A stretch of DNA of 64,000 nucleotides from Vicinamibacteria bacterium (GCA_963422395.1 OY729431.1:2688001-2752000); one strand, 5' to 3'; counted from the stretch's first letter, positions 1 through 64,000 are shown. Numbers and translations: made by a program. The notes: generated from the sequence alone by a model not told the origin.

Positions 1-87
1 TATCTTGATCGCATCGAAGTCGGAGCTGAAGGTTTCGCGCTCTTCGAGATCCGGAAAAACACCGGCGGTGTCTCTGGTGATCTGCAT
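1..87 (-). CDS. rpoC: RNA polymerase beta' subunit, 5' end only (runs off window)
   Basis: Manual translation from ATG at 87: MQITRDTAGVFPDLEERETFSSDFDAIKI. FDAIKI is the RpoC N-terminal motif. Lies directly downstream of rpoB. Confidence 0.9.
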   Translation of the reverse strand, partial: MQITRDTAGVFPDLEERETFSSDFDAIKI

Positions 88-120
88 TTTCTTGGTCTCC
101 GTTGCCGAGTGTCCTGGGCT

Positions 121-3100
121 TCAGTTCTTCGCGCGGATGAGTTCGATGTCGAGTCCGAGACTTTGAATTTCCGCCATCAGCACCTTGAAAGATGCCGGGA
201 CTTCGGCTGAGTAACTCGTGTCCCCTTTCACGATGGATTCGTACACCTTCGCCCGCCCCCTCACATCGTCCGATTTGACCGTCAACAGTTCCTGGAGTGT
301 GTGGGCAGCACCATATGCCTCGATCGCCCAGACCTCCATCTCGCCGAAACGCTGTCCTCCGAACTGTGCCTTTCCGCCGAGTGGTTGCTGCGTGATGAGG
401 CTGTAAGGACCGATACTGCGCGCATGCATCTTGTCGTCCACGAGATGGCCGAGTTTCAACATGTAGATGTAGCCGCAGGTGACTGGTTGTTCGAAGGTAT
501 CTCCCGTTCGGCCGTCGTAGAGCACGCTCTTTCCGTCCTCGAACACATTCGGCCGCAACCCTTCCTGTTTGCGGGCTATCTCATTCGCTTCTTCGAGTAG
601 AGATCGAATGTCCTGTTCTCGTGCTCCGTCGAAGACCGGAGTGGCAAAGTGCCGGCCGAGAATGTGCGCCACCCATCCGAGGTGGGTTTCCAGAACCTGG
701 CCTATGTTCATGCGAGACGGAACGCCGAGAGGGTTCAAAACGATGTCCACCGGGGATCCATCGGGAAGGAACGGCATGTCCTCGACGGGAACGATCTTGG
801 CGATCACGCCCTTGTTGCCGTGACGGCCTGCCATCTTGTCGCCAACGCTGAGCTTTCGCTTCATCGCTATGTACACCTTGACCATCTTGATGACACCGGG
901 AGGAAGTTCATCGCCCTGGCGCAGGATTCCCTGTTGCTCGTCTCGGCGTGCCGACAGCAGGTCCAGCTGTTCTTCTGTCTTTTCCTGAATCTCCTGGATT
1001 TCCGCGCGCACCTCATCCGGGAGATCGGTCTCGAGGAGCGGAACGAAATCCATACGAGACGACAGCAACTTCTGCGTCAACCGCGTCCCCTTCGGCAGCT
1101 CGACCTCACCGGTTGCAGGGTTCATGCAATCTTCGATCAGACGACAGCCGACCATCCGCTTGACGATCCTCTTGTCGCATTCCTTCCTCAGGATTCGCTC
1201 TTCGTCCTCGTAATCTCGCTGGATGGCCGCGATGTCATCATCCTCGATCGAACGTGCCCGCTCGTCGCGCTCGGCATCCTTGCGGTGGAACACCCGAACG
1301 TCCACGACGACTCCCTCCACACCCGACGAACACTTGAGCGATGAGTTCTTCACATCGCCCGCCTTGTCTCCGAAGATCGCCCGCAGCAACTTCTCCTCGG
1401 GCGACAGCTGTGCTTCGGCCTTGGGTGTGACGCGGCCGACCAGAAGGTCACCGGGAGCGACACGAGCTCCGATCCGCACGATGCCGGATTCATCGAGATT
1501 GCGGAGAAAATTCTCCGCTACTCCCGGAACTTCGCGGGTGATGATTTCTGGACCCAGCTTCGTATCTCGCGCCTGGACCGTGTGCTCCTCGATATGGATC
1601 GAGGTGTATATGTCGTCATGGACGAGCCGCTCCGAGACCACGATCGCATCCTCGAAGTTGTACCCGCGCCAAGGCATGAAGGCCACGAGGACATTGCGCC
1701 CAAGAGCCAATTCTCCACCGTCGGTGCAGGGTCCGTCAGCGATGACCTGCCCCTGGCGAACTTTTTCACCGATGTCTACCAACGGTTTCTGGTTGATCGA
1801 GGTGTTTTGATTCGACCGGCGAAACTTCTTCATCCGGTAGATGCTGGCGCCGATCTCCGTTTCGCTTGCGGAACCTTCCTTGCGGACGATGATCCGCCGT
1901 CCATCCACGCGGTCCACGACTCCATTGTCTCGACAAACGACCACGGAACCCGAATCCTTCGCAGTGACATGCTCCATGCCTGTCCCGACGAGCGGAGCCT
2001 CCGCCGTGATCAGAGGTACTCCCTGACGCTGCATGTTGGATCCCATGAGCGCTCGGTTCGCGTCGTCGTTTTCGAGAAAAGGGACCAACGACGCCGCGAC
2101 CGAAACGATCTGTTTGGGCGATACATCGATGAAATCCACAGTCTTCCGGGGAGATGGAACGAATTCACCTTCATGACGACAGTTGACCCAGTCGTCGAGC
2201 AGCTTCCCGTCCTCTCCGACCTGCGCGTTGGCCTGGGCGATCGTGTGACGCTCTTCCTCTAGAGCCGATAGATAGAAGGCGTGTGGGATCAGCGCCGCTT
2301 TCTGCTTTCTTCGCCCGAGCTTCGCGTTCTTCGCTTCGGCCTCTGATTTTCGAACGATGGTGTCGATTTCGAATTTGGTGTCTCCTGGATCCGCGACACG
2401 CACATAGTCCACGACCTGACCATCCTCGACTTTCCGATAAGGGCTCTGGATGAAACCGTAATTGTCGATCGTGGCGTAGCAGGACAGCGAACTGATGAGA
2501 CCGATGTTCGGCCCCTCTGGGGTCTCGATGGGACATATCCGACCATAATGGGTAGCGTGTACATCTCGCACATCGAACTTCGCTCGGTCGCGTGAAAGTC
2601 CGCCGGGGCCGAGTGCCGAAAGCCGCCGCTTGTGCGTCACCTCCGAAAGCGGATTCGTCTGTTCCATGAACTGGGAAAGCTGCGATGCTCCGAAGAATTC
2701 TCGCACGGCCGCAGTGACCGGCTTGGCGTTGATCAGGTCACGCGGCATCGCTGTCGTCATTTCCTGATACACATTCATCTTCTCTCGAATCGCCCGTTCC
2801 ATCCGAACCAACCCCAGCCGAAATTGATTTTCGAGCAGTTCGCCTACGGAACGGACCCGACGGTTCCCCAAGTGATCGATGTCGTCCGCCCGATATCCAG
2901 CCTCGCCGCGAGTGAGCCGCAGCAGGTAGTCGAGGACGAGAATGAAATCTTCTTCGGCCAGAACAGTCCGATTCGGATCCATTTCGCGTTCGAGCTTGGT
3001 TGCCAGTTTCCGCCGCCCCACTCGGGAGAAATCGTATTTCTGTTCGTTGAAGAACAGATTGTTGAGGAGGTTCCGAGAACTCTCGACGGTCGGCTGATCT

Positions 3101-4401
3101 CCTGGGCGTTGCCGCCGGTATAGCTCGACGAGCGCGCCTTCCACGCTTTCGACATTCGGGGCGTCCACCTGGCGCTGCCGGGTGAGCGGGTCCTTGTCCA
3201 GCGTGTCGGCCAGGACCGGACCCACCGGGTCGGCACCGGGAAGAATCACGGGCAGACTCGAAAGTTTCGCGGCCGGAGTCTGCTGCGGCGCATCCTCGGA
3301 GGGTTCCGGAGCGGACTGGAACTCCGCCAACAGGCTTGCCGTCAGACGCGTGTTCGCCGGAATTTCCTCGCCGGTCGTGGGCACCACGACCGGCATCGCG
3401 AGCCGGAATCCTCCCAGCGCGTCGATGTGAAAGTCCAGATGGCGAACACTCCGCCGCACCAGCTTGCGCAAATCTCCACGACTGATGCGTTTTCCCCCAG
3501 GAATGACGACTTTCCCGTCGGACTCGATGTCTCGCTCGATGCGCGCGTCGAGCAACAATTCCTGGAGAGCTTCATCGAATGCAAATCGGACACGCTCGCC
3601 CGCTGGCATCGCTCTTTGGATTCGATAGAAACGCTTGAGGATGGTTTCCGTCTTCCCGAGACCGAGAGCCCTCAGGAAGATCGTTGCTGGAAAACGTTTC
3701 TTCCGGTCGATGCGAACCTGCAGAAGCCCCTTGGCATCGGTCTCGAATTCGAGCCACGAGCCGCGGTAAGGAACGACCTGAGCCAGATAACAGTTACGAT
3801 CGGCCTCGTGGAAGAACACGCCCGGCGAGCGATGCAGTTGGGACACCACGACCCGTTCGGTACCGTTGATGATGAAGGTCCCGTTCTCGGTCATCAACGG
3901 AATGTCTCCGAAGAAGACCTCTTCCTCCTTGATGTCGTGGATCGATCGTTGATTGGTTTCAGGATCTCGATCCCAGACCGTCAGACGGATCTTGACCTTG
4001 AGCGGCACTGCGTAGGTCTTTCCGCGGTGCTGACACTGTTCGACGTCGTGTTCGACCTTGAGATGCACCCGGTCCCCACAGTATTCACAGGGCTCACCGT
4101 TACGGGTGTGTTCGATGCCTTCGAGGTCTCCGCAGCTGCACGCCCAGCGGCCTACCGAGTACTCGAGAAAATCGAGCTCGCAGTTGTCTCGGAAATCCCG
4201 GATTGGAAAGATCGAGCGGAACACGGCCTGCAGACCGATCTCTTCTCGATTCCGAGCTTGAATGCCTTTCTGCAGAAACCGATCATAAGAACGGTGCTGG
4301 ACCTCGATGAGGTTCGGCAGAGGGATGGAGGCGCGAATGCGGGAGAAATCGTGCCGCATGCGCTTCGGGGCGACATCAGGATTCAGCATGGAATGCAGCA
4401 T
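121..4401 (-). CDS. rpoB: RNA polymerase beta subunit
   Basis: Motifs [60 protein letters not shown]. True start may be a few codons downstream. Confidence 0.99.
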
Positions 4402-4587
4402 GTAGAGAGCTCGTTACGGCGAAAACACCGGCTGCGGTCTCGGAAACACCGATCGAGCGATGCGGGAGACCGAAGAGGGATCCGGAAGATGGCCGCACAG
4501 ACGGCAGAGGGCGGACCTCCGGCCTGAATCGGCTTTCGGGCCTGACGAATCCGGGAAGAAGAGAGCAGCAAGAAGAACGCATCCGAT

Positions 4588-4968
4588 CTACTTGATTTCG
4601 ATCGTTGCGCCGACCTCCTTGAACTGCTCCTGGATGCTCTTGGCCTCTTCCATGGGAACTCCTTCCTTGATCGCCTTCGGGGCTTCATCCACGAGTCCTT
4701 TGGCTTCCCGAAGGCCAAGACTCGTCAGTTCGCGAACGATCTTGATGACTCGCACGCGGTTCGGGCCACAGTCGGTGAGAACGGCGTCGAACTCGGTCTG
4801 CTCCTCGACCGGGGCGGCCCCGCCGGAGTCCGCGGCGACCACTGCCGGCATCGCCGCAGCTGCAGAAACTCCGAGCTCCTCTTCGAGTGCCTTGACGAGC
4901 TCGGAGAGCTCGAGCACGGTGAGCGATTTGATGTGAGCTACGACATCCTGTTGCGTGAGTGCGGACAT
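4588..4968 (-). CDS. rplL: 50S ribosomal protein L7/L12
   Basis: [41 protein letters not shown]. Confidence 0.98.
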
Positions 4969-5059
4969 CTTGATTTCTACTCCTTCTCGAGTATCGAAAT
5001 TGGTAAAGAAAGCATCGGGGCGAGATACGGGTTGCCGGCATCCGCCGAACTCAACCGCA

Positions 5060-5602
5060 TCATTCGCTTCCTCTCTGAGCGGCCTTCTCCTCGGCCGCCT
5101 TCAGAAGGAGGACGAGATTGCGCGGCACGCCCTCGAGAACATTCATCAGATTGCGGATCGGAGCCGCGATGACCGAGGCGAGTTGCCCCTGGAGGGTCTC
5201 CTTGCCGGGCAGTTTGGCGAGTGCTTCGAATCGTTCCGAATCCACAGGCCGCATGGACTCGCGCTGGGCAACGATCCCTCCCTTGAACTGGAGCGCCTCG
5301 AAGTCCTGCGAACTCTCACGGAGTACTCTCGCCAGGGAAGCCGGATCCCCTACCGACCAGACGATACCGGTCATGCCGACGAGATGATCGTCGAGACCGG
5401 CGATGCCGGCATTCCGAAGCGCCCAACGAGCGGTACTGTTCTTGACCACTCGGTACTGCCCGCCGGCCTCTCGAACCCGTCGGCGGAGGTCGGTCACTTC
5501 CGCCACGGTCAAGCCGCGAAAGTCGAACGAGAAGACTGCTGCCGGAGAGCGCAGAGCCTCGGCAAGCGCTTCGGCGGCGTGGTGTTTTTCAGATCGCTGC
5601 AT
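5060..5602 (-). CDS. rplJ: 50S ribosomal protein L10
   Basis: [30 protein letters not shown]; synteny. Confidence 0.96.
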
Positions 5603-5633
5603 CGCCCATGGTCCTCATCGAAGCGGTTACGCC

Positions 5634-6323
5634 CTACTTGGCCCCCACCATGGCCGGACTGATCGAGAGTCCGGGACTCATCGTCGAACTGATAGCGACG
5701 CTCTGGATGTATCGGCCTTTGGCTGCCGCCGGTTTCTGGCGGATCACAGCCGAAGCGAATGCGAGCGCATTCTCCGCCAGGTTCTCCGCCGAAAACGAGA
5801 GTTTGCCGACGGGCGCATGGATGTTGGATGTCTTGTCCACGCGGTAGTTGACCTTGCCGGCCTTGATTTCCTGAATCGCTTTCGCTACATCGAAGGTGAC
5901 CGTCCCCGACTTGGGATTGGGCATCAATCCTCGCGGCCCGAGAATTCGGCCGAGCTTGCCAACCGACCGCATCATGTCCGGCGTCGACACCACGGCTTCG
6001 AAATCGAGGAACCCACCCTGGATCCGAGCAACCATGTCCTCTCCGCCCACCTCGTCCGCACCGGCGTCTTCCGCCTCCTTGGCCTTTTCACCGGAAGCGA
6101 TCGCGACCACACGCCGCGAAATACCGAGCCCATGCGGCAGCACCACCGTACCCCGCACCATCTGGTCGGCATGACGGGGATCCACCCCGAGCCGCATCGC
6201 CATCTCGGCGGTCTCGTCGAAACCGGCGAAGCTCGCGCTCTTGAGGGCGGTAAAAGCCTCGGAAAGTGTTTCCGGATGAGCCTCGGCCAAAGCGGCCTTG
6301 GCAGTAGCGTATCTCTGTCCCAT
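5634..6323 (-). CDS. rplA: 50S ribosomal protein L1
   Basis: [35 protein letters not shown]. Start set at ATG 6323 (MGQRY). Confidence 0.97.
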
Positions 6324-6367
6324 AGCGTAATTCGTGGCGTGATCCCGCAGCAGCTCCTCCGGGATCG

Positions 6368-6787
6368 TCAGCCGACCTCGATGCCCATGCTCCGGGCGGT
6401 CCCCTCTACGATGCGGCAGGCCGCAGCGATGTCCTCGGCATTCAGATCCGGAAGTTTGATCCGAGCGATCTCCTCGACCTGACTCGGAGTCACACCTCCC
6501 ACTCGATTCCGGTTGGGTTCTCCCGAGCCCTTGGCGATTCCCGCAGCGCGTTTCAGGAGGGCTGCAGCCGGAGGAGTCTTCGTTTCGAAGCGGAACGACC
6601 GATCCTGATACACCGTGACCACACACGGAATGATCATTCCGCCCTCGTTCTGTGTCCTGGCGTTGAAAGCCTTGCAAAAATCCATGATGTTGATCCCGTG
6701 TTGCCCGAGTGCCGGCCCCACCGGGGGAGCGGGGGTGGCTTTCCCAGCGGGAAGCTGGATCTTCACTTCTGCGAGAATTTTTTTCAT
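6368..6787 (-). CDS. rplK: 50S ribosomal protein L11
   Basis: [26 protein letters not shown]. Confidence 0.98.
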
Positions 6788-6820
6788 CGAGGACCTTCCA
6801 GGAACGCCGAACGGCTCCGA

Positions 6821-7348
6821 TCAGACCTTCTCCACCTCGAGGAACTCGAGTTCTACCGGAGTGGAACGGCCGAAAATAGTGACCATGACTTTCAGTTTGT
6901 TTCGATCCGGATGCACCTCATCCACGATCCCCTGAAAGCCGTTGAAGGGTCCGTGAATGATCCTCACAGATTCGCCTGCCTGGAAGGTATGCCGCAATTT
7001 GGGCGATTGACCGGCATCGTCCATCTGAGCGCGGATTCGCAGCACATCGTCTTCCGGCATCGGCTGCGGCCGATGCGGCGGAACGAATCCCATGACCTTT
7101 TCGGTGTTCTTCACGACCTGCCAGGTATCCGCATTCATCTCCATATTCACGAGGACATATCCCGGATATACCTGCTTGGTGGCAACCACGCGTCTTCCGC
7201 CACGCATTTCGACGACCTTCTCGGTAGGGATCAAGATCTCTCCGATCTGTTCTCCCAACCCGTACGCATTCGCCCGGTGGCGGAGCGCCTCTTTCACACT
7301 CTCCTCGAATTTCGAGTGCGTAGAAACGATGAACCACTCTCTCGCCAT
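6821..7348 (-). CDS. nusG: Transcription termination/antitermination factor NusG
   Basis: [18 protein letters not shown] motif [26 protein letters not shown]. Start ATG 7348. Confidence 0.97.
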
Positions 7349-7352
7349 GGAA

Positions 7353-7565
7353 TCACCCGCTGACCAGATTCGTGATGAATGCGGAAACATAGGACATCAC
7401 CACATCGAGGCCGTACAGATAGAAGCCGAAGAAGAACACCGTGATCAGAACGATGATGGTGGTTCCCCGCACTTCGTTGCGCGTCGGCCAGGTTACCTTG
7501 CCGACCTCGACGCGGACTTCTCCCAGGAAGCCGCGCACCGTTCCGACTCGTTCGAGCAGGCTCAT
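7353..7565 (-). CDS. secE: Preprotein translocase SecE
   Basis: EVGKVTWPTRNE plus one TM helix; lies between tRNA-Trp and nusG. Confidence 0.95.
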   Translation of the reverse strand: MSLLERVGTVRGFLGEVRVEVGKVTWPTRNEVRGTTIIVLITVFFFGFYLYGLDVVMSYVSAFITNLVSG

Positions 7566-7613
7566 GATGATCTGCACTCCCGGCGGCTGCGGATCGCGAC
7601 GGCGCAGGGACGC

Positions 7614-7686
7614 CAGGCCAGGAGGGGATCGAACCCCCAACCCCCGGTTTTGGAGACCGGTGCTCTGCCGATTGAGCTACTGGCCT
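7614..7686 (-). tRNA. tRNA-Trp (CCA); 3' CCA not encoded
   Basis: AGGCCAGTAGCTCAATCGGCAGAGCACCGGTCTCCAAAACCGGGGGTTGGGGGTTCGATCCCCTCCTGGCCTG forms a cloverleaf. Confidence 0.96.
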
Positions 7687-7779
7687 TCGCATCCCCGATA
7701 TCCGGGAACCGCGGCGGTTCCGCTTCGAAACCGATCATCGTCTGACGCCTCCTGCCTGCCGCAAGGAAGCCTCGCGTGC

Positions 7780-7944
7780 TCACCGGGTCTCCCGATGGAG
7801 CACATGTCCGCGACAGAAGCGACAGAACTTGCGCAATTCCATACGGTCCGGGTGGGTAGAACGGTTCTTCGTCGTCGAGTAGGTGCGCCGTTTACATTCG
7901 GTGCACGCCAGCGTGACGATCTGCCGCTTCTTCTCGCGCGCCAT
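7780..7944 (-). CDS. rpmG: 50S ribosomal protein L33 (zinc-binding CxxC form), absent from the ORF track
   Basis: Manual translation [54 protein letters not shown]. Confidence 0.96.
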
Positions 7945-8078
7945 GGGGCTCGGGTTCCCGGCGGTAGTGCCTTAGTCTAAAAATCTCTCCCGGAGCATCA
8001 GGCTCGGCGGTGACTCCTCGCCGCAACCGAGCCGATGCCATCCGTATTCGTGTCGCCTGCCGCGATCCGCTCGCGCGG

Positions 8079-9266
8079 CTACTCGAGCACCTCGGTGGTC
8101 ATCCCCGAAGCGACGGTTTTTCCACCCTCGCGAATGGCGAAACGGAGACCCCGGTCCATCGCGATAGGAGTGATCAACTCCACCTCGAGCTGGATGTTGT
8201 CCCCGGGCATGGCGACCACCTGGTCGCCGAGCAGGGTGGCGGTCCCAGTCACATCCGTAGTGCGGAAGTAGAACTGGGGCCGGTAGCCGCTCTTGAACGG
8301 CTTCTCGCGGCCGCCCTCTTCCTTCGAGAGAACATAGACCTCGGAACGGAATCGAGTGTGCGGTGTGATCGAACCGGGCCTGGCGAGAACCATCCCGCGT
8401 TCCACCTCGCGCCGATCGGTGCCGCGCAGGAGAATTCCGACATTGTCGCCGGCCTCTCCCTCGTCGAGCAGCTTCTTGAACATCTCGACGCCGGTGACGA
8501 TGCGCTTGCGGGTGTCGCGGATCCCGACGATCTCGACTTCGTCCTGAATGCGGACCCGGCCCCGCTCGATACGCCCGGTCACCACGGTGCCGCGCCCGGA
8601 AATCGAAAAGACATCCTCGATCGGCATCAGGTAGTCCTTTTCGATTGCCCGTTCCGGCACGGGGACATACTCGTCGAGCGCCTGGGTCAATTCACGGATC
8701 GGCTTCCAGTCCGAGGGGTCGTCGGATTCGAGCGCTTTGAGCGCGCTCCCGCGGATGATCGGGATGTCGTCACCGGGGAAGTCGTAGTCCGACAGCAGTT
8801 CCCGGACTTCGAGCTCGACCAGCTCGAGTAGCTCCTCATCGTCGAGCATGTCCACCTTGTTCAAGAAGACGACCATGCGGGGAACGCCCACCTGACGGGC
8901 GAGCAGGATGTGCTCGCGGGTCTGCGCCTGCGGCCCGTCCGGCGCCGAGATCAGTAGTACCGCGCCGTCCATCTGCGCGGCGCCGGTGATCATGTTCTTG
9001 ATGTAGTCGGCGTGCCCCGGGCAATCCACATGGGCATAGTGGCGCGCCGCCGTCTCGTACTCCACATGAGAGACCGCGATCGTGATGCCGCGTTCGCGCT
9101 CCTCGGGAGCGTTGTCGATCGAATCGAAGCTGCGGAACTGCCCCCCGGCTTCGGCAGCGAGGACCTTCGTGATCGCCGCGGTCAGGGTCGTCTTGCCGTG
9201 ATCCACGTGACCGATGGTCCCCACATTGACATGGGGTTTCGTGCGTTCGAACTTCTCCTTGGCCAT
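8079..9266 (-). CDS. tuf: Elongation factor Tu
   Basis: [35 protein letters not shown]. Confidence 0.99.
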
Positions 9267-9363
9267 CGGGTTTCTCCTTGGTTTACTGGGGTTTACTGGA
9301 CCTCTGGATAGGGATCGATCGTCCCCTGCGGGACCTGTCTGTGTTTGGGAACGAAAGGAAAAG

Positions 9364-9438
<75 letters not shown>

Positions 9439-9484
9439 GAAGGCGAGGGAGGAGACGAAAGCGTGCATCTCGACGCCTGGTTCC

Positions 9485-9560
9485 TGGAGCGGGAGACGGG
9501 ATTCGGACCCGCGACCCTCAGCTTGGAAGGCTGATGCTCTGCCAACTGAGCTACTCCCGC
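9485..9560 (-). tRNA. tRNA-Gly (TCC), T-loop TCCGAAT
   Basis: GCGGGAG...TCAGCCTTCCAAGCTGA...GCGGGTCCGAATCCCGTCTCCCGCTCCA. Confidence 0.93.
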
Positions 9561-9713
9561 AGTCATGGATGACGAAAAGGCAGCGGTATCCACCGAGTGG
9601 CTTCTGAAAGACCCGTCAACCGCCGAACTTCGGACGCTGGCCCGGATCGGACCGTCGAAAAGGATCAAGATGGTAGGTATTCGTGGTGGACAGGGCTTCA
9701 TGGAAAGCGAAGG

Positions 9714-9797
9714 TGGAGCGGGGAGGATTCGAACCTCCGAAGGCGTAAAGCCGGCAGGTTTACAGCCTGCTGCGTTTGGCCGCTTCGCTACCACTCC
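9714..9797 (-). tRNA. tRNA-Tyr (GTA); long variable arm, 3' CCA not encoded
   Basis: GGAGTGG...GCAGGCTGTAAACCTGC...GGAGGTTCGAATCCTCC CCGCTCCA. Confidence 0.95.
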
Positions 9798-9870
9798 CCG
9801 GAGAACGCTCCGCGACTCCCCAGTCGTCAGAAACAGCTCTACCCGAACCAGCCGGTCCATGGATCGGGGG

Positions 9871-9925
9871 ATCCGGTCCGAATCTCTCCGATCCAGCTCA
9901 ACCCGGTGCGGTCTGGCCCGACCCG
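9871..9925. repeat. Degenerate 5-bp periodic tract in the Thr-Tyr tRNA spacer
   Basis: atccg gtccg aatct ctccg atcca gctca acccg gtgcg gtctg gcccg acccg. Confidence 0.45.
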
Positions 9926-9926
9926 G

Positions 9927-9999
9927 AGCTGGCGAAGGGACTTGAACCCTTGACCGGCTGATTACAAATCAGCTGCTCTGCCTCCTGAGCTACGCCAGC
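9927..9999 (-). tRNA. tRNA-Thr (TGT); 3' CCA not encoded
   Basis: GCTGGCGTAGCTCAG...GCTGATTTGTAATCAGC...AAGGGTTCAAGTCCCTT CGCCAGCT. Completes the canonical Thr-Tyr-Gly-Thr-tuf cluster. Confidence 0.95.
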
Positions 10000-10018
10000 C
10001 TGCACCGGCGAACAGACG

Positions 10019-10048
10019 ATTATAGAGATTCTGCGCCAGTGGTGTCAA
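10019..10048 (-). promoter_or_regulatory. Sigma70 promoter of the tRNA-tuf operon
   Basis: Perfect TTGACA-N18-TATAAT on the minus strand, about 20 nt upstream of tRNA-Thr. Confidence 0.88.
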
Positions 10049-10934
10049 CAGGCATTTCCGGAGCGATGCGGGAAAGTTCGTTCGCCGGGTTCGCCGGGTT
10101 CGCCGGGTTCGCCGGGGCCGGCGGCCGGATCGGGCTTTCTCGCCCGCGCTGGCGAATCGCCTCGTAGAGAACGATCCCGGCGGCAACCGCCACATTCAGA
10201 GAGCGGGCGCTGCCGAGCTGGGGGAGAGAAAGCAGCGCCTCGCACTCCTTGGAAACTCCGGCGCGGAGCCCCCGACCTTCCGAACCCACCGTCAGGACTG
10301 CCGGTTGAGTCCAGTCGAACTCGTGCCACGGAGTGGATGCGCGCGGCGTGAGTCCAACGGTCCAGAATCCGGCGCTGCGTAGCGCCCGCAGGGCGGCGGC
10401 AGCGCCCGACACCCGCACCAGGCGCGCCTGGGCGAGGGCGCCCGCAGAGGCGGTGATCGCGGCCGGCGAGGGCGGAGCGGCTCCGCGCCGGGGCACGAGA
10501 ACCGCATCCACCCCGGCCCCATCCGCAGCGCGGACCAACGCTCCGAAATTCCGGGGATCCTCGATCCGGTCGAGCAACAGCAGCAGGCTGGGCCGAGGAT
10601 CTCCGCCGATCACTTCGCCGAGCCCGAGCCAACGGATCGGGGAAACCTCGCACGCCGCGCCCTGGTGCCGGACCCCGTCGGCGATCCGTTCCAGCTGCTG
10701 GTTCGGTACCCGCTGGACCGGAGCCCCGCGGGCGCGGGCTATCTGGAGCAACACCTGGTGACGACGCTCCAGCCGTCCGGTGCGTAAAAGCACCCTCCGG
10801 ACCTGATGCGGAGTCGCTCCGAGAACTTCTTCCACCCGGGCAGGACCGAAAACCCAGGTGGCCCCGGTCCGCTCCGGGGGCGCGGCGGCCGGTCTTTCGA
10901 CCGGCCGAGAGCCCCGCGAGGCAGCCGCGCTCAT
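10020..10934 (-). CDS. rlmB: 23S rRNA (Gm2251) 2'-O-methyltransferase, TrmH/SpoU family
   Basis: LDRIEDPRNFGALVR, GSEGRGL, SLNVAVAAGI. ATGA overlap with the ispDF stop. Confidence 0.88.
   Translation of the reverse strand: MSAAASRGSRPVERPAAAPPERTGATWVFGPARVEEVLGATPHQVRRVLLRTGRLERRHQVLLQIARARGAPVQRVPNQQLERIADGVRHQGAACEVSPIRWLGLGEVIGGDPRPSLLLLLDRIEDPRNFGALVRAADGAGVDAVLVPRRGAAPPSPAAITASAGALAQARLVRVSGAAAALRALRSAGFWTVGLTPRASTPWHEFDWTQPAVLTVGSEGRGLRAGVSKECEALLSLPQLGSARSLNVAVAAGIVLYEAIRQRGRESPIRPPAPANPANPANPANELSRIAPEMPVDTTGAESL
10080..10115. repeat. Perfect 9-bp tandem repeat (GTTCGCCGG)x4
   Basis: Read directly; encodes PAN repeats in the RlmB C-terminal tail. Confidence 0.9.
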
Positions 10935-12151
10935 CCTTCCGCCGCCGGGTATTCGGAGAACGGATCGAGGCGCACCAGGACCTGCGCCGCAAGACCTTCC
11001 CCGCGGCCGGCGAAACCCATCCCGTCGGTGGTAGTGGCCTTCACTCCGACCGCACACACGGGAATCGCCAGAAGTTCGCCCAGTACGCGGCGGATCTCCG
11101 GAACGCGCGGCGCGAGCCGCGGCCGTTCGGCGATCACCGTGCAGTCCACCTGCCCGGGACGATATCCGGCGGCGGCGGCGATTTCGCGGGCGTGCTCCAC
11201 GAAGTGCCGGCTCGCCTGCCCCCGCAGGGCTTCGTCCGACGACGGAAAGAGCGAGCCGAGGTCAGGAGCAGCGATCGCCCCGAGAATGGCATCGGCCAGG
11301 GCGTGGAGCAACGCATCGCCGTCGGAGTGCCCCTCGAGTCGGGAGGTTCCTTCGAACCGGGTGCCTCCGAGGAGGAGGGTGCCTTCTCGGCCGAAACGGT
11401 GGGCGTCGCATCCGATGCCCAGACGCGGCATGCGCGGACGCTCGCCGAAACCGCTCCGAAGGAACTCCAGATCGGCGGGTTCGGTGACCTTCAGGTTCCG
11501 CTGGCTGCCGGCAACGATGTGGATGGGATGGCCCGCCCACCGCACCGCAGAAGCCTCGTCGGTGCCGACGAATCCGACGGACGCAGCGCGGGCCAGGGCG
11601 TCCGCGAGGAGGTCCCGACGAAAACACTGGGGGGTCTGGGCCGCAGCGGTCCGTTCACGGTCCAGAACGGCGTCGGCCGCTCCCTCGGCATCCAAACGCC
11701 AGAGGGTGTCCGGCGGGCGGACAGCAGGGATTGCGGCGCCATGAGCGGCGGCGGCTTCGATCACCCGGGCGATCAGCGATTCCGGGGCCGCCGGACGGGC
11801 GCCGTCGTGGACCAGGACGAATTCGGGGGCGCCTCCTTTCGCCTGGGTCCAAACTTCTTCGAGAGCTGCGAGCCCCCGGCGAGCCGACTCCTGCCGTGTC
11901 TTCCCCCCCGGCAAGAACGAGACCCGGGAACCGTGGGAAGCGAGGAAGGGATGCACCCGTTCCCGGAATCGTTCGAAGTTCTCCCGCGGAAGCACGAGCA
12001 CCACACGTTCGACTTCGGGATGGGCGATCACCGCCTCCGCGGCGCGAACTGCCAGCGGGCGGCCCGCCAGCGGGAGAAACTGCTTCGGCTCTCCGTCACC
12101 GCCGAAGCGGCTGCCGGAACCGGCGGCGACGACGACTCCCCCGACCGTCAC
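10931..12151 (-). CDS. ispDF: Bifunctional IspD/IspF (MEP pathway)
   Basis: AAGSGSRFG..KQFL, VHDGARP, QTPQ; then GIGCDAHRF, GHSDGDALLHA, KATTTDGMG. Confidence 0.95.
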   Translation of the reverse strand: MTVGGVVVAAGSGSRFGGDGEPKQFLPLAGRPLAVRAAEAVIAHPEVERVVLVLPRENFERFRERVHPFLASHGSRVSFLPGGKTRQESARRGLAALEEVWTQAKGGAPEFVLVHDGARPAAPESLIARVIEAAAAHGAAIPAVRPPDTLWRLDAEGAADAVLDRERTAAAQTPQCFRRDLLADALARAASVGFVGTDEASAVRWAGHPIHIVAGSQRNLKVTEPADLEFLRSGFGERPRMPRLGIGCDAHRFGREGTLLLGGTRFEGTSRLEGHSDGDALLHALADAILGAIAAPDLGSLFPSSDEALRGQASRHFVEHAREIAAAAGYRPGQVDCTVIAERPRLAPRVPEIRRVLGELLAIPVCAVGVKATTTDGMGFAGRGEGLAAQVLVRLDPFSEYPAAEG

Positions 12152-13572
12152 TTCGGAACGCGCTCCGAATCGCCGCGTGACTTTGGAAACAGGGCGAGGG
12201 CATCCCCCAGCGTCTGGACGGGAACGAGGTCGATGTCCACCGGACGCTCACCGCCGTGGATACCGTCCGGATTCAGGATGGCCCGGCGAAACCCGAGCCT
12301 CGCAGCTTCACGGAGGCGGAGACCTGCCTGATGTACCGGTCGGACCTCTCCCGAAAGCCCGACTTCACCGATATAGAGCGAGCCTTCGGGAAGTGGAACA
12401 GCCCGCCGACGGGATGCCACCGCGGCGAGAAGACCGAGATCGGCGGCAGGTTCCGTCACCGAGAGCCCCCCGGTCACGGAGACATACACATCGCTGCGCG
12501 CCAGTCCGCCGCCCGCGCGCGCGTCCAGCACCGCCAGCAGCACTGCGAGCCGGCCGCTATCGAAGCCCACCGTGACCCGCCGCGGGTAGGCGAGCGGACT
12601 TTCGGCGATCAACACCTGGATTTCGGCGAGCAGCGGACGGCTCCCTTCGAGGGTGCAGACCACGGCGGAACCCGGTTTCGGGGCGCCGCCGGCGAGGAAC
12701 AGTTGCGAAGGGTTTTCGACCGGGAACAGTCCCTGGGCCGTCATGTCGAAAACGCCCAGCTCGCCCGCGGCGCCGAAGCGGTTCTTGACGGCGCGCAACA
12801 AGCGATGCGACTGCCGGCGGTCGCCCTCGAAGTACAGAACGGTGTCCACGACATGTTCGAGAGTGCGGGGTCCGGCGATCGCTCCGTCCTTGTTCACATG
12901 GCCGATCAGGAAGACTGGAACCTGGGTGGCCTTGGCGTAGAGAACCAGCGCCGCCGCCGATTCCCGCACCTGAGAGACCGTCCCCGGGGCGCTGCTGATG
13001 TCCGGGCAGTGGACACACTGCACCGAATCGAGGATCACCAGCCGCGGGGAAAGGCGGCGCGCCGCTTCCAGGATCCGGGGGATGTCCGTCTCCGCATAGA
13101 GGACGAGGGACGGCGGATCGAGACCCAACCGTTCGCCGCGCTGCTTCAGCTGAAGCTCGGATTCCTCTCCACTGACATAGAGGACCGGAGCGTCGCTGCC
13201 GTTCTCCGCCGCCGCCGCCGCCGCGAGCTGCAAGAGCAGGGTGCTCTTCCCGGCGCCGGGCTCGCCCGCCACCAGGACCGCCGATCCCGGCACCACTCCG
13301 CCGCCCAGTACCCGGTCGAGTTCCCCGATTCCCACCGGGCGCCTCCGCGCGGCGGCGGTGTCCACCGCGTCCCAGCGGACCGGAGATGTCGTTCCTCCCG
13401 CGGCTGCCGCCGCAAAAGCGCGCCAGCCACCCTTCGGACCGGTATCCGCCGACGCGGCGGCTTGCTCGACGAGCGGGGACTGGCTTTCGCAGGAGGGGCA
13501 GTACCCCATCCAGCGCGAGTAGTCCTGGCCGCACTCGCTACAGGCGAAGCGGACGGAGGACTTCCTGGCCAC
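12148..13572 (-). CDS. radA: DNA repair protein RadA/Sms
   Basis: CSECG..CPSC zinc finger, GEPGAGKST, KNRFG, Lon-like C-terminus. Start GTG 13572. Confidence 0.96.
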   Translation of the reverse strand: MARKSSVRFACSECGQDYSRWMGYCPSCESQSPLVEQAAASADTGPKGGWRAFAAAAAGGTTSPVRWDAVDTAAARRRPVGIGELDRVLGGGVVPGSAVLVAGEPGAGKSTLLLQLAAAAAAENGSDAPVLYVSGEESELQLKQRGERLGLDPPSLVLYAETDIPRILEAARRLSPRLVILDSVQCVHCPDISSAPGTVSQVRESAAALVLYAKATQVPVFLIGHVNKDGAIAGPRTLEHVVDTVLYFEGDRRQSHRLLRAVKNRFGAAGELGVFDMTAQGLFPVENPSQLFLAGGAPKPGSAVVCTLEGSRPLLAEIQVLIAESPLAYPRRVTVGFDSGRLAVLLAVLDARAGGGLARSDVYVSVTGGLSVTEPAADLGLLAAVASRRRAVPLPEGSLYIGEVGLSGEVRPVHQAGLRLREAARLGFRRAILNPDGIHGGERPVDIDLVPVQTLGDALALFPKSRGDSERVPK

Positions 13573-13576
13573 CGGA

Positions 13577-15046
13577 TCAGATCCCCGGTTCCAGGGGATA
13601 GTCCGACACCGGATATTCGGACTCCTCGTCCTCGTCCCGCCCGCTCTCGTCCACCATGGTCTCGAATCGGGTGTACTGCGGGATCCATGCCAGCCGCGCG
13701 AAACCGGTTGGCCCGTTGCGGTTCTTGGCCACGATGATCCTTCGGACGGGGGATTCCTCATCCTGCCCGGTGAAATCAGCGGGGCCTGCGGAGCGGCTCG
13801 GGCGGGGCCGCCTCGCCGCCTCGCCGCCGGAATCGGCAGATCTTCTGCGCCCGTCGCGGTGGATGAACAGCACGATGTCGGCGTCCTGCTCCAGCGCACC
13901 GGATTCGCGGAGATCCGAGAGCTGGGGCTGCGAAAACTCCCTTTTGTCCGGGGCCCGGCTGAGTTGGGAGAGCGCGAGCACCGGGACCTTGAGTTCCTTG
14001 CCCAGCGATTTGAGCGACCGACTGATTTCCGCGATCTCGATATTCCGGTTTTCGAAACGCCGCTCTCCGGCCTCGGCCCCGCGCATGAGCTGCAGGTAGT
14101 CCACCATGATCAGGTCGAGCCCCTCTTCGCGAAGGAGCTGCCGCGCTTTCGAGCGAAGTTCCACGGGCGTGACATTCGAGTCGTCCACATGGATGCGCAT
14201 GTCCTGGAGGACGGGCAGCGAGCGCCGGAGAAGCTTCCGATCCCGCTCACCGAGCATTTCGCGGCCGGAGAACATCTGCGAGTTCACCCACGCATGGGAA
14301 AAGAGCAGCCGGATAGCGATCTGCCGAAGCGGCATCTCGAGGCTGAAGATCAACACCGACTTTCTGGAAACGGGGCCGGCGGCCGCCAGGGCGATGTTGA
14401 GCGCCAGACTCGTCTTCCCCTCTCCCGGACGGGCGCCGAGAAGGATGAGATCCGACTTCCGAAGTCCGCCGATCAGCTTGTCCAGCTTCTCGAATCCGGT
14501 TGGAATCCCGGCGAAGTCCTCCCGCTTCTGCTCGGACTCAGCGGCGATGCGGCGGACTTCTTCGGTGATCCGCACCGGGCCGGAACCGAAGGAGCCCTCG
14601 GTGATCTCGAAGAGATGTTTCTCCGCAGCCGCCATGACCTGCTTCGGGGGGTCCCGGACCGCTTCGCCGGCCAGCTGGCTCCCCAACCGGTGCAGCTGGC
14701 GGCTGAGCGAGTGATCCCGCACCACCCGGGCGTAGTCCTCGGCATTCGAGGAACGCGCCACTCCCCCGATGAGCTCGCCGAGATAGGCCGCGCCGCCCGC
14801 CGCTGCCAGCTGCCCTTCCCGCTCCAGTTGCGCACGCACGGTGACGAGGTCGATCCGGCGTCTCTCGCCGGCATCGTCCAGGGCGCAAAATGCCTGGAAG
14901 ATGCGCTGGTGCCGCGCGTCGAGGAAATCCTTCGCCGCGACGAGTTCCCGCACCGTATCGAGCTGTCGATCGTCCACCAGGACGGCAGCGAGCACCGCCC
15001 GCTCCGCGCCGGGATCATGCGGAAGCTGTCCGTCTGCTTCCGCCAC
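13577..15046 (-). CDS. dnaB: Replicative DNA helicase
   Basis: AERAVL, GARPGEGKT, VDYLQLM, LSQLSR, SDLRESGALEQDAD, KNRNGPTG. Confidence 0.97.
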   Translation of the reverse strand: MAEADGQLPHDPGAERAVLAAVLVDDRQLDTVRELVAAKDFLDARHQRIFQAFCALDDAGERRRIDLVTVRAQLEREGQLAAAGGAAYLGELIGGVARSSNAEDYARVVRDHSLSRQLHRLGSQLAGEAVRDPPKQVMAAAEKHLFEITEGSFGSGPVRITEEVRRIAAESEQKREDFAGIPTGFEKLDKLIGGLRKSDLILLGARPGEGKTSLALNIALAAAGPVSRKSVLIFSLEMPLRQIAIRLLFSHAWVNSQMFSGREMLGERDRKLLRRSLPVLQDMRIHVDDSNVTPVELRSKARQLLREEGLDLIMVDYLQLMRGAEAGERRFENRNIEIAEISRSLKSLGKELKVPVLALSQLSRAPDKREFSQPQLSDLRESGALEQDADIVLFIHRDGRRRSADSGGEAARRPRPSRSAGPADFTGQDEESPVRRIIVAKNRNGPTGFARLAWIPQYTRFETMVDESGRDEDEESEYPVSDYPLEPGI

Positions 15047-15182
15047 TGCCCGATCCTTTGCCTACTTTCCTCGGCCGATCCCGAACCCCTGGACCGCCGC
15101 CGCCCTTATCACCCTGCCCGGCGTCGAACGCAGCGGCGGGGAGGGCCGGACACCGCGAAGAAATTCGGGCCAGTCTTCCGGG

Positions 15183-15752
15183 TCAGTCTTCCGGGGCCGG
15201 CGGGCCGGGGACGGAACCGCCATCCTCCCCTGCTGCCGCCGTTTCGGCAGCGGCAGGCGCCTCGCTCGGGATCGCCGAAGCAGCGTCCAGCCCGAGAGAG
15301 GCCGCCGCGGCCGGCTCCACCTGGATCTGAAGATTCACCCCGACTTCCGGGTGGAGCCGCACCAGCACCGACGAATCGCCGGTCTTCTTGATCGGGCTGC
15401 CGAGAACGATGCGGTTCCGGGCGATGGTGAACCCGGCTTCCGCCAATTCGCGGCCGATGTCCTGGATCGAAACCGAGCCGTACAACTCGTCGGAATCGGT
15501 CTTGACCCGACGTTCGAAGCGGAGAGTCCGTCCCTCGAGCGCCGCCGCGAGGGCACGCGCCGCTTCCACTTCTTCGACCCTCCGGACGGCCCAGGACTTT
15601 CGGGCCTGGGCGACCTCCCGACGGTTGTCCTCCGTGATCGGCACGGCGATGCGGCGAGGCAGAAGATAGTTCCTGGCATAACCGGCGCGGACCTCCACCT
15701 CGTCCCCGGGTTCTCCGAGGGAGTCGACCGGTCGTCGCAGCAGCAGGCGCAT
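15183..15752 (-). CDS. rplI: 50S ribosomal protein L9
   Basis: VRAGYARNYLLP, LYGSVS, PIKKTG, LHPEV. Start ATG 15752. Confidence 0.96.
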   Translation of the reverse strand: MRLLLRRPVDSLGEPGDEVEVRAGYARNYLLPRRIAVPITEDNRREVAQARKSWAVRRVEEVEAARALAAALEGRTLRFERRVKTDSDELYGSVSIQDIGRELAEAGFTIARNRIVLGSPIKKTGDSSVLVRLHPEVGVNLQIQVEPAAAASLGLDAASAIPSEAPAAAETAAAGEDGGSVPGPPAPED

Positions 15753-15762
15753 CGATCCCTCC

Positions 15763-16008
15763 TCACTCGTAGGGCAGCAGAGCCATCTGGCGGGCACGTT
15801 TGATGGCGACCCGGATCTGCCGCTGCGTACGGGCATTCGCACGGGAGACCCGTCGCGGCGCGATCTTCCCCCGATCGCCGAGGAACTCTCGAAGGAAATC
15901 CACATCCTTCCAGTCCACCCGACCCACGCCGCTCAGAACGGGGTTGACTCTCACCCGACGTGGGCCGGAGCGCCGACGCCGACGCGGGGCTGCAGGTTTT
16001 TCGCTCAT
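15763..16008 (-). CDS. rpsR: 30S ribosomal protein S18
   Basis: [34 protein letters not shown]. Start ATG 16008. Confidence 0.96.
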
Positions 16009-16021
16009 CGAAGACTCCTTC

Positions 16022-16498
16022 TCATGGGGTGGTCGCGGCCGTTTCGAGATCCGCGGGGGCGCGCCCGTCACCGGCGGGCGGCTCCTGATCGGATTCGGCT
16101 CGTGTCTGTCGGGCCTCTTCCGCCTTGGCGGCCGCCTCGGCAGCCGCCGCCGCGCGCGCGGCGCGTTCCTCCCGGCGGCGCCGGTCCGCAGCCTGGTCCT
16201 GTTCGCGGGTCTCCTCGTCGGTGCGAAGGACGAGGAAGCGGAGAACGCCTTCCGCGAGCCGCACCCGGCGCTCGATCCCCTGGATCGAGTCCGGCGGAGC
16301 ATCGAAATAGCAGAGCATGTAGAGGCCCTCGTGGTGCCCCGCGATCGGATAGGCGAGCCGCCTTCGCTCCCACGGCTTCAGGCTGATGATCCGCCCTCCC
16401 TGGGATTTGAGGATCTCCTCGACCCGCTCGACGACAGCAAGCGATGCGGCATCGTCCAGCGTCGGGTCCAAGAGGAACATGAATTCGTAGCCACTCAT
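16022..16498 (-). CDS. rpsF: 30S ribosomal protein S6
   Basis: [29 protein letters not shown]. Confidence 0.96.
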
Positions 16499-16565
16499 CG
16501 AACGGTGTCTCCTGCGCCGCCTCGCGACGGGGCATTCCCGGCGAACAGCCGGCCGGGATTCCTGA

Positions 16566-17210
16566 TCATGCGGGCGTCCGGTTGAACCGGTTCATCGCGG
16601 TTTCGAGGCCCTGTCCGACCGCGGTTTCGATCGCTTCCACCGCGCGGGCCAACAACGCTGCAACCGGTTGGACTTCGCTCGGCTCGAACGGGGAAAGCAC
16701 ATGGTCGGCCGGGTCTCCGCCCTGCGGGGGGGCGCCGACTCCAAGCCGCATCCGGGGCACTTCGATCGTCCCCAGGGAACGAAACACGGAGGCCAAACCA
16801 TTGTGCCCGCCATCGCTTCCGCGCCGCCGGGTCCGGAGGGCTCCCAGGGGAAGCGCATAGTCGTCGCACACCACGAGTGCCGCACCAGGAGGCACTCGCC
16901 GGATCTCGAGCAGGCGGCGCAGCGGCCCGCCGCTGCGGTTCATGAAGCCTGTCGGGCAGAGCAGCGCCACTTCCCGGCCGGCGATTCCGGCTTCCAGGAG
17001 AGTCCCGCCAGCGAAAGCGCACCGCCGTGAGGTCCGACCATCGAGCAGTGCCGCAACCGCTTCGAACCCGATGTTGTGCCGCGTGCCGGCATAGCGCGCA
17101 CCAGGGTTTCCGAGACCGACGATGATCCGAATCTCGGGGATCCGAACCTCGGAGGCGTGCTTTTCCGGGGCGTGCATCTCGGGGTTTCGCATCGGCGTCC
17201 GGTCCGACAT
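16566..17210 (-). CDS. pth: Peptidyl-tRNA hydrolase (start uncertain)
   Basis: IVGLGNPG, TRHNIGF, FMNRSG, GGHNGL. Confidence 0.95.
   Translation of the reverse strand: MSDRTPMRNPEMHAPEKHASEVRIPEIRIIVGLGNPGARYAGTRHNIGFEAVAALLDGRTSRRCAFAGGTLLEAGIAGREVALLCPTGFMNRSGGPLRRLLEIRRVPPGAALVVCDDYALPLGALRTRRRGSDGGHNGLASVFRSLGTIEVPRMRLGVGAPPQGGDPADHVLSPFEPSEVQPVAALLARAVEAIETAVGQGLETAMNRFNRTPA
17118..17192 (-). repeat. Degenerate 15-bp tandem repeat in the pth 5' region
   Basis: atgcgaaaccccgag / atgcacgccccggaa / aagcacgcctccgag / gttcggatccccgag / attcggatcatcgtc. Confidence 0.6.
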
Positions 17211-17307
17211 TCGGTCGGGCGTCCGGATCGTTTCCGGAGAACGAACCGCCGCCGGCTCACGATCCAGAAGAACGGGGAGCACCGTCTTCGATCAGGCTGC
17301 CAACGGT

Positions 17308-17943
17308 TCACTCGGCAGCAGTCTCTTCAGGAGTTTCCCCCGCAACGGCCGCTTCCTCCGAATCCTCGGGGGCCTCGGCACTGACCTTCGGGGCCGAAAC
17401 CTGGACCACGACCACTTCCGGTGCAGTGGCCAGCACCAGGCTTCCGGGCAACTCGATCTGCCCCGCCCGCACGGTATCGCCGTAGTCCAGATCGGCGATG
17501 GAGAGCGGAAGGCGCTCGGGAATGTCGTGGGGGAGGCAGCTCACGGCGAGGGTGCGAGACACGAAGTCGAGATTCCCCCCGCGTTTCACTCCCACCGACT
17601 CCCCTTCGAGGTGGACCGGCACCTGCCATTCCGATTCCCGCTCCAGATCCACCCGGACGAAGTCGGCGTGGAGGACGGAGTGGTCGAGCGGGTGCAGTTG
17701 GTAGTCGTGGATCATCACCTGTTCGGCGTCGAGGTCTCCCTCGACCGAGAGCGCCAGGATGGTGTTGACGCCGCGCGGCGAACGAACGATCTCGGTGATC
17801 CGCCGCGGCGAGACCGATAGCGCGCGCGAGCCGCCGGCGCCGCCGTACACCACGGCGGGAATCCTCCCCGTAGCCCGGAGCCGCCGGCTCGGACCTTTTC
17901 CGATAGCAGTGCGCACGGTTGCCGAAACGCTGACCTGAGGCAT
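17308..17943 (-). CDS. rplY: 50S ribosomal protein L25/Ctc
   Basis: GKGPSRRLRATGRIPAVVYG, HADFVRV, GVKRGG. Start ATG 17943. Confidence 0.95.
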   Translation of the reverse strand: MPQVSVSATVRTAIGKGPSRRLRATGRIPAVVYGGAGGSRALSVSPRRITEIVRSPRGVNTILALSVEGDLDAEQVMIHDYQLHPLDHSVLHADFVRVDLERESEWQVPVHLEGESVGVKRGGNLDFVSRTLAVSCLPHDIPERLPLSIADLDYGDTVRAGQIELPGSLVLATAPEVVVVQVSAPKVSAEAPEDSEEAAVAGETPEETAAE

Positions 17944-18113
17944 GGGGAGGGGGAGGCGATCTCGATGAGGGAGGACTGAAAAAAGAACAGGGGGAGAAAA
18001 CTCCCTGGCGGGAGAGAAGCCTGGCTGCCGATCGCCGACCGGCGGGGGCCTCACGGGTCCCACGGAAAGCGCCTCCTGGAGCTCCCCGCTCGCTGCGGAA
18101 TTCTGGGCGGGAC

Positions 18114-18143
18114 AGTCTATCAGCAGCTGCAGCGGTCTGTCAG
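18114..18143 (-). promoter_or_regulatory. Putative rplY promoter
   Basis: CTGACA-N18-TAGACT with extended-10 TG on the minus strand. Confidence 0.5.
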
Positions 18144-19129
18144 ACGAAGAGCGAACTCACCGACGCTTCTCCGTGGACGCTCTCGATGGCGCGCGCGAAG
18201 AGCGAGGCGACCGAGAGCACCTGGATCTTGGCACTGCTGCCGCGAACCTCGGGAGAGAGCGGGATCGTGTCGCCGACGATGAGCCGTTCGACGGGACCCT
18301 GCTCGATCCGCTCCACCGCCGGGCCGGAAAGCACGGCGTGGGTGCAGACCGCGAGCACCCGGATGGCGCCGGCCTTCCGAAGTGCCTCGGCAGCCCGCAC
18401 CAGGGTGCCCGCGGAATCCACGATGTCGTCCACCAGGACCGCCGAGCGCCCTCGCACATCTCCGACCACATGGATGGTTTCCACTTCGTTGTCGGCGCCA
18501 CGGCGCTTGTCCATCACTGCGATGCCCACACCCAGCGCCTTTCCATAGGCGCGCGCCCGCTCGACACCTCCGGCATCGGGAGACACCACGATCGGCCGAC
18601 CGAGGCGAAGGCCCGGAAAGACCTCCAGCATGACCGGAGTGGCGTACAGGTGGTCCACCGGGATGTCGAAATAGCCCTGGATCTGGCCGGCGTGAAGATC
18701 CATGGCGATCACCCGTTGGACTCCGGCGACGGTCAGCAGATCGGCCACCAGCTTCGCGGAGATGGGGACCCGAGGGCGGTCCTTGCGGTCCTGCCGCGCG
18801 TATCCGTAATACGGAAGCACTGCGTTGATCCGGGCCGCGGAAGCCCGCTTCAGCGCGTCCACCATCAGGAGCAGTTCCATCAGGTTCTCGTTGACCGGCG
18901 GCGAGGTGGACTGGATCACGAAGACATCGGCGCCCCGCACGTTGTCCTCGATCTGGAAACGGATCTCCCCGTCGGCGAAGCGCCCCAGAGCGACCGCCCC
19001 GAGGGAAATCCCGAGATGTCGCGCGATTTCGGCAGCGAGGTTCGGGTTCGATGAGCCGCCGATGACTTTCAGCTCGCCGGCAAACCCGTGGGATCGGCTC
19101 CCGCTTCGGGCAGCGTTCGGTGCCGACAT
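18140..19129 (-). CDS. prs: Ribose-phosphate pyrophosphokinase
   Basis: FADGE, PYYGYARQDRK, DLHAGQIQG, VSPDAGG, VDDIVDSAGT. Confidence 0.98.
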   Translation of the reverse strand: MSAPNAARSGSRSHGFAGELKVIGGSSNPNLAAEIARHLGISLGAVALGRFADGEIRFQIEDNVRGADVFVIQSTSPPVNENLMELLLMVDALKRASAARINAVLPYYGYARQDRKDRPRVPISAKLVADLLTVAGVQRVIAMDLHAGQIQGYFDIPVDHLYATPVMLEVFPGLRLGRPIVVSPDAGGVERARAYGKALGVGIAVMDKRRGADNEVETIHVVGDVRGRSAVLVDDIVDSAGTLVRAAEALRKAGAIRVLAVCTHAVLSGPAVERIEQGPVERLIVGDTIPLSPEVRGSSAKIQVLSVASLFARAIESVHGEASVSSLFV

Positions 19130-19253
19130 CAGCGACCGGAGGCCTCGAGTCCGGGCCTCTCGGGGAATCGCCGGCCCCCGACGAACTCCTCACGGCTCGC
19201 GGGCACCGCGGGCGTTCGCCCACGAGCTACCGGAGTCCCGATCCGGGTGCCGG

Positions 19254-19325
19254 CTGGGGCGGAAGGATTCGAACCCTCGTGAACCGGAACCAAAATCCGG
19301 CGCCTAGCCCCTCGGCCACGCCCCA
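19254..19325 (-). tRNA. tRNA-Gln (TTG); 3' CCA not encoded
   Basis: TGGGGCG...CCGGATTTTGGTTCCGG...GAGGGTTCGAATCCTTC CGCCCCAG; conserved position between ispE and prs. Confidence 0.9.
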
Positions 19326-20329
19326 TGCAGTGCTTCCTCTCCAAAGATCGCCGCCCGGTGTTCCGCCCGCGAGATCGTGCGGGTCGCAACTGCGCGAAAA
19401 CTGTCGCCCGACAGTCGCGCGGCCGCAGTTTCCGCCGCCTCCCGATCCCTGAAGACACCGAACACCGCGGAACCACTCCCTGACATCGCCGTCTCCACAG
19501 CACCGACGGCCGTCAAGGCGCGGCGCATTTCGAAGAGGGCATCGGATGTCCGGGTCTCCCGCAGCACTTCGGACTGCTCCAGATCGTTCGCGAAACGACC
19601 CGTGAGCATTTCCGGAGCGAAGCGGCCCTCGGGCGAACCGGGCCCCATCAGGGGCCAGATTCTAGCAATCCCGTCGGTTCCTCCATCGGTTTCGTGGTCC
19701 TGGGGCGTCAGCGCCGCACTCTCGGGGAGCAAGCGGTAGGCATCTCCCGTCGGGATTTCGAAGCTCGGAATCAGCAGGACGATCTCCACCTCCGGGCCGT
19801 CCGGCAGCGGGAAGACCTGATCGCCCCGCCCAGTGGCGAGTGCCAGACCTCCGTACAGGAAGAACGGAACATCCATCCCGATCCTGGCCGCCGATCGGTG
19901 GAGCGCCGCGCGTGAGAGGCCCAGGCCGAAGCAACGGTTCAGCCCGACCAGAGCCGCCGCGGCATCCGAACTTCCGCCACCGAGCCCTCGCCCCGCCGGA
20001 ATCCGCTTTCGCAGCCGGATCCGGACCCCAGGAAGACCACCGGGAACGCCTTCCCCGAGGAGCGCGGCAGCCCGGAGGACCAGATTGCTGTCGTCGGTCG
20101 GGATGCCCGGCTCCTCGCACCGGAGGCGAACCCCTCCGCCTTCCGTCGGTTCGAACCGGAGTGTGTCCCACAGGGAGATCGAGGCCAGCACGGTGCGGAT
20201 CTGGTGGTACCCGTCAGACCTCTTGCTCTGAACGAAGAGGCCGAGATTGATCTTGGCGGGCGTCCGCAACGCGACCGGCCATCCCGGACCTCCGGGATTT
20301 CGACGCGCAGGCTGCTGCCGCAAGGTCAC
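19304..20329 (-). CDS. ispE: 4-diphosphocytidyl-2-C-methyl-D-erythritol kinase
   Basis: PAKINLGL, KRIPAGRGLGGGSSDAA, DVPFF, MSGSGSAVFG. Confidence 0.96.
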   Translation of the reverse strand: MTLRQQPARRNPGGPGWPVALRTPAKINLGLFVQSKRSDGYHQIRTVLASISLWDTLRFEPTEGGGVRLRCEEPGIPTDDSNLVLRAAALLGEGVPGGLPGVRIRLRKRIPAGRGLGGGSSDAAAALVGLNRCFGLGLSRAALHRSAARIGMDVPFFLYGGLALATGRGDQVFPLPDGPEVEIVLLIPSFEIPTGDAYRLLPESAALTPQDHETDGGTDGIARIWPLMGPGSPEGRFAPEMLTGRFANDLEQSEVLRETRTSDALFEMRRALTAVGAVETAMSGSGSAVFGVFRDREAAETAAARLSGDSFRAVATRTISRAEHRAAIFGEEALHGAWPRG

Positions 20330-20338
20330 AACTCCGGA

Positions 20339-21268
20339 TCAGCGATCCGGAAGGCGCAGAGCAGCGGCGAGTTCGGAAACCGCTGCTAGGCGAAAGCCGG
20401 ATGGGATGCGCAGCCGGAACGAATCGGAGTGCAGCGAAGCGTTCACTCGCAGTTCCTCGACGATCAGAGTGGCGCTGACTGGATCGGATTCGATCTCCAT
20501 CCTCCGGGGCACCTGACGCCCGTCGCGGCGATAACTCCCCGGATAGCGCACTTCGTAGCTGCCGGCCATCACCCGGCGGATCTGGGCGGCGCTGCCTCGA
20601 CCGCCGTCCCACCAGATTTCCTCGCCTCTTGCGAGAACCGCGGAGCTGCCGGCGGGCGTGATTCGGGCGGCGCCGCCGCGGATCGGCACTCCGGTCCCGA
20701 CGACGAGCGCAGCGACCTGCTCGATGCCGATCCGGATCCCGAGGAACGGCTCGGTGAACTGCCCGAGCTCCGATCCGTCGGCGTAGGCGCGCTCGGCGGG
20801 GACCACCGCGCGCACGCCTTCCGGCCTCGCCACCAGTGTCCATCGGGGGCCGCCCATCGCGGCGAAGATCGCCATCCGAAGCGACGCGACGGCGGCCGGA
20901 TCACCGCGCACTGGCGGCCGCTCGAACACCACCAGCAAGCGGCCCGAAAAGCCGCCCCGTGCTCCCTTGCCACGCACGCCGAGAACCGCCTGGTAACGGC
21001 GGACGGCACCCGCGGCGGTGCTGGCCGCGGCGAGTCGCTCCGACACTCGCGCTTCCGACAACGGGGCCGAGGGCGGCAGGCTTCTCGGGGCGCAGGCGAG
21101 CGTCGTTCCCAGGAGGACGAAGCCCCGAAGCGCAACGCTCCGAAGTCCGGTTCTCCCGCCACGGGGCCCGGGCCCCTCGCGCCGTCCGATCAGGAGCCCC
21201 TCGGACCTCCCTCCGCGATGCCGGCCCGGCGAACCCGCCGGAGCAGGAAGGGCGCCCGGCGGGGGCAT
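20339..21268 (-). CDS. Putative lipoprotein, LolB/LolA-fold-like (start uncertain)
   Basis: Lipobox VLLGTTLAC, beta-rich body, C-terminal DSFRLRIPSGF; occupies the TPR-lolB-ispE syntenic slot. Confidence 0.6.
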   Translation of the reverse strand: MPPPGALPAPAGSPGRHRGGRSEGLLIGRREGPGPRGGRTGLRSVALRGFVLLGTTLACAPRSLPPSAPLSEARVSERLAAASTAAGAVRRYQAVLGVRGKGARGGFSGRLLVVFERPPVRGDPAAVASLRMAIFAAMGGPRWTLVARPEGVRAVVPAERAYADGSELGQFTEPFLGIRIGIEQVAALVVGTGVPIRGGAARITPAGSSAVLARGEEIWWDGGRGSAAQIRRVMAGSYEVRYPGSYRRDGRQVPRRMEIESDPVSATLIVEELRVNASLHSDSFRLRIPSGFRLAAVSELAAALRLPDR

Positions 21269-21302
21269 CCCGGCGGATCTCCCCTCACAGCTCGGCAGCG
21301 AG

Positions 21303-23330
21303 TTACTCGGGCTCGTTGCCTGCTTCCTCGATCTTACGCGCGATCGCCTCGCGGTGGATCTCTTCCTCTCCCTCCTGGTCGAGCGCCAGCTGCCAGAAGC
21401 GGACGGCTTCTTCCAGGTCTCCCTTCGCCTGGTAGAGGTCCCCGAGATGGTCGAGGACGACACCGTTGTCGGGCATGCACTGCCTCGCGCGGAGCAGATT
21501 CGGTTCGGCGAGGCCGAGCTCTCCCTTCCGGAGCTGCACCCATCCGAGGCTGTCCCGATAGGAGCCGTTGTAAGGATCCTCTGCGAGCGCGCGCTGGATC
21601 AGCGCCTCGGATTCGTCGAGCCGGTCGTTCCGGTCCGCGAGCATGTAACCGAGGTAGTTGAGCGCGAGATCGTGGTTCGGAACCGCCTCGATGACGCCGC
21701 GCAACTCGGCTTCGGCCTCCTCGAAACGCCCCTGGCGTTCCAGCAGTGCGGCCAACTGGAAACGAAACGCATCGTCTTCCGGTCGCTTCCGCAGCCACTG
21801 GCGCGCCGTTTCCTCGGCATCGACGAGATTCCCGACTTCCACGAGGTGGCGGAGCAGCGCGTGGGTCGCGCCGGCGGTATCCGGATACTGGTCGGCGAGG
21901 CGGAGGAGGATGACCAGGGCAGCGTCCGGCTTCCCTTCAGCGCTCAACACCTGCGCATGAAGGGTCTGCAGCCCCGGATCCTCGGGATGTTCGCGGGTCA
22001 GCTCGCCGAGAAGCGCGCCCGCCTCGTCCACCGCGCCGGCGGACAGCCGATTCCGCACCAGCGCCACTCGGTAACGGATTCCATCCGAGGTGTCCCCGGC
22101 GAGCAGGACTGCCCTTTCGAGGGCTTCGTACGCTTCTCGGTGGCGCCCCAACCGCTGAAAAGACTGGGCCAGGCGGGCGAGGACCTCTCGGCGGCGAGCG
22201 AGCCCGTAGCTGTCCCGCGGCAGCCCCGCCAGAGCTTCGAACTGTCCGGCAGCCCGTTCGAATTCACAGCGCGCGGTGAAGACTCCGCCGAGGGCGAGCC
22301 GGGCGGGCACACTCCGGTCGTTCACGGCGAGCAGCCGGACGAGCGCGTCCTCGGCGTCCTCGAGACGCTGCTGTTGCCGGCGTACCATGGCGAGTCCCAT
22401 GAGCGCGATTTCGCTCTCGGACTCGGCGGCGAGCAGCTCTTCGAAGGCCCCGGCAGCGTCTTCCAGCCGGCCGGCGCGAGCGAGCGCATCCGCGAGGGAC
22501 AGCCGCAACGACGGATCGTTCGGATAGGCAGCAACAGCGGTCTCGTAGAGCTCCGCCACCTGGGCCAGCGCCTCTCCCTCCGAACGGCCGGGGATGCCGC
22601 CGCCCCGGAGCAAGTCGTCCAGCATCTCGCGCGCCTCGGGCTGCCGGGGCTCGACGCGCAGCGAATCCAGGAGGTAGTCGAACGCCTGTTCGCGGTCGCC
22701 GGCGGCCAGCCGAAGCCGCGCGAGCAGCGCGAGCTCGCCGAAGGCGTCGGGTGCCCGACGCACCAGCTCGCGCAAGTGGGCGGCCGCCTCTTCCCCGCGC
22801 TGGGAGGCCGCCAGCAGCCGCGCGAGCTCCGAGCGGCTCTGGAGATCCTCAGGATCGAGCCGCACCGCTTCCCGAAGCGCGGAGATCGCGCGTTCGGCAG
22901 TTTCCGGGTCGTTTCCAGCGCGAAGCCGCCGAAAATACACCGCGCCGAGGATGCGGTGGGCGGCCGCCGACTCCGGATCGCGCTCCAGGGCCTCCGCGGC
23001 CGCCGACTCCGCCGCCTCCAGATCGCGAGCCGCGAGACTCAGATTCGCGATCGCGACGAGAGGCGCGGCCGCCTGCGGATCCAGGGCGGCAGCGCGCCGA
23101 TAGGTGAGCACCGCCGCTTCCCGCTCGGATGCCAGCTGGGCGAGCCGGGCTTCGCTGAAGACCCGGTACGCCTCGGCGACCTCATCCACCGCGATGGGCT
23201 CCTCGCCGGCGGCTGCTTCCGGCGCCTGCGATACGGCACCCTCATCTCCCCGAGCCTCCTGCAGGCCGATCCCCGACCCCATGAGGGCCAGGAGAATCGG
23301 AAACGCTGTCCGCGCCATGTCCGGAATCAT
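21303..23330 (-). CDS. Exported tetratricopeptide repeat protein
   Basis: Signal peptide, many TPRs, ALNYLGYMLAD..DSLGW C-terminal TPRs. Confidence 0.88.
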   Translation of the reverse strand: MIPDMARTAFPILLALMGSGIGLQEARGDEGAVSQAPEAAAGEEPIAVDEVAEAYRVFSEARLAQLASEREAAVLTYRRAAALDPQAAAPLVAIANLSLAARDLEAAESAAAEALERDPESAAAHRILGAVYFRRLRAGNDPETAERAISALREAVRLDPEDLQSRSELARLLAASQRGEEAAAHLRELVRRAPDAFGELALLARLRLAAGDREQAFDYLLDSLRVEPRQPEAREMLDDLLRGGGIPGRSEGEALAQVAELYETAVAAYPNDPSLRLSLADALARAGRLEDAAGAFEELLAAESESEIALMGLAMVRRQQQRLEDAEDALVRLLAVNDRSVPARLALGGVFTARCEFERAAGQFEALAGLPRDSYGLARRREVLARLAQSFQRLGRHREAYEALERAVLLAGDTSDGIRYRVALVRNRLSAGAVDEAGALLGELTREHPEDPGLQTLHAQVLSAEGKPDAALVILLRLADQYPDTAGATHALLRHLVEVGNLVDAEETARQWLRKRPEDDAFRFQLAALLERQGRFEEAEAELRGVIEAVPNHDLALNYLGYMLADRNDRLDESEALIQRALAEDPYNGSYRDSLGWVQLRKGELGLAEPNLLRARQCMPDNGVVLDHLGDLYQAKGDLEEAVRFWQLALDQEGEEEIHREAIARKIEEAGNEPE

Positions 23331-23340
23331 AGAAGTGGCA

Positions 23341-24933
23341 TCAGTGCCGGAAGTGGCGGGTGCCGGTGAGCACCATCGCCATTCCGCAGGCGTCGGCAGC
23401 GGCGAGGACTTCCGCATCCCGAACCGATCCGCCGGGTTGGATCACCGCCGAAACTCCGGCGTCCGCCAGCACCTCGAGTCCGTCGGGAAAGGGAAAGAAG
23501 GCATCGGAAGCCGCGACCGCGCCCTCGAGCGTCGTCTCGGCCTTCTGCACCGCGAGCCGGCAGGAGTCCACGCGATTCATCTGTCCGGCACCGACTCCCA
23601 GCAGCACGCCCTCCCGCGCGACCACCACGGCATTGGACTTGACATGTCTCACGACACGCCAGGCGAAGCGCAGGCCCGCCCACTCGCCGGAAGTGGGGCG
23701 GCGCCGGCTCGTCACTCGATACCCGGTCTCGTCGTCGTCTCCCGCATCCCAGTCCTGCACCAGCAGTCCCCCGGCCACCCGGGCAAGATCGCGGCCCCCG
23801 AGCACGAGGCCTCCCAGATCCTCCATTTCGATCAACCTGAGATTCTTCTTGCGGCGAAGCCGGTCGAGGGCGTCCGGCGCGAACGCGGGGGCGGCGACGG
23901 CTTCGAGGAAGGTCGAGGTCAGCTCCTGCGCGGTATCGAGATCTACTTCGCGGGTGAGCGCCACGATGCCTCCGAACGCCGAAACCGGATCGGTCGCGCG
24001 GGCCTTTCGGTACGCCTCCGAAAGCGTCCCGGCCACCGCCGCACCCGCCGGGGTATCGTGCTTGATGACCACCGCGGCGGCGCCGCTGCCGGAACGGAGC
24101 GAGCCATCGGCCAGATCCGCCGCCAGGCGGACTGCCGCATCGAGGTCGAGGATGTTGTTGTAGGAGAGTTCCTTGCCGTGGAGCTTCCGGGCTCCCGGGA
24201 TTCCGGCGTGCTCTCCCGGATCGCGGTAGAGAGCCGCGCTCTGGTGGGGATTTTCTCCGTAACGCAGAGCGGCAACCCGTTCGAAGTCGAACGAAATCCG
24301 CTCGGGGTAGTCCGACTCGCTCTCCCCGGCAGCGAAAAATCCGGAGATCGCGGTCTCGTAGGCGGCGGTGGCGGCGAAGGCCCGCGCGGCGAGACGGCGG
24401 CGCTGATCCCGGGCGGCTGCCGGATCCGGCGCATCGATCGCCGCGAGCACCGCAGGGTAATCGTCAGGATCCACCACCACCGTCACATCCGGCCAATTCT
24501 TGGCGGCGGCCCGGACCAGACAGGGGCCGCCGATATCCAGATTCTCCAGCAGCTGGTCCTCGGTCGCGCCGCGGGCGAGCGTTTCCCCGAACGGGTAGAA
24601 GTTGACCGCGACGACATCCACTGGCCGGATCCCGAGGGTTTCGAGAGAGGCGATGTCCTCCGGCCGCGACCTGCGGGCGAGGATGCCCCCGTGGATGCGC
24701 GGGTGCAGGGTCTTGACCCGGCCTTCCAGGATCTCGGGGTGCCCGGTCACTTCGGAGACCTGGGTGACCGAGATTCCGGCGCCTTCCAGGAAGCGCGCCG
24801 TACCGCCGCTCGCCACGATCTCGAAACCGCGAAGCGCCAGACCCCGGGCGAAGGCATCGAGACCGCCCTTGCGGCTCACGCTGAGGAGGGCGAGGCGGGG
24901 AGGAGCGGCAGACCCGGGCTCTCGATCGTGCAT
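23341..24933 (-). CDS. purH: Bifunctional AICAR formyltransferase/IMP cyclohydrolase
   Basis: GRVKTLHP, DIGGP, LRYGENPHQ, SYNNILD, KSNA, ASDAFFPF, TRHFRH. Start ATG 24933. Confidence 0.97.
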   Translation of the reverse strand: MHDREPGSAAPPRLALLSVSRKGGLDAFARGLALRGFEIVASGGTARFLEGAGISVTQVSEVTGHPEILEGRVKTLHPRIHGGILARRSRPEDIASLETLGIRPVDVVAVNFYPFGETLARGATEDQLLENLDIGGPCLVRAAAKNWPDVTVVVDPDDYPAVLAAIDAPDPAAARDQRRRLAARAFAATAAYETAISGFFAAGESESDYPERISFDFERVAALRYGENPHQSAALYRDPGEHAGIPGARKLHGKELSYNNILDLDAAVRLAADLADGSLRSGSGAAAVVIKHDTPAGAAVAGTLSEAYRKARATDPVSAFGGIVALTREVDLDTAQELTSTFLEAVAAPAFAPDALDRLRRKKNLRLIEMEDLGGLVLGGRDLARVAGGLLVQDWDAGDDDETGYRVTSRRRPTSGEWAGLRFAWRVVRHVKSNAVVVAREGVLLGVGAGQMNRVDSCRLAVQKAETTLEGAVAASDAFFPFPDGLEVLADAGVSAVIQPGGSVRDAEVLAAADACGMAMVLTGTRHFRH

Positions 24934-24958
24934 CCGGCAGCAGAGAAAGGCGACGATG

Positions 24959-25075
24959 CTAGCAGCCTGTGGATGAAGTGGCGCGAGCCCCAAGATCGGG
25001 GAGGCGCCCGGCTGACAAGGCGCGATTCGGGGAGGCACACCGGGCGCATTCCGACGGAATCGCAACGCCGAGCCA
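24959..25075. mobile_element. Degenerate MITE/IS-end-like repeat, copy 1
   Basis: CTAGCAGCCTGTGGATGAAGTGG also occurs at 60297 and (inverted) near 61137-61158. Right boundary is a guess. Confidence 0.45.
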
Positions 25076-25164
25076 AGCCCGATTCTCCCGGTGGAGGGCG
25101 CCCGGCGGACGAGGCGCGATCCTTTCGGAAACAGGCGCGGGCGGAACCCCCGCCGCCGGCCGCA

Positions 25165-25212
25165 CCACAACCGGTTGTGGGGTGGGAGTCCGCATACCCC
25201 AACATCTTGGGG
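25165..25212. promoter_or_regulatory. Tandem NrdR-like boxes
   Basis: 16-bp palindromes CCACAACCGGTTGTGG (25165-25180) and CCCCAACATCTTGGGG (25197-25212), 32 bp start-to-start. Confidence 0.72.
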
Positions 25213-25219
25213 TAGGGCG

Positions 25220-25249
25220 TTGACCCTCTTCGCACCCTGATGCTAATCT
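25220..25249 (+). promoter_or_regulatory. Sigma70 promoter of the MBL-pur operon
   Basis: TTGACC-N18-TAATCT with extended-10 TG, about 20 nt before the ATG at 25269. Confidence 0.62.
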
Positions 25250-25268
25250 CGCCCGCTGCCCCGGCCGG

Positions 25269-26189
25269 ATGGGCGCGCCCCCTGAGCCTGCGGCATCCAC
25301 AGCTGGCGCGGGGTTCCTAATTCGCTTGGTTTCGGACATCGGTCTTCGCGTTCTCGCTTCCGGGAGCTCGGGAAATGCGGCGCTCGCCGCGGCGGGTTCG
25401 ACGGTTCTGCTCCTCGAGGCGGGACTTTCGCGCCGAGGCCTCGAAGCCCGCATCGAGGCGGCCGGAAGGACTCCGGAAGAAATCGCCGCCGTCCTCCTTT
25501 CGCACGAACACGGCGACCATTGCCGGGGAGCAGCGCCGTTCGCGCTCCGCCACCGCCTCCCGATCGCCTGCACCCGCGGCACCTGGAACGGTCTCGCCCT
25601 CCGGGACCGCAGCGAAGCGCCGGAGTGGATTCCCCTGCAGCCGGGGCAGCCCCGGCAGATCGGAACGATGGCCGTCACCGGTTTCTCCATTCCCCACGAC
25701 GCCAGGGAACCGATCGGCTTCCGGCTCGATACCGGAGAGGCAACACTGGTCCATGTCACGGATTTCGGCCATCTCTCCCCGGAGGTCGCCGAGGCCGTTT
25801 CCGGAGCATCGGTACTTCTGATCGAGTCCAACTACGACGAGCAACAGCTTTACGAGAGCCGGTATCCGTTCTCTACCCGGCAGCGAATCGCCTCCACGCG
25901 GGGGCACCTCTCGAACGGTGCCCTCGCACTCTATCTGCGGCGTCGGCTCCCCGCTTCGGTGCACACCGTCCTGCTGGCCCACCTGTCAGCGAACACGAAC
26001 ACTCCCGAGCTCGCGTTGCGTACGGCGAGGACGGCGCTCGACGCCGCCCGGCGGCCCGATGTGCGCCTCCTCGTCGCGAACCGCAGTGCCCTCACCGAAG
26101 AGGTGCGGACCGGAACTGGCGAGCCTTCGCCGCTGCCGCACCCGAACCCGCTCGCTACGGGGACGCGCTCGTTGTTCCATCCGGCCTGA
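25269..26189 (+). CDS. MBL-fold metallo-hydrolase (YycJ/WalJ-like)
   Basis: LASGSSGN, SHEHGDH, PHDA, TDFG, IESNYD, GHLSN, LAHLS. Confidence 0.9.
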   Translation: MGAPPEPAASTAGAGFLIRLVSDIGLRVLASGSSGNAALAAAGSTVLLLEAGLSRRGLEARIEAAGRTPEEIAAVLLSHEHGDHCRGAAPFALRHRLPIACTRGTWNGLALRDRSEAPEWIPLQPGQPRQIGTMAVTGFSIPHDAREPIGFRLDTGEATLVHVTDFGHLSPEVAEAVSGASVLLIESNYDEQQLYESRYPFSTRQRIASTRGHLSNGALALYLRRRLPASVHTVLLAHLSANTNTPELALRTARTALDAARRPDVRLLVANRSALTEEVRTGTGEPSPLPHPNPLATGTRSLFHPA

Positions 26190-26196
26190 GACGCCG

Positions 26197-27504
26197 ATGC
26201 TCACAGACCGCTATGTCCACCCCGAAATGGGGGCGCTCTGGACCGAGGAAGCCCTCTTCCAGTCCTGGATGGAGGTCGAGGTCACTGCCGCCGAGGCGAT
26301 GGCGGCGGAAGGCATCCTTCCCGCCGAGGCGGCCGTCGGGATCCGGGAACGCGCTGGTTTCGATATTTCCCGGATTCGGGAGATCGAGAAGACGGTCCAG
26401 CACGATGTGGTGGCCTTCACCCAGTCCATGGCCGAACGGGTGGGAAGCGAGGGGCGCTGGATCCACTTCGGGTTGACCAGCTCCGATGTGGTGGACACCG
26501 CGCTCGCCACCCGGCTGGTCCGGTCGTGCGACCTCCTCCTCGAACGGGTGGACGGGCTCCGCCTCGTGCTGCGGCGGCGGGCGGAGGAGCACCGGCGGAC
26601 GCTGATGGTCGGCCGCACCCACGGCGTCCACGCCGAACCGATGACCTTCGGGATGAAGCTCGCCCTGTGGTGGGCGGAAATGGGCCGGAACCGGCGCCGC
26701 CTCGCCGCCGCCCGCGAGGCCGTTCGAGTGGGCAAACTCAGCGGGGCCGTCGGCACCTTCGCCCATCTGCCGCCGAGCGTCGAGTCGCGCGTCTGCGAGG
26801 CGCTGGGGCTCGTGCCCGCGAAGATCGCAACCCAGGTGATCCAGCGCGACCGACACGCCGAGCTGGCCGCCACGCTCGCCATTCTCGCCGGAAGCCTCGA
26901 AAAGATGGCCACCGAGATCCGGACTCTCCAGCGCACCGAGATCCGGGAGGTCGAAGAGCCTTTCGGACGGGGGCAGAAGGGATCCTCGGCGATGCCTCAC
27001 AAGCGGAATCCGGTGGGCTCGGAGCAGGTCTCGGGGCTCGCCCGGGTCATCCGGGCGAACCTGATGCCGGCGCTGGAGAACATCGCCCTGTGGAACGAGC
27101 GGGACATCTCCCATTCCTCGGCGGAACGGATGACGATTCCGCAGAGCTTCCTGCTCGCGGACCACATCCTGCTGCGGATGACCGCGATCCTCGACGGCCT
27201 CCTGGTGTACGAGGAAGCGATGCTCGAAAACCTGGATCGCCGGAACGGCTTGGTGTTCAGCGGCCAGGTGCTGCTCGACCTCGCCGGCAGCGGCGTCGCG
27301 CGGGAAGACGCCTACCGGATGGTGCAGTCGTGCGCGATGGGCGTCTGGGAACATGGAACCTCGTTCCGCGAAGAACTCGGAAAACACGAGGGGATCCGGA
27401 GCATTCTGGATTCGGCCACGCTGGATGCAGCTTTCGACTTCGACATCCATCTCCGCCACCTGGACCTGATCTTCGATCGAGTGTTCTCCGAGGAGTCGGG
27501 GTGA
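26197..27504 (+). CDS. purB: Adenylosuccinate lyase
   Basis: HFGLTSSD, GRTHGVHAEP, GSSAMPHKRNP, ERDISHSS. Start ATG 26197. Confidence 0.97.
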   Translation: MLTDRYVHPEMGALWTEEALFQSWMEVEVTAAEAMAAEGILPAEAAVGIRERAGFDISRIREIEKTVQHDVVAFTQSMAERVGSEGRWIHFGLTSSDVVDTALATRLVRSCDLLLERVDGLRLVLRRRAEEHRRTLMVGRTHGVHAEPMTFGMKLALWWAEMGRNRRRLAAAREAVRVGKLSGAVGTFAHLPPSVESRVCEALGLVPAKIATQVIQRDRHAELAATLAILAGSLEKMATEIRTLQRTEIREVEEPFGRGQKGSSAMPHKRNPVGSEQVSGLARVIRANLMPALENIALWNERDISHSSAERMTIPQSFLLADHILLRMTAILDGLLVYEEAMLENLDRRNGLVFSGQVLLDLAGSGVAREDAYRMVQSCAMGVWEHGTSFREELGKHEGIRSILDSATLDAAFDFDIHLRHLDLIFDRVFSEESG

Positions 27505-27594
27505 CCCATCGGCTCCGGGTGCTGTCCGGTTGCGTCCGCAGATCTACGACCCGCAGGGAGAAGCCATCCGCTGCCCGCTGATCGGCTCCGGCGC
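27052..27594 (+). repeat. Left copy of the purB3'-purS5' direct repeat
   Basis: Aligns by eye with 37327-37633. Confidence 0.88.
27501..27594 (+). pseudogene. purS: Truncated, frameshifted purS 5' fragment
   Basis: GTGACCCATCGGCTCCGGGTGCTGTCCGG has a 1-bp deletion relative to intact purS at 37539 (GTGCTGGTCCGG); similarity ends at 27594. Confidence 0.85.
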
Positions 27595-27633
27595 ACCACC
27601 TCGCGGCCTAGCTGGCCAGCTTGCGGCGTAAAT

Positions 27634-27720
27634 CTAGAATTCCACTCGGAAAGCGAACTGCGCGGCCCTCGGACCGTACGCCGTGGAAGTCACCTGCCTC
27701 GGAGCGCCGAAGCTACTCGA
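27634..27720 (-). pseudogene. Detached 3' end of the TonB-dependent receptor
   Basis: Removing the IS restores the frame ...IDSSSFGAPRQVTSTAYGPRAAQFAFRVEF*. Confidence 0.9.
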
Positions 27721-28934
27721 GGAAGGTCTGATCAAGATGATTTTTTAGTCGGATTCTCGATATCGGATGGAGCTCGGCTTCTACGATTCGTGAGGAAACC
27801 TCGAGTGCCGACCTTCATCGGCAGTATTCCCCCGCGCCGGGCAAGAGAGTCAGGCTCCGGGCAGCCCCCTCGGCTCTCTCCCCGAGTCTTCTCAGCAGGC
27901 GCAGCGCTCTTGCGCCCGTATCACCACTCTCCTGGCTTGGAACAGGTTCACCAGCGCGCAAGTCGCCACCACCCGATGCCAGTTCTTCTCGATGCCTCGG
28001 TACCGCACCTCCCGAAACCCGAACACCCGCTTCATCACCTGAAACGGATGCTCCACCCGAGCCCGAACCCGCGCCTTCCTGACGTTCGCCGCCCGCTGCT
28101 GCTCGGTGAGAGGCTGATTCCGAAACGCCTTCCGCTGTGTGAAGTCCTGTGCCCGCGGCGCTACTTCTCGAATCACCTTCCGTTGCCCGCAATACGCCTT
28201 GTCCCCCCACACCCGCGTCTCCCCTCCGTGGAGCAGCTCCGCCAACACCTGCGAGTCGTGCACATTCGCCGCCGTCGCCACCACCGAATGGATCTGCTTC
28301 GTCTGCGAGTCCATCCCGATGTGCGCCTTCATCCCGAAATACCACTGCTGCCCCTTCCGTGTCGAGCCCATCTCCGGATCCCGCGCCTTCGCCCGGTTCT
28401 TCCTCGAACTCGGCGCCGTCAGGATCGTCGCGTCCACGATCGTCCCGTTCCGCACCCGCACCCCGTGCTCCGCCAGATACTCCTGGACCTGCTCGAACAT
28501 CGCCTCCGTCAGGTCGTGACGCTCCAGCAGATGCCGGAACTTGCACACCGTCGTCTCATCCGGCGCCCTCTCCCGCCCCAGGTCGATCCCCACGAAGCGC
28601 CGCATCGAATCCGACTCGTAGAGCGCCTCCTCCACCCCGGGGTCCGACAGGTCGAACCACTGCTGCAAGAAGTAGATCCGCAGCATCCGTTCCAGCTCCA
28701 CCGGCGGTCGCCCACGCCCCCGCTTCGGATACACCGGCGCGATCGCCGCGCACAACGCATCCCACGGCACCACCCGGTCCATCTCTTCCAAAAACCGACG
28801 CCGCCTCGTCTTCTTCCGAAACCTGTCGAATCCCGCTTCCGCAAAGCTCATCTGACGCATATCAACCCCCACCGCCATTCCTCAGACGATACAAAGCAGA
28901 ATACCCCAAACGAAATCAATAAATCAGAGGGTCC
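27721..28934 (-). mobile_element. IS5-family insertion sequence (1214 bp)
   Basis: Imperfect terminal IRs GGAAGGTCTGAT / GGACCCTCTGAT (revcomp); 4-bp target duplication TCGA at 27717-27720 and 28935-28938. Confidence 0.9.
27892..28860 (-). CDS. IS5-family DDE transposase
   Basis: MLRIYFLQQW, PDETT, IVDAT, YFGMKAHIG, GDKAY, RARVEHPF, VRYRG. Confidence 0.96.
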   Translation of the reverse strand: MRQMSFAEAGFDRFRKKTRRRRFLEEMDRVVPWDALCAAIAPVYPKRGRGRPPVELERMLRIYFLQQWFDLSDPGVEEALYESDSMRRFVGIDLGRERAPDETTVCKFRHLLERHDLTEAMFEQVQEYLAEHGVRVRNGTIVDATILTAPSSRKNRAKARDPEMGSTRKGQQWYFGMKAHIGMDSQTKQIHSVVATAANVHDSQVLAELLHGGETRVWGDKAYCGQRKVIREVAPRAQDFTQRKAFRNQPLTEQQRAANVRKARVRARVEHPFQVMKRVFGFREVRYRGIEKNWHRVVATCALVNLFQARRVVIRAQERCAC

Positions 28935-31782
28935 TCGAGTCGATGGTCCCGTTGTAGTTGCCGTAGTTCTCATGGTTGAGAAGGTTGAAAACTTCAGCGA
29001 TCGCAGAGACTCTCACCGGTCCCAAGTTGAAGATCTTCGAGAGGCGGAAGTCGACCTTGTGAAGCGCTTCGCCCTTCAGCGCATGCCTCGGCGCCTCGTT
29101 GCCGGGGCCGGTCCCGATCGTGGAGGGTCCGTCGAAGCGAGGCAGAATGTCCGGATTCACGGGGATCGGATCTCCGAGATTCAGGCGATTGGTGCTCGCC
29201 GTCTTTCCGTACGGCCGGCCCCCGACTGAAGTCCGGTAGCGGTTTCCGGAGCCGAAGAAGTACGCGCCCGAGATCGAGAAGTCGTACGGGAGCTGGTAGA
29301 TCCCATTGATACGGAAAGTGTTCCGCTGAAGATCGAGCGCGTTGCTCCATTCGGCGTCCAGGTCGAATGTGTTGTTGGGGAAGTCGAACCAGCCGCGAGT
29401 GTCATCACGCTTGAAGAAGATGACGGTGTGCGTCATGTTGACTTGGAAGTTGTCCCGGAACCGGCGGCGTAGCCCGCTGGAGAGCGCCAGGTAGTCCTGC
29501 TTTCCCGTGCTCTCGATGTAGCGGATTTGAGTGAAGTTGGGATCCAACCGGCCAGGCACGGTGTAGCCCGTCACCGGATCGAAGATCTGATTCGGATCAG
29601 TGGCTCGGGGGGTGTTGTACTCCTTCCAATGGAGCAGATCGGTTTCGAATCCCCACACCGTGCCGAGCTGCTTTTGGAAACCGATCGAGGTTTGCCAGGT
29701 GTAGGGCATGGCGAAATCGTGAGCGATCGTCCGTGGCGCCTGCGGCGGCACCGGCACTTCGCCGTTCAGGATCTGCTGCGGTGTCACTCCCCGGGTGGGA
29801 TCTTGCAAGAAGCCGGGCATCCCGTCGTTCGGGAACGAGTTCACCAGAATGCGCTGGCCGTTGAAGGATTGCTGGCTGAACGTCACATTCGACGAGCTGA
29901 TCGTGTGATAGATGCCCGACCCGCCGCGAATCACCAGATCGCCGCTGCCACCGACGTCGTATGCGAATCCGCCTCGAGGCGCGATGTTGTTCGTGTCGCG
30001 AATGTCCCACTTGAACAGGGAGTCTCCCGCTCCCCGGCCCGCACTCGATCCAGCGAACGGGGTCTGGATGTCGTTGCCCGGTGGGGCCAAAGCACCCCAG
30101 TCCAGATCGTAGCGGAGGCCGAAATTCAGGACCAGGTTGTCGTTCACCCGCCAGGTGTCGCCGGCCCAGGCGGCAAATGTAGGCCGGGGGATATCGATGA
30201 TCCAGTTACCGACGTTCTGACTGAATCTCGCGACCGTCGCGTCGAGCCCGCTCACATCCCAGCAGCTCGGAGTGGTGGCGCACTCCTGCGGGAAACGGCG
30301 TTCGAGATCAGCGGGGCGTTCGTTGAAGATGAATTCGCCCCTTTCGAGAAGATGCCACTCGCCGCCGTCCTTCCAGCTCAGGAACTCCGCGCCGAGCTTC
30401 AGGTCATGTTCCGTCTTGTTCCAGTTCAACTGAAAACGGGTGGAGAGAACATCCTGAGTGAACAATTGTGGGTAATTTCGCGGCCCACCGAATGTGATCC
30501 CGGGAAAGACATAGTTCGGTTGACAGTTCGATTGATCGATCTGCGCTACGCCGAAAGACTGATCACAACCGCCAACCGAACCATCGGCCAGCGAGTTCGT
30601 CCACTCGAAGCCGTTGTAGCCGACTTTCAGCTCGGTAAAGACCTGGGGGCTCAACAGACGACTCCAGGTGGCGAGAACGTTCAGGGAATCCTGCGTTCGC
30701 GCCCGGGCGTTCGAGGGGTGCTGTGAGCTCGTCATGGAGAACGCGGTTTCGAAGTCCCAGTAGGAGACCCGGTAGGAGAGCTGATCGCTGTCGGAGGCGG
30801 TGTGGTCCACGCGGGCGGTGAAGCTGTTCTGCGCTTCTGGCGTATCGAACACCCATTCCTGATTCGGGAGGCGAGCCGGCTGGACGAAAACGCTGGCCGG
30901 CTGTCGCTCGTACTCGTAAGACACGAAGTAATGGATCTTGTCGAGGACGAGGGGGCCGCCGAGCACTCCACCCGCCTGCTGATTCTCGAACGGCAGCACT
31001 TTTTTCGCGATGTGGTCCTCGGCGTTGAAGCGATCGTCACGGAAATACCCGTAGAGGCTGCCGGTGAAGTCGTTCGTCCCGGAGCGGGTGATGGCGTTCA
31101 CCTGACCTCCGGAGGATCGGCCCTGGGTAACGTCGAATTGATTCGTGACGATCTGGAACTCGGCGATGGCCTCACGGCTGAACTTGGGTTGACCGAAGCC
31201 GGAACTCGCCACCTGCTGGGTGATCTGCTGACCGTCCAGATTGAGCTGGAAACTTTCGTCGCGAGTGATGCCCGGGCGATTGTTGTTGGTGTCGTTGGCA
31301 GTGATGCCCTTCACCAACAGGGCGAGCTCCATCCAGTTGCGTCCTTGCACCGGCAAATCGTCCATCATGCGGCGATCCACATTGCCGGCTACTTCTGACG
31401 ACACCAGATCCACGAGGGGTGATTCCGCGGTGACGGTGATCGTTTCCTCGACCCCCGCGAGCGCCATCTGGATCGTGATGCTGGCGTTTTGGCCTACCAG
31501 GAGCTCGATCTCCGGGAGGACCATGTTGGCGAAGCCGGATAGCGTCGCTTCCACTCGGTAGGTTCCAGGCGGCAAGGTGGGCACCCGGAACACACCTGAG
31601 CCATCGGTCACGGCCAAGACCTGCCGCCCCGTGCTGTTTTCCACGGCCATGACCGTCACCCCGGGTAGAGCGCCTCCGGAAGTGTCTTCCACGGTCCCGG
31701 AGAGGGTCGCGGACTCCTGTGCCAGGGCGGCCAGGGGCAGCAATAGAAAACTCGCAAGCAGGAGCGCGGCCACGCGGTGCAT
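28924..31782 (-). pseudogene. Oar-like TonB-dependent receptor with carboxypeptidase-regulatory N-domain, C-terminally disrupted by IS5
   Basis: Signal peptide, GTVEDTSGGALPGVTV, TRSGTNDFTGS, NIAPRGGFAYD, EVFNLLNH. The ORF now stops inside the IS end. Confidence 0.88.
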
Positions 31783-31947
31783 GAGATTCTCCTTACTTCT
31801 ATGGGTACCTCAGCCAGGGATCAGAGCATGAAGCGCCAGATTGGAGGAAGCCCGACCCCTCAGGACGCACAGGGAACGTACGGATGAGCATGCGGCTCGG
31901 TGAGCAAGAGCAAAACGATCTTCAAGGAACAGGCTATATATGATGCG

Positions 31948-31963
31948 AGCAAGATCTGTGCCG
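31948..31963 (-). promoter_or_regulatory. Sigma54 (-24/-12) promoter for the TonB receptor
   Basis: CGGCACAGATCTTGCT, i.e. GG-N10-GC, with an AT-rich tract just upstream. Confidence 0.65.
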
Positions 31964-32139
31964 CCATTTCCGTGGCGGATATTTCAATAAAACCAACCTG
32001 AATCGAAGAATTGCAGTGTCGCTCCTTCCTCCGCGTCTTTATCGGAACGCTTGCTTGGATCGTTCGTTCCACGCGATTGGACGTCGGAGATCGGAAACCC
32101 ACGCGCAACTGTGTTCTGGCGAGCGACCCCCGGACCGGC

Positions 32140-32360
32140 CGTTCCCCGCTGCGGCAGCCCGCTCTCGCCCTCGCCGATCCGCCTGGTTTCCCTGGTGACG
32201 ATCTGGTGGGCGTTGCGGAAGCCCGCGGCCGCGTTCACCGTCTCGGCTGGAATTCCGCCGTCCCGAAAGGAAGAAGCCGACTTCGTCTCGATAGCCGGTG
32301 GGAAGGGTCCAAACGCGCCCGCGCGCTCCAAAGCCATCGAGAAATCGACCCCTCCGACCC
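32140..32360 (-). pseudogene. Gene remnant, possibly the C-terminus of an AAA+/DUF4143-type protein
   Basis: VDF..LERAG...AIETKS resembles the (E)VDF...IEVKS nuclease-fold tail; third positions are GC-biased; no intact start. Confidence 0.3.
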
Positions 32361-32618
32361 GATGGACCCGCACCCCCACCCGTCGAGCACTCGGCAGTTC
32401 CCTCCCGGGCGGTGCTTTTCGCAGGCTCGTGCGCCCCACCTGTCTCGCGAACCGCTTGCCCCCGAAAACTCCACTACGGGGCAACCTCCCTCACCCGCAG
32501 GGAACCCCGAACAGCCGCTCGACGGCTCCTACTCCCCGATCCGGGGCGCCTGTCCCCGTCTTTTGCGTTGCCCCTCCTTTCCCTGCTACTTTCCGGGCGA
32601 GAAGCTCCGAGAACACCG

Positions 32619-34682
32619 TTGCCGATCCGTCAGCTAGCGCTCGTCCTCCTTCTGTCGGCGGCCGCAGCCTCCGCCGACGATCGAGTGGAAAAGCTCACTG
32701 TCGAACACCGCCGATGGCTGCAAGAAGAGGTGACCTACATCATCACCGAACGGGAAGCGGACGTCTTCGTCTCGCTCGGTACGGTGGAGGAGCGCAACCG
32801 ATTCATGGAAGCGTTCTGGAGAAAACGCGACTCGATACCTGGCACTCCCGCGAACGAGTTTCAGGAAGAACACTACCGCCGTCTCGAGTACGCCAACCAT
32901 CAGCTCCAGGGCGAAGCCTTCGCGCCCGGGTGGAAGACGGACCGGGGCCGGATGTACATCATCCTGGGGCCACCTCGAGGCATCGAGACGTTCGACAACT
33001 ACAACAATCTCTATACGAGCGAATTGTGGTTCTATCAGGGAAACCGATACAAGAATCTGCCGTCCTTCTTCTATCTGCTCTTCTTCAAGAAGCAGGATGC
33101 GGCTCGATATCGCCTGTTCACTCCGGGAGTCGACACTCCGGGAGATCTGCTCCGCGGTCCCGCGCGCTCGTTTCCCGCACACGACATGGAGCAACTCCTC
33201 CAGATTTCGCCCGAGCTGGCGCGGGCATCGCTCGCAGTCGACGCATCGGAGCCCATAGACATCATGCGAGGCAACGTCGGTCTCGGGTCCGAGCTCGCCA
33301 TCGCGCGAATCGAAGCGTCACCGACGTACGCGATCCGCACCGACTACCTCGACACCTGGGAACGCTACGGCAACCGGGTTGCTTCGGAGTATTCGTTCAA
33401 CTTCGTACCCAGCCAGAGCAGCTTCGCGGTACTCATCGGCCCGGATCGCACGACCTATCTCCATTTCAGCACCGAACTCGACCTGCGGGACCTCGGCATG
33501 GAAACGGATCCCGATGGATCGCGCTCATACACGACGCTCGACGCCAGCCTGGAAGTACGGGACCGGAAAGGCAATCTGATCCTGATGGACGATAGAGAGG
33601 CATTTCTCCAACTCGAACGGTCGCAACTGGACGCAATCCAGGGATCGAAGTTCGCCTACCAGGACGGCGTTCCTCTGGTGCCGGGAGACTACGAAGTGAT
33701 GTTGATTCTTCGCAACCGGGTGTCCCATCAATACACGGTGGCAGAGCACGCGGTTCGCGTCGCCGACCATTCCTTCGATCGACCGGCGCTGAGCGATATC
33801 GTGGTCGGTTTCCGCACCGAAGTGATGCCAGACGGGCACGACGCGTTCAAAACTTTCCAAGCCGGTTCCGCGCGAGTCCACCCGGCCGCTGGCGGAGCTT
33901 TTGCCGCCGGCGAAACCGTGCACTTCGTTTTTCAGGTGCTCTCCGCCGATCCGTCGCACGAATTGAACTTCGCTCTCCTCCGTGGAGGAGAGGTCGTGGC
34001 GGAGCGAACCCGCCGCGTCCTCGAGACGGAGCCGGCTCTCACCGAGGAGCAGTTCAGCTCGCACGACGCGATTCCCGATCGATATGAGCTCCGAGTTCGC
34101 CTTCAGGACGCTCAAGAGCGCGTGCTGGCCGAGAAATCAGCGCCGCTCCAGATTTCTCCACGAGCCAGTATTCTCAGGGCCGGGTTGTTCGCTCGCCGGA
34201 GCTTCGATTCGGACGAGCGCGCCCTGCTTTCGGTCATCCTCGGGGACCAGCACTGGGCCATGGGGAACTTCACCGAAGCGGAACGCTTCTTCGAGCGTGC
34301 CGTGTCGGAAGAAGATCCGGAGGTCCCGCAAGCCCAATGGAAACTCGCCGCTTCGTATCTTCGCTCGGGGAAAGTGGAGTCGGCGTTGCGTCTTCTCCTG
34401 CCTCTCGAATTCGAGCATGCCGAGCGTTACGAGGTGGTCGTCGGCCTCGGTCTTGGCTTCTACATGAAAAAGAATCTGACGAGAGCCGTCGCTCACCTCG
34501 AGAAGGCGATCTCGCTCAGACCGCCACCGCCGGGCATGCTCAACACGCTGGGCGATGCGTACATTCAGTTGGGAGACATACAGAGCGCGCGTGACGTGTT
34601 CGAACGCTCCGTGGCCATGGACCCCGAACAGCCCGACATTCTAAAGCGCCTTGCCGAGCTCGTTTCCGGCAGTTCGAACTGA
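32619..34682 (+). CDS. GWxTD domain protein with C-terminal TPRs
   Basis: WLQEEVTYII, FWRKRD, NEFQEEHYRRLEYAN, GWKTDRGRMYIILGPP; signal peptide from TTG 32619 (start inferred). Confidence 0.88.
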   Translation: MPIRQLALVLLLSAAAASADDRVEKLTVEHRRWLQEEVTYIITEREADVFVSLGTVEERNRFMEAFWRKRDSIPGTPANEFQEEHYRRLEYANHQLQGEAFAPGWKTDRGRMYIILGPPRGIETFDNYNNLYTSELWFYQGNRYKNLPSFFYLLFFKKQDAARYRLFTPGVDTPGDLLRGPARSFPAHDMEQLLQISPELARASLAVDASEPIDIMRGNVGLGSELAIARIEASPTYAIRTDYLDTWERYGNRVASEYSFNFVPSQSSFAVLIGPDRTTYLHFSTELDLRDLGMETDPDGSRSYTTLDASLEVRDRKGNLILMDDREAFLQLERSQLDAIQGSKFAYQDGVPLVPGDYEVMLILRNRVSHQYTVAEHAVRVADHSFDRPALSDIVVGFRTEVMPDGHDAFKTFQAGSARVHPAAGGAFAAGETVHFVFQVLSADPSHELNFALLRGGEVVAERTRRVLETEPALTEEQFSSHDAIPDRYELRVRLQDAQERVLAEKSAPLQISPRASILRAGLFARRSFDSDERALLSVILGDQHWAMGNFTEAERFFERAVSEEDPEVPQAQWKLAASYLRSGKVESALRLLLPLEFEHAERYEVVVGLGLGFYMKKNLTRAVAHLEKAISLRPPPPGMLNTLGDAYIQLGDIQSARDVFERSVAMDPEQPDILKRLAELVSGSSN

Positions 34683-34700
34683 CACGATTGCGGAGGATGC

Positions 34701-37262
34701 ATGATGTCTAGAAGTCACAACCGGCGTGTGTTGCTACTACTCGCAGCCGCGATCGTCCTTGCCTCTGGAGGGTTCACCCAACCGACAGATAGCTATCCTG
34801 CGTCGCGCCAGGGCGGGAATTACATGCACAACTTCTACTTCCCTCCGGCACCGAGCTCGACTCCCTGGGCGCCGGACTGGTCTCCCGACGGAAAGTGGAT
34901 CGCGGTGGCGATGAGCGGGTCGATCTGGAGAGTCGATCCGGCGACGGGACAGGCTTGGGAACTCACCTACAACGAGAAATACCACTCCCTCCCCGATATC
35001 TCTCCAGACGGGAAGTGGCTGGTCTATACCGCCGACGACGGAGGGAGGACGATTCAGCTGGAGATCTTGAACCTCGAAACTGGCGAGGGCCACGCTCTCA
35101 CCACTGACGATCATATCTACGTCGACCCCGTTTTCTCTCCGGACGGGAGCCGGATCGCTTATGTGTCCACGAAGCCGAACGGCTACTTCAACGTATACGT
35201 ACGCGCGTTCGAGAACGGACGGTGGGCGGGAGAAGAGGTCGCCATCACGAGGGACAACAGCTACGGAAACAATCGGCTCTATTTCGGCGAATGGGACATG
35301 GCAATCACACCGACCTGGCTTCCGGGCAGTGGCGAGCTCCTCATCATTTCCAACCGTGGAGTGCCGCTCGGTTCCGGAAACGTACTGCGAGTTCCAGCGG
35401 AGGAGGACGGAATCCTGACGGCGAGGACGGTGCTGTCCGAGCAGACGCTCTATCGGACTCGACCGGACGTCTCCGCGGATGGGAAGCGATTCATCTACTC
35501 GTCGACTGCGGGAGCTGCAGATCAGTTCAGCAACCTCTATGTGCAGCCGACGAATGGCGGCGAACCCTACAAGATGACCTTCCTAGATCACGACGCGTTC
35601 CACCCGAGGTTCTCACCGGATGGTGAATGGATCACCTACATCGCGAACAGAGACGGACTCCCGCAACTGGCACTTCTGGAGACTTATGGCGGCAAGCAGA
35701 TCACAGTTCAGGTCACCGACCGGCGCTGGCGGCGCTCGACAGGCATCCTCTCCGTTCGAACCACAGTAGCGGACTCGAACGGAGTCACCGGCTCGCGCGT
35801 GCACCTGACAGCGGCCGACGGCAAATTCTATGCTCCAGCGGACGCGTATGCGCGCCTGAGCGGCGTGAACGATCCGATGTTTCATCATGCGGGTGAATTT
35901 CGTGTGGAACTGCCCGTCGGCACCGTCCAGATGGAGATCGTCAAGGGATTCGAGTTCTGGCCGGTCCATGAGGAAGCAGAGATCGAGGCAGGAGAAGTTC
36001 ATCACATGACAGTCGAGCTCCAGAGAATGACGGACATGGCAGCCAAAGGCTGGTACGGCGGCTCGACGCACGTGCACATGAACTACGCGGGGAACCTGCA
36101 CAACACGCTCGATAACCTGATGATGATGTCGGAGGCCGAAGACCAGGACATCGTCCTCGAACAGGTCGCCAACAAGGACAATCGAATCCTCGATTATCAG
36201 TTCTTCGTCCCTGGTGGTGGAGCGCATCCGATTTCGACGGAAGACCGCATACTCGTCGTGGGTCAGGAGTATCGCCCCCCGTTCTACGGGCATGTTTTCA
36301 TGTTCGGCTTGAGAGACCACCTCATCTCACCCTTCACGACGGGATACGAAGGAACCGCCATCGAGAGTTTGTATCCAAGCAACACCGACATGTTCCGAAA
36401 GGCGAAGGCACAGGGTGCAACCGTAGGCTATGTGCATGCGTTCGGCGGCGATAACGATCCGTTGGATGGAAACCTTGGCGGCGGGAAGGGTTACATGGTG
36501 GATGCCGCTCTCGAAACGACGGACGCGGTGGAGTGGTCTCAGGCGTCGCGCGCGGGCTTCTATCCGTGGTATGCGACGTTGAACAACGGGCTGAGAGTTA
36601 CTGCAACAGGCGGAGAAGACTCCATCAGCAATCTCCATCGGAGCAAGCTCGTTGGCTCGGTGAGGACGTATGTCCATACCGGTGAGAAAGGGTTGACCAT
36701 GGAGGCGTGGTTCGAAGGACTTCGCAGCGGAAACGCGTTCGTCAGCACCGGACCGCTCGTCGAGATGAAGGTGAACGGCCGCATTCCGGGCGAGGAAGTG
36801 GCGCTCACTTCGAGCGGCACGGTAGAACTCCAGGCAAGAGTGCGAAGCATCACGCCGCTCGAAAAGGCCTTCATCGTTTTCAACGGTGAGGTCATCGAGG
36901 AGATTCCGTTTACTGGAGAGCGCAGGGATCTCGACATGTCCAGGTCATATCCCGTCAGCCGCAGCGGTTGGTTCCACCTGCGAGTCGAAGGCAGGAACGA
37001 AGAGCGCTTTCCACTGGACGCGCACTTCGCTCTCGGATTCACCAATCCCGTTTGGGTGATCGTGGAGGGACAGCCGGTGCGCGACCGGGCGTCAGCCGAG
37101 TACTCGATCCGGTGGATCGACAAACTTCGAGCCCTGGCGGAAGAATGGCCGGGATGGCGCTCCGAGAGAGAACAGGCGCATGTGTTTGCGCAATTCGACG
37201 AAGCCCGAAGAATCTATCGGGGCTTTCTCGAAGAAGCTTCGCGAACGGAGGGGTCCAACTGA
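34701..37262 (+). CDS. TolB-like beta-propeller fused to a PHP-like (CehA/McbA-type) metallohydrolase
   Basis: PD40 repeats (WSPDGKWI, FSPDGSRIAY); HVH, GQEYR..GH, YVH and GGED motifs. Confidence 0.82.
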   Translation: MMSRSHNRRVLLLLAAAIVLASGGFTQPTDSYPASRQGGNYMHNFYFPPAPSSTPWAPDWSPDGKWIAVAMSGSIWRVDPATGQAWELTYNEKYHSLPDISPDGKWLVYTADDGGRTIQLEILNLETGEGHALTTDDHIYVDPVFSPDGSRIAYVSTKPNGYFNVYVRAFENGRWAGEEVAITRDNSYGNNRLYFGEWDMAITPTWLPGSGELLIISNRGVPLGSGNVLRVPAEEDGILTARTVLSEQTLYRTRPDVSADGKRFIYSSTAGAADQFSNLYVQPTNGGEPYKMTFLDHDAFHPRFSPDGEWITYIANRDGLPQLALLETYGGKQITVQVTDRRWRRSTGILSVRTTVADSNGVTGSRVHLTAADGKFYAPADAYARLSGVNDPMFHHAGEFRVELPVGTVQMEIVKGFEFWPVHEEAEIEAGEVHHMTVELQRMTDMAAKGWYGGSTHVHMNYAGNLHNTLDNLMMMSEAEDQDIVLEQVANKDNRILDYQFFVPGGGAHPISTEDRILVVGQEYRPPFYGHVFMFGLRDHLISPFTTGYEGTAIESLYPSNTDMFRKAKAQGATVGYVHAFGGDNDPLDGNLGGGKGYMVDAALETTDAVEWSQASRAGFYPWYATLNNGLRVTATGGEDSISNLHRSKLVGSVRTYVHTGEKGLTMEAWFEGLRSGNAFVSTGPLVEMKVNGRIPGEEVALTSSGTVELQARVRSITPLEKAFIVFNGEVIEEIPFTGERRDLDMSRSYPVSRSGWFHLRVEGRNEERFPLDAHFALGFTNPVWVIVEGQPVRDRASAEYSIRWIDKLRALAEEWPGWRSEREQAHVFAQFDEARRIYRGFLEEASRTEGSN

Positions 37263-37326
37263 TCTCATCGCAGGCGGCGAATTCCCGAATTTTGCCGGAG
37301 GGCCGCGTATGCATCGAGTGCGCCAA

Positions 37327-37542
37327 CGGGAGAACTTGATGCCGGTGCTGGAGAACCTGGTGTACGAGGAAGCGATGCGCGTCTGGGAACACGGAACCTC
37401 GTGCCGCGAAGAATTCGGAACACACGAGGAGATCCGGAACGTGCTGGATTCCGCCGTGCTGGATGCGGCTTTCGACCTCGACATCCATCTCCGCCACCTG
37501 GACCTGATCTTCGATCGGATGTTCTCCGAGGAGCCGGGGTGA
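37327..37542 (+). pseudogene. purB: Internally deleted purB 3' duplicate
   Basis: ENLMPVLEN|LVYEEAM|RVWEHGTS..FSEEPG matches purB with 120-bp and 117-bp deletions. Confidence 0.9.
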
Positions 37543-37633
37543 CCCACCGGATCCGGGTGCTGGTCCGGCTGCGTCCGCAGATCTACGACCCGCAGGGGGA
37601 GGCGATCCGCCGCGCGCTGGTCGGTTCCGGCGC
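37327..37633 (+). repeat. Right copy of the purB3'-purS5' direct repeat
   Basis: Aligns by eye with 27052-27594. Confidence 0.88.
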
Positions 37634-37799
37634 CGACGGAGTGCGCTCGGTGCGGCAGGGCAAGATGTTCGAGCTGGAGATCACCGCATCCACGACGGCC
37701 GAAGCGGAAACGAAAGCCCGGGAGGTCGCCGGTCGAGTGCTGGCGAACCCCGTGCTCGAAGATTTCACCGTCGAGGTGCTCGCGGGCTGTTCTGGCTGA
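37539..37799 (+). CDS. purS: FGAM synthase subunit PurS
   Basis: VRLRPQIYDPQGEAI, VRQGKMFEL, LANPVLEDF; GTG start. Confidence 0.95.
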   Translation: MTHRIRVLVRLRPQIYDPQGEAIRRALVGSGADGVRSVRQGKMFELEITASTTAEAETKAREVAGRVLANPVLEDFTVEVLAGCSG

Positions 37800-38500
37800 T
37801 GCCCCGCCACCGGTTCGCGGTCCTCGTTTTTCCCGGGACGAATTGCGAGAGGGATGTCCTCGAAGCGCTCCGTACCGTGACCCGACAGGACGCCGAACTC
37901 GTCTGGCACCAGGAGGGGTCGCTCGCCGGCTTCGACGCCGCGGTCGTTCCCGGAGGCTTCGCCCACGGCGACTACCTCCGGGCCGGCGGTCTGGCACGCT
38001 TTTCCCCGGTGATGGCGCCGCTCTCCGCGATGGCCGGTTCGGGCCGGCCGGTGATCGGTATCTGCAACGGCTTCCAGATCCTCCAGGAAGCTCGGCTCCT
38101 TCCAGGCGCGATGCTGCGAAACCGCTCGCTCACCTATGTCTGCCGGGATGTGTGGATTCGGGCGGAAGACCGGAACTCGCCGCTCACCGCCGCGCTCGAA
38201 GAGGGAGACAAGCTGCGGATCCCCGTCGGCCATGCCGAGGGCAACTTCTTCGCGGACGACGAGGAACTGGAAGCCCTCGAGTCCGGGCAGCAGGTCCTCT
38301 TTCGCTATTGCGACGAAGCGGGCAGGACCCGTGACGGAACGAATCCGAACGGATCGCGGAACGGCATCGCCGGAGTCCGCAACCGGCGCGGCAATGTCGC
38401 AGCGCTCATGCCCCACCCCGACCGGGCCTATGAATCGGTGCTCGGGAACACCGACGGCGTCCGGGTGTTCGACAGCCTGATCCGCTGGATGGAGTCATGA
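37799..38500 (+). CDS. purQ: FGAM synthase glutaminase subunit
   Basis: [30 protein letters not shown]. Confidence 0.96.
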
Positions 38501-40734
38501 GCGATTCCGAATGCGAAGCCGGTCTTCCGGACGCCCTGGCGGCGGGGCTGACCGCCGACGAGTACCGAAAGATCGAGAGCCGCCTCGGACGCTCTCCGAA
38601 TCCCACCGAACTCGGCATGTTCTCGGCGATGTGGTCGGAACACTGCTCCTACAAATCCTCGAAGCGCCAGCTCGCCCGGTTTCCCACTGAATCGCCGCGA
38701 GTCCTCGAAGGTCCCGGGGAAAACGCCGGGGCAGCGGCGATCGGCGAGGGGCTGGCAGCGGTGTTCAAGGTGGAATCCCATAACCACCCGACCTTCATCG
38801 AGCCGTTCCAGGGCGCCGCAACCGGGGTCGGCGGCATCCTCCGGGACATCTTCACGATGGGGGCCCGGCCGGTGGCGCTCATGAATTCACTCCGCTTCGG
38901 CCCCCCGGCGGTCCGGAAGAACCGAGTGCTCCTCGGTAGAGCGGTCGCCGGGATCGCGAACTACGGGAACAGCATGGGGATCCCCACCCTCGGCGGTGAA
39001 GTCGCTTTCGACGACTGCTACTCCCTCAACCCGCTCGTCAACGCTTTCGCCCTCGGAATCGCCCCGGCGGATCGGATCTTCCGCGCCCGCGCCGACACTC
39101 CGGGGGATCCGGTGTTCTGCGTGGGGGCGAAAACCGGACGCGACGGCATCCACGGTGCCTCGATGGCGTCTGCTGCGTTCGACGAGGAGGCGGAGGCGAA
39201 ACGGCCGACGGTACAGGTCGGCGACCCCTTCCTGGAAAAACTCCTCATGGAGGCGTGTCTCGAACTGATGGCCGGCGAGGCGCTGGCCGCGGTGCAGGAC
39301 CTGGGCGCCGCCGGACTCACCTGCTCGACCGCCGAGATCGCCGCCCGCGGCGGCTCCGGCATCGAGATCGATCTCGATCTCGCGCCGCAACGCGAAACCG
39401 GCATGTCGGCCTACGAAATCATGCTCTCCGAATCTCAGGAACGCATGCTGCTCGTGGTCCGGCGGGGCCGGGAGGCCGAGGTGGAGCGAGTCTTCGCCAA
39501 ATGGGATCTGGATGCGGCCGCGATCGGGAGGATCACCGCCGACGGCCTGCTCCGGGTCCGTCACGCGGGCCGCCCCGCCGCCACGATTCCCTGCCGGGCC
39601 CTGACCGAAGACGCTCCGGTGTACGACCGGCCGCGGGAGACGCCGCAGTGGTGGCCGGAGCCGGAGGTCCGGGACGGCGACCTCCCCGAACCGGACGACT
39701 GGAACGAGGCGGTGCTGCGGCTCGTCGGGTCGCCCGGTCTGGCGAGTCGGCGCTTCGTGTACGAGCAGTACGACCACCTGGTGGGGAGCGACACCCTCGC
39801 CCGGCCGGGGGGGGACGCGGGAGTGGTGCGGATCAAGGGAACCCCGCTCGGCATCGCGATGTCCCTCGACGGAAACGGGAGATACACGGCGCGTGACCCC
39901 TGGCGCGGGGGAGCGCTCGCGGTGGCGGAGGCCTGCCGGAATCTGGCCGCCGTCGGCGCGACTCCGGTCGGAGCGACGAACTGCCTCAATTTCGGAAACC
40001 CCGAGAAGCCAGAGGTCATGTGGCAGCTCTCGGAGGTGGTCTCGGGAATGTGCGAGGCGCTGACCGCCCTCTCGGTCCCCATCACTGGAGGGAATGTCAG
40101 CCTCTACAACGAGACCGAGGAGGAGGGCATCTTCCCGACCCCGGTCGTCGGTGTGGTCGGCGTGTTCGACGATGTTTCCACCCTCGTGGGACAGCACTTC
40201 TGCGAGCCCGGCGACCTGCTTTTCCTCGCCGGACCGCAGGGGAGCGATGCGCTGGGCGCCAGCGAGTACCTCAAGGTCTTCCAGCAGAGCACCGGCGGCC
40301 GCCCTCCGGCCCCGAATCTCGAAGCCGAAGTCCGCCTCGGCGCTTTCCTCCGCGCCGCCGCCGCACGGCGGCTCACCCGGTCCGCCAGGGACCTCTCCGA
40401 GGGCGGTCTCATCCAGGCGGCGGTGGAGTCGCTCTTCGCCCCCGACGGAAGCGCCCAGGGCGCGGCTTTCGACCTGGAGTTCGCCGGCGCGCCGCTCGGA
40501 GCCCTGATCGGCGAGGCTCCGGCCCGCGCCCTCCTCAGCGTCCGGCCCCGAGACGCGGACGATTTCGCGGAGCTGGCGAGCGTCCACGGCGTCCCCCTCG
40601 CCGCCCTCGGCACCGCTGGCGGGGACTCTCTCGCCATCCGGGCGAACGGCGTCGAAATCATCCGCCTCACCGTGGACGACCTCTGGCCCGCCTTCGGCCA
40701 CGGCCTCGAACGCGCGGTGTCGGACCGTCGATGA
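38497..40734 (+). CDS. purL: FGAM synthase synthetase subunit
   Basis: [43 protein letters not shown]. Confidence 0.98.
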
Positions 40735-40899
40735 CGGATTTCCTTCCCTGCACGCAGTGCCCCGCGGCGATTCCTGGCACTCTCGTGCGCGAACATCCAC
40801 GGGCATCGGCCGGGCGCTTCGCGTTCCTGCCGAACCCGATGCCCGCGACTCTTTTCTCCGACTCGATGTCACTCGTCGTGACTCCGGCCGCCCCCCTCC

Positions 40900-41175
40900 G
40901 TGTGGGAAGGGGGTTGCCGTCTCTACGAATTCCAGATAGCCGTCGAGGAGAACCTGAAGTTCTTCGACTTCAAACTGTCCAAGGTCAGGAAACGAAAGAA
41001 GAAAGTCGTGATTCCGCATACGGATCGCGAGTTCTTCTACATCGCCGCAGCCGAGGAAAGAGTCGGCTTCATCGAGCCGCAGTGGATCCTGGACAACGGC
41101 CAGGTGGGCGGGATTCCGGCTTGGGGCAACCGCACAGGCTATCGGGTGCCGCGGGATGTCTGGTGCCCGATGTAA
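40900..41175 (+). pseudogene. Foreign gene fragment of unknown family between purL and purF
   Basis: Lower-GC, Lys/aromatic-rich stretch YEFQIAVEENLKFFDFKLSKV..AWG; in-frame stop just upstream. Confidence 0.45.
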
Positions 41176-41218
41176 AGGGAACCGCCGAGAGAGTGCGGGA
41201 AGCTTCGCGGTCGAGCGC

Positions 41219-42655
41219 ATGACCGCGAACTCAAGGAGCGATGCCTGCCCCGGAGGGTTTCGGGACGAGTGCGGAGTGGTGGGGGTCTGGAACCATTCGG
41301 AGGCGGCTCGGCTGGCGTACCTCGGCCTCTACGCTCTGCAGCACCGGGGACAGGAGGCGGCCGGGATCGTCGCGGCGTCTCCGAACCGCGGCGGCCTCGT
41401 CGGAGTGAACGGTCCGGGGCAGGTAGCGGAGATCTTCGATGTGGCGGCGCTCGATGCCCTCGCCGGGCAGGCGGCGATCGGGCACACCCGCTACTCGACG
41501 GCTGGGGAGAGCAATCTGGAGAACACCCAGCCGATCCAGATCGAGTGCAAGTTCGGGCAGATCGCGGTCTGTCACAACGGAAATCTGGTGAACGCGCATC
41601 TGCTGCGGCGTCAGTTGGTGGAGCGCGGCTCCATCTTCCGGACCACGAGCGACACCGAAGTCCTCGTCCATCTGTTCGCCAAGTCGGGACAGACCGAAGA
41701 ACTCGAAGCGGTGGTGGAGGCGGTCCGCCAGGCAGAAGGCGCGTTCTCGCTGCTCTTCCTGACCCAGGACGCGCTCTACGCAGTGCGGGACCCGCGGGGT
41801 TTTCGGCCGCTGCTGCTGGGCAAGGCCGCCGAGGGATATGTGGTCTGCTCCGAGACCTGTGCCCTCGACCTGGTGGACGGGGAATACCTCCGTGATCTGG
41901 AGGCCGGAGAACTGCTCCGGATCGACGGGGACGGCGTCCACTCGCTGCAGATCTTCGACGAACAGCCCATCTCGCAGTGCATCTTCGAGCAGGTCTATTT
42001 CGCACGCCCGGACAGTCGGATCTTCGGCCGCGATGTGTACCGGACCCGGATCACTCTCGGACGGAGCCTGGCGCAATCCGCCGGAGTCGAGGCCGATGTC
42101 GTCGTCCCGGTGCCGGACTCGGGGTTGATCGCAGCGCTCGGCTACTCGCAGGCTTCCGGAATCCCGATGGAGATGGGGCTCATTCGGAACCACTATGTGG
42201 GCCGAACCTTCATCGAACCCCGGCAGTCCATCCGCAACTTCGGAGTCCGAGTGAAGTTGAACCCCGTCCCTTCGGTCCTGAAGGGGCGCCGCGTCGTCCT
42301 GATCGACGATTCCATCGTCCGGGGAACGACGAGCCGCAAGCTGGTGGAGCTGGCGCGGAACGCCGGCGCCTCCGAGGTCCATTTCCGCGTTTCCTCGCCC
42401 CCCACGACCGGACCTTGCCACTACGGGATCGACACGCCGCTCCGTTCCGAACTCATCGCCGCTTCGCAGAGCGTCGAAGAGATCCGGCGCTTTCTCGGGG
42501 CCGACTCGCTCGCTTACCTTCCGCTCGAGGCGCTCGAAGCGTCCGTCGAAGAAGATCGCGGCCGCTACTGCACCGCGTGTTTCTCCGGGAACTACCCGCT
42601 GCCGGTGCCAGAGCCGGAACGGGCGGGAAGCCTGTTCGGTAAGAATCGCTGCTAG
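41219..42655 (+). CDS. purF: Amidophosphoribosyltransferase
   Basis: ECGVVG, LQHRGQE, GHTRYST, HNGN, IDDSIVRGTT, CTACFSG. Start ATG 41219. Confidence 0.98.
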   Translation: MTANSRSDACPGGFRDECGVVGVWNHSEAARLAYLGLYALQHRGQEAAGIVAASPNRGGLVGVNGPGQVAEIFDVAALDALAGQAAIGHTRYSTAGESNLENTQPIQIECKFGQIAVCHNGNLVNAHLLRRQLVERGSIFRTTSDTEVLVHLFAKSGQTEELEAVVEAVRQAEGAFSLLFLTQDALYAVRDPRGFRPLLLGKAAEGYVVCSETCALDLVDGEYLRDLEAGELLRIDGDGVHSLQIFDEQPISQCIFEQVYFARPDSRIFGRDVYRTRITLGRSLAQSAGVEADVVVPVPDSGLIAALGYSQASGIPMEMGLIRNHYVGRTFIEPRQSIRNFGVRVKLNPVPSVLKGRRVVLIDDSIVRGTTSRKLVELARNAGASEVHFRVSSPPTTGPCHYGIDTPLRSELIAASQSVEEIRRFLGADSLAYLPLEALEASVEEDRGRYCTACFSGNYPLPVPEPERAGSLFGKNRC

Positions 42656-42674
42656 CCGAGCTCCGCGAGCGGAC

Positions 42675-45431
42675 TCAGCGAGCCCCGTCGAGCGGCGCAC
42701 CGTCGGCGTCCACCCGGGTCACCGGCCCGAAATCGAGTCTTCCGAGCGCCGGCTCGATCCGGCTCGCATCTCCGACCACCACGAGGGCGCTGCCCGAGCG
42801 ACCCAAGTGGCGCGCCGCGGCCGCGGCCACTTCTTCCCGGGTCACCGCTTCGATCCGCGATGGATAGTCGCGGATTTCAGAGAGCGGGTCCCCGCGCCGC
42901 AGAATCCCGGATACCACCCCGCGAACCCCGGCGACGGTCTCGAATCGCTGCGCGTAGTCGCGCCGGAGCGCGAGCTTCGCCTCCCGGAGTTCGCGCAGCC
43001 TCACCGGACGGCTGCCGGTGGCCATCCCGGCGACTTCCGCAAGCAGTTCCCGCATCGCCGGTTCCGCCTGTTCGATGTTCAGCGCGGAAGAAGCGGTGAG
43101 CAGCGAGCGGTGCTGGAACTGGCGGGAGCCGGCGAAGGCTCCATAGGTCGCACCCATGCGTTCGCGCAGGTTCGAGTTGAGCCGGCTGGAAAAGCCGCCG
43201 CCCAGGATGAAGAGCGCGAGGCGGAGAGCGTAGCGGTCCGGAGCGCCGCGCCCTGCTCCCTGCTTGCGCCAGCAAACGACCGCCTGCGGACTCTCGACTT
43301 CCATGCCGTGGAGCAGCACTCCGGTTTCCGCTGCCGGCGGCTCCGGCGGCTCCGGCGGCTCGGGACTGCCGGACGGTGTCCAGCTGCCGAAGAACTCCTC
43401 GAAGCCATCCGCCGCCCGATCCAGATCGATGTCGCCGCACACCACCAGTGACGCCCCGCCGGGAACGAAGCGGCGTTCGTGATAGGCGGTGAGATCGCCG
43501 GCCCCGATCGCAGCGAGCGAGGCTTCGTCGCCGCGCCAGCCGTAGGGGTGATCGTCCGAAAACGCCGTCCGCCGCACGATGCGGCGGGCCACCGAATTCG
43601 GATCGGCGCGCGATTGCCGCAGCGCGTCGAGCCGCAGGGGAACGAGACGCTCCAGCTCTTCGAGGGGGAAAGCCGGGTTCAGGAGCAGGTCGGAAGTGAG
43701 CTCGAGGGTCGGCCGCAGATGCTCGGAGAGGCAGGAGAACGAGACGCTGAGGCCTTCGGTCCCAGCGCCGGCGCCGATCCCCGACCCCATCCGGTCGGCT
43801 TCCGCCTCGAATTCGCGCGCATCGCGCGTCTTCGTCCCGCGGCTCATCATTTCCGCAGTCAGGCTCGCCAAGCCGGCGAGGGAACGGGGTTCGTCCACCC
43901 GGCCGCCCGGCATCGTGATCGTTCCGACGATCCGGGGCAGCTCCGGGCGCGGCACGAGGTAGAGGGCGAGGCCGTTCGCGAGCCGGCGGACCTCGGGAAA
44001 GGGAGGGACGAAGGTCCCGGCCCGGCCGCGGCGAGGCGTCCGGCTGCGGTCGGGTTCCTCCGGCGGTCGGGGATCGGGACGCCACGGAGCGGGCGCGGGC
44101 TGCTGCCAGTCCTGCGGGCCGATCACCGCAGGAACCACCGGCGGCTCGCCCGCCTCGTCCGGCTCGCCGTAGAGCAGTTCGACACGCGGGGCCAACAGGT
44201 ACTGGCGGGCGGCGCGGCGGAGATCCCCGGTCGTGACCTCGCGGTAGCGAACCCAGTGTTCGGAAAGCTTCGCCGGATCACCGAGGAAGGTCGTGTAGCG
44301 AGCCAGCAGGTCCGCCTTGCTCGAAAGCCGCTCGAGGGCGCCGACGAAAGCTACCTGAGTCGCTGCCTTCACCCGGGACAGCTCTTCGTCGGCGGGCCCC
44401 TCGTCGGCGATCCGCGAGAGCTCTTCGTCCAGCTGCCCGCGGAGCCGGGAGATAGGCACTCCCGGGCGGGCGGTGGCGACCACCCCGCTGATCCCGGCCG
44501 ATTGCAGCGCATAGTGAAACGCACTGACATCGGACGCAGTGCGGTCCTCATAGACCATCCGGCGGTACAGCCTCGAGTTCAGCCCGTCGGAAAGGACATC
44601 GGACAGCATGTCGAGAGCCGGTTCGTCCTCATGGAAGAACTGCGCTGTCGGCCAACCACAATAGATCCGGGAGTGCGGCACGGTCTCCGGAACCACGATC
44701 CGCCGGGTAGCGGCGAGCGCCGCCGGAGGAGTCGGCGGCCGACCGGGAACCGGGCCCGCCGGAATCGGCCCGAAGTAACGCCGGACGAGCTCCAGGGCGC
44801 GCCGCTCGTCGTAGTCGCCGGCCACCACCAGCACCGCGTTGTTCGGCGCGTACCAATCGCGGAAGAAGTCATGGACCTCGGAAAGCTCCGCGGCGGCGAG
44901 ATGCGCCATGTCGCCGATGACATCCCACGAATACGGGTGGCCTGGCGGGAAGAGCGCGTGGAACATCTTCTCCCAGGCGGTCCCGTACGGGACATTGTCC
45001 ATGCGCTGCAGCCGCTCGTTGCGAACGACCTCGCGCTGGGTGTCCAGCCGCGACTGATCGAGCACTTCGAGCAGGTAGGCCATCCGGTCGGATTCTGCCC
45101 ACAATGCGAGTCCGAGAGCTTCGCGGGGAACGGTCTCGTAATAGTTGGTTCGGTCGTGGCTCGTGGTGCCGTTCACATCGCCGGCGGCGACGCTCGCGCC
45201 CGCCTTCTCCATCAGGCGGATGAAGTGGGTGTCGTTGTGCCGCGAGCCCTCGAACATCAGATGCTCGAAGAGGTGGGCGAACCCGGTGCGCCACGGCCGT
45301 TCGTTCCGGGAGCCGACGTGGTACCAGAGCGCCACATGAACGACGGGCAGGCGCCGATCCTCGTGGAACAGCACCCGAAGGCCGTTGCCGAGGGTGCGCA
45401 GCGTCGAAGGAACCGAGATAGTCGGGGCCAT
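42675..45431 (-). CDS. M16 family zinc peptidase (fused two-module form)
   Basis: GFAHLFEHLM (HxxEH), VVRNER, SRL..NLRE..G.TYG. Start ATG 45431. Confidence 0.93.
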   Translation of the reverse strand: MAPTISVPSTLRTLGNGLRVLFHEDRRLPVVHVALWYHVGSRNERPWRTGFAHLFEHLMFEGSRHNDTHFIRLMEKAGASVAAGDVNGTTSHDRTNYYETVPREALGLALWAESDRMAYLLEVLDQSRLDTQREVVRNERLQRMDNVPYGTAWEKMFHALFPPGHPYSWDVIGDMAHLAAAELSEVHDFFRDWYAPNNAVLVVAGDYDERRALELVRRYFGPIPAGPVPGRPPTPPAALAATRRIVVPETVPHSRIYCGWPTAQFFHEDEPALDMLSDVLSDGLNSRLYRRMVYEDRTASDVSAFHYALQSAGISGVVATARPGVPISRLRGQLDEELSRIADEGPADEELSRVKAATQVAFVGALERLSSKADLLARYTTFLGDPAKLSEHWVRYREVTTGDLRRAARQYLLAPRVELLYGEPDEAGEPPVVPAVIGPQDWQQPAPAPWRPDPRPPEEPDRSRTPRRGRAGTFVPPFPEVRRLANGLALYLVPRPELPRIVGTITMPGGRVDEPRSLAGLASLTAEMMSRGTKTRDAREFEAEADRMGSGIGAGAGTEGLSVSFSCLSEHLRPTLELTSDLLLNPAFPLEELERLVPLRLDALRQSRADPNSVARRIVRRTAFSDDHPYGWRGDEASLAAIGAGDLTAYHERRFVPGGASLVVCGDIDLDRAADGFEEFFGSWTPSGSPEPPEPPEPPAAETGVLLHGMEVESPQAVVCWRKQGAGRGAPDRYALRLALFILGGGFSSRLNSNLRERMGATYGAFAGSRQFQHRSLLTASSALNIEQAEPAMRELLAEVAGMATGSRPVRLRELREAKLALRRDYAQRFETVAGVRGVVSGILRRGDPLSEIRDYPSRIEAVTREEVAAAAARHLGRSGSALVVVGDASRIEPALGRLDFGPVTRVDADGAPLDGAR
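43334..43360. repeat. 9-bp tandem repeat (CCGGCGGCT)x3
   Basis: Read directly; encodes EPP repeats in the M16 linker. Confidence 0.8.
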
Positions 45432-45556
45432 TCCGGTGCGGGCGGGAAGCCCATGGGCAAGCCCGGGTCGTCGAGAGGGAAAAATCGGATTCGGCACGCG
45501 AGGCGCGGAATATACTGTCCCCGGCGCGCGGTTTTTTCTCTGGGTTCTCGTGGAAA

Positions 45557-46774
45557 ATGGGCCGGGTGATCTCGTCCGAAGCCGCAAGACGCACCCCGCT
45601 TGGAAAGCCGGCCGGAAAGCCCGTTGGAATGTTGGTCGGAATATCGGTCGGGGCGTTCGCCGTTGCGCTCTGCGGGTCGTCTGCCGCTGCCGCCCAGACC
45701 GGGAATTTCCTCCCCGAAGACTTTTTCACCGCGGATCGGGCCGTCGAGGCCATGGCGGGGAAGCAGGTCGTCTTCGAGACCAGCCACGGAACCTTCGTCG
45801 TCGAGGTCTTCGCCGAAAAAGCCCCGAACCACTCCGCATTCTTCCTGCTGCAAGCCGAGCAGGGGAACTACGACGGCACCGCGTTCCACCGGCTGATCGA
45901 GCGCGGAATCGTGCAGGGCGGGGATCCCCTCTCCAAGGATCCGGACGCATCCGGCCGTTACGGGACCGGAGGACTCGGACGGCTCGCGCGGGAGCCGAAC
46001 GACCTTTCGCATGTCCGGGGCACGGTGTCGGCAGTGCAGGTTCCCGGACAGCCGGACAGCGCCGGTTCGCAGTTCTTCATCGTGATCACCGACCAGCCGG
46101 CCCTCGATGGGGCGTACACGGTGTTCGCCCGCGTCGTCGAGGGGATCCACGAGGTCACCGCGATCTCGGAACTGCCTGCCGACGCCGAGGGCAGGCCGAC
46201 CGAGCGCATCGAGATCGCGCGCGCCGCGGTCCGCGACCGTCCTCCGGAATCGCCCCCTCCGTTCTCGACGGAGATCGACGCCGAACTCGCGGCGTTTCGG
46301 GTCGTTCTGGAAACCCGATTCGGAGAAATCGGGATCGAACTGCTCCCGGAGACGGCGCCGAACCATGCGCGGAACTTCCTGCGGCTTGCGGCGCTCGGCG
46401 CCTACGACGGGACGGCGTTCCACCGGGTGGTCCCCGGCTTCATGGTCCAGACCGGCTGGATGGACACCCGCGAGCCGCCGGCGCCGGAGAGCATCGAAAA
46501 ACACATCACGAACTTGCAGCCCGAGTTCAGCGATATCGCCCATGAGCCCGGGATCGTCTCCATGGCCCGGCTAGAAGCGCCCGACAGCGCGATGACCAGC
46601 TTTTTCATCATGACCGGGCGGGCTCCGGCGCTCGACGGGGAATACACCGTGTTCGGCCGCGTGGTCTTCGGGTATGAAGCCGTGGAGGCCGTCGAGGCGC
46701 TGCCGGCTGGCGGCGACGAGGCGCCCCTCGAGCGCATCGAGATCCTTCGGGCGCGGGTCGAGCCCTTCGAATGA
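45557..46774 (+). CDS. Exported double-domain cyclophilin-type PPIase
   Basis: Two copies of YDGTAFHR..G..VQ.G, SQFFI/SFFI, LDG.YTVF. Confidence 0.92.
   Translation: MGRVISSEAARRTPLGKPAGKPVGMLVGISVGAFAVALCGSSAAAAQTGNFLPEDFFTADRAVEAMAGKQVVFETSHGTFVVEVFAEKAPNHSAFFLLQAEQGNYDGTAFHRLIERGIVQGGDPLSKDPDASGRYGTGGLGRLAREPNDLSHVRGTVSAVQVPGQPDSAGSQFFIVITDQPALDGAYTVFARVVEGIHEVTAISELPADAEGRPTERIEIARAAVRDRPPESPPPFSTEIDAELAAFRVVLETRFGEIGIELLPETAPNHARNFLRLAALGAYDGTAFHRVVPGFMVQTGWMDTREPPAPESIEKHITNLQPEFSDIAHEPGIVSMARLEAPDSAMTSFFIMTGRAPALDGEYTVFGRVVFGYEAVEAVEALPAGGDEAPLERIEILRARVEPFE
45600..45659 (+). repeat. Degenerate 12-bp tandem repeat in the cyclophilin N-terminus
   Basis: ttggaaagccgg / ccggaaagcccg / ttggaatgttgg / tcggaatatcgg / tcggggcgttcg. 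Confidence 0.5.
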
Positions 46775-47781
46775 GTTCCGCCGGCGTCCTCGAGGTGGCG
46801 ATCATCGGGGCCGGACCGTCTGGCCTCGCCACCGCGATCGAGTGCCAGCGGCAGGGGCTCCGCTACGCGGTGATCGAGAAAGGAGGCCTGGTGGACACGA
46901 TCCGACGGTTTCCGGTTCACATGGTGTTCTTCACCACTCCGGAACTGCTCGAGATCGGAGGGGTGCCGCTCGTCTCCCACCGGGAGAAACCGTCGCGCTA
47001 CGAGGCACTCACCTACTACCGGAAAGTCGCGCAGCACTTCGACCTGCGGCCGCACCTCTTCACCCGGGTCTCCCGAGTGGAGCTCCCCGCCGGGAACGGC
47101 CGGGACGGCTTCACGCTACATCTGCAGAGCGAGCGGCAGGGAATTCCCGATCCGGGACCGGTCCAGGCGCGGAACCTCGTGGTGGCGATGGGCTATTTCG
47201 AAAACCCGAACCGACTCGGAGTGCCCGGCGAGGATCTCGACAAGGTCTCCCATCGCTTCTCCGAGACCCATCCCTACTTCGGATCGCGCGTCGCGGTCGT
47301 CGGCGGAGGCAACTCGGCCGCCGAGACCGCGCTCGAGCTCTACCGGGCGGGCATCGAAGTCACCCTCGTCCACCGAGGGGAGACGCTGTCCCCGCATCTC
47401 AAGTACTGGGTGCGTCCGGACATCGAGAACCGCATCGAACGGCGCGAGATCGCCTCGCACCTCGGATCGGCAGTAGAAGCGATCCATCCCGATTCGCTGA
47501 CCGTGCGGGACCGCCGGGGAGAGGTGCGCGAGATCCCGAACGACTTCGTGCTCCCGCTCATCGGATACCGGCCCGACTACGGCTTTCTGGAGTCGCTCGG
47601 AATCCGGAGCGAGGGACCCGACCGGGTGCCGGTCACCGACCCGGAGACCCTTTCCACCGAAATTCCCGGCCTCTACCTGGCCGGCGGAGTGGTCGCCGGC
47701 CTCCGCACCAACCGCATCTTCATCGAGAACGGCCGTTTCCACGGAGAGGCGATCGTTCGGCACATCTGCCAGGAAAGGTGA
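46771..47781 (+). CDS. ypdA: YpdA-family putative bacillithiol disulfide reductase
   Basis: IIGAGPSG, FFTTPELLEIG, EALTYYR, GGGNSA, YWVRPDIENRI, IFIENGRFH. Confidence 0.88.
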   Translation: MSSAGVLEVAIIGAGPSGLATAIECQRQGLRYAVIEKGGLVDTIRRFPVHMVFFTTPELLEIGGVPLVSHREKPSRYEALTYYRKVAQHFDLRPHLFTRVSRVELPAGNGRDGFTLHLQSERQGIPDPGPVQARNLVVAMGYFENPNRLGVPGEDLDKVSHRFSETHPYFGSRVAVVGGGNSAAETALELYRAGIEVTLVHRGETLSPHLKYWVRPDIENRIERREIASHLGSAVEAIHPDSLTVRDRRGEVREIPNDFVLPLIGYRPDYGFLESLGIRSEGPDRVPVTDPETLSTEIPGLYLAGGVVAGLRTNRIFIENGRFHGEAIVRHICQER

Positions 47782-49520
47782 TCCCCTCTCCGGAACGCCT
47801 CATCACCCGACGGCGCTTCGGAGTGCTGGCGGCCGGCGCCCTCAGCGGGGGGCTGAGCGGAGCCTGCCGGGACGGTGCTCCGAAGGGCCGAGAGAGCCTC
47901 GACCTGCGGATCCGAAACGCTCGCATCGTGGACGGTTCGGGAGCTCCTGCCCGCATCGGCGACCTCGGGATCCGAAAGGGCCTTTTCGCGTCCGCCGAGG
48001 GCCCGGCGCTCCGCGAACTCGACGGATCCGGGCTGGCGGCGGCGCCGGGATTCGTCGACATCCACTCTCACGGAGACCTGGTGCTGGCGAGCGATCCGGG
48101 CCGCCGCGCGGAGCTGCTCGCCGGACGACTCGCGCAGGGCATCACCAGCGAGGTCATCGGGAACTGCGGGCTCGGAGCAGCGCCGCAGTTCGGCGAGGCC
48201 GACGGCCTCGCTCCCGCAGTGCACGCCTGGATGACCCCAACGGGCGTTTCCTGGCAGTGGGGCTCGCTCGGGGAGTACTTCGCCGTCCTGGAGACCGCGG
48301 GGTTGCCCTCGAATGTCGCGGCGCTCGTTCCCCACGGGCTGCTGCGGCTGGGCGCGATGGGACTCCGCCCCGGGGCGCCGGATCACGGGGAACGGGCCGC
48401 CATGGCCCGCGAACTCGAACGGAGTCTCGACGAGGGTGCGTTCGGCCTTTCCTGCGGCCTCATCTACCCGCCCGGCATGTTCAGCACCACCGACGAGCTG
48501 CTCGGGCTGGCGCGCGGACTGCGCGCCGCGGACGGGGTGTTCACCGCCCACCTCCGCGGATCGAGCGAAACCCTGCTCCCCGCGGTCGAGGAACTGTTGG
48601 AAATCGGCCGGGCTGCCGACATCCGCGTCCACCACAGTCACGCCGAAGCCGTCGGCCGGCGCCACTGGGAGCAGCTGGAAGCCTTCCTCGATCTGGAGCG
48701 CACCGCGCGCGAGCAGGGAGTGCGCGTTTCGGCGGACATGTTCCCCTACCCAGTGGCGGCGACGATGATGTACGCCATCTATCCGCCGTGGTCGCTGGAA
48801 GGCGGCCCGGAGCAGCTGCTCGTCCGCCTCCGAGACCCGGCGGAGCGGGCCCGGATCCGGGAGGACCTGGAGACCCACACCCCGCGCTGGCCGCCCTGGG
48901 AGCCCGGCGGGTGGCCGCACAACCTCGTCTCCGCGGTGGGCTGGGAGCGGATCCTGGTCGCGAGCGTCGGAAGTTCCGACCGCCGGGAGGTCGTGGGTCT
49001 TTCGCTCGCCGCCCTCGGAGAACGGGCGGGCACGCACCCGTTCGACGCCGTCTCGGACCTCATGCTCGCAGAGGACGGAGCGGTGGGTCAGTTCGTGCTG
49101 GACATCAGCGGCGAACCGGGTTTGCGGCAACTCGCGGCAGATCCCGAAGTCGCCTTCGTCACCGACGCGAACGACTACGGGAAGGGATCATGCCACCCCG
49201 CGGCGTACGGGGCGTTCCCGCGCGTCCTGCGCCAGTATGTCCAGGAAGAGGGACTGCTTTCGCTGGAAGAATCCATCCGCCGCATGACCTCGCTCCCTGC
49301 CGCCGTCGCCGGCCTCGAAGACCGGGGGCGGATCGCACCCGGCCTTCCCGCCGATCTCGTGCTCTTCGACCCGGAAAGAATCTCCGACCACGCCACCCTC
49401 GAAGAGCCGCGCATGCGCGCGACCGGCATCCGCGCCGTCTTCGTGAACGGTCAGGCGGTCCTCCGGGACGGCCGCCTCACCGGCGCCCTCCCCGGCCGGG
49501 TCCTCCGCCGCTCCGCCTGA
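47778..49520 (+). CDS. N-acyl-D-amino-acid deacylase (amidohydrolase) with Tat/lipoprotein signal
   Basis: ITRRRFGV..LSGAC, PGFVDIHSH, GNCG, AHLRG, YGAFPRVL. GTG 47778 overlaps the ypdA stop. Confidence 0.88.
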   Translation: MIPSPERLITRRRFGVLAAGALSGGLSGACRDGAPKGRESLDLRIRNARIVDGSGAPARIGDLGIRKGLFASAEGPALRELDGSGLAAAPGFVDIHSHGDLVLASDPGRRAELLAGRLAQGITSEVIGNCGLGAAPQFGEADGLAPAVHAWMTPTGVSWQWGSLGEYFAVLETAGLPSNVAALVPHGLLRLGAMGLRPGAPDHGERAAMARELERSLDEGAFGLSCGLIYPPGMFSTTDELLGLARGLRAADGVFTAHLRGSSETLLPAVEELLEIGRAADIRVHHSHAEAVGRRHWEQLEAFLDLERTAREQGVRVSADMFPYPVAATMMYAIYPPWSLEGGPEQLLVRLRDPAERARIREDLETHTPRWPPWEPGGWPHNLVSAVGWERILVASVGSSDRREVVGLSLAALGERAGTHPFDAVSDLMLAEDGAVGQFVLDISGEPGLRQLAADPEVAFVTDANDYGKGSCHPAAYGAFPRVLRQYVQEEGLLSLEESIRRMTSLPAAVAGLEDRGRIAPGLPADLVLFDPERISDHATLEEPRMRATGIRAVFVNGQAVLRDGRLTGALPGRVLRRSA

Positions 49521-49532
49521 CCACTGCTCTCG

Positions 49533-49571
49533 ACCGCCGCAATCGAACGTTGCTTTCGACTGGGCGGCGGT
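49533..49571. terminator. Inverted repeat between convergent genes
   Basis: ACCGCCGC...GCGGCGGT with a long loop and no U-tract. Confidence 0.3.
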
Positions 49572-49604
49572 TCCGGCTTGCTGTTCACGTCCGGGGAAAC
49601 CCCG

Positions 49605-52600
49605 TCAGGCTTCGCGCTCCCCGACCAGCCTCGCCGCCACCGGGTCGATGCTCCACACATCACGCGACCGCACCAAGCCGAGGCGTTCCGCCCACGAAAG
49701 CCGCCGCACCACTTCCTCTCGGTCGATCCCGGCTTCGACTGCTTCCTCGACGACCTCATCCCGGCGCAGGCCGCCATAGGCGGCGAGGGGCCGCAGAACA
49801 GCGCGCATCGCCCAATCATCGAGACAGAGCTGGCGGTGGTGTTCCTCCAGCCGAGAACCGTCCGAGAGTTCGCTTTCGAGCGCTTCGAGGCCTGCCTCGG
49901 CACTGCCTTCGTTTTTCTTCATCAGCCAATGGAAGCGCAGGACATACCGCGGCCAACCTCCGGTCTTTTCCAGAATTTCGCCGCGCAGTCCCGCGGAATC
50001 CGAAATGCCGACATCCTCCATCCACTGCCGGAGGTACCCGTCGCGCCAGGGCTCCAGGAAGAGGAGATCCAACCGGTTGTCGGAGTCGAGAGCGGCGGGA
50101 TCGAGCGTCGAAGAGTAGAGCGAGCAACCCTCCGCGAGGAACAGCACCCGAACCTGCCGGTGCTCCTTGCTCAGGCGCCCCAGATAGCTCTGCGCCGCCC
50201 GGATCCATTCCTGCCATTCCCGAGCCCACGAGGCCTCCGCCGGCACTGCATAGACCCCCACGCCGTCCTGCTGGCGGTCCACGGCCTCTCGCAGTTCGGC
50301 CAGGAAGGAGCCGCGGTCGAGGGTGCCCTCGATCGGGACGATCTCGTTTTTCCCCCGCCCGCGAAACCCGTTGAGTACATCGATCACCTGGTGGAATCCG
50401 GCGGCGGGCACTCCGGAAAGCAGCACGACGCCGTTCTTCTCGGCGAACAGCTGTCCTTCCTGCTGGAACGACAGCGGGCTTCGTGAAGGGTCTTCCGGTT
50501 CGTCCGGTTTGCGCCGGGCACGGAAAGTCGCTCGCTCGAACTCCCGCGGCGGCTCCCGCTCTTCGAGCAGCTTCTCCTCGATCTGCTCCTTCGTCCCCAT
50601 CAGGAGCAGCACATTCGGGTTCCTCAGCGAATATCCCTCCGGTTCGGCCTCACCCTCCGATTCGACCTTCCGGAGCACGCCGAGACCCACCATCTCGTCG
50701 AGCAGGGATTCGAATCGGCGGGGGCTGGACTCGGCGAACCCTTTCGGCCACCACTCGTTCGCTTCCCGGTAGATCTCAGTGCGGGAAACCCCGTGGACCA
50801 GCGCCTCCTCGTGCAGGGTGCATCGGTACGCGATCGTGTACGCAATGACTTCGTACCTCTTGTCGAGGTCGAGGGTCAGGTGGAACCTCCCGCGGATGAA
50901 GTCGCGCATGCCGCCCGTCCGGTAGGTCTCATCCAGAATCTCCTCGTCCACGACATGGAGCGGCGGTTCGCTGCGGGGCTTCGAGCGCATCGTGCCGATC
51001 AGCTCGGCGCCGTAGGCCTGGATCAGCCCAGGGTAGTAGTTCGTCTGCGCGAGGATGCGGGTGACGAGATCGGGGGATCGGAACCGGTAACCGACGGCGA
51101 GCAGCGGGCGGGTCAGCAGCTCCTGCGCCGCCCGCATGCCTCCGTTCCGGAGGAGGGGCCCCACCTGGATGGGTTTCCCGAACTGGCCGAGCGGATGGTT
51201 CGCGAGTTCGACCGTCCGCAGCACATTGTGCAGGCCGGCGAAAACGATCTTGATGGAACGCCTGGTGTCGTCCATCAATTTCTTCATCAGGATGGACTCC
51301 CGATATCCGGTCGCCGCCACTCCCGCCTGCTGTTCGCGCGAGTCCACTTCCAGGAACCGGTCCGCCTCGTCCAGCAGCAGCAGGAGCGTCCGTTCGGTAT
51401 CGGGGGCGAAATGCCGGATCAGCGCGTCCAGGAATGCCTGGATCCGGCCTCTTCCCCCCGCGGTGGGCGGCTCCCGGACATCTTCCGGGATCGCGCCCCC
51501 GTCGCGAAGCGTCCGCCAGATCACCGGCCAGATGTAGGCGGTGTCCCGGTGCGCACCGATGCCGTACGCCTTCAAGTCCACGAAGAAGACATGGCGGCCC
51601 TGCTGCGGGCGGTGTGCATCTGCCTCGACGGCGCGCAGGATCGCCGTCTTCCCGAGCTGCCGGCCGCCGTAGAGGAAGCACGGGCCGTAGGGGTCGATTA
51701 CGGCTTCCCTCTCCCCGACCCGTCCGTAGAACATCTCGGGAGGGACGAGGCCTCCCGTCGTCACATAGGGCTGTACATGAGTGAACGGCAGGGCGCAGTG
51801 GAAGAGGACGGGCAGACGGGATCCCCTTTCGCCGCAGAGGAACACGAGGAGCGTTTCGTCGAGAATCAGGAGCGTCGCGGCGCATTCGCGCGAGGCAACG
51901 GCCAGCTCGGTGCGCTGTCTCGCACTCAACCGGCCCAGGTAGAGGACGATCGGCGGCGGGCCGCCTCGCCCTCTCGCATCCGCTATCAGGTCTGCCACCG
52001 GCGGCCGGTTCCAGCGGCAGATCACCCGGTAGCGCCCATTGGCGGCGGAGCCGCAGGCCGGAACCGGGCTCTGTTCCTTTCCTTCGAGGGGAGCCGTGTA
52101 AAGCATCGCCGCATCCTTCTCGAAGGATCGAACCTCCGCCCCGCGGAAGCCGATCTCCGAGAAGAGCTGCTCGATCTGCCGCGCCCCGTCCCGTCCCAGA
52201 CTGCTCCGATCCTTGAGTCCGAGCCAGGCCTCGAGCATCCGCGCCGCCGATTGCCGGCGCTCGCCGGTGAGCTTCCCGAAGCCTTTCTTCCCCTGCCGGA
52301 TCGATTCGAGGACGGCGCGAGGGTGCGATGCTTCGAGCTCCTCCGCGATCGCCTTCGCACCGACGGGAAAGAACTCGTCGAAGACGACGCGCCCCCGGGC
52401 TTCTGGCACCGCGAAGCGCGGATTGTCGCGCACTTGTTGGACCAGCTCGTTCGCGGTCACGATGTCATGCTGCTCGATGGCGCGCCCGATCGCCAGCGTC
52501 TGGGGGCTGTCGGGCGGCAGGTCGAGTTCGTCGAAATCACGCTTCGCCTGTTCGAGGTGCCGTCCCGTGATCCGGTCCAGTTCGGACTCGATGCTTTCCA

Positions 52601-55600
52601 ACCGATCGCGAATCTCACCGAATCGCCAAAATTCGGAGTCCGACAACCGGCGGCCGATCTCGGCGAGGTCCGGTTCGTGCTTCTCCCGCTCGTCGGCGGA
52701 CACGCTGCCCAGCATGAGGCCCTGCTCGACCCGATCCGCGAGTAGTTCGCGCTTCTTCCGAAGCGCGTCCCTCTTTCGCGCGCGCATCTCTCCGAGCTCC
52801 CGGCGAAGCTCGCCGCTCTCGTCGTCTCCGACCCAGTCGAGGATCCGATGCGCCATCTCCAGGTTGCCCTGGTCGAGGTGATGGCGAATCGCTTCGAACT
52901 CGTTCAGGGAGGGCTCGCCGAGCAACGATTCGAGCACTTCCCGAGGCTCACCGACCGGTCCGCCGCCGCTGTCCAAGAGAATTCGGGAACGGAAGAAGCC
53001 GGATGCCAGCAACTCTTCCGGATCGGTTTCCGTCTTCGGACCCGCAACCGGACCCCCCGGATCGAGGAGTGCCCGGAGGCGCTCGATGGCGTGGGCTGCC
53101 ATTCCGGCGCCGGCCGACGGCCAGCCGAGGCCCCCTTCGCAGGTCGCCCCGAGCTCGCGCAGTGCCGCTGCGGCGGAGTCCTCCAGATCGCGGCGCAATT
53201 CCGAGAACACCCTCACGCGGTAATCGGGGCGGCCGACGGAAGGCGCTGCGAGATCCAGATGCCTCTGGACCAGGTCGGCGGCTTTCCCGGCTTCTTCGAC
53301 GAGCTTCTCGAACGCCCGCGTGTGGATGCGCTCCGCGGATCGGCGGGGCCCCCGGATCTCTCGATCCGTTCGGTGGATCAGCTCCTTCAGCTTCCTGGGA
53401 TCCCTCCACGCGGCGACGGCGGTGCGGACCGCCGCTTCGTCGCTTTCTTCGCTCCGCCCGGTTGCGGCCTGCGACAGGATGCGTTCGATGATGCGCCCGA
53501 TCGCACCTTCGGGATCGAGCCAGCGCATCCGAACCGCCGAGGCAGGCTGAAAGAGAAGGGTCCGGCGGGGAGCGTTCGTGCGCCATTCCCGGATTTCCTG
53601 GGTGCACTGCTCGCGCGCGGCGGCCCGTTCCGTATCGGATCGCATGGCCCTCAGCAGGGCTGGATCCGTCCGTGCGTGCTGCACCTTCGCCGCATGCGCG
53701 GCGATGCGCTGCGAGAGTGAATGCAGCTCGGAGAACCGACGGGTATGCGGGAGGTTGGCCAGGATCGCAATCGCCCCGGTGTCGGGGGCGAAGAGCGCCG
53801 GGGGCAGCGAGGCGGCGAACGCCGCTGCTGCGTAGAAGGAGCGCTCCGCGTCAGGCCACTCCGGATCGTGCCGAGGAAAACTTCGGAAGAGCTCGGAGAG
53901 GCGCGACGCGAGCGCCTCGGACCCGCCCTCGATCAGCAGCCGATCGGCGAGCGCCGCCGCCTCGAGCAGGCGGGCGCGGTGCTCTCCTCGACTGGGCGCC
54001 GCGCTCGCGAGCAAGCGGACCGCCTGGAACGCGAAGGGGAGGCGCGGCGGCTTTTCGAGCAGCGCGGCGCAGATCTGCTCCTCCGCCCGGGAGGGCGATG
54101 GATCGGGAAGGGAATCTGTCGGCTCCGGCGAATCTTGCGACTCCGGAGGCTCTGGAAGCTCCTCGGGAGGAGAAGGGGAAACCGTTCGAGCGGATGCCGG
54201 TTGCACATCCTCGCGATCCCGGGCGCCGTCCAACCGACCATCCAACCGGTCGTCGGTCTCGGACGGTGGGGATTCCGGTAGGGGTTGCGCCGAGGTTTCG
54301 CCGGCCGTATCCCGCTCCGGCTCTCGCGGGGCGTCTTCTCGAAGTTCCTCACCACCGCTGCTTTCGTTCGCTGCGGCCTCCCCGGGCTCTCCACCGGACT
54401 CCCCGCCGGCATCTCGGTCGGCATCTCGGTCGGCATCTCGGTCGACTGGGATATCCCCATTCGGCTCGGAGCCGCGCTCGTCACTGTCTCCCGAGGGGGA
54501 TGGCTCACCACCGCCCGACGCAGTTCCACTGGTCCGCGGGGGGGAAGGAGAATCCGGGGACGGGGGCGGTTCCTCGGCGGCATCGAAAGCCTCTCCGAGC
54601 GGGGAAAGCGCCCCGAGGAAGGCGTATTGCACAGTGCGGAGTCTCGCGAGGCAAGCACGCTCCTCCGCCTGGAGTGCCTCGAGGGAGGCGTCCCATGCCG
54701 GCAACGCCAGGAAACCGTCCGGGCGTTCCGCCCGCTTCGCCGCGATCCGCTGCCCTGAACCCTCGTACTCTTTCGCCGCGCGATGGACCTGTTCCCGCGC
54801 TTCGAGCACGGCGGGGAAGAATCGAGCCCGCTCCGCCTCCAGTTGGGCGAGAGCCAGGGACCCGGCGCGAGCGCTCCAGCGGGTCTCCAGCCGCTGACGG
54901 ATGTCCGCGTTCAGCCAGGCGAAGCTCCCATCCGCCTGGAGCTCGTCCAGAGTGCGCCGAACCACCGACAAAAGCCCTTCTAAAGCCGCAGCAGAGAGTT
55001 CGGCAGAGAGTTCGGCCTGGACCGCGGGTGCGGCCTTCCGCAGCTCATCGACGGTCTCGGTGATTTCGTCGAGGATTTCGTCGAGACCGGCCGGGTCGGG
55101 AGGAGGGCCGGCGGCAGCCTCCCCGAGCTCCGCCAGCGCCCGGCAGAGGGCGGTCCACCGCTCGACGGCGCCCGGTTCTTCTTCGCCGGCATCTTCTCCG
55201 TAGGACTCTTCCTCTCCCTCGGCTGTCGGTTCGGCGGCTCCCGCCGCAGCTCGGTCGTTCGGCAGGAGCCCGCGGAACTGGTCCCGGAGATCGGGAGCGA
55301 TCCGGACGGCTTCGGCGAAGACTCCCGGATCGTTCCGCAGGGTGGCGACCGCGAAGGTTCGCAGCACCGAGCGCTCGCGGGCCGCCTCGTCGAGCGAATC
55401 CCAGCGGGCGAGGGATTCCCGCGTCCCGGACCAGGCCCTTTCGGCGATCCGTTGCGTCTTCTCCGTCTTCGCCCGTTCGCCCGAGGACTCCGAAGCCCGG
55501 TTCGGGGAGGCCCCGGGTTCCGGCTCCAAGAAGTCGGCGAGCACCTCTGCTTCGAACGACGGAACTGCGCCCGGACCGTGCAGCAAACGGTTCTCCCACA

Positions 55601-55877
55601 CCGCTCGTCGGAACCCTGGATCCGCGTAGCGCCACTGGACCAGCCGGCGGTCGAGGGCACCGGGTGGCGGCGACGGCTCGCGGGCCTTGAATTCCGCCTC
55701 GATCCGGCTTCGCGCCTCCCGCGGAATGCGGCTCACGACGCGCAGTCGGGCCTGCCGGTTCAAGCCGAGGATTCGGTTGAGAAGGTCGGGGTCCTCACCC
55801 AACAGGCGGGGCAGGCCCCGAGGCAAATCGGGCATCTTCTCGTCCACCGCACGGATGGTACCGGCGTATGGTGACAA
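49605..55877 (-). CDS. Giant P-loop NTPase (STAND-like) of unknown function
   Basis: QPY..PPEMFYGR, Walker A GGRQLGKT, Walker B LLLLDEAD; 2090-codon open frame. Start may be ATG 55835. Confidence 0.85.
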   Translation of the reverse strand: MSPYAGTIRAVDEKMPDLPRGLPRLLGEDPDLLNRILGLNRQARLRVVSRIPREARSRIEAEFKAREPSPPPGALDRRLVQWRYADPGFRRAVWENRLLHGPGAVPSFEAEVLADFLEPEPGASPNRASESSGERAKTEKTQRIAERAWSGTRESLARWDSLDEAARERSVLRTFAVATLRNDPGVFAEAVRIAPDLRDQFRGLLPNDRAAAGAAEPTAEGEEESYGEDAGEEEPGAVERWTALCRALAELGEAAAGPPPDPAGLDEILDEITETVDELRKAAPAVQAELSAELSAAALEGLLSVVRRTLDELQADGSFAWLNADIRQRLETRWSARAGSLALAQLEAERARFFPAVLEAREQVHRAAKEYEGSGQRIAAKRAERPDGFLALPAWDASLEALQAEERACLARLRTVQYAFLGALSPLGEAFDAAEEPPPSPDSPSPPRTSGTASGGGEPSPSGDSDERGSEPNGDIPVDRDADRDADRDAGGESGGEPGEAAANESSGGEELREDAPREPERDTAGETSAQPLPESPPSETDDRLDGRLDGARDREDVQPASARTVSPSPPEELPEPPESQDSPEPTDSLPDPSPSRAEEQICAALLEKPPRLPFAFQAVRLLASAAPSRGEHRARLLEAAALADRLLIEGGSEALASRLSELFRSFPRHDPEWPDAERSFYAAAAFAASLPPALFAPDTGAIAILANLPHTRRFSELHSLSQRIAAHAAKVQHARTDPALLRAMRSDTERAAAREQCTQEIREWRTNAPRRTLLFQPASAVRMRWLDPEGAIGRIIERILSQAATGRSEESDEAAVRTAVAAWRDPRKLKELIHRTDREIRGPRRSAERIHTRAFEKLVEEAGKAADLVQRHLDLAAPSVGRPDYRVRVFSELRRDLEDSAAAALRELGATCEGGLGWPSAGAGMAAHAIERLRALLDPGGPVAGPKTETDPEELLASGFFRSRILLDSGGGPVGEPREVLESLLGEPSLNEFEAIRHHLDQGNLEMAHRILDWVGDDESGELRRELGEMRARKRDALRKKRELLADRVEQGLMLGSVSADEREKHEPDLAEIGRRLSDSEFWRFGEIRDRLESIESELDRITGRHLEQAKRDFDELDLPPDSPQTLAIGRAIEQHDIVTANELVQQVRDNPRFAVPEARGRVVFDEFFPVGAKAIAEELEASHPRAVLESIRQGKKGFGKLTGERRQSAARMLEAWLGLKDRSSLGRDGARQIEQLFSEIGFRGAEVRSFEKDAAMLYTAPLEGKEQSPVPACGSAANGRYRVICRWNRPPVADLIADARGRGGPPPIVLYLGRLSARQRTELAVASRECAATLLILDETLLVFLCGERGSRLPVLFHCALPFTHVQPYVTTGGLVPPEMFYGRVGEREAVIDPYGPCFLYGGRQLGKTAILRAVEADAHRPQQGRHVFFVDLKAYGIGAHRDTAYIWPVIWRTLRDGGAIPEDVREPPTAGGRGRIQAFLDALIRHFAPDTERTLLLLLDEADRFLEVDSREQQAGVAATGYRESILMKKLMDDTRRSIKIVFAGLHNVLRTVELANHPLGQFGKPIQVGPLLRNGGMRAAQELLTRPLLAVGYRFRSPDLVTRILAQTNYYPGLIQAYGAELIGTMRSKPRSEPPLHVVDEEILDETYRTGGMRDFIRGRFHLTLDLDKRYEVIAYTIAYRCTLHEEALVHGVSRTEIYREANEWWPKGFAESSPRRFESLLDEMVGLGVLRKVESEGEAEPEGYSLRNPNVLLLMGTKEQIEEKLLEEREPPREFERATFRARRKPDEPEDPSRSPLSFQQEGQLFAEKNGVVLLSGVPAAGFHQVIDVLNGFRGRGKNEIVPIEGTLDRGSFLAELREAVDRQQDGVGVYAVPAEASWAREWQEWIRAAQSYLGRLSKEHRQVRVLFLAEGCSLYSSTLDPAALDSDNRLDLLFLEPWRDGYLRQWMEDVGISDSAGLRGEILEKTGGWPRYVLRFHWLMKKNEGSAEAGLEALESELSDGSRLEEHHRQLCLDDWAMRAVLRPLAAYGGLRRDEVVEEAVEAGIDREEVVRRLSWAERLGLVRSRDVWSIDPVAARLVGEREA
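54407..54444. repeat. 12-bp tandem repeat (CGGCATCTCGGT)x3
   Basis: Encodes DRDA repeats in the acidic linker of the giant ORF. Confidence 0.85.
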
Positions 55878-55906
55878 AATCCGGCACGACCGCGGCTATC
55901 CGCAGA

Positions 55907-58348
55907 TCATCCAGGATCGGTCGGGGGGCCGGCCTCGTCCGCCTTCCCGTCCAGATGCCGGTCGAAGAAGGCCGTCATCCGCCGGTAGCTGTCACGGCGG
56001 GTGGGGATTTCGTCCCAGCCGTGGTCTTCGACGGGATAGACGACGAGGTCGAAGTCCTTCTGTTTCTCGATGAGGATCTGGGCGAGACGGAAGGAGTCCT
56101 GGATCTGGACATTGCCATCCACCAGACCGTGCTGGATCTGGAGGGCGTCTCGGAGCCCGTCTGCGTAATAGACCGGACTCGAGATCCGGTAGGCCTCTTC
56201 ATCGTCGAGCTGGCTGCCGTTCAGGATCCGGCTGGTGTATCCCTGGTTGTAGTGGGCCCAGTCGGTAACCGGGTAGAGCGCGACCCCGGCGGCGTAACGG
56301 CCGGGGTGCCTGAAGAGCGACATGAGGGTGAAGAAGCCGCCGTACGAACCTCCGTACACCCCGACTCGCTCGCGGGCGACCCCGTGATCCGAGACCAGCA
56401 GGTCGAGGAGAGGCAGGGCGCTGTCGATGTCGGAGACTCCCATCTGCCGGTAGGCGTAGGTGCGGTTCCGGTGGCCGTACCCCGAACTTCCCCGGTAATC
56501 CACGGAAGCCGCAGCGTAGCCGCGCTGGATCAGATAGTTCGCATAGACGATGCTGCCGAGGCGCGCCCAGCCCTTGACCACTGCCTGCGCGCATTCGCCG
56601 CAGCCGTGCGCATAGACCACTGCGGGGATTTCCCCGGGAGTCCTCCCCGAGGGCGGATCCCAGATCCGGGCCCAAGCGGTGTTGCCGTCGGGCAGGTCGT
56701 ATTCGACGATCTCGCTCTTCGCCCAGGCGGTCCGGTAGAAAGCGTCGGTGCCGCTCTTCGTGATCCTCACCGGCTCGGAGCCCGATGCTGTGTCCATCAG
56801 GAAGAGATCGCCGAATTCGGTCAGCGACTGCCGGACGACCGCGACCCGGCCGCCGTCCGGGGAAACCGCCCACGAATGCATCCCCTCGCCCCAGGTGATC
56901 CGTTCGAGCTCGCCGCCGCGCACCGGCAGCCGGTAGAGGTGCTCTTCTCCGGGATGCTCGCGGCTGGTGGTGACGAGGAAGGAGTCCCCGCCGGGGGCGA
57001 GTTCGGCGCGGCGCACCTCGAAGGCACCTTCGGTCGAGGCCGCGACCTCGCCGTCGAGGTTCGCGAGCAGCAGCATGGCAAAGCCGCTGGCGGTGGACCC
57101 GAACGCGAACGCCTGGCTGTCGGGGAGCCATTCGACGAAGCCCGGCGACCAGCGGCCGATCACCAGCGGACCGCCGATCCAGGCTTCCTCGCGCTGGTGA
57201 TCGAGGTGGCGGAGGGTGCCGGTTTCCAGGTCGAGCAGGGAGATCCAGCGCTGCTTGTGGTCCATGGAGAGCACCTGGACCACCCCGTGTTCGCCGTCCG
57301 GACTCCACACCGGGCCGTGCATCACGGTGTCTTCGTCCACCCCATCCTCGACCCAGCGGATCTCGATGTCCTCGGGACGCACCGAGGGGTCCACCGCCAC
57401 GATCCCCATCCTCCAGGAGGGAAGCGCCTCCCCCACCTTCGGGCGGGCCGACTCGTCCGTCGCCTGCCCGCTTTCATTCACGAACTCCATGAAATGAGTG
57501 CGGTTCGGCTCCTCCGGCCCCTTCCTGGCCCGAAAGACGACGAAACGGCCGTCGGGGGAGAGACGGAGGTCCACGGCGCGCTCTCCCTTCGGCATCGGAA
57601 TCGCCTGCGGCAGCGAGGTCCGGCGCGCCCGGCGCAGATCGGCGAGCCGCTCTTCGTGCTCTTTCCGCTCACGCACCACGCCCACCAGTTCGTTCTGCTG
57701 CGCCTCGAGCCATGCATCCTGTTCGCTCGGGTCTTCCTCGGCGGCGGTGACGACCGCGGCCTGCCGGAGAAGCCCGGCCCCGATGTCGTATTCCCAGAGA
57801 TCTCCGTTTTCCGGAGAGTTCGCGGAAAGCCCCTGGGTGGCGAAGAGAACGGCACTGCCGTCGGGGCGCAGGCGCAGGGAGCCGATCCCGCCGGCGCCCG
57901 AATAGACAGGCCGTGAACCCTCTCCGCGGGTCCAAACGAAGAGCGTCCCCTCCCGGCTCCATGCGGAAGTGCCGCCAGCCAGGGAGCGGACCCGATCGGC
58001 GCCGGGCACGAGGCGGATCTCGGCTTCGGTCAGCTCGCGGAGGCCCAGCCCCTCCCGGTCCACCGCGAACCACGGATCATCCTCCGGAAGCTGGCCGGGC
58101 GCCGGATCCTCGCGCCAACGGAAGTAGAGCACCTCGCCGGAGTCAGCCCAGCGCAGCTCCCGCGGGGGAAGTCCGAAGACCCGGTTCCCGCCCGCCAGAT
58201 GATCCAGGGTGAGTCGAAAGTCGGGATCAGCAGCCGCCGAGGTCAGCTCGGACTGGGAGCGGAGCTGGCCGAACACCGGCGCCGCCCCCAGGAAGAACAG
58301 CAGCGCTGCCCCCAGCAGAGCTGCATCGGTCTGGTGGAGTCGCCGCAT
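55907..58348 (-). CDS. S9 family prolyl oligopeptidase / DPP IV-like
   Basis: Signal peptide, beta-propeller, GGSYGG, HGLVDGNV, EDHG. Confidence 0.93.
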   Translation of the reverse strand: MRRLHQTDAALLGAALLFFLGAAPVFGQLRSQSELTSAAADPDFRLTLDHLAGGNRVFGLPPRELRWADSGEVLYFRWREDPAPGQLPEDDPWFAVDREGLGLRELTEAEIRLVPGADRVRSLAGGTSAWSREGTLFVWTRGEGSRPVYSGAGGIGSLRLRPDGSAVLFATQGLSANSPENGDLWEYDIGAGLLRQAAVVTAAEEDPSEQDAWLEAQQNELVGVVRERKEHEERLADLRRARRTSLPQAIPMPKGERAVDLRLSPDGRFVVFRARKGPEEPNRTHFMEFVNESGQATDESARPKVGEALPSWRMGIVAVDPSVRPEDIEIRWVEDGVDEDTVMHGPVWSPDGEHGVVQVLSMDHKQRWISLLDLETGTLRHLDHQREEAWIGGPLVIGRWSPGFVEWLPDSQAFAFGSTASGFAMLLLANLDGEVAASTEGAFEVRRAELAPGGDSFLVTTSREHPGEEHLYRLPVRGGELERITWGEGMHSWAVSPDGGRVAVVRQSLTEFGDLFLMDTASGSEPVRITKSGTDAFYRTAWAKSEIVEYDLPDGNTAWARIWDPPSGRTPGEIPAVVYAHGCGECAQAVVKGWARLGSIVYANYLIQRGYAAASVDYRGSSGYGHRNRTYAYRQMGVSDIDSALPLLDLLVSDHGVARERVGVYGGSYGGFFTLMSLFRHPGRYAAGVALYPVTDWAHYNQGYTSRILNGSQLDDEEAYRISSPVYYADGLRDALQIQHGLVDGNVQIQDSFRLAQILIEKQKDFDLVVYPVEDHGWDEIPTRRDSYRRMTAFFDRHLDGKADEAGPPTDPG

Positions 58349-58366
58349 ATCGGGCCCCCTTCAGGC

Positions 58367-59689
58367 TCAGCGGATCAGCAGGATCCGATCGTTCGCTGGA
58401 TAGAGCCACTCCACCCCCCGCTCGGTGACGATGGCGTCGTCCTCCAATGGAATGCGCACTTTCGCCCCCCCGAATTCCTCCGCCTTCGTATAGGCGAACA
58501 GCTCGATGGAGAACATGTTGGAGGGCACGATCTCGTATTCGAGGCGGGTCGGATTGAACCAGGCGATCGAAGGGCCGATGCCGTGGCCGAGGTTGCCTAC
58601 CGAGTGGCAGCCGATCGCGATGTCGGTGGTCTCCTCCATAGTGGGCTGGTTGAATTCGATCATCTGGAATCCGGCCTCGGTGAGCGCTTCGCCGAGCCGT
58701 TCGAGCATCGCTCCTGCCGTCGGCCCCGGCCTTATGGTGCGCCGGATCACTTCGCGTGCGGCGCGGCCCCGGTCGAAGGCGTTCTGGATCCCCGGTGGAG
58801 CGGCGACCTCCCCCTCCCGCAGCACATAGGCGATCCGCTTCATGTCGGTATAGAAGTTCAGATAGCCCACCCCCCAATCGATCATCAGCAGATCGCCGCG
58901 CTGGATGATCCGTTCGTTCGAGGTGGCCTCGATACCGCCGGGGCCGGTGATGTAGATGGACGGCATCCCGAACGAAGTGTCGAGTCCGTTCTCCAGCAGT
59001 TGCTGTTCGATCCACCACGCTGCATCTTCGAGCGCGGTCACTCCGGGAGTGATGACTTCGTTGGAGAAGGCGCGCTCGGCGATCTTCCTCGACCATTCGC
59101 CGGCTTCACCGAAAGCGACGATCTCGCTCGCCACCCGGCGGGAACGAAAATCGGAAATCAATTTTTCCGCAGAAACCAGCCGGTCCCGGTAGGGCTCGCC
59201 CAGGGTCTCCCGCAAGTGGAGCCAACTCGTATGGGAGAGCCCGTCCGCGGCGCCGATGCTGCGCGACATGTTGACGCCGATCGCCTGCGGGTCGCGTTCC
59301 CGCACGAATTCGGCGAGATCGACATTACCGGACACCTCGTCGTACACCCCGCACCGTTCCAGTTTGTATCCCGAGACGCCGATGGCCACCCGCTCGATCC
59401 GGTCTCCGCCGCGGTCCGTGAAGATGTAGTAACCGGTGCTGCCGATGTAGCCCCGGCCGAGGTCCTCCCAGAGCGGATCGCGGAGCCCCTCCTTCATGAC
59501 CGTGATCCACATGTCCACACCGTTCCCGCGCATCGCCTCGGGCAGTACGAGATCGAATTTGTCGGCGCGGATCTGACACATGCGCTCCCAGCGAATGCGG
59601 GCCTCGGTCTTCGCCCCGGCAGCCGCCGGGAGGAGAGTCAGAGCGAGAAGGGCGCCCGCAGCCGAACGGCGATGGATGACGAAACTCAT
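58367..59689 (-). CDS. M24 family metallopeptidase, exported
   Basis: IDWG..YTDMKR, GHGIG, FSIE, LEDD. Start ATG 59689 with signal peptide. Confidence 0.85.
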   Translation of the reverse strand: MSFVIHRRSAAGALLALTLLPAAAGAKTEARIRWERMCQIRADKFDLVLPEAMRGNGVDMWITVMKEGLRDPLWEDLGRGYIGSTGYYIFTDRGGDRIERVAIGVSGYKLERCGVYDEVSGNVDLAEFVRERDPQAIGVNMSRSIGAADGLSHTSWLHLRETLGEPYRDRLVSAEKLISDFRSRRVASEIVAFGEAGEWSRKIAERAFSNEVITPGVTALEDAAWWIEQQLLENGLDTSFGMPSIYITGPGGIEATSNERIIQRGDLLMIDWGVGYLNFYTDMKRIAYVLREGEVAAPPGIQNAFDRGRAAREVIRRTIRPGPTAGAMLERLGEALTEAGFQMIEFNQPTMEETTDIAIGCHSVGNLGHGIGPSIAWFNPTRLEYEIVPSNMFSIELFAYTKAEEFGGAKVRIPLEDDAIVTERGVEWLYPANDRILLIR

Positions 59690-59876
59690 GGCTTTCCTCC
59701 CGGAATCAGCAATCTGCAGGACGATGTCACGCATGCCCTCGTCGGCTCGGCACCGGTTCTCCGGGCGGGAACACCGGTGATCTCTCCACTCCCTCCAGAA
59801 AGGCGCGAATGATCCGTCCACCGCCGAGCGGCGGAGAATCTCGGTAGGGGATTCCGCAGAGATACCGTAGGGAGTC

Positions 59877-60257
59877 TCAGTCGCCTCCCGGCATGTCCGA
59901 GCGGTACGGGCTTCCTTCGTTTCCGGAAACCTCACCGGCGGTCGGTTTCTCGTCCGGAAGTTCCGAGTCCTGGTCGAGGGTTTCCGGTTCGGCGAACATC
60001 TCCTCGAAGGTCGCCCGCGCCAGCTCATTGGCCGCGCGCTGCTCCTCGGTCAGCTCCTCGCTGTCGTCGGAGAGGATTTCCGCCGCTTCCTTCGGGTCGT
60101 ACACCTCGATTTTGCCGGCCCGCAGCTCGGCAAGCGCGATCGCGGTCGATCGGCGGCAGCTGGTCTCGACCTTCGGCGCCGCACCGAGGATCAGTTGGCG
60201 CACCCTCTGGGCCACGGCATTCGCCTGCAGGAATTGGCTGGCATCCTCGATTTTCAC
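59877..60257 (-). CDS. rpoZ: RNA polymerase omega subunit with acidic C-terminal tail
   Basis: F....AVAQRVRQLILGAAP....IALAELRAGKI. Confidence 0.8.
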   Translation of the reverse strand: MKIEDASQFLQANAVAQRVRQLILGAAPKVETSCRRSTAIALAELRAGKIEVYDPKEAAEILSDDSEELTEEQRAANELARATFEEMFAEPETLDQDSELPDEKPTAGEVSGNEGSPYRSDMPGGD

Positions 60258-60296
60258 GATCTTCCTCTCGCTCCCATCACCACCGGACCGGGAATC

Positions 60297-60317
60297 CTAG
60301 CAGCCTGTGGACGAAGT
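60297..60317. repeat. MITE/IS-end-like repeat, copy 2
   Basis: CTAGCAGCCTGTGGACGAAGT differs from 24959-24979 at one base. Confidence 0.75.
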
Positions 60318-60426
60318 CCCCCGGCCGTCCCGGGTAGCGGGCGGCCCCCGGTCAGGGAGACCCTCTCAGTCTCCGGCGTGTTCGCGGAGCCCCGCATGGA
60401 ACACCCGACCAAAGGCCGGCGATGCA

Positions 60427-61041
60427 TCACGGGGAATCTGCTTCTGCCAACGGGGGAGCGCCGCCTCTCGGTTCGGCAAGGAGTTCGCGGAAAATGCCGA
60501 GGGATTCCGGAGCCGCCCAGTCACGGGCCCCGACGATGTGCGAGGCGAGGCGGCCGTCGCGCCGGATGATCCAGGTCTCGGGGAACTGGAAGACCTCGTA
60601 GCGTCGCGAAACCCGCTTCCCCAGATCGTGGAGAACCAGGAAACGGAGTTCGTGCTCGGCGACGAACGGAGCGATGTCTGCGTAGCGCTCGTCCACCGAC
60701 ACCCCGACGACGACCAGCCCCTCGTCCCCCAGGATGTCTTCGAGCCGCTGGAGCGACGGCATTTCCTCCACGCAGGGCGGACACCAGGTGGCCCAGAAAT
60801 TCAGCACCACCACCCGGCCGGCGAAGCTCTCCAGCCGATGGAGGCGGTTTTCGAGATCCCGCAGTTCGAATGACGGCGCCTTCGCCCCGAGCGCCGGAGG
60901 GTCCGGTCTGCCGTGGCAACCGGGCCCGGCGAACGAGAGGAGCGCGAGGATCGCCGCAACCCACACGGGGTGCGGAACCGCACAAGCGCGTTGCGAGCCG
61001 GGAGAACGCACCGCCGCCGGTTTCCGGGATTCCTCCCGCAT
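60427..61041 (-). CDS. TlpA/ResA-family thiol-disulfide oxidoreductase (lipoprotein; start uncertain)
   Basis: VLNFWATWCPPCVEEMP, FPETW, GARDW. Confidence 0.9.
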   Translation of the reverse strand: MREESRKPAAVRSPGSQRACAVPHPVWVAAILALLSFAGPGCHGRPDPPALGAKAPSFELRDLENRLHRLESFAGRVVVLNFWATWCPPCVEEMPSLQRLEDILGDEGLVVVGVSVDERYADIAPFVAEHELRFLVLHDLGKRVSRRYEVFQFPETWIIRRDGRLASHIVGARDWAAPESLGIFRELLAEPRGGAPPLAEADSP

Positions 61042-61112
61042 TCCCCCATCGGCGCCCGGACCGAAGAACAACGAGCCGTCCATCGCGTTTCGCAGTGTAA
61101 CGGCGCTGCCCT

Positions 61113-61158
61113 CAGCAGCCTGTGTGCAAAACCGGACCACTTCATCCACAGGCGGTTA
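61113..61158. repeat. Two inward-facing copies of the same end motif (mini-element)
   Basis: CAGCAGCCTGTGTGCAAAA...CCACTTCATCCACAGGCGGTTA. Confidence 0.6.
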
Positions 61159-61184
61159 CGCGAGAATACGCCGCCCCTCGATCG

Positions 61185-62423
61185 ATGGTGGCGCTCCTCA
61201 GGCGATTCGCACTTCCCTGCGCAGTGGCAGGCGCGCTTTCTCCGGCGTTTCTCCACGGACAGGCTCCGACGGCGACGGACCGCAGGGTGGCGCACCTGGA
61301 TCGAGAAGGAGCGCAATTCCTCTTCGATTACGACTTCGCGGAGGCCGAGCGGGTGTACCGGGAGCTCAGCGAGGAATTCTCCGAGCATCCTGCAGGACCC
61401 TACAACCGGGCTGCGGTCATCTGGACCCGGCTCGCCCAGCGAAGCGGAGGGATGCGCGGCTCCACCCACCGGGGCGACCGCTACTGGACGCAAACCAGAA
61501 CACCGGAGCTGCGCGCCGGAGAAGAGGAGCGGTTCCGCCAGCATGTCGCCGAGGCGTTCGCCCGCGCCGACCGGGCCATCGAGCAGAATCCGAAGGATCG
61601 GGAAGCCCGCTATTACCGCGGCGCCACCGAGGCGCTGGAGTCCGGTTGGAAGATCATCGTCGAGCGTTCCTACCTCGGCGGTTTCCTCTCGATCCGGAGG
61701 GCAGTGAACCGGCACCGCCGCCTCCTCGAGGAGGATCCGAATTTCCTGGATGCGCAGGCCCTTCCCGGGGCCTACGACTACGGCCTGGCCACCTTGCCGC
61801 GAGCACTCCGGGTGATCGCTTCGCTCTTCGGAGCCACGGGTGACAAGGAACGCGGGATCGATGGAGTCCGAACCGTCGCCACTCGGGGGGTCCGGGCGCG
61901 CTGGGGGGCGCTTTGGACCCTGGCAGTGCTGCTGCAGCGCGAACAGAGGTTCGCCGAAGCGCTCACCGCCGTGAGGGAACTCCGGAAGAGGTTTCCCCGA
62001 AACCCCGACTACGCCCTCGAGGAAATGGGCCTTCTCATCGCCCAGCGAGACTTTCGCGAGGCGCGGGTCGAAGTGCGCACCTTCATGGAGCGTCGAGACG
62101 CTGGGTTCGGGAATTACCGCCTGGCGGCGGCGGGACTCCCTGAACTGCGCCTCGGGGAGGCCTATCTCTTCGAGGAGAATTGGGAAGCTGCCGAGAAGGC
62201 CTTCGGCCTCGGGCTCGCTGCTTCCCCGCTGTCGGAACTTTCGGCCATGCTGTTCTTCCGCCGCGGCAACGCCCTCGACGGAATGGGGCGCCGGTCCGAC
62301 GGCCTCCGTGACTATCTACAGGTTCGCCGACTCGATGCCGACGAGGTCCTCAGCGAATGGGCCGGGCGTCTCCTGAGCACCCCCTGGCCCGAGGGTGCCC
62401 CGGAAGGAGCCGCGCCTCCGTGA
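61185..62423 (+). CDS. Exported TPR-like protein
   Basis: Signal peptide; F.YDF.EA..Y, DP.F.DA...G.YDY, GDKERGI, FPRN patterns. Confidence 0.78.
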   Translation: MVALLRRFALPCAVAGALSPAFLHGQAPTATDRRVAHLDREGAQFLFDYDFAEAERVYRELSEEFSEHPAGPYNRAAVIWTRLAQRSGGMRGSTHRGDRYWTQTRTPELRAGEEERFRQHVAEAFARADRAIEQNPKDREARYYRGATEALESGWKIIVERSYLGGFLSIRRAVNRHRRLLEEDPNFLDAQALPGAYDYGLATLPRALRVIASLFGATGDKERGIDGVRTVATRGVRARWGALWTLAVLLQREQRFAEALTAVRELRKRFPRNPDYALEEMGLLIAQRDFREARVEVRTFMERRDAGFGNYRLAAAGLPELRLGEAYLFEENWEAAEKAFGLGLAASPLSELSAMLFFRRGNALDGMGRRSDGLRDYLQVRRLDADEVLSEWAGRLLSTPWPEGAPEGAAPP

Positions 62424-62441
62424 TCCGGAACGCGGAATGGT

Positions 62442-62459
62442 CCGCCCGCCACCGGGCGG
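62442..62459. terminator. GC hairpin between convergent genes
   Basis: CCGCCCG-CCAC-CGGGCGG, no U-tract. Confidence 0.35.
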
Positions 62460-62470
62460 GAGGTCCCGAC

Positions 62471-63253
62471 CTACTCGGCGCTGAAGGTGAAACTCGCGTC
62501 CACGGTCGCCATCTCCGCGACGCTCACCGGCATCTCCATCTCCCCGAGACGCTCATGCCAGACGCTGACGATGTACTCCCCGGGAGGCAGATCCCCGATG
62601 CTGAAGGAGCCGTCCGGACCGCTGACCGCGAAATACGGATGGTCCAGAACGCCGGCGTAGCTGTTCATCCAGCGGTGCACATCACACTTGAAGGGCACCA
62701 TGACCTCCACGGTATCGAAGGTGCGCGTGGTGCTCATGTTCTGCACCGGCTGCCCGATGTTGAATTCCCGATTGCTGACAGGCGTCGCGTGGATGTTGTG
62801 GAGCGTCATGTCGCTGTTCAGAATTTCGAGCGGCTGCCCTACCTGGAGGCCGAGCACATGAGGAACATAGACACAACCCTGCTGGTTCAGCGTCACCGGT
62901 TCGGTCGGGGTGGGGAAGCGCATCCCCTCGAGGCCGCTCTTGACATAGACGAAGGCGTTTCCGAGCCCGCCTTCCGTGTCGGTGATGACGAACTCGGTCA
63001 TCACCGCGCTCTCGTGCATCCGGGCGCAATTCGGGTCGGCGGCCATCTGGATCGCATCTGCGGGCGGCGCCTCGCCGTCGAGCATGATCTTCCCGGTGAT
63101 CGTGCCGGCAGTCGCCGGGTCCACCGTGGCCGCAGGCGAAGCCGCGTCCAAGTCGGAGCCTGCGTCATCGCCGCCGCCGCCGCAAGCGGCAAGCGCACCG
63201 AAAACGAAGAAAATCGAGAGCTGGAAGAGCAAACGAGGGACTCTTTGAAACAT
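62471..63253 (-). CDS. Lipoprotein with cupredoxin-like and carboxypeptidase-regulatory-like domains
   Basis: Lipobox LAAC, QQGCVYVPHV, LHNIH, KCDVHRWM, HPYFAV, WHE. Start ATG 63253. Confidence 0.82.
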   Translation of the reverse strand: MFQRVPRLLFQLSIFFVFGALAACGGGGDDAGSDLDAASPAATVDPATAGTITGKIMLDGEAPPADAIQMAADPNCARMHESAVMTEFVITDTEGGLGNAFVYVKSGLEGMRFPTPTEPVTLNQQGCVYVPHVLGLQVGQPLEILNSDMTLHNIHATPVSNREFNIGQPVQNMSTTRTFDTVEVMVPFKCDVHRWMNSYAGVLDHPYFAVSGPDGSFSIGDLPPGEYIVSVWHERLGEMEMPVSVAEMATVDASFTFSAE

Positions 63254-63424
63254 ATTCCGGGGAACCTCCGTTCCGTCAGTGGTTGTGAAGCGCCCGGTGC
63301 TCGCCGATCGAACGGGTTCGGATCGCGGATCAGAGCTGGGATTCCGACGCAGAAGAGCGGATCCCCACCAGAGCGGCCGCAATTCTACGGCGGCAGGAGG
63401 GGGCCGGCAACCCGCCGCCGGAGC

Positions 63425-64000
63425 ATGATGAAGATCGTGCTCGCCCGGATGGCGGTCCTCACGGCGATACTCGACTTCGGCGTCACCGGAGCTTTCGCCG
63501 CCCAGGAAGGGATCCCGACGCCGGGTCAGGATCCGTTCCGCATCCAGGTCCAGGTCGAAGCGGTCCACCTCGGGGTCGCAGTCAGCGACGGCCGAGGCCG
63601 CTTCGTCTCCGGCCTCAACGCGGCGGACTTCGAAGTGCGGGAAGACGGGATTCCCCAGGAACTGACCTTCTTCGCCGCCGAGGCTGCACCGCTCACCATC
63701 CTCGTGCTGCTCGACGCCTCGCTCAGTATGCGAGCGAGTCTCGACTATGTGAAGGAGGCAGCCGCTACCTTCGTGGATCGTCTCTGGGAAGGCGACCGCG
63801 CCATGATCGGTGAGTTCAACGATCGGGTGCACTTCGGAGGCGAGTTCACCGAGGACAAGTTTCGGCTCACTTCGAGCATCCTCGCTCTCAACCCTTTAGG
63901 ACCCACTGCGCTCTACGACGCTTCGATCCTGTCGCTCGATCGGCTCCACTTCGCTGATGGAGACCGGAAGGCACTGCTCGTGTTCACCGACGGCGACGAT
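63425..64000 (+). CDS. VWA domain protein, acidobacterial type (runs off window)
   Basis: Manual translation: GRFVSGLNAADFEVREDG, MIDAS DASLS, TALYDA, VFTDGDD. Confidence 0.88.
   Translation, partial: MMKIVLARMAVLTAILDFGVTGAFAAQEGIPTPGQDPFRIQVQVEAVHLGVAVSDGRGRFVSGLNAADFEVREDGIPQELTFFAAEAAPLTILVLLDASLSMRASLDYVKEAAATFVDRLWEGDRAMIGEFNDRVHFGGEFTEDKFRLTSSILALNPLGPTALYDASILSLDRLHFADGDRKALLVFTDGDD

Follow-up and report, generated by a model that had tools for sequence, protein, structure and literature searches.

The gene described here lies on the minus strand of the window, by which we mean the whole 64,000-nt stretch of Vicinamibacteria DNA that was analyzed. It is a genuine gene, an uninterrupted open reading frame at 49605-55877 that encodes 2090 amino acids if translation starts at the TTG at 55877. 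The ATG at 55835 (2076 aa) is the likelier start; it is preceded by the sequence GGACGAG, and no purine-rich stretch of this kind is found before the TTG. Since 302 of the 7999 scored candidates are homologues at E<=1e-3 and the Walker A and Walker B residues do not vary among 40 aligned relatives, the frame represents more than chance. Its GC content of 0.65-0.70 is the same as that of the flanks, and thus composition offers no hint of a recent transfer. The gene lies 29 nt past the stop codon of an S9 peptidase gene. On this side an M24 peptidase is also encoded, on the other side an M16 peptidase, a cyclophilin and an amidohydrolase; the gene indeed sits alone among peptidase genes, as the first-pass annotation had stated. 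Neither a defence gene nor an effector, tRNA or integrase was seen in the near flanks. The protein can be divided as follows.

49605..55877, minus strand: whole open reading frame, 2090 aa from TTG, or 2076 aa from the likelier ATG at 55835
55278..55877, minus strand: N-terminal head, aa 1-200, with the motifs GLPR and GLNR (alignment, hhalign, Pfam on fused homologues)
54558..55277, minus strand: second N-terminal module, aa 201-440, common to all family forms (hhalign)
54078..54557, minus strand: acidic Pro/Ser-rich linker, aa 441-600 (composition, tandem repeat, low identity to relatives)
52281..54077, minus strand: large conserved domain, aa 601-1199 (colinear in 81 of 81 loci)
51774..52280, minus strand: restriction-endonuclease-like alpha/beta domain, aa 1200-1368 (AF2 pLDDT 92.9, VIA-align, alignment)
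50523..51773, minus strand: active P-loop NTPase together with its helical and winged-helix domains, aa 1369-1785 (AF2 pLDDT 87.9, VIA-align)
51645..51668, minus strand: Walker A GGRQLGKT, aa 1404-1411 (seven of eight residues invariant in 40 relatives, L1408 in at least 90%)
51360..51383, minus strand: Walker B LLLLDEAD, aa 1499-1506 (D1503 and E1504 invariant in 40 relatives)
49608..50522, minus strand: C-terminal module, aa 1786-2090 (AF2 secondary-structure order, Foldseek, hhalign)

All 11 sequence motifs that had been quoted for this frame occur once each and in the claimed order. YRVICRW (aa 1283), IVLYLGRL (1310) and LILDE (1337) lie upstream of the NTPase, FYGR (1383), GGRQLGKT (1404), LLLLDEAD (1499), TNYYPGLIQ (1612) and LLDEMVGLGVL (1725) within it and its helical and winged-helix domains, and VLLSGVPAAG (1818), TGGWP (1972) and WAERLGLV (2062) towards the C-terminus.

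The N-terminal head swaps between lineages of the family: short forms lack it, and cyanobacterial forms have a full sigma-70 in its place. The N-termini of the short forms correspond to aa 201-440 of the window protein (hhalign probability 94.9%, E 4e-8) and to the region after sigma-70 in the fused forms (probability 100%). The linker is acidic, rich in proline and serine and repetitive as claimed, with 27.5% D+E, 16.9% P, 13.8% S, no lysine at all and a net charge of -30. Its DNA contains a perfect tandem repeat (12 nt x 3.2) at 54407-54444, and across aa 441-600 the identity to five relatives is 8-30%. From residue 601 to the C-terminus (aa 2090) extends the conserved core. It starts with the large domain and the restriction-endonuclease-like fold, which lacks the catalytic motif; the intact P-loop NTPase, its helical and winged-helix domains and an alpha/beta module devoid of P-loop motifs come next. 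The large domain is a candidate sensor or scaffold. At most 2 of 42 members match any one Pfam family there, and the only PDB sequence match is a designed helical repeat protein.

AF2 models were obtained for two parts of the protein, aa 1200-1368 and the NTPase/C-terminal part. The first of these most resembles FokI (VIA-align Z 6.3), AF1548 (6.2), AspBHI (5.8) and HindIII (5.6), followed by NucC (5.4), SduA (5.0) and MspJI (5.0); Can2, Card1 and Cap4 are also among the matches. All these Z-scores are below 8 and thus below the trust level of the tool, and Foldseek gave no match at E<=1e-3. Restriction or CRISPR/CBASS-type nucleases make up the majority of the 50 VIA-align rows, about 30 of which we take to be nucleases with the PD-(D/E)xK fold. 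A conserved copy of the catalytic D...(D/E)xK motif is not found among 42 sequences. Shared by all of them are A, W, G, G, Y, D1340, R1354 and P; the sole invariant acid comes after the last strand, and according to the alignment neither of the strands formed by model residues 57-61 and 83-89 carries a conserved acid or lysine. This is consistent with the earlier suggestion that a possibly inactive restriction-endonuclease fold precedes the NTPase.

The NTPase has a Walker A of the form GxxxxGK[ST] and a Walker B of the form hhhhD[DE], with G, K, T, D and E invariant in 40 relatives, and the model has the NB-ARC-like order of NTPase, helical domain and winged helix. Walker A/B motifs and such a tripartite core are reportedly features of the STAND class (Leipe and coworkers, 2004). 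The best VIA-align match of the core (aa 1369-1775) is the archaeal ATPase 2qen (Z 20.0, 329 of 350 residues aligned), then 2fna (18.9). Plant NLRs score 17.0 (317 residues aligned) and 16.2, CED-4 13.0, NLRC4 11.8 and Apaf-1 10.7. Among initiators ORC2 reaches 16.0, Cdc6/Orc1 14.8 and DnaA 11.1, among transposition ATPases TnsC 15.1, 13.8 and 13.3 and MuB 14.6; BrxC, with 11.3, stays well under the PF01637 and NLR matches. ATPases of the PF01637 type score best, and ORC2 is about level with the NLRs. Model and structural alignment bear out a STAND/ORC-like NTPase that is accompanied by a helical domain and a winged helix. In Pfam all matches of the window protein stay below the gathering cut-off (AAA_16 20 bits against 32.6, AAA_22 19.7 against 27), and some homologues clear the cut-off of AAA_22. 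PF01637 is matched below threshold by several homologues and not by the window protein. Weak DnaA and TniB matches are also seen among the window protein and its homologues.

In the C-terminal module an alpha/beta sandwich without Walker motifs is followed by a helical bundle and a beta hairpin; the closing part of the modelled protein can be described as helical/winged-helix. Tandem AAA+ proteins align with the model over about 700 columns in Foldseek. The protein had been called a tandem STAND protein. A second, P-loop-motif-less alpha/beta module does exist, but this name claims too much for it, as its sequence has no detectable similarity to the first module (hhalign probability 9%).

Far from being an orphan, as had been assumed, the gene is part of a family that counts at least 2585 protein clusters at E<=1e-30 (4220 at <=1e-10 and 6330 at <=1e-3 in the profile search), spread over many phyla. 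A relative is encoded in 463 of 492 candidate stretches of species genomes. The members are about 1800-2450 aa long and occur in Acidobacteriota, Binatia, Spirochaetia, Gammaproteobacteria, many filamentous cyanobacteria and on plasmids. No named system matches: the window protein hits none of the PADLOC families at E<=1 and nothing in NCBIfam, and the homologues hit in PADLOC only SspC (7.6e-4) and MzaA, the latter match being limited to the sigma-70 part. PADLOC-DB v2.0.0 dates from 2023, and these negatives cover the systems known by then. We found no published description of the family in the literature. Lee et al. 2026 (PMC12803255) report 589 STAND clades, 198 of them defence-associated. 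The giant family is large and, measured against Pfam, NCBIfam and PADLOC of 2023, appears to be so far unnamed.

The gene had also been regarded as a candidate single-gene system. For the family this is not typical, as most relatives have an adjacent effector gene, either for a HEPN-type putative RNase or for an HKD-SNF2 nuclease-helicase. In 35 of 81 loci, whose open reading frames were called by length alone without a gene finder, a frame of about 370 aa lies downstream of the giant on the same strand at a median distance of 10 nt. In 28 such partners R343-N344-x-L346-x-H348 is invariant near the C-terminus, in agreement with the HEPN motif Rx4-6H; in the partner from a Salinibacter plasmid it reads RNRIAH. 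HEPN_Swt1 (PF18731) is matched by 15 of the 28, with a best E of 8.4e-4 and always below the 27.5-bit cut-off. The neighbour cluster in the ESM Atlas bears the automatic name 'Swt1-like HEPN', which we regard as a lead only. On this short motif and the sub-threshold Pfam matches the partner is classified as a putative HEPN-type RNase. A frame of about 1100 aa with PLD, SNF2 and Helicase_C domains adjoins the giant in 26 of the 81 loci, every one cyanobacterial; it matches the PADLOC candidate 'HKD+Snf2' at 1e-128, and the giants paired with it have the full sigma-70 as N-terminus. The putative effector types are HEPN, HKD-SNF2, metallo-beta-lactamase fold and SF1 helicase. The two-gene form is present on plasmid pSR118 of a cultured Salinibacter ruber.

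The window copy is partner-less. A profile of the HEPN-type partner found nothing among the 24,245 six-frame open reading frames of the 2.9-Mb genome. A tree of 78 core sequences places the window protein together with two relatives, one of them the closest syntenic relative, in a HEPN-less clade that is nested within HEPN-paired ones, and therefore the partner-less state of this lineage is derived. Within the same family, partner-less copies of 2011-2072 aa, all free of internal stops, are kept by six other genomes. Their identity to the window protein is 32-50%, which points to long retention under selection.

The giant is patchily distributed and often found among known defence genes. It is present in 10 of 61 related genomes, 7 of 27 within the same family and 3 of 16 within one genus. 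In three relatives 335-727 nt separate the S9 peptidase gene from the amidohydrolase gene, and the giant is missing in between; elsewhere in the same family it occupies different sites, and 25 plasmid records encode relatives. PADLOC matches (E<=1e-8) were obtained for 23 of the 84 nearest large flanking frames, in 16 of 35 loci, a count made without matched control and in which methylase, kinase, RtcR and radical-SAM matches may be non-defence homologues. They include type III methyltransferase and restriction enzyme, BrxC, Avs2, DarG, DruF/DruL, PsyrTA and QatD. In the closest syntenic relative a type III restriction-modification pair directly follows the giant, and in another locus a true BrxC is a separate gene beside it. 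Repair-type neighbours are seen in some relatives as well, namely UvdE and an SbcCD-like pair of Metallophos and AAA_27. Vertical conservation away from defence genes, which had been named as the pattern that would speak against a defence role, is thus not what we observe.

How does the giant compare with known systems? Avs and other NLR-like STAND proteins are likewise very large, have a core of P-loop NTPase, helical and winged-helix domains, nuclease-type outputs and a patchy distribution in defence islands, and NLRs are among the structural matches. However, the domain order of the giant is reversed. The large domain and the head are N-terminal to the NTPase, which occupies aa 1369-1785 of 2090 and is followed by only about 300 residues with alpha/beta structure and not a repeat sensor. 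A putative inactive nuclease fold stands just before the NTPase and the motif-less module after it, and in the relatives the effector is a separate gene instead of a fused N-terminal domain; Pfam detects no fused effector domain in the window protein. Avs models of PADLOC match neither the giant nor its homologues. The best structural likeness to the NTPase core is that of the archaeal PF01637 (ATPase_2) proteins PABY2304 (2qen) and SSO1545 (2fna), but these are stand-alone proteins of about 350 aa and of unknown function, whereas the corresponding module is about a fifth of the giant. BREX comprises BrxC/PglY and the inactive-STAND protein BrxB, and related systems with an HKD-SNF2 helicase effector are described in PMC12839542. 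An ORC/STAND-like ATPase, an inactive P-loop module and, in the cyanobacterial branch, an HKD plus Swi2/Snf2 effector are shared with these systems, but PglZ, PglX and BrxA/B are not conserved beside the giant, and no BrxC or DUF499 model matches. With ORC/Cdc6, TnsC, MuB and DnaA the giant shares the general fold and the weak DnaA and TniB sequence matches. It is far larger than these proteins, is accessory and not universal, and lies outside any replication-origin or transposon context.

We suggest, with a probability of roughly 60%, that the gene, which lacks a partner here, belongs to an unnamed NLR-like family of giant STAND/ORC-like ATPases acting in anti-phage or conflict systems; its activity is a prediction. 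An invader-derived cue would be sensed by the N-terminal parts and the large domain. ATP binding or hydrolysis could then switch the giant to an assembled state, by analogy with NLR and Avs proteins, and this state would license the neighbouring nuclease. In the window lineage the HEPN partner was lost, yet the 6.3-kb frame and all family-invariant residues were kept. The giant might therefore act via an unlinked effector or an output of its own, for example by binding or sequestering a target with the inactive nuclease fold. This step is the weakest part of our proposal.

Several observations speak against a role in defence, among them that the best fold matches (archaeal PF01637, ORC/Cdc6, TnsC and MuB) are DNA-associated AAA+ proteins and not immune sensors, and that the window gene lies among housekeeping peptidases. 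The giant could instead be a housekeeping or stress ATPase, a loader, remodeller or repair scaffold that attaches to DNA or RNA polymerase and brings in helicases and nucleases to maintain the cell's own genome. The likeness to DNA-bound ORC2, Cdc6/Orc1, TnsC, MuB and DnaA, the complete sigma-70 of cyanobacterial members, the SbcCD-like, UvdE, SF1 and DEAD helicase neighbours in some relatives and the position close behind peptidase genes with no defence gene near are consistent with such a role. We nevertheless consider it unlikely, given the patchiness even within a genus, the empty sites in close relatives, the differing insertion sites in one family, the carriage on plasmids and the type III restriction-modification, BrxC, Avs2, Druantia and PsyrTA neighbours. 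HEPN-type partner genes are moreover typical of conflict systems, not of repair.

Somewhat less probable again is that the window copy is an evolutionary leftover of partner loss, of no or marginal function, which is retained by chance or through its linkage with the peptidase operon. Although no partner is found beside the gene or elsewhere in the genome, its loss is derived and three relatives have lost the giant wholly from the same site, a frame of 6.3 kb without stop that keeps every residue invariant in 40 relatives, Walker A and B included, and the six intact copies in the same family argue for function. We regard it as very improbable that the protein serves a transposon or other mobile element as its target-selecting ATPase, akin to TnsC, TniB and MuB. 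The structural likeness to TnsC and MuB, a weak TniB match (1.1e-4) in one cyanobacterial homologue and the insertion/deletion polymorphism of the giant would fit. However, there is no transposase, integrase or tRNA beside the window gene, direct repeats were not found at its borders, the conserved neighbours of the 81 loci include no transposase-like cluster, and what is inserted or deleted is a single gene packed tightly between host genes.

Starting from the NLR-like reading, we may tentatively go further, to a proposal which is itself rather doubtful. The family could be a very widespread and so far unrecognized class of immune ATPases built in reverse, with an exchangeable bait head and a large sensor domain first, then the inactive nuclease fold and the active and inactive modules. 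With a complete sigma-70 as the bait, the forms of filamentous cyanobacteria would guard the transcription machinery, for instance by detecting anti-sigma or sigma-appropriating factors of phages, and would release the HKD-SNF2 nuclease; the solo giant itself might carry a hidden effector activity. If the NLR-like reading is right, thousands of giant genes labelled 'ATP-binding protein' or 'hypothetical' would form one defence family, with an architecture new relative to Avs and NLR-like sensors and with swappable effectors. The sigma-70 fusions offer a testable idea of an immune sensor that watches the transcription machinery, and the two-gene form of Salinibacter ruber makes ordinary cloning and phage challenge feasible. 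Finally, the partner-less copies ask what such a sensor does without its nuclease.

The open reading frame of the giant STAND/ORC-like ATPase runs without a stop from 55877 to 49605 on the minus strand and encodes 2090 residues when counted from its TTG codon, which is also the origin of the residue numbers used here. Since no purine-rich stretch lies in front of the TTG and the ATG at 55835, 14 codons downstream, is preceded by GGACGAG, a protein of 2076 residues starting at this ATG appears more likely from the sequence. All eleven motifs quoted in the first-pass annotation were found exactly once and in the order claimed. The acidic proline/serine linker described there is also present: residues 441-600 contain 27.5% aspartate plus glutamate, 16.9% proline, 13.8% serine and no lysine, the net charge is -30, and a perfect tandem repeat (12 nt, 3.2 copies) is found at 54407-54444. 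The gene indeed sits among peptidase genes.

Genes flanking the giant ORF (window positions; assigned by Pfam)
42675-45587, minus strand, M16 peptidase
45557-46774, plus strand, cyclophilin
within 46674-49520, plus strand, amidohydrolase, convergent with the giant gene
55907-58348, minus strand, S9 peptidase, its end 29 nt before the TTG of the giant gene
58367-60028, minus strand, M24 peptidase

The 948-residue ORF at 46674-49520 (plus strand) is probably two genes, with residues 54-365 and 398-948 giving separate, spaced tblastn matches in relatives; the amidohydrolase domains are confined to its last part. We found no tRNA beside the giant gene and no direct repeats marking an insertion at its borders, and its GC content does not deviate from that of the flanks. 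An exact 14-nt direct repeat, CGTCCGGGGAAACC, occurs at 49588-49601, intergenic past the stop of the giant gene, and at 56854-56867, within the S9 peptidase gene, and is probably due to chance.

The protein had been regarded as an orphan, which it is not. Of 7999 proteins scored in a word-indexed search, 302 reached E ≤ 1e-3, most of them about 2000 residues long and covering 70-100% of the query. Scored against 1.84 billion cluster representatives, a profile built on the last 860 residues matched 6330 clusters at E ≤ 1e-3, of which 4220 reached 1e-10 and 2585 reached 1e-30. A relative is encoded by 463 of 492 candidate stretches (one genome per species). The best 80 of these 463 come from Acidobacteriota, Arenicellales and other Gammaproteobacteria, Spirochaetia, Binatia, Latescibacterota, Gemmatimonadota, Nitrospirae and Betaproteobacteria as well as from many filamentous cyanobacteria, and one relative lies on a Phormidium plasmid. 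By tblastn, 25 plasmid records carry relatives, and 50,697 phage records gave no match at E ≤ 1e-5. That the protein could not be matched to a named system is borne out by PADLOC v2 (2023), which gave zero matches. Pfam returned only sub-threshold AAA_16, AAA_22 and DnaA around the Walker A region and NCBIfam only sub-threshold DnaA (E 0.03, 13.4 bits against a cut-off of 343.9). Sequence searches of the PDB gave no match for the whole protein and only marginal matches (E ≥ 0.04) for a profile of the core. In a full-text literature search the family was not described; it may be listed in the clade tables of PMC12803255, which lay outside this search. A literature search on MzaA brought up unrelated papers only.

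In related genomes the gene is patchy: it occurs in 10 of 61, including 7 of 27 from the window's taxonomic family and 3 of 16 in one genus. Regions of related genomes were searched by tblastn, and the window islet 49521-55906 was compared with loci L081, L082, L083 and L084; L084 has the gene order of L004 and both are counted as one. In the closest relatives, L001 and L004, the giant is 48-55% identical to that of the window and the flanks are the same (M24 and S9 peptidases 77-92% identity, amidohydrolase 76%). In both loci a Metallophos and AAA_27 pair separates the giant from the S9 peptidase, and in L004 the giant is followed by a type III restriction-modification pair. The gap between S9 peptidase and amidohydrolase holds Metallophos, AAA_27, giant and type III pair in L004/L084 and the giant alone in the window; in three other genomes of the taxonomic family it measures 335-727 nt with nothing inside. 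With its empty, giant-only and multi-gene states, this site is thus a variable islet of small size. Four more genomes from the taxonomic family encode a partner-less giant elsewhere, and its neighbours there are an EF-G-like gene, a RES-domain gene, or genes for xanthine dehydrogenase and ThiI. The AAA_27 (YhaN/SbcC-like) gene, which at loci L001 and L004 immediately precedes the giant, is found in the window's genome at G000:C1:765311-768910, about 2 Mb from the giant (HMM E 1e-289).

An AlphaFold2 model of residues 1231-2090 (42-sequence alignment, mean pLDDT 87.9) was compared with about 48,000 PDB representatives by a structural alignment independent of Foldseek. The best matches to residues 1369-1775 are the archaeal Walker-type ATPases 2qen (Z 20.0 over 329 residues) and 2fna (Z 18.9), followed by plant NLRs (Z 17.0 and 16.2), ORC2 (16.0) and Cdc6/Orc1 (14.8); TnsC (15.1), MuB (14.6), CED-4 (13.0) and BrxC (11.3) also match. 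Because of the 2qen, 2fna, NLR and ORC matches we assign this region as a P-loop domain, a helical domain and a winged helix at the STAND/ORC boundary. Together with Walker A and B residues invariant in 40 relatives, this bears out the active STAND-like NTPase with winged helix that had been read from the sequence. In the C-terminal module (residues 1786-2090) the model alternates strands with helices before a helical bundle and a hairpin, and Walker motifs are absent. With Foldseek, the whole model aligns with tandem AAA+ proteins such as Cdc48, ClpA and Yta7 over about 700 columns (E about 1e-7). Profile-profile comparisons reveal no sequence sign of an internal duplication, with an hhalign probability of only 9% for the C-terminal module and 1.3% for the nuclease-like domain, each against the NTPase. 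Of the proposed pair of an active and an inactive STAND module, the motif-less second module stands, but no sequence likeness to the first was detected. On the basis of the model we would call it P-loop-like and not a proven duplicate of the NTPase.

The domain in front of the NTPase (residues 1200-1372) was modelled with AlphaFold2 at a pLDDT of 92.9. VIA-align ranks the FokI cleavage domain (Z 6.3) and AF1548 (6.2) highest, and then AspBHI, N.BspD6I, HindIII, NucC, SduA, MspJI, Can2, Card1 and Cap4, all of which we take to have the PD-(D/E)xK fold. Since every Z is below 8 and Foldseek returned no match at E ≤ 1e-3, the assignment as a nuclease fold draws on the consistency of this list and on no single score. 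In the alignment, neither an acid nor a lysine is conserved on strands two and three, and the one invariant acid, D1340, lies past the last strand. The domain is probably not a canonical nuclease. The possibly inactive restriction-endonuclease fold suggested earlier agrees with the fold list and with the missing catalytic residues, at scores below the level regarded as trustworthy for the tool.

In a MAFFT alignment (faster mode) of the giants from 81 loci the core (residues 601-2090) is colinear in all 81 and only the N-terminus differs in length, with about 220, about 440 or about 800-870 residues. For the large domain (residues 601-1199), any one Pfam family was matched by at most 2 of 42 members, and a designed helical repeat protein was the sole match in the PDB sequence search. 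Residues 201-440 form a module common to all giant forms (hhalign 94.9% and 100%). The first 200 residues, the head, are missing from short forms and replaced in cyanobacterial forms by a complete sigma-70 factor (regions 1.2, 2, 3 and 4; E 1e-10 to 1e-25). There is no sign that the window head is a diverged sigma factor, as the sole hhalign alignment falls on the common second module (E 0.0055). The ESM Atlas gave no usable match for residues 1-440. Sigma-70-fused giants are encoded at L016:7484-14668, L041:7583-14923 and 19 more cyanobacterial loci (proteins P0096, P0097, P0100, P0114), and in filamentous cyanobacteria the HKD-SNF2 gene is adjacent in every case. With PADLOC, the sigma part gives a further match, to MzaA, at 1e-59.

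To find partner genes, the flanking ORFs of the 81 loci were called by length and clustered by all-against-all BLASTP. An ORF of about 370 residues lies downstream on the same strand, at a median of 10 nt from the giant, in at least 35 of 81 loci, and an HKD-SNF2 protein of about 1100 residues (PLD(HKD), SNF2 and Helicase_C) is encoded directly upstream or downstream in at least 26 of 81, cyanobacterial only; these counts are lower bounds because many loci stop at contig edges. Hence the proposed single-gene system describes the window copy, which has no partner, but not these relatives. The shorter ORF has nothing above threshold in Pfam or PADLOC; it carries an invariant R-N-x-L-x-H close to its C-terminus and sub-threshold Pfam matches to HEPN_Swt1 in 15 of 28 members. 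A PDB sequence search with it gave nothing useful. Against the NTPase, C-terminal module, nuclease-like domain, winged helix and large domain of the giant, hhalign gives 0.2-0.4%, and no module common to both proteins was detected by profile-profile comparison. A complex prediction of the giant's winged helix and C-terminal module with the HEPN-like partner of L012 scored 0.01 (mark 0.32) and is evidence neither way. The HKD-SNF2 protein matches the PADLOC candidate "HKD+Snf2" at 1e-128 and also DrmD. The same-strand gene adjoining the giant encodes a metallo-beta-lactamase-fold protein in L055 and L056 and an SF1 helicase, the PADLOC candidate PDC-S68, in L075.

Some loci deserve separate mention. 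Salinibacter ruber plasmid pSR118 (L092, 5908-12827) carries the canonical two-gene form in a cultured organism, namely a 1927-residue giant and a 377-residue partner with RNRIAH (HMM E 1.7e-90), adjoined by a transposase and a 1721-residue DUF3320 protein. An Arenicellales genome (L003) encodes two divergent paralogues head to head at 3130-8898 (minus) and 9935-15967 (plus), of 1923 and 2011 residues, the second matching window residues 1201-2090 at only E 1e-78; the HEPN-like partner is missing from both. In an unclassified MAG, a 2518-residue ORF (L061:1-7554, plus) without Pfam or PADLOC match is just upstream of the giant. An Azospirillum oryzae plasmid (L091, 744-10514) encodes a 3256-residue "RNaseH domain-containing protein" with the nuclease-like fold and NTPase core and 35% identity across query residues 27-532, flanked by two more ATPase genes and a DUF6035 gene. 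Similar matches occur on Bradyrhizobium and Microvirga plasmids, and by sequence such proteins look like a separate, related giant family.

Defence-island enrichment around homologues had been proposed as a check, and homologues do often lie beside putative defence genes. We scanned 84 large flanking ORFs against PADLOC (the nearest two or three per locus, within 7 kb, at 35 non-redundant loci, partners excluded). Matches at E ≤ 1e-8 were obtained for 23 of the 84 ORFs and at 16 of the 35 loci, counts that have no matched control and include methylase, kinase, RtcR and radical-SAM matches that may be non-defence homologues. Among the matches are a type III methylase and restriction enzyme (L004), BrxC (L005), Avs2 and DarG (L027), DruF and DruL (L059), PsyrT and PsyrA (L080), QatD (L056), PifA (L060) and several PDC candidates.

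The nucleotide switch of the giant is of the NLR/ORC type and intact, and a probably non-catalytic nuclease-like fold and a motif-less second module are attached to it. The head is exchangeable, as are the adjacent nucleases of relatives, and the distribution is accessory and island-associated. We suggest, with a probability of roughly 60%, that the window protein is a partner-less member of an NLR-like defence family. The N-terminal parts would sense a cue, the NTPase would power assembly, and the assembled giant would license the adjacent HEPN or HKD-SNF2 enzyme of relatives. It would work most like Avs/NLR-type STAND sensors. In contrast to these it matches no PADLOC model, reverses the domain order and has its effector as a separate gene. 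PF01637-type archaeal ATPases are structurally nearest to its NTPase. According to PMC12839542, BREX and BREX-related systems share with the giant family an ORC/STAND-like ATPase, an inactive P-loop module and an HKD-SNF2 effector; BREX genes, however, are not conserved beside the giant.

That the giant is a housekeeping ATPase of DNA or transcription we consider improbable, and a transposition ATPase, of which TnsC and MuB are reminders, would be very surprising. A window copy left over without function is a somewhat weaker candidate than the housekeeping ATPase. 

A core tree was built with FastTree from 78 of the 81 rows, leaving out three that had under 700 core residues, and was midpoint-rooted. 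In it the HEPN-like partner occurs throughout, the HKD-SNF2/sigma-fused members lie nested within a HEPN-paired cyanobacterial group, and the window groups with L001 and L004 in a clade that has no partner and is itself nested among clades with one. No homologue of the HEPN-like partner is present among 24,245 six-frame ORFs of the window's genome. At least seven genomes of the taxonomic family (the window's and six others) have long kept partner-less copies intact, which speaks against a functionless leftover and suggests that the giant is useful without a partner. For the defence reading, the window copy would then act through an effector encoded at an unlinked site or have an intrinsic output of its own, for example binding or sequestration.
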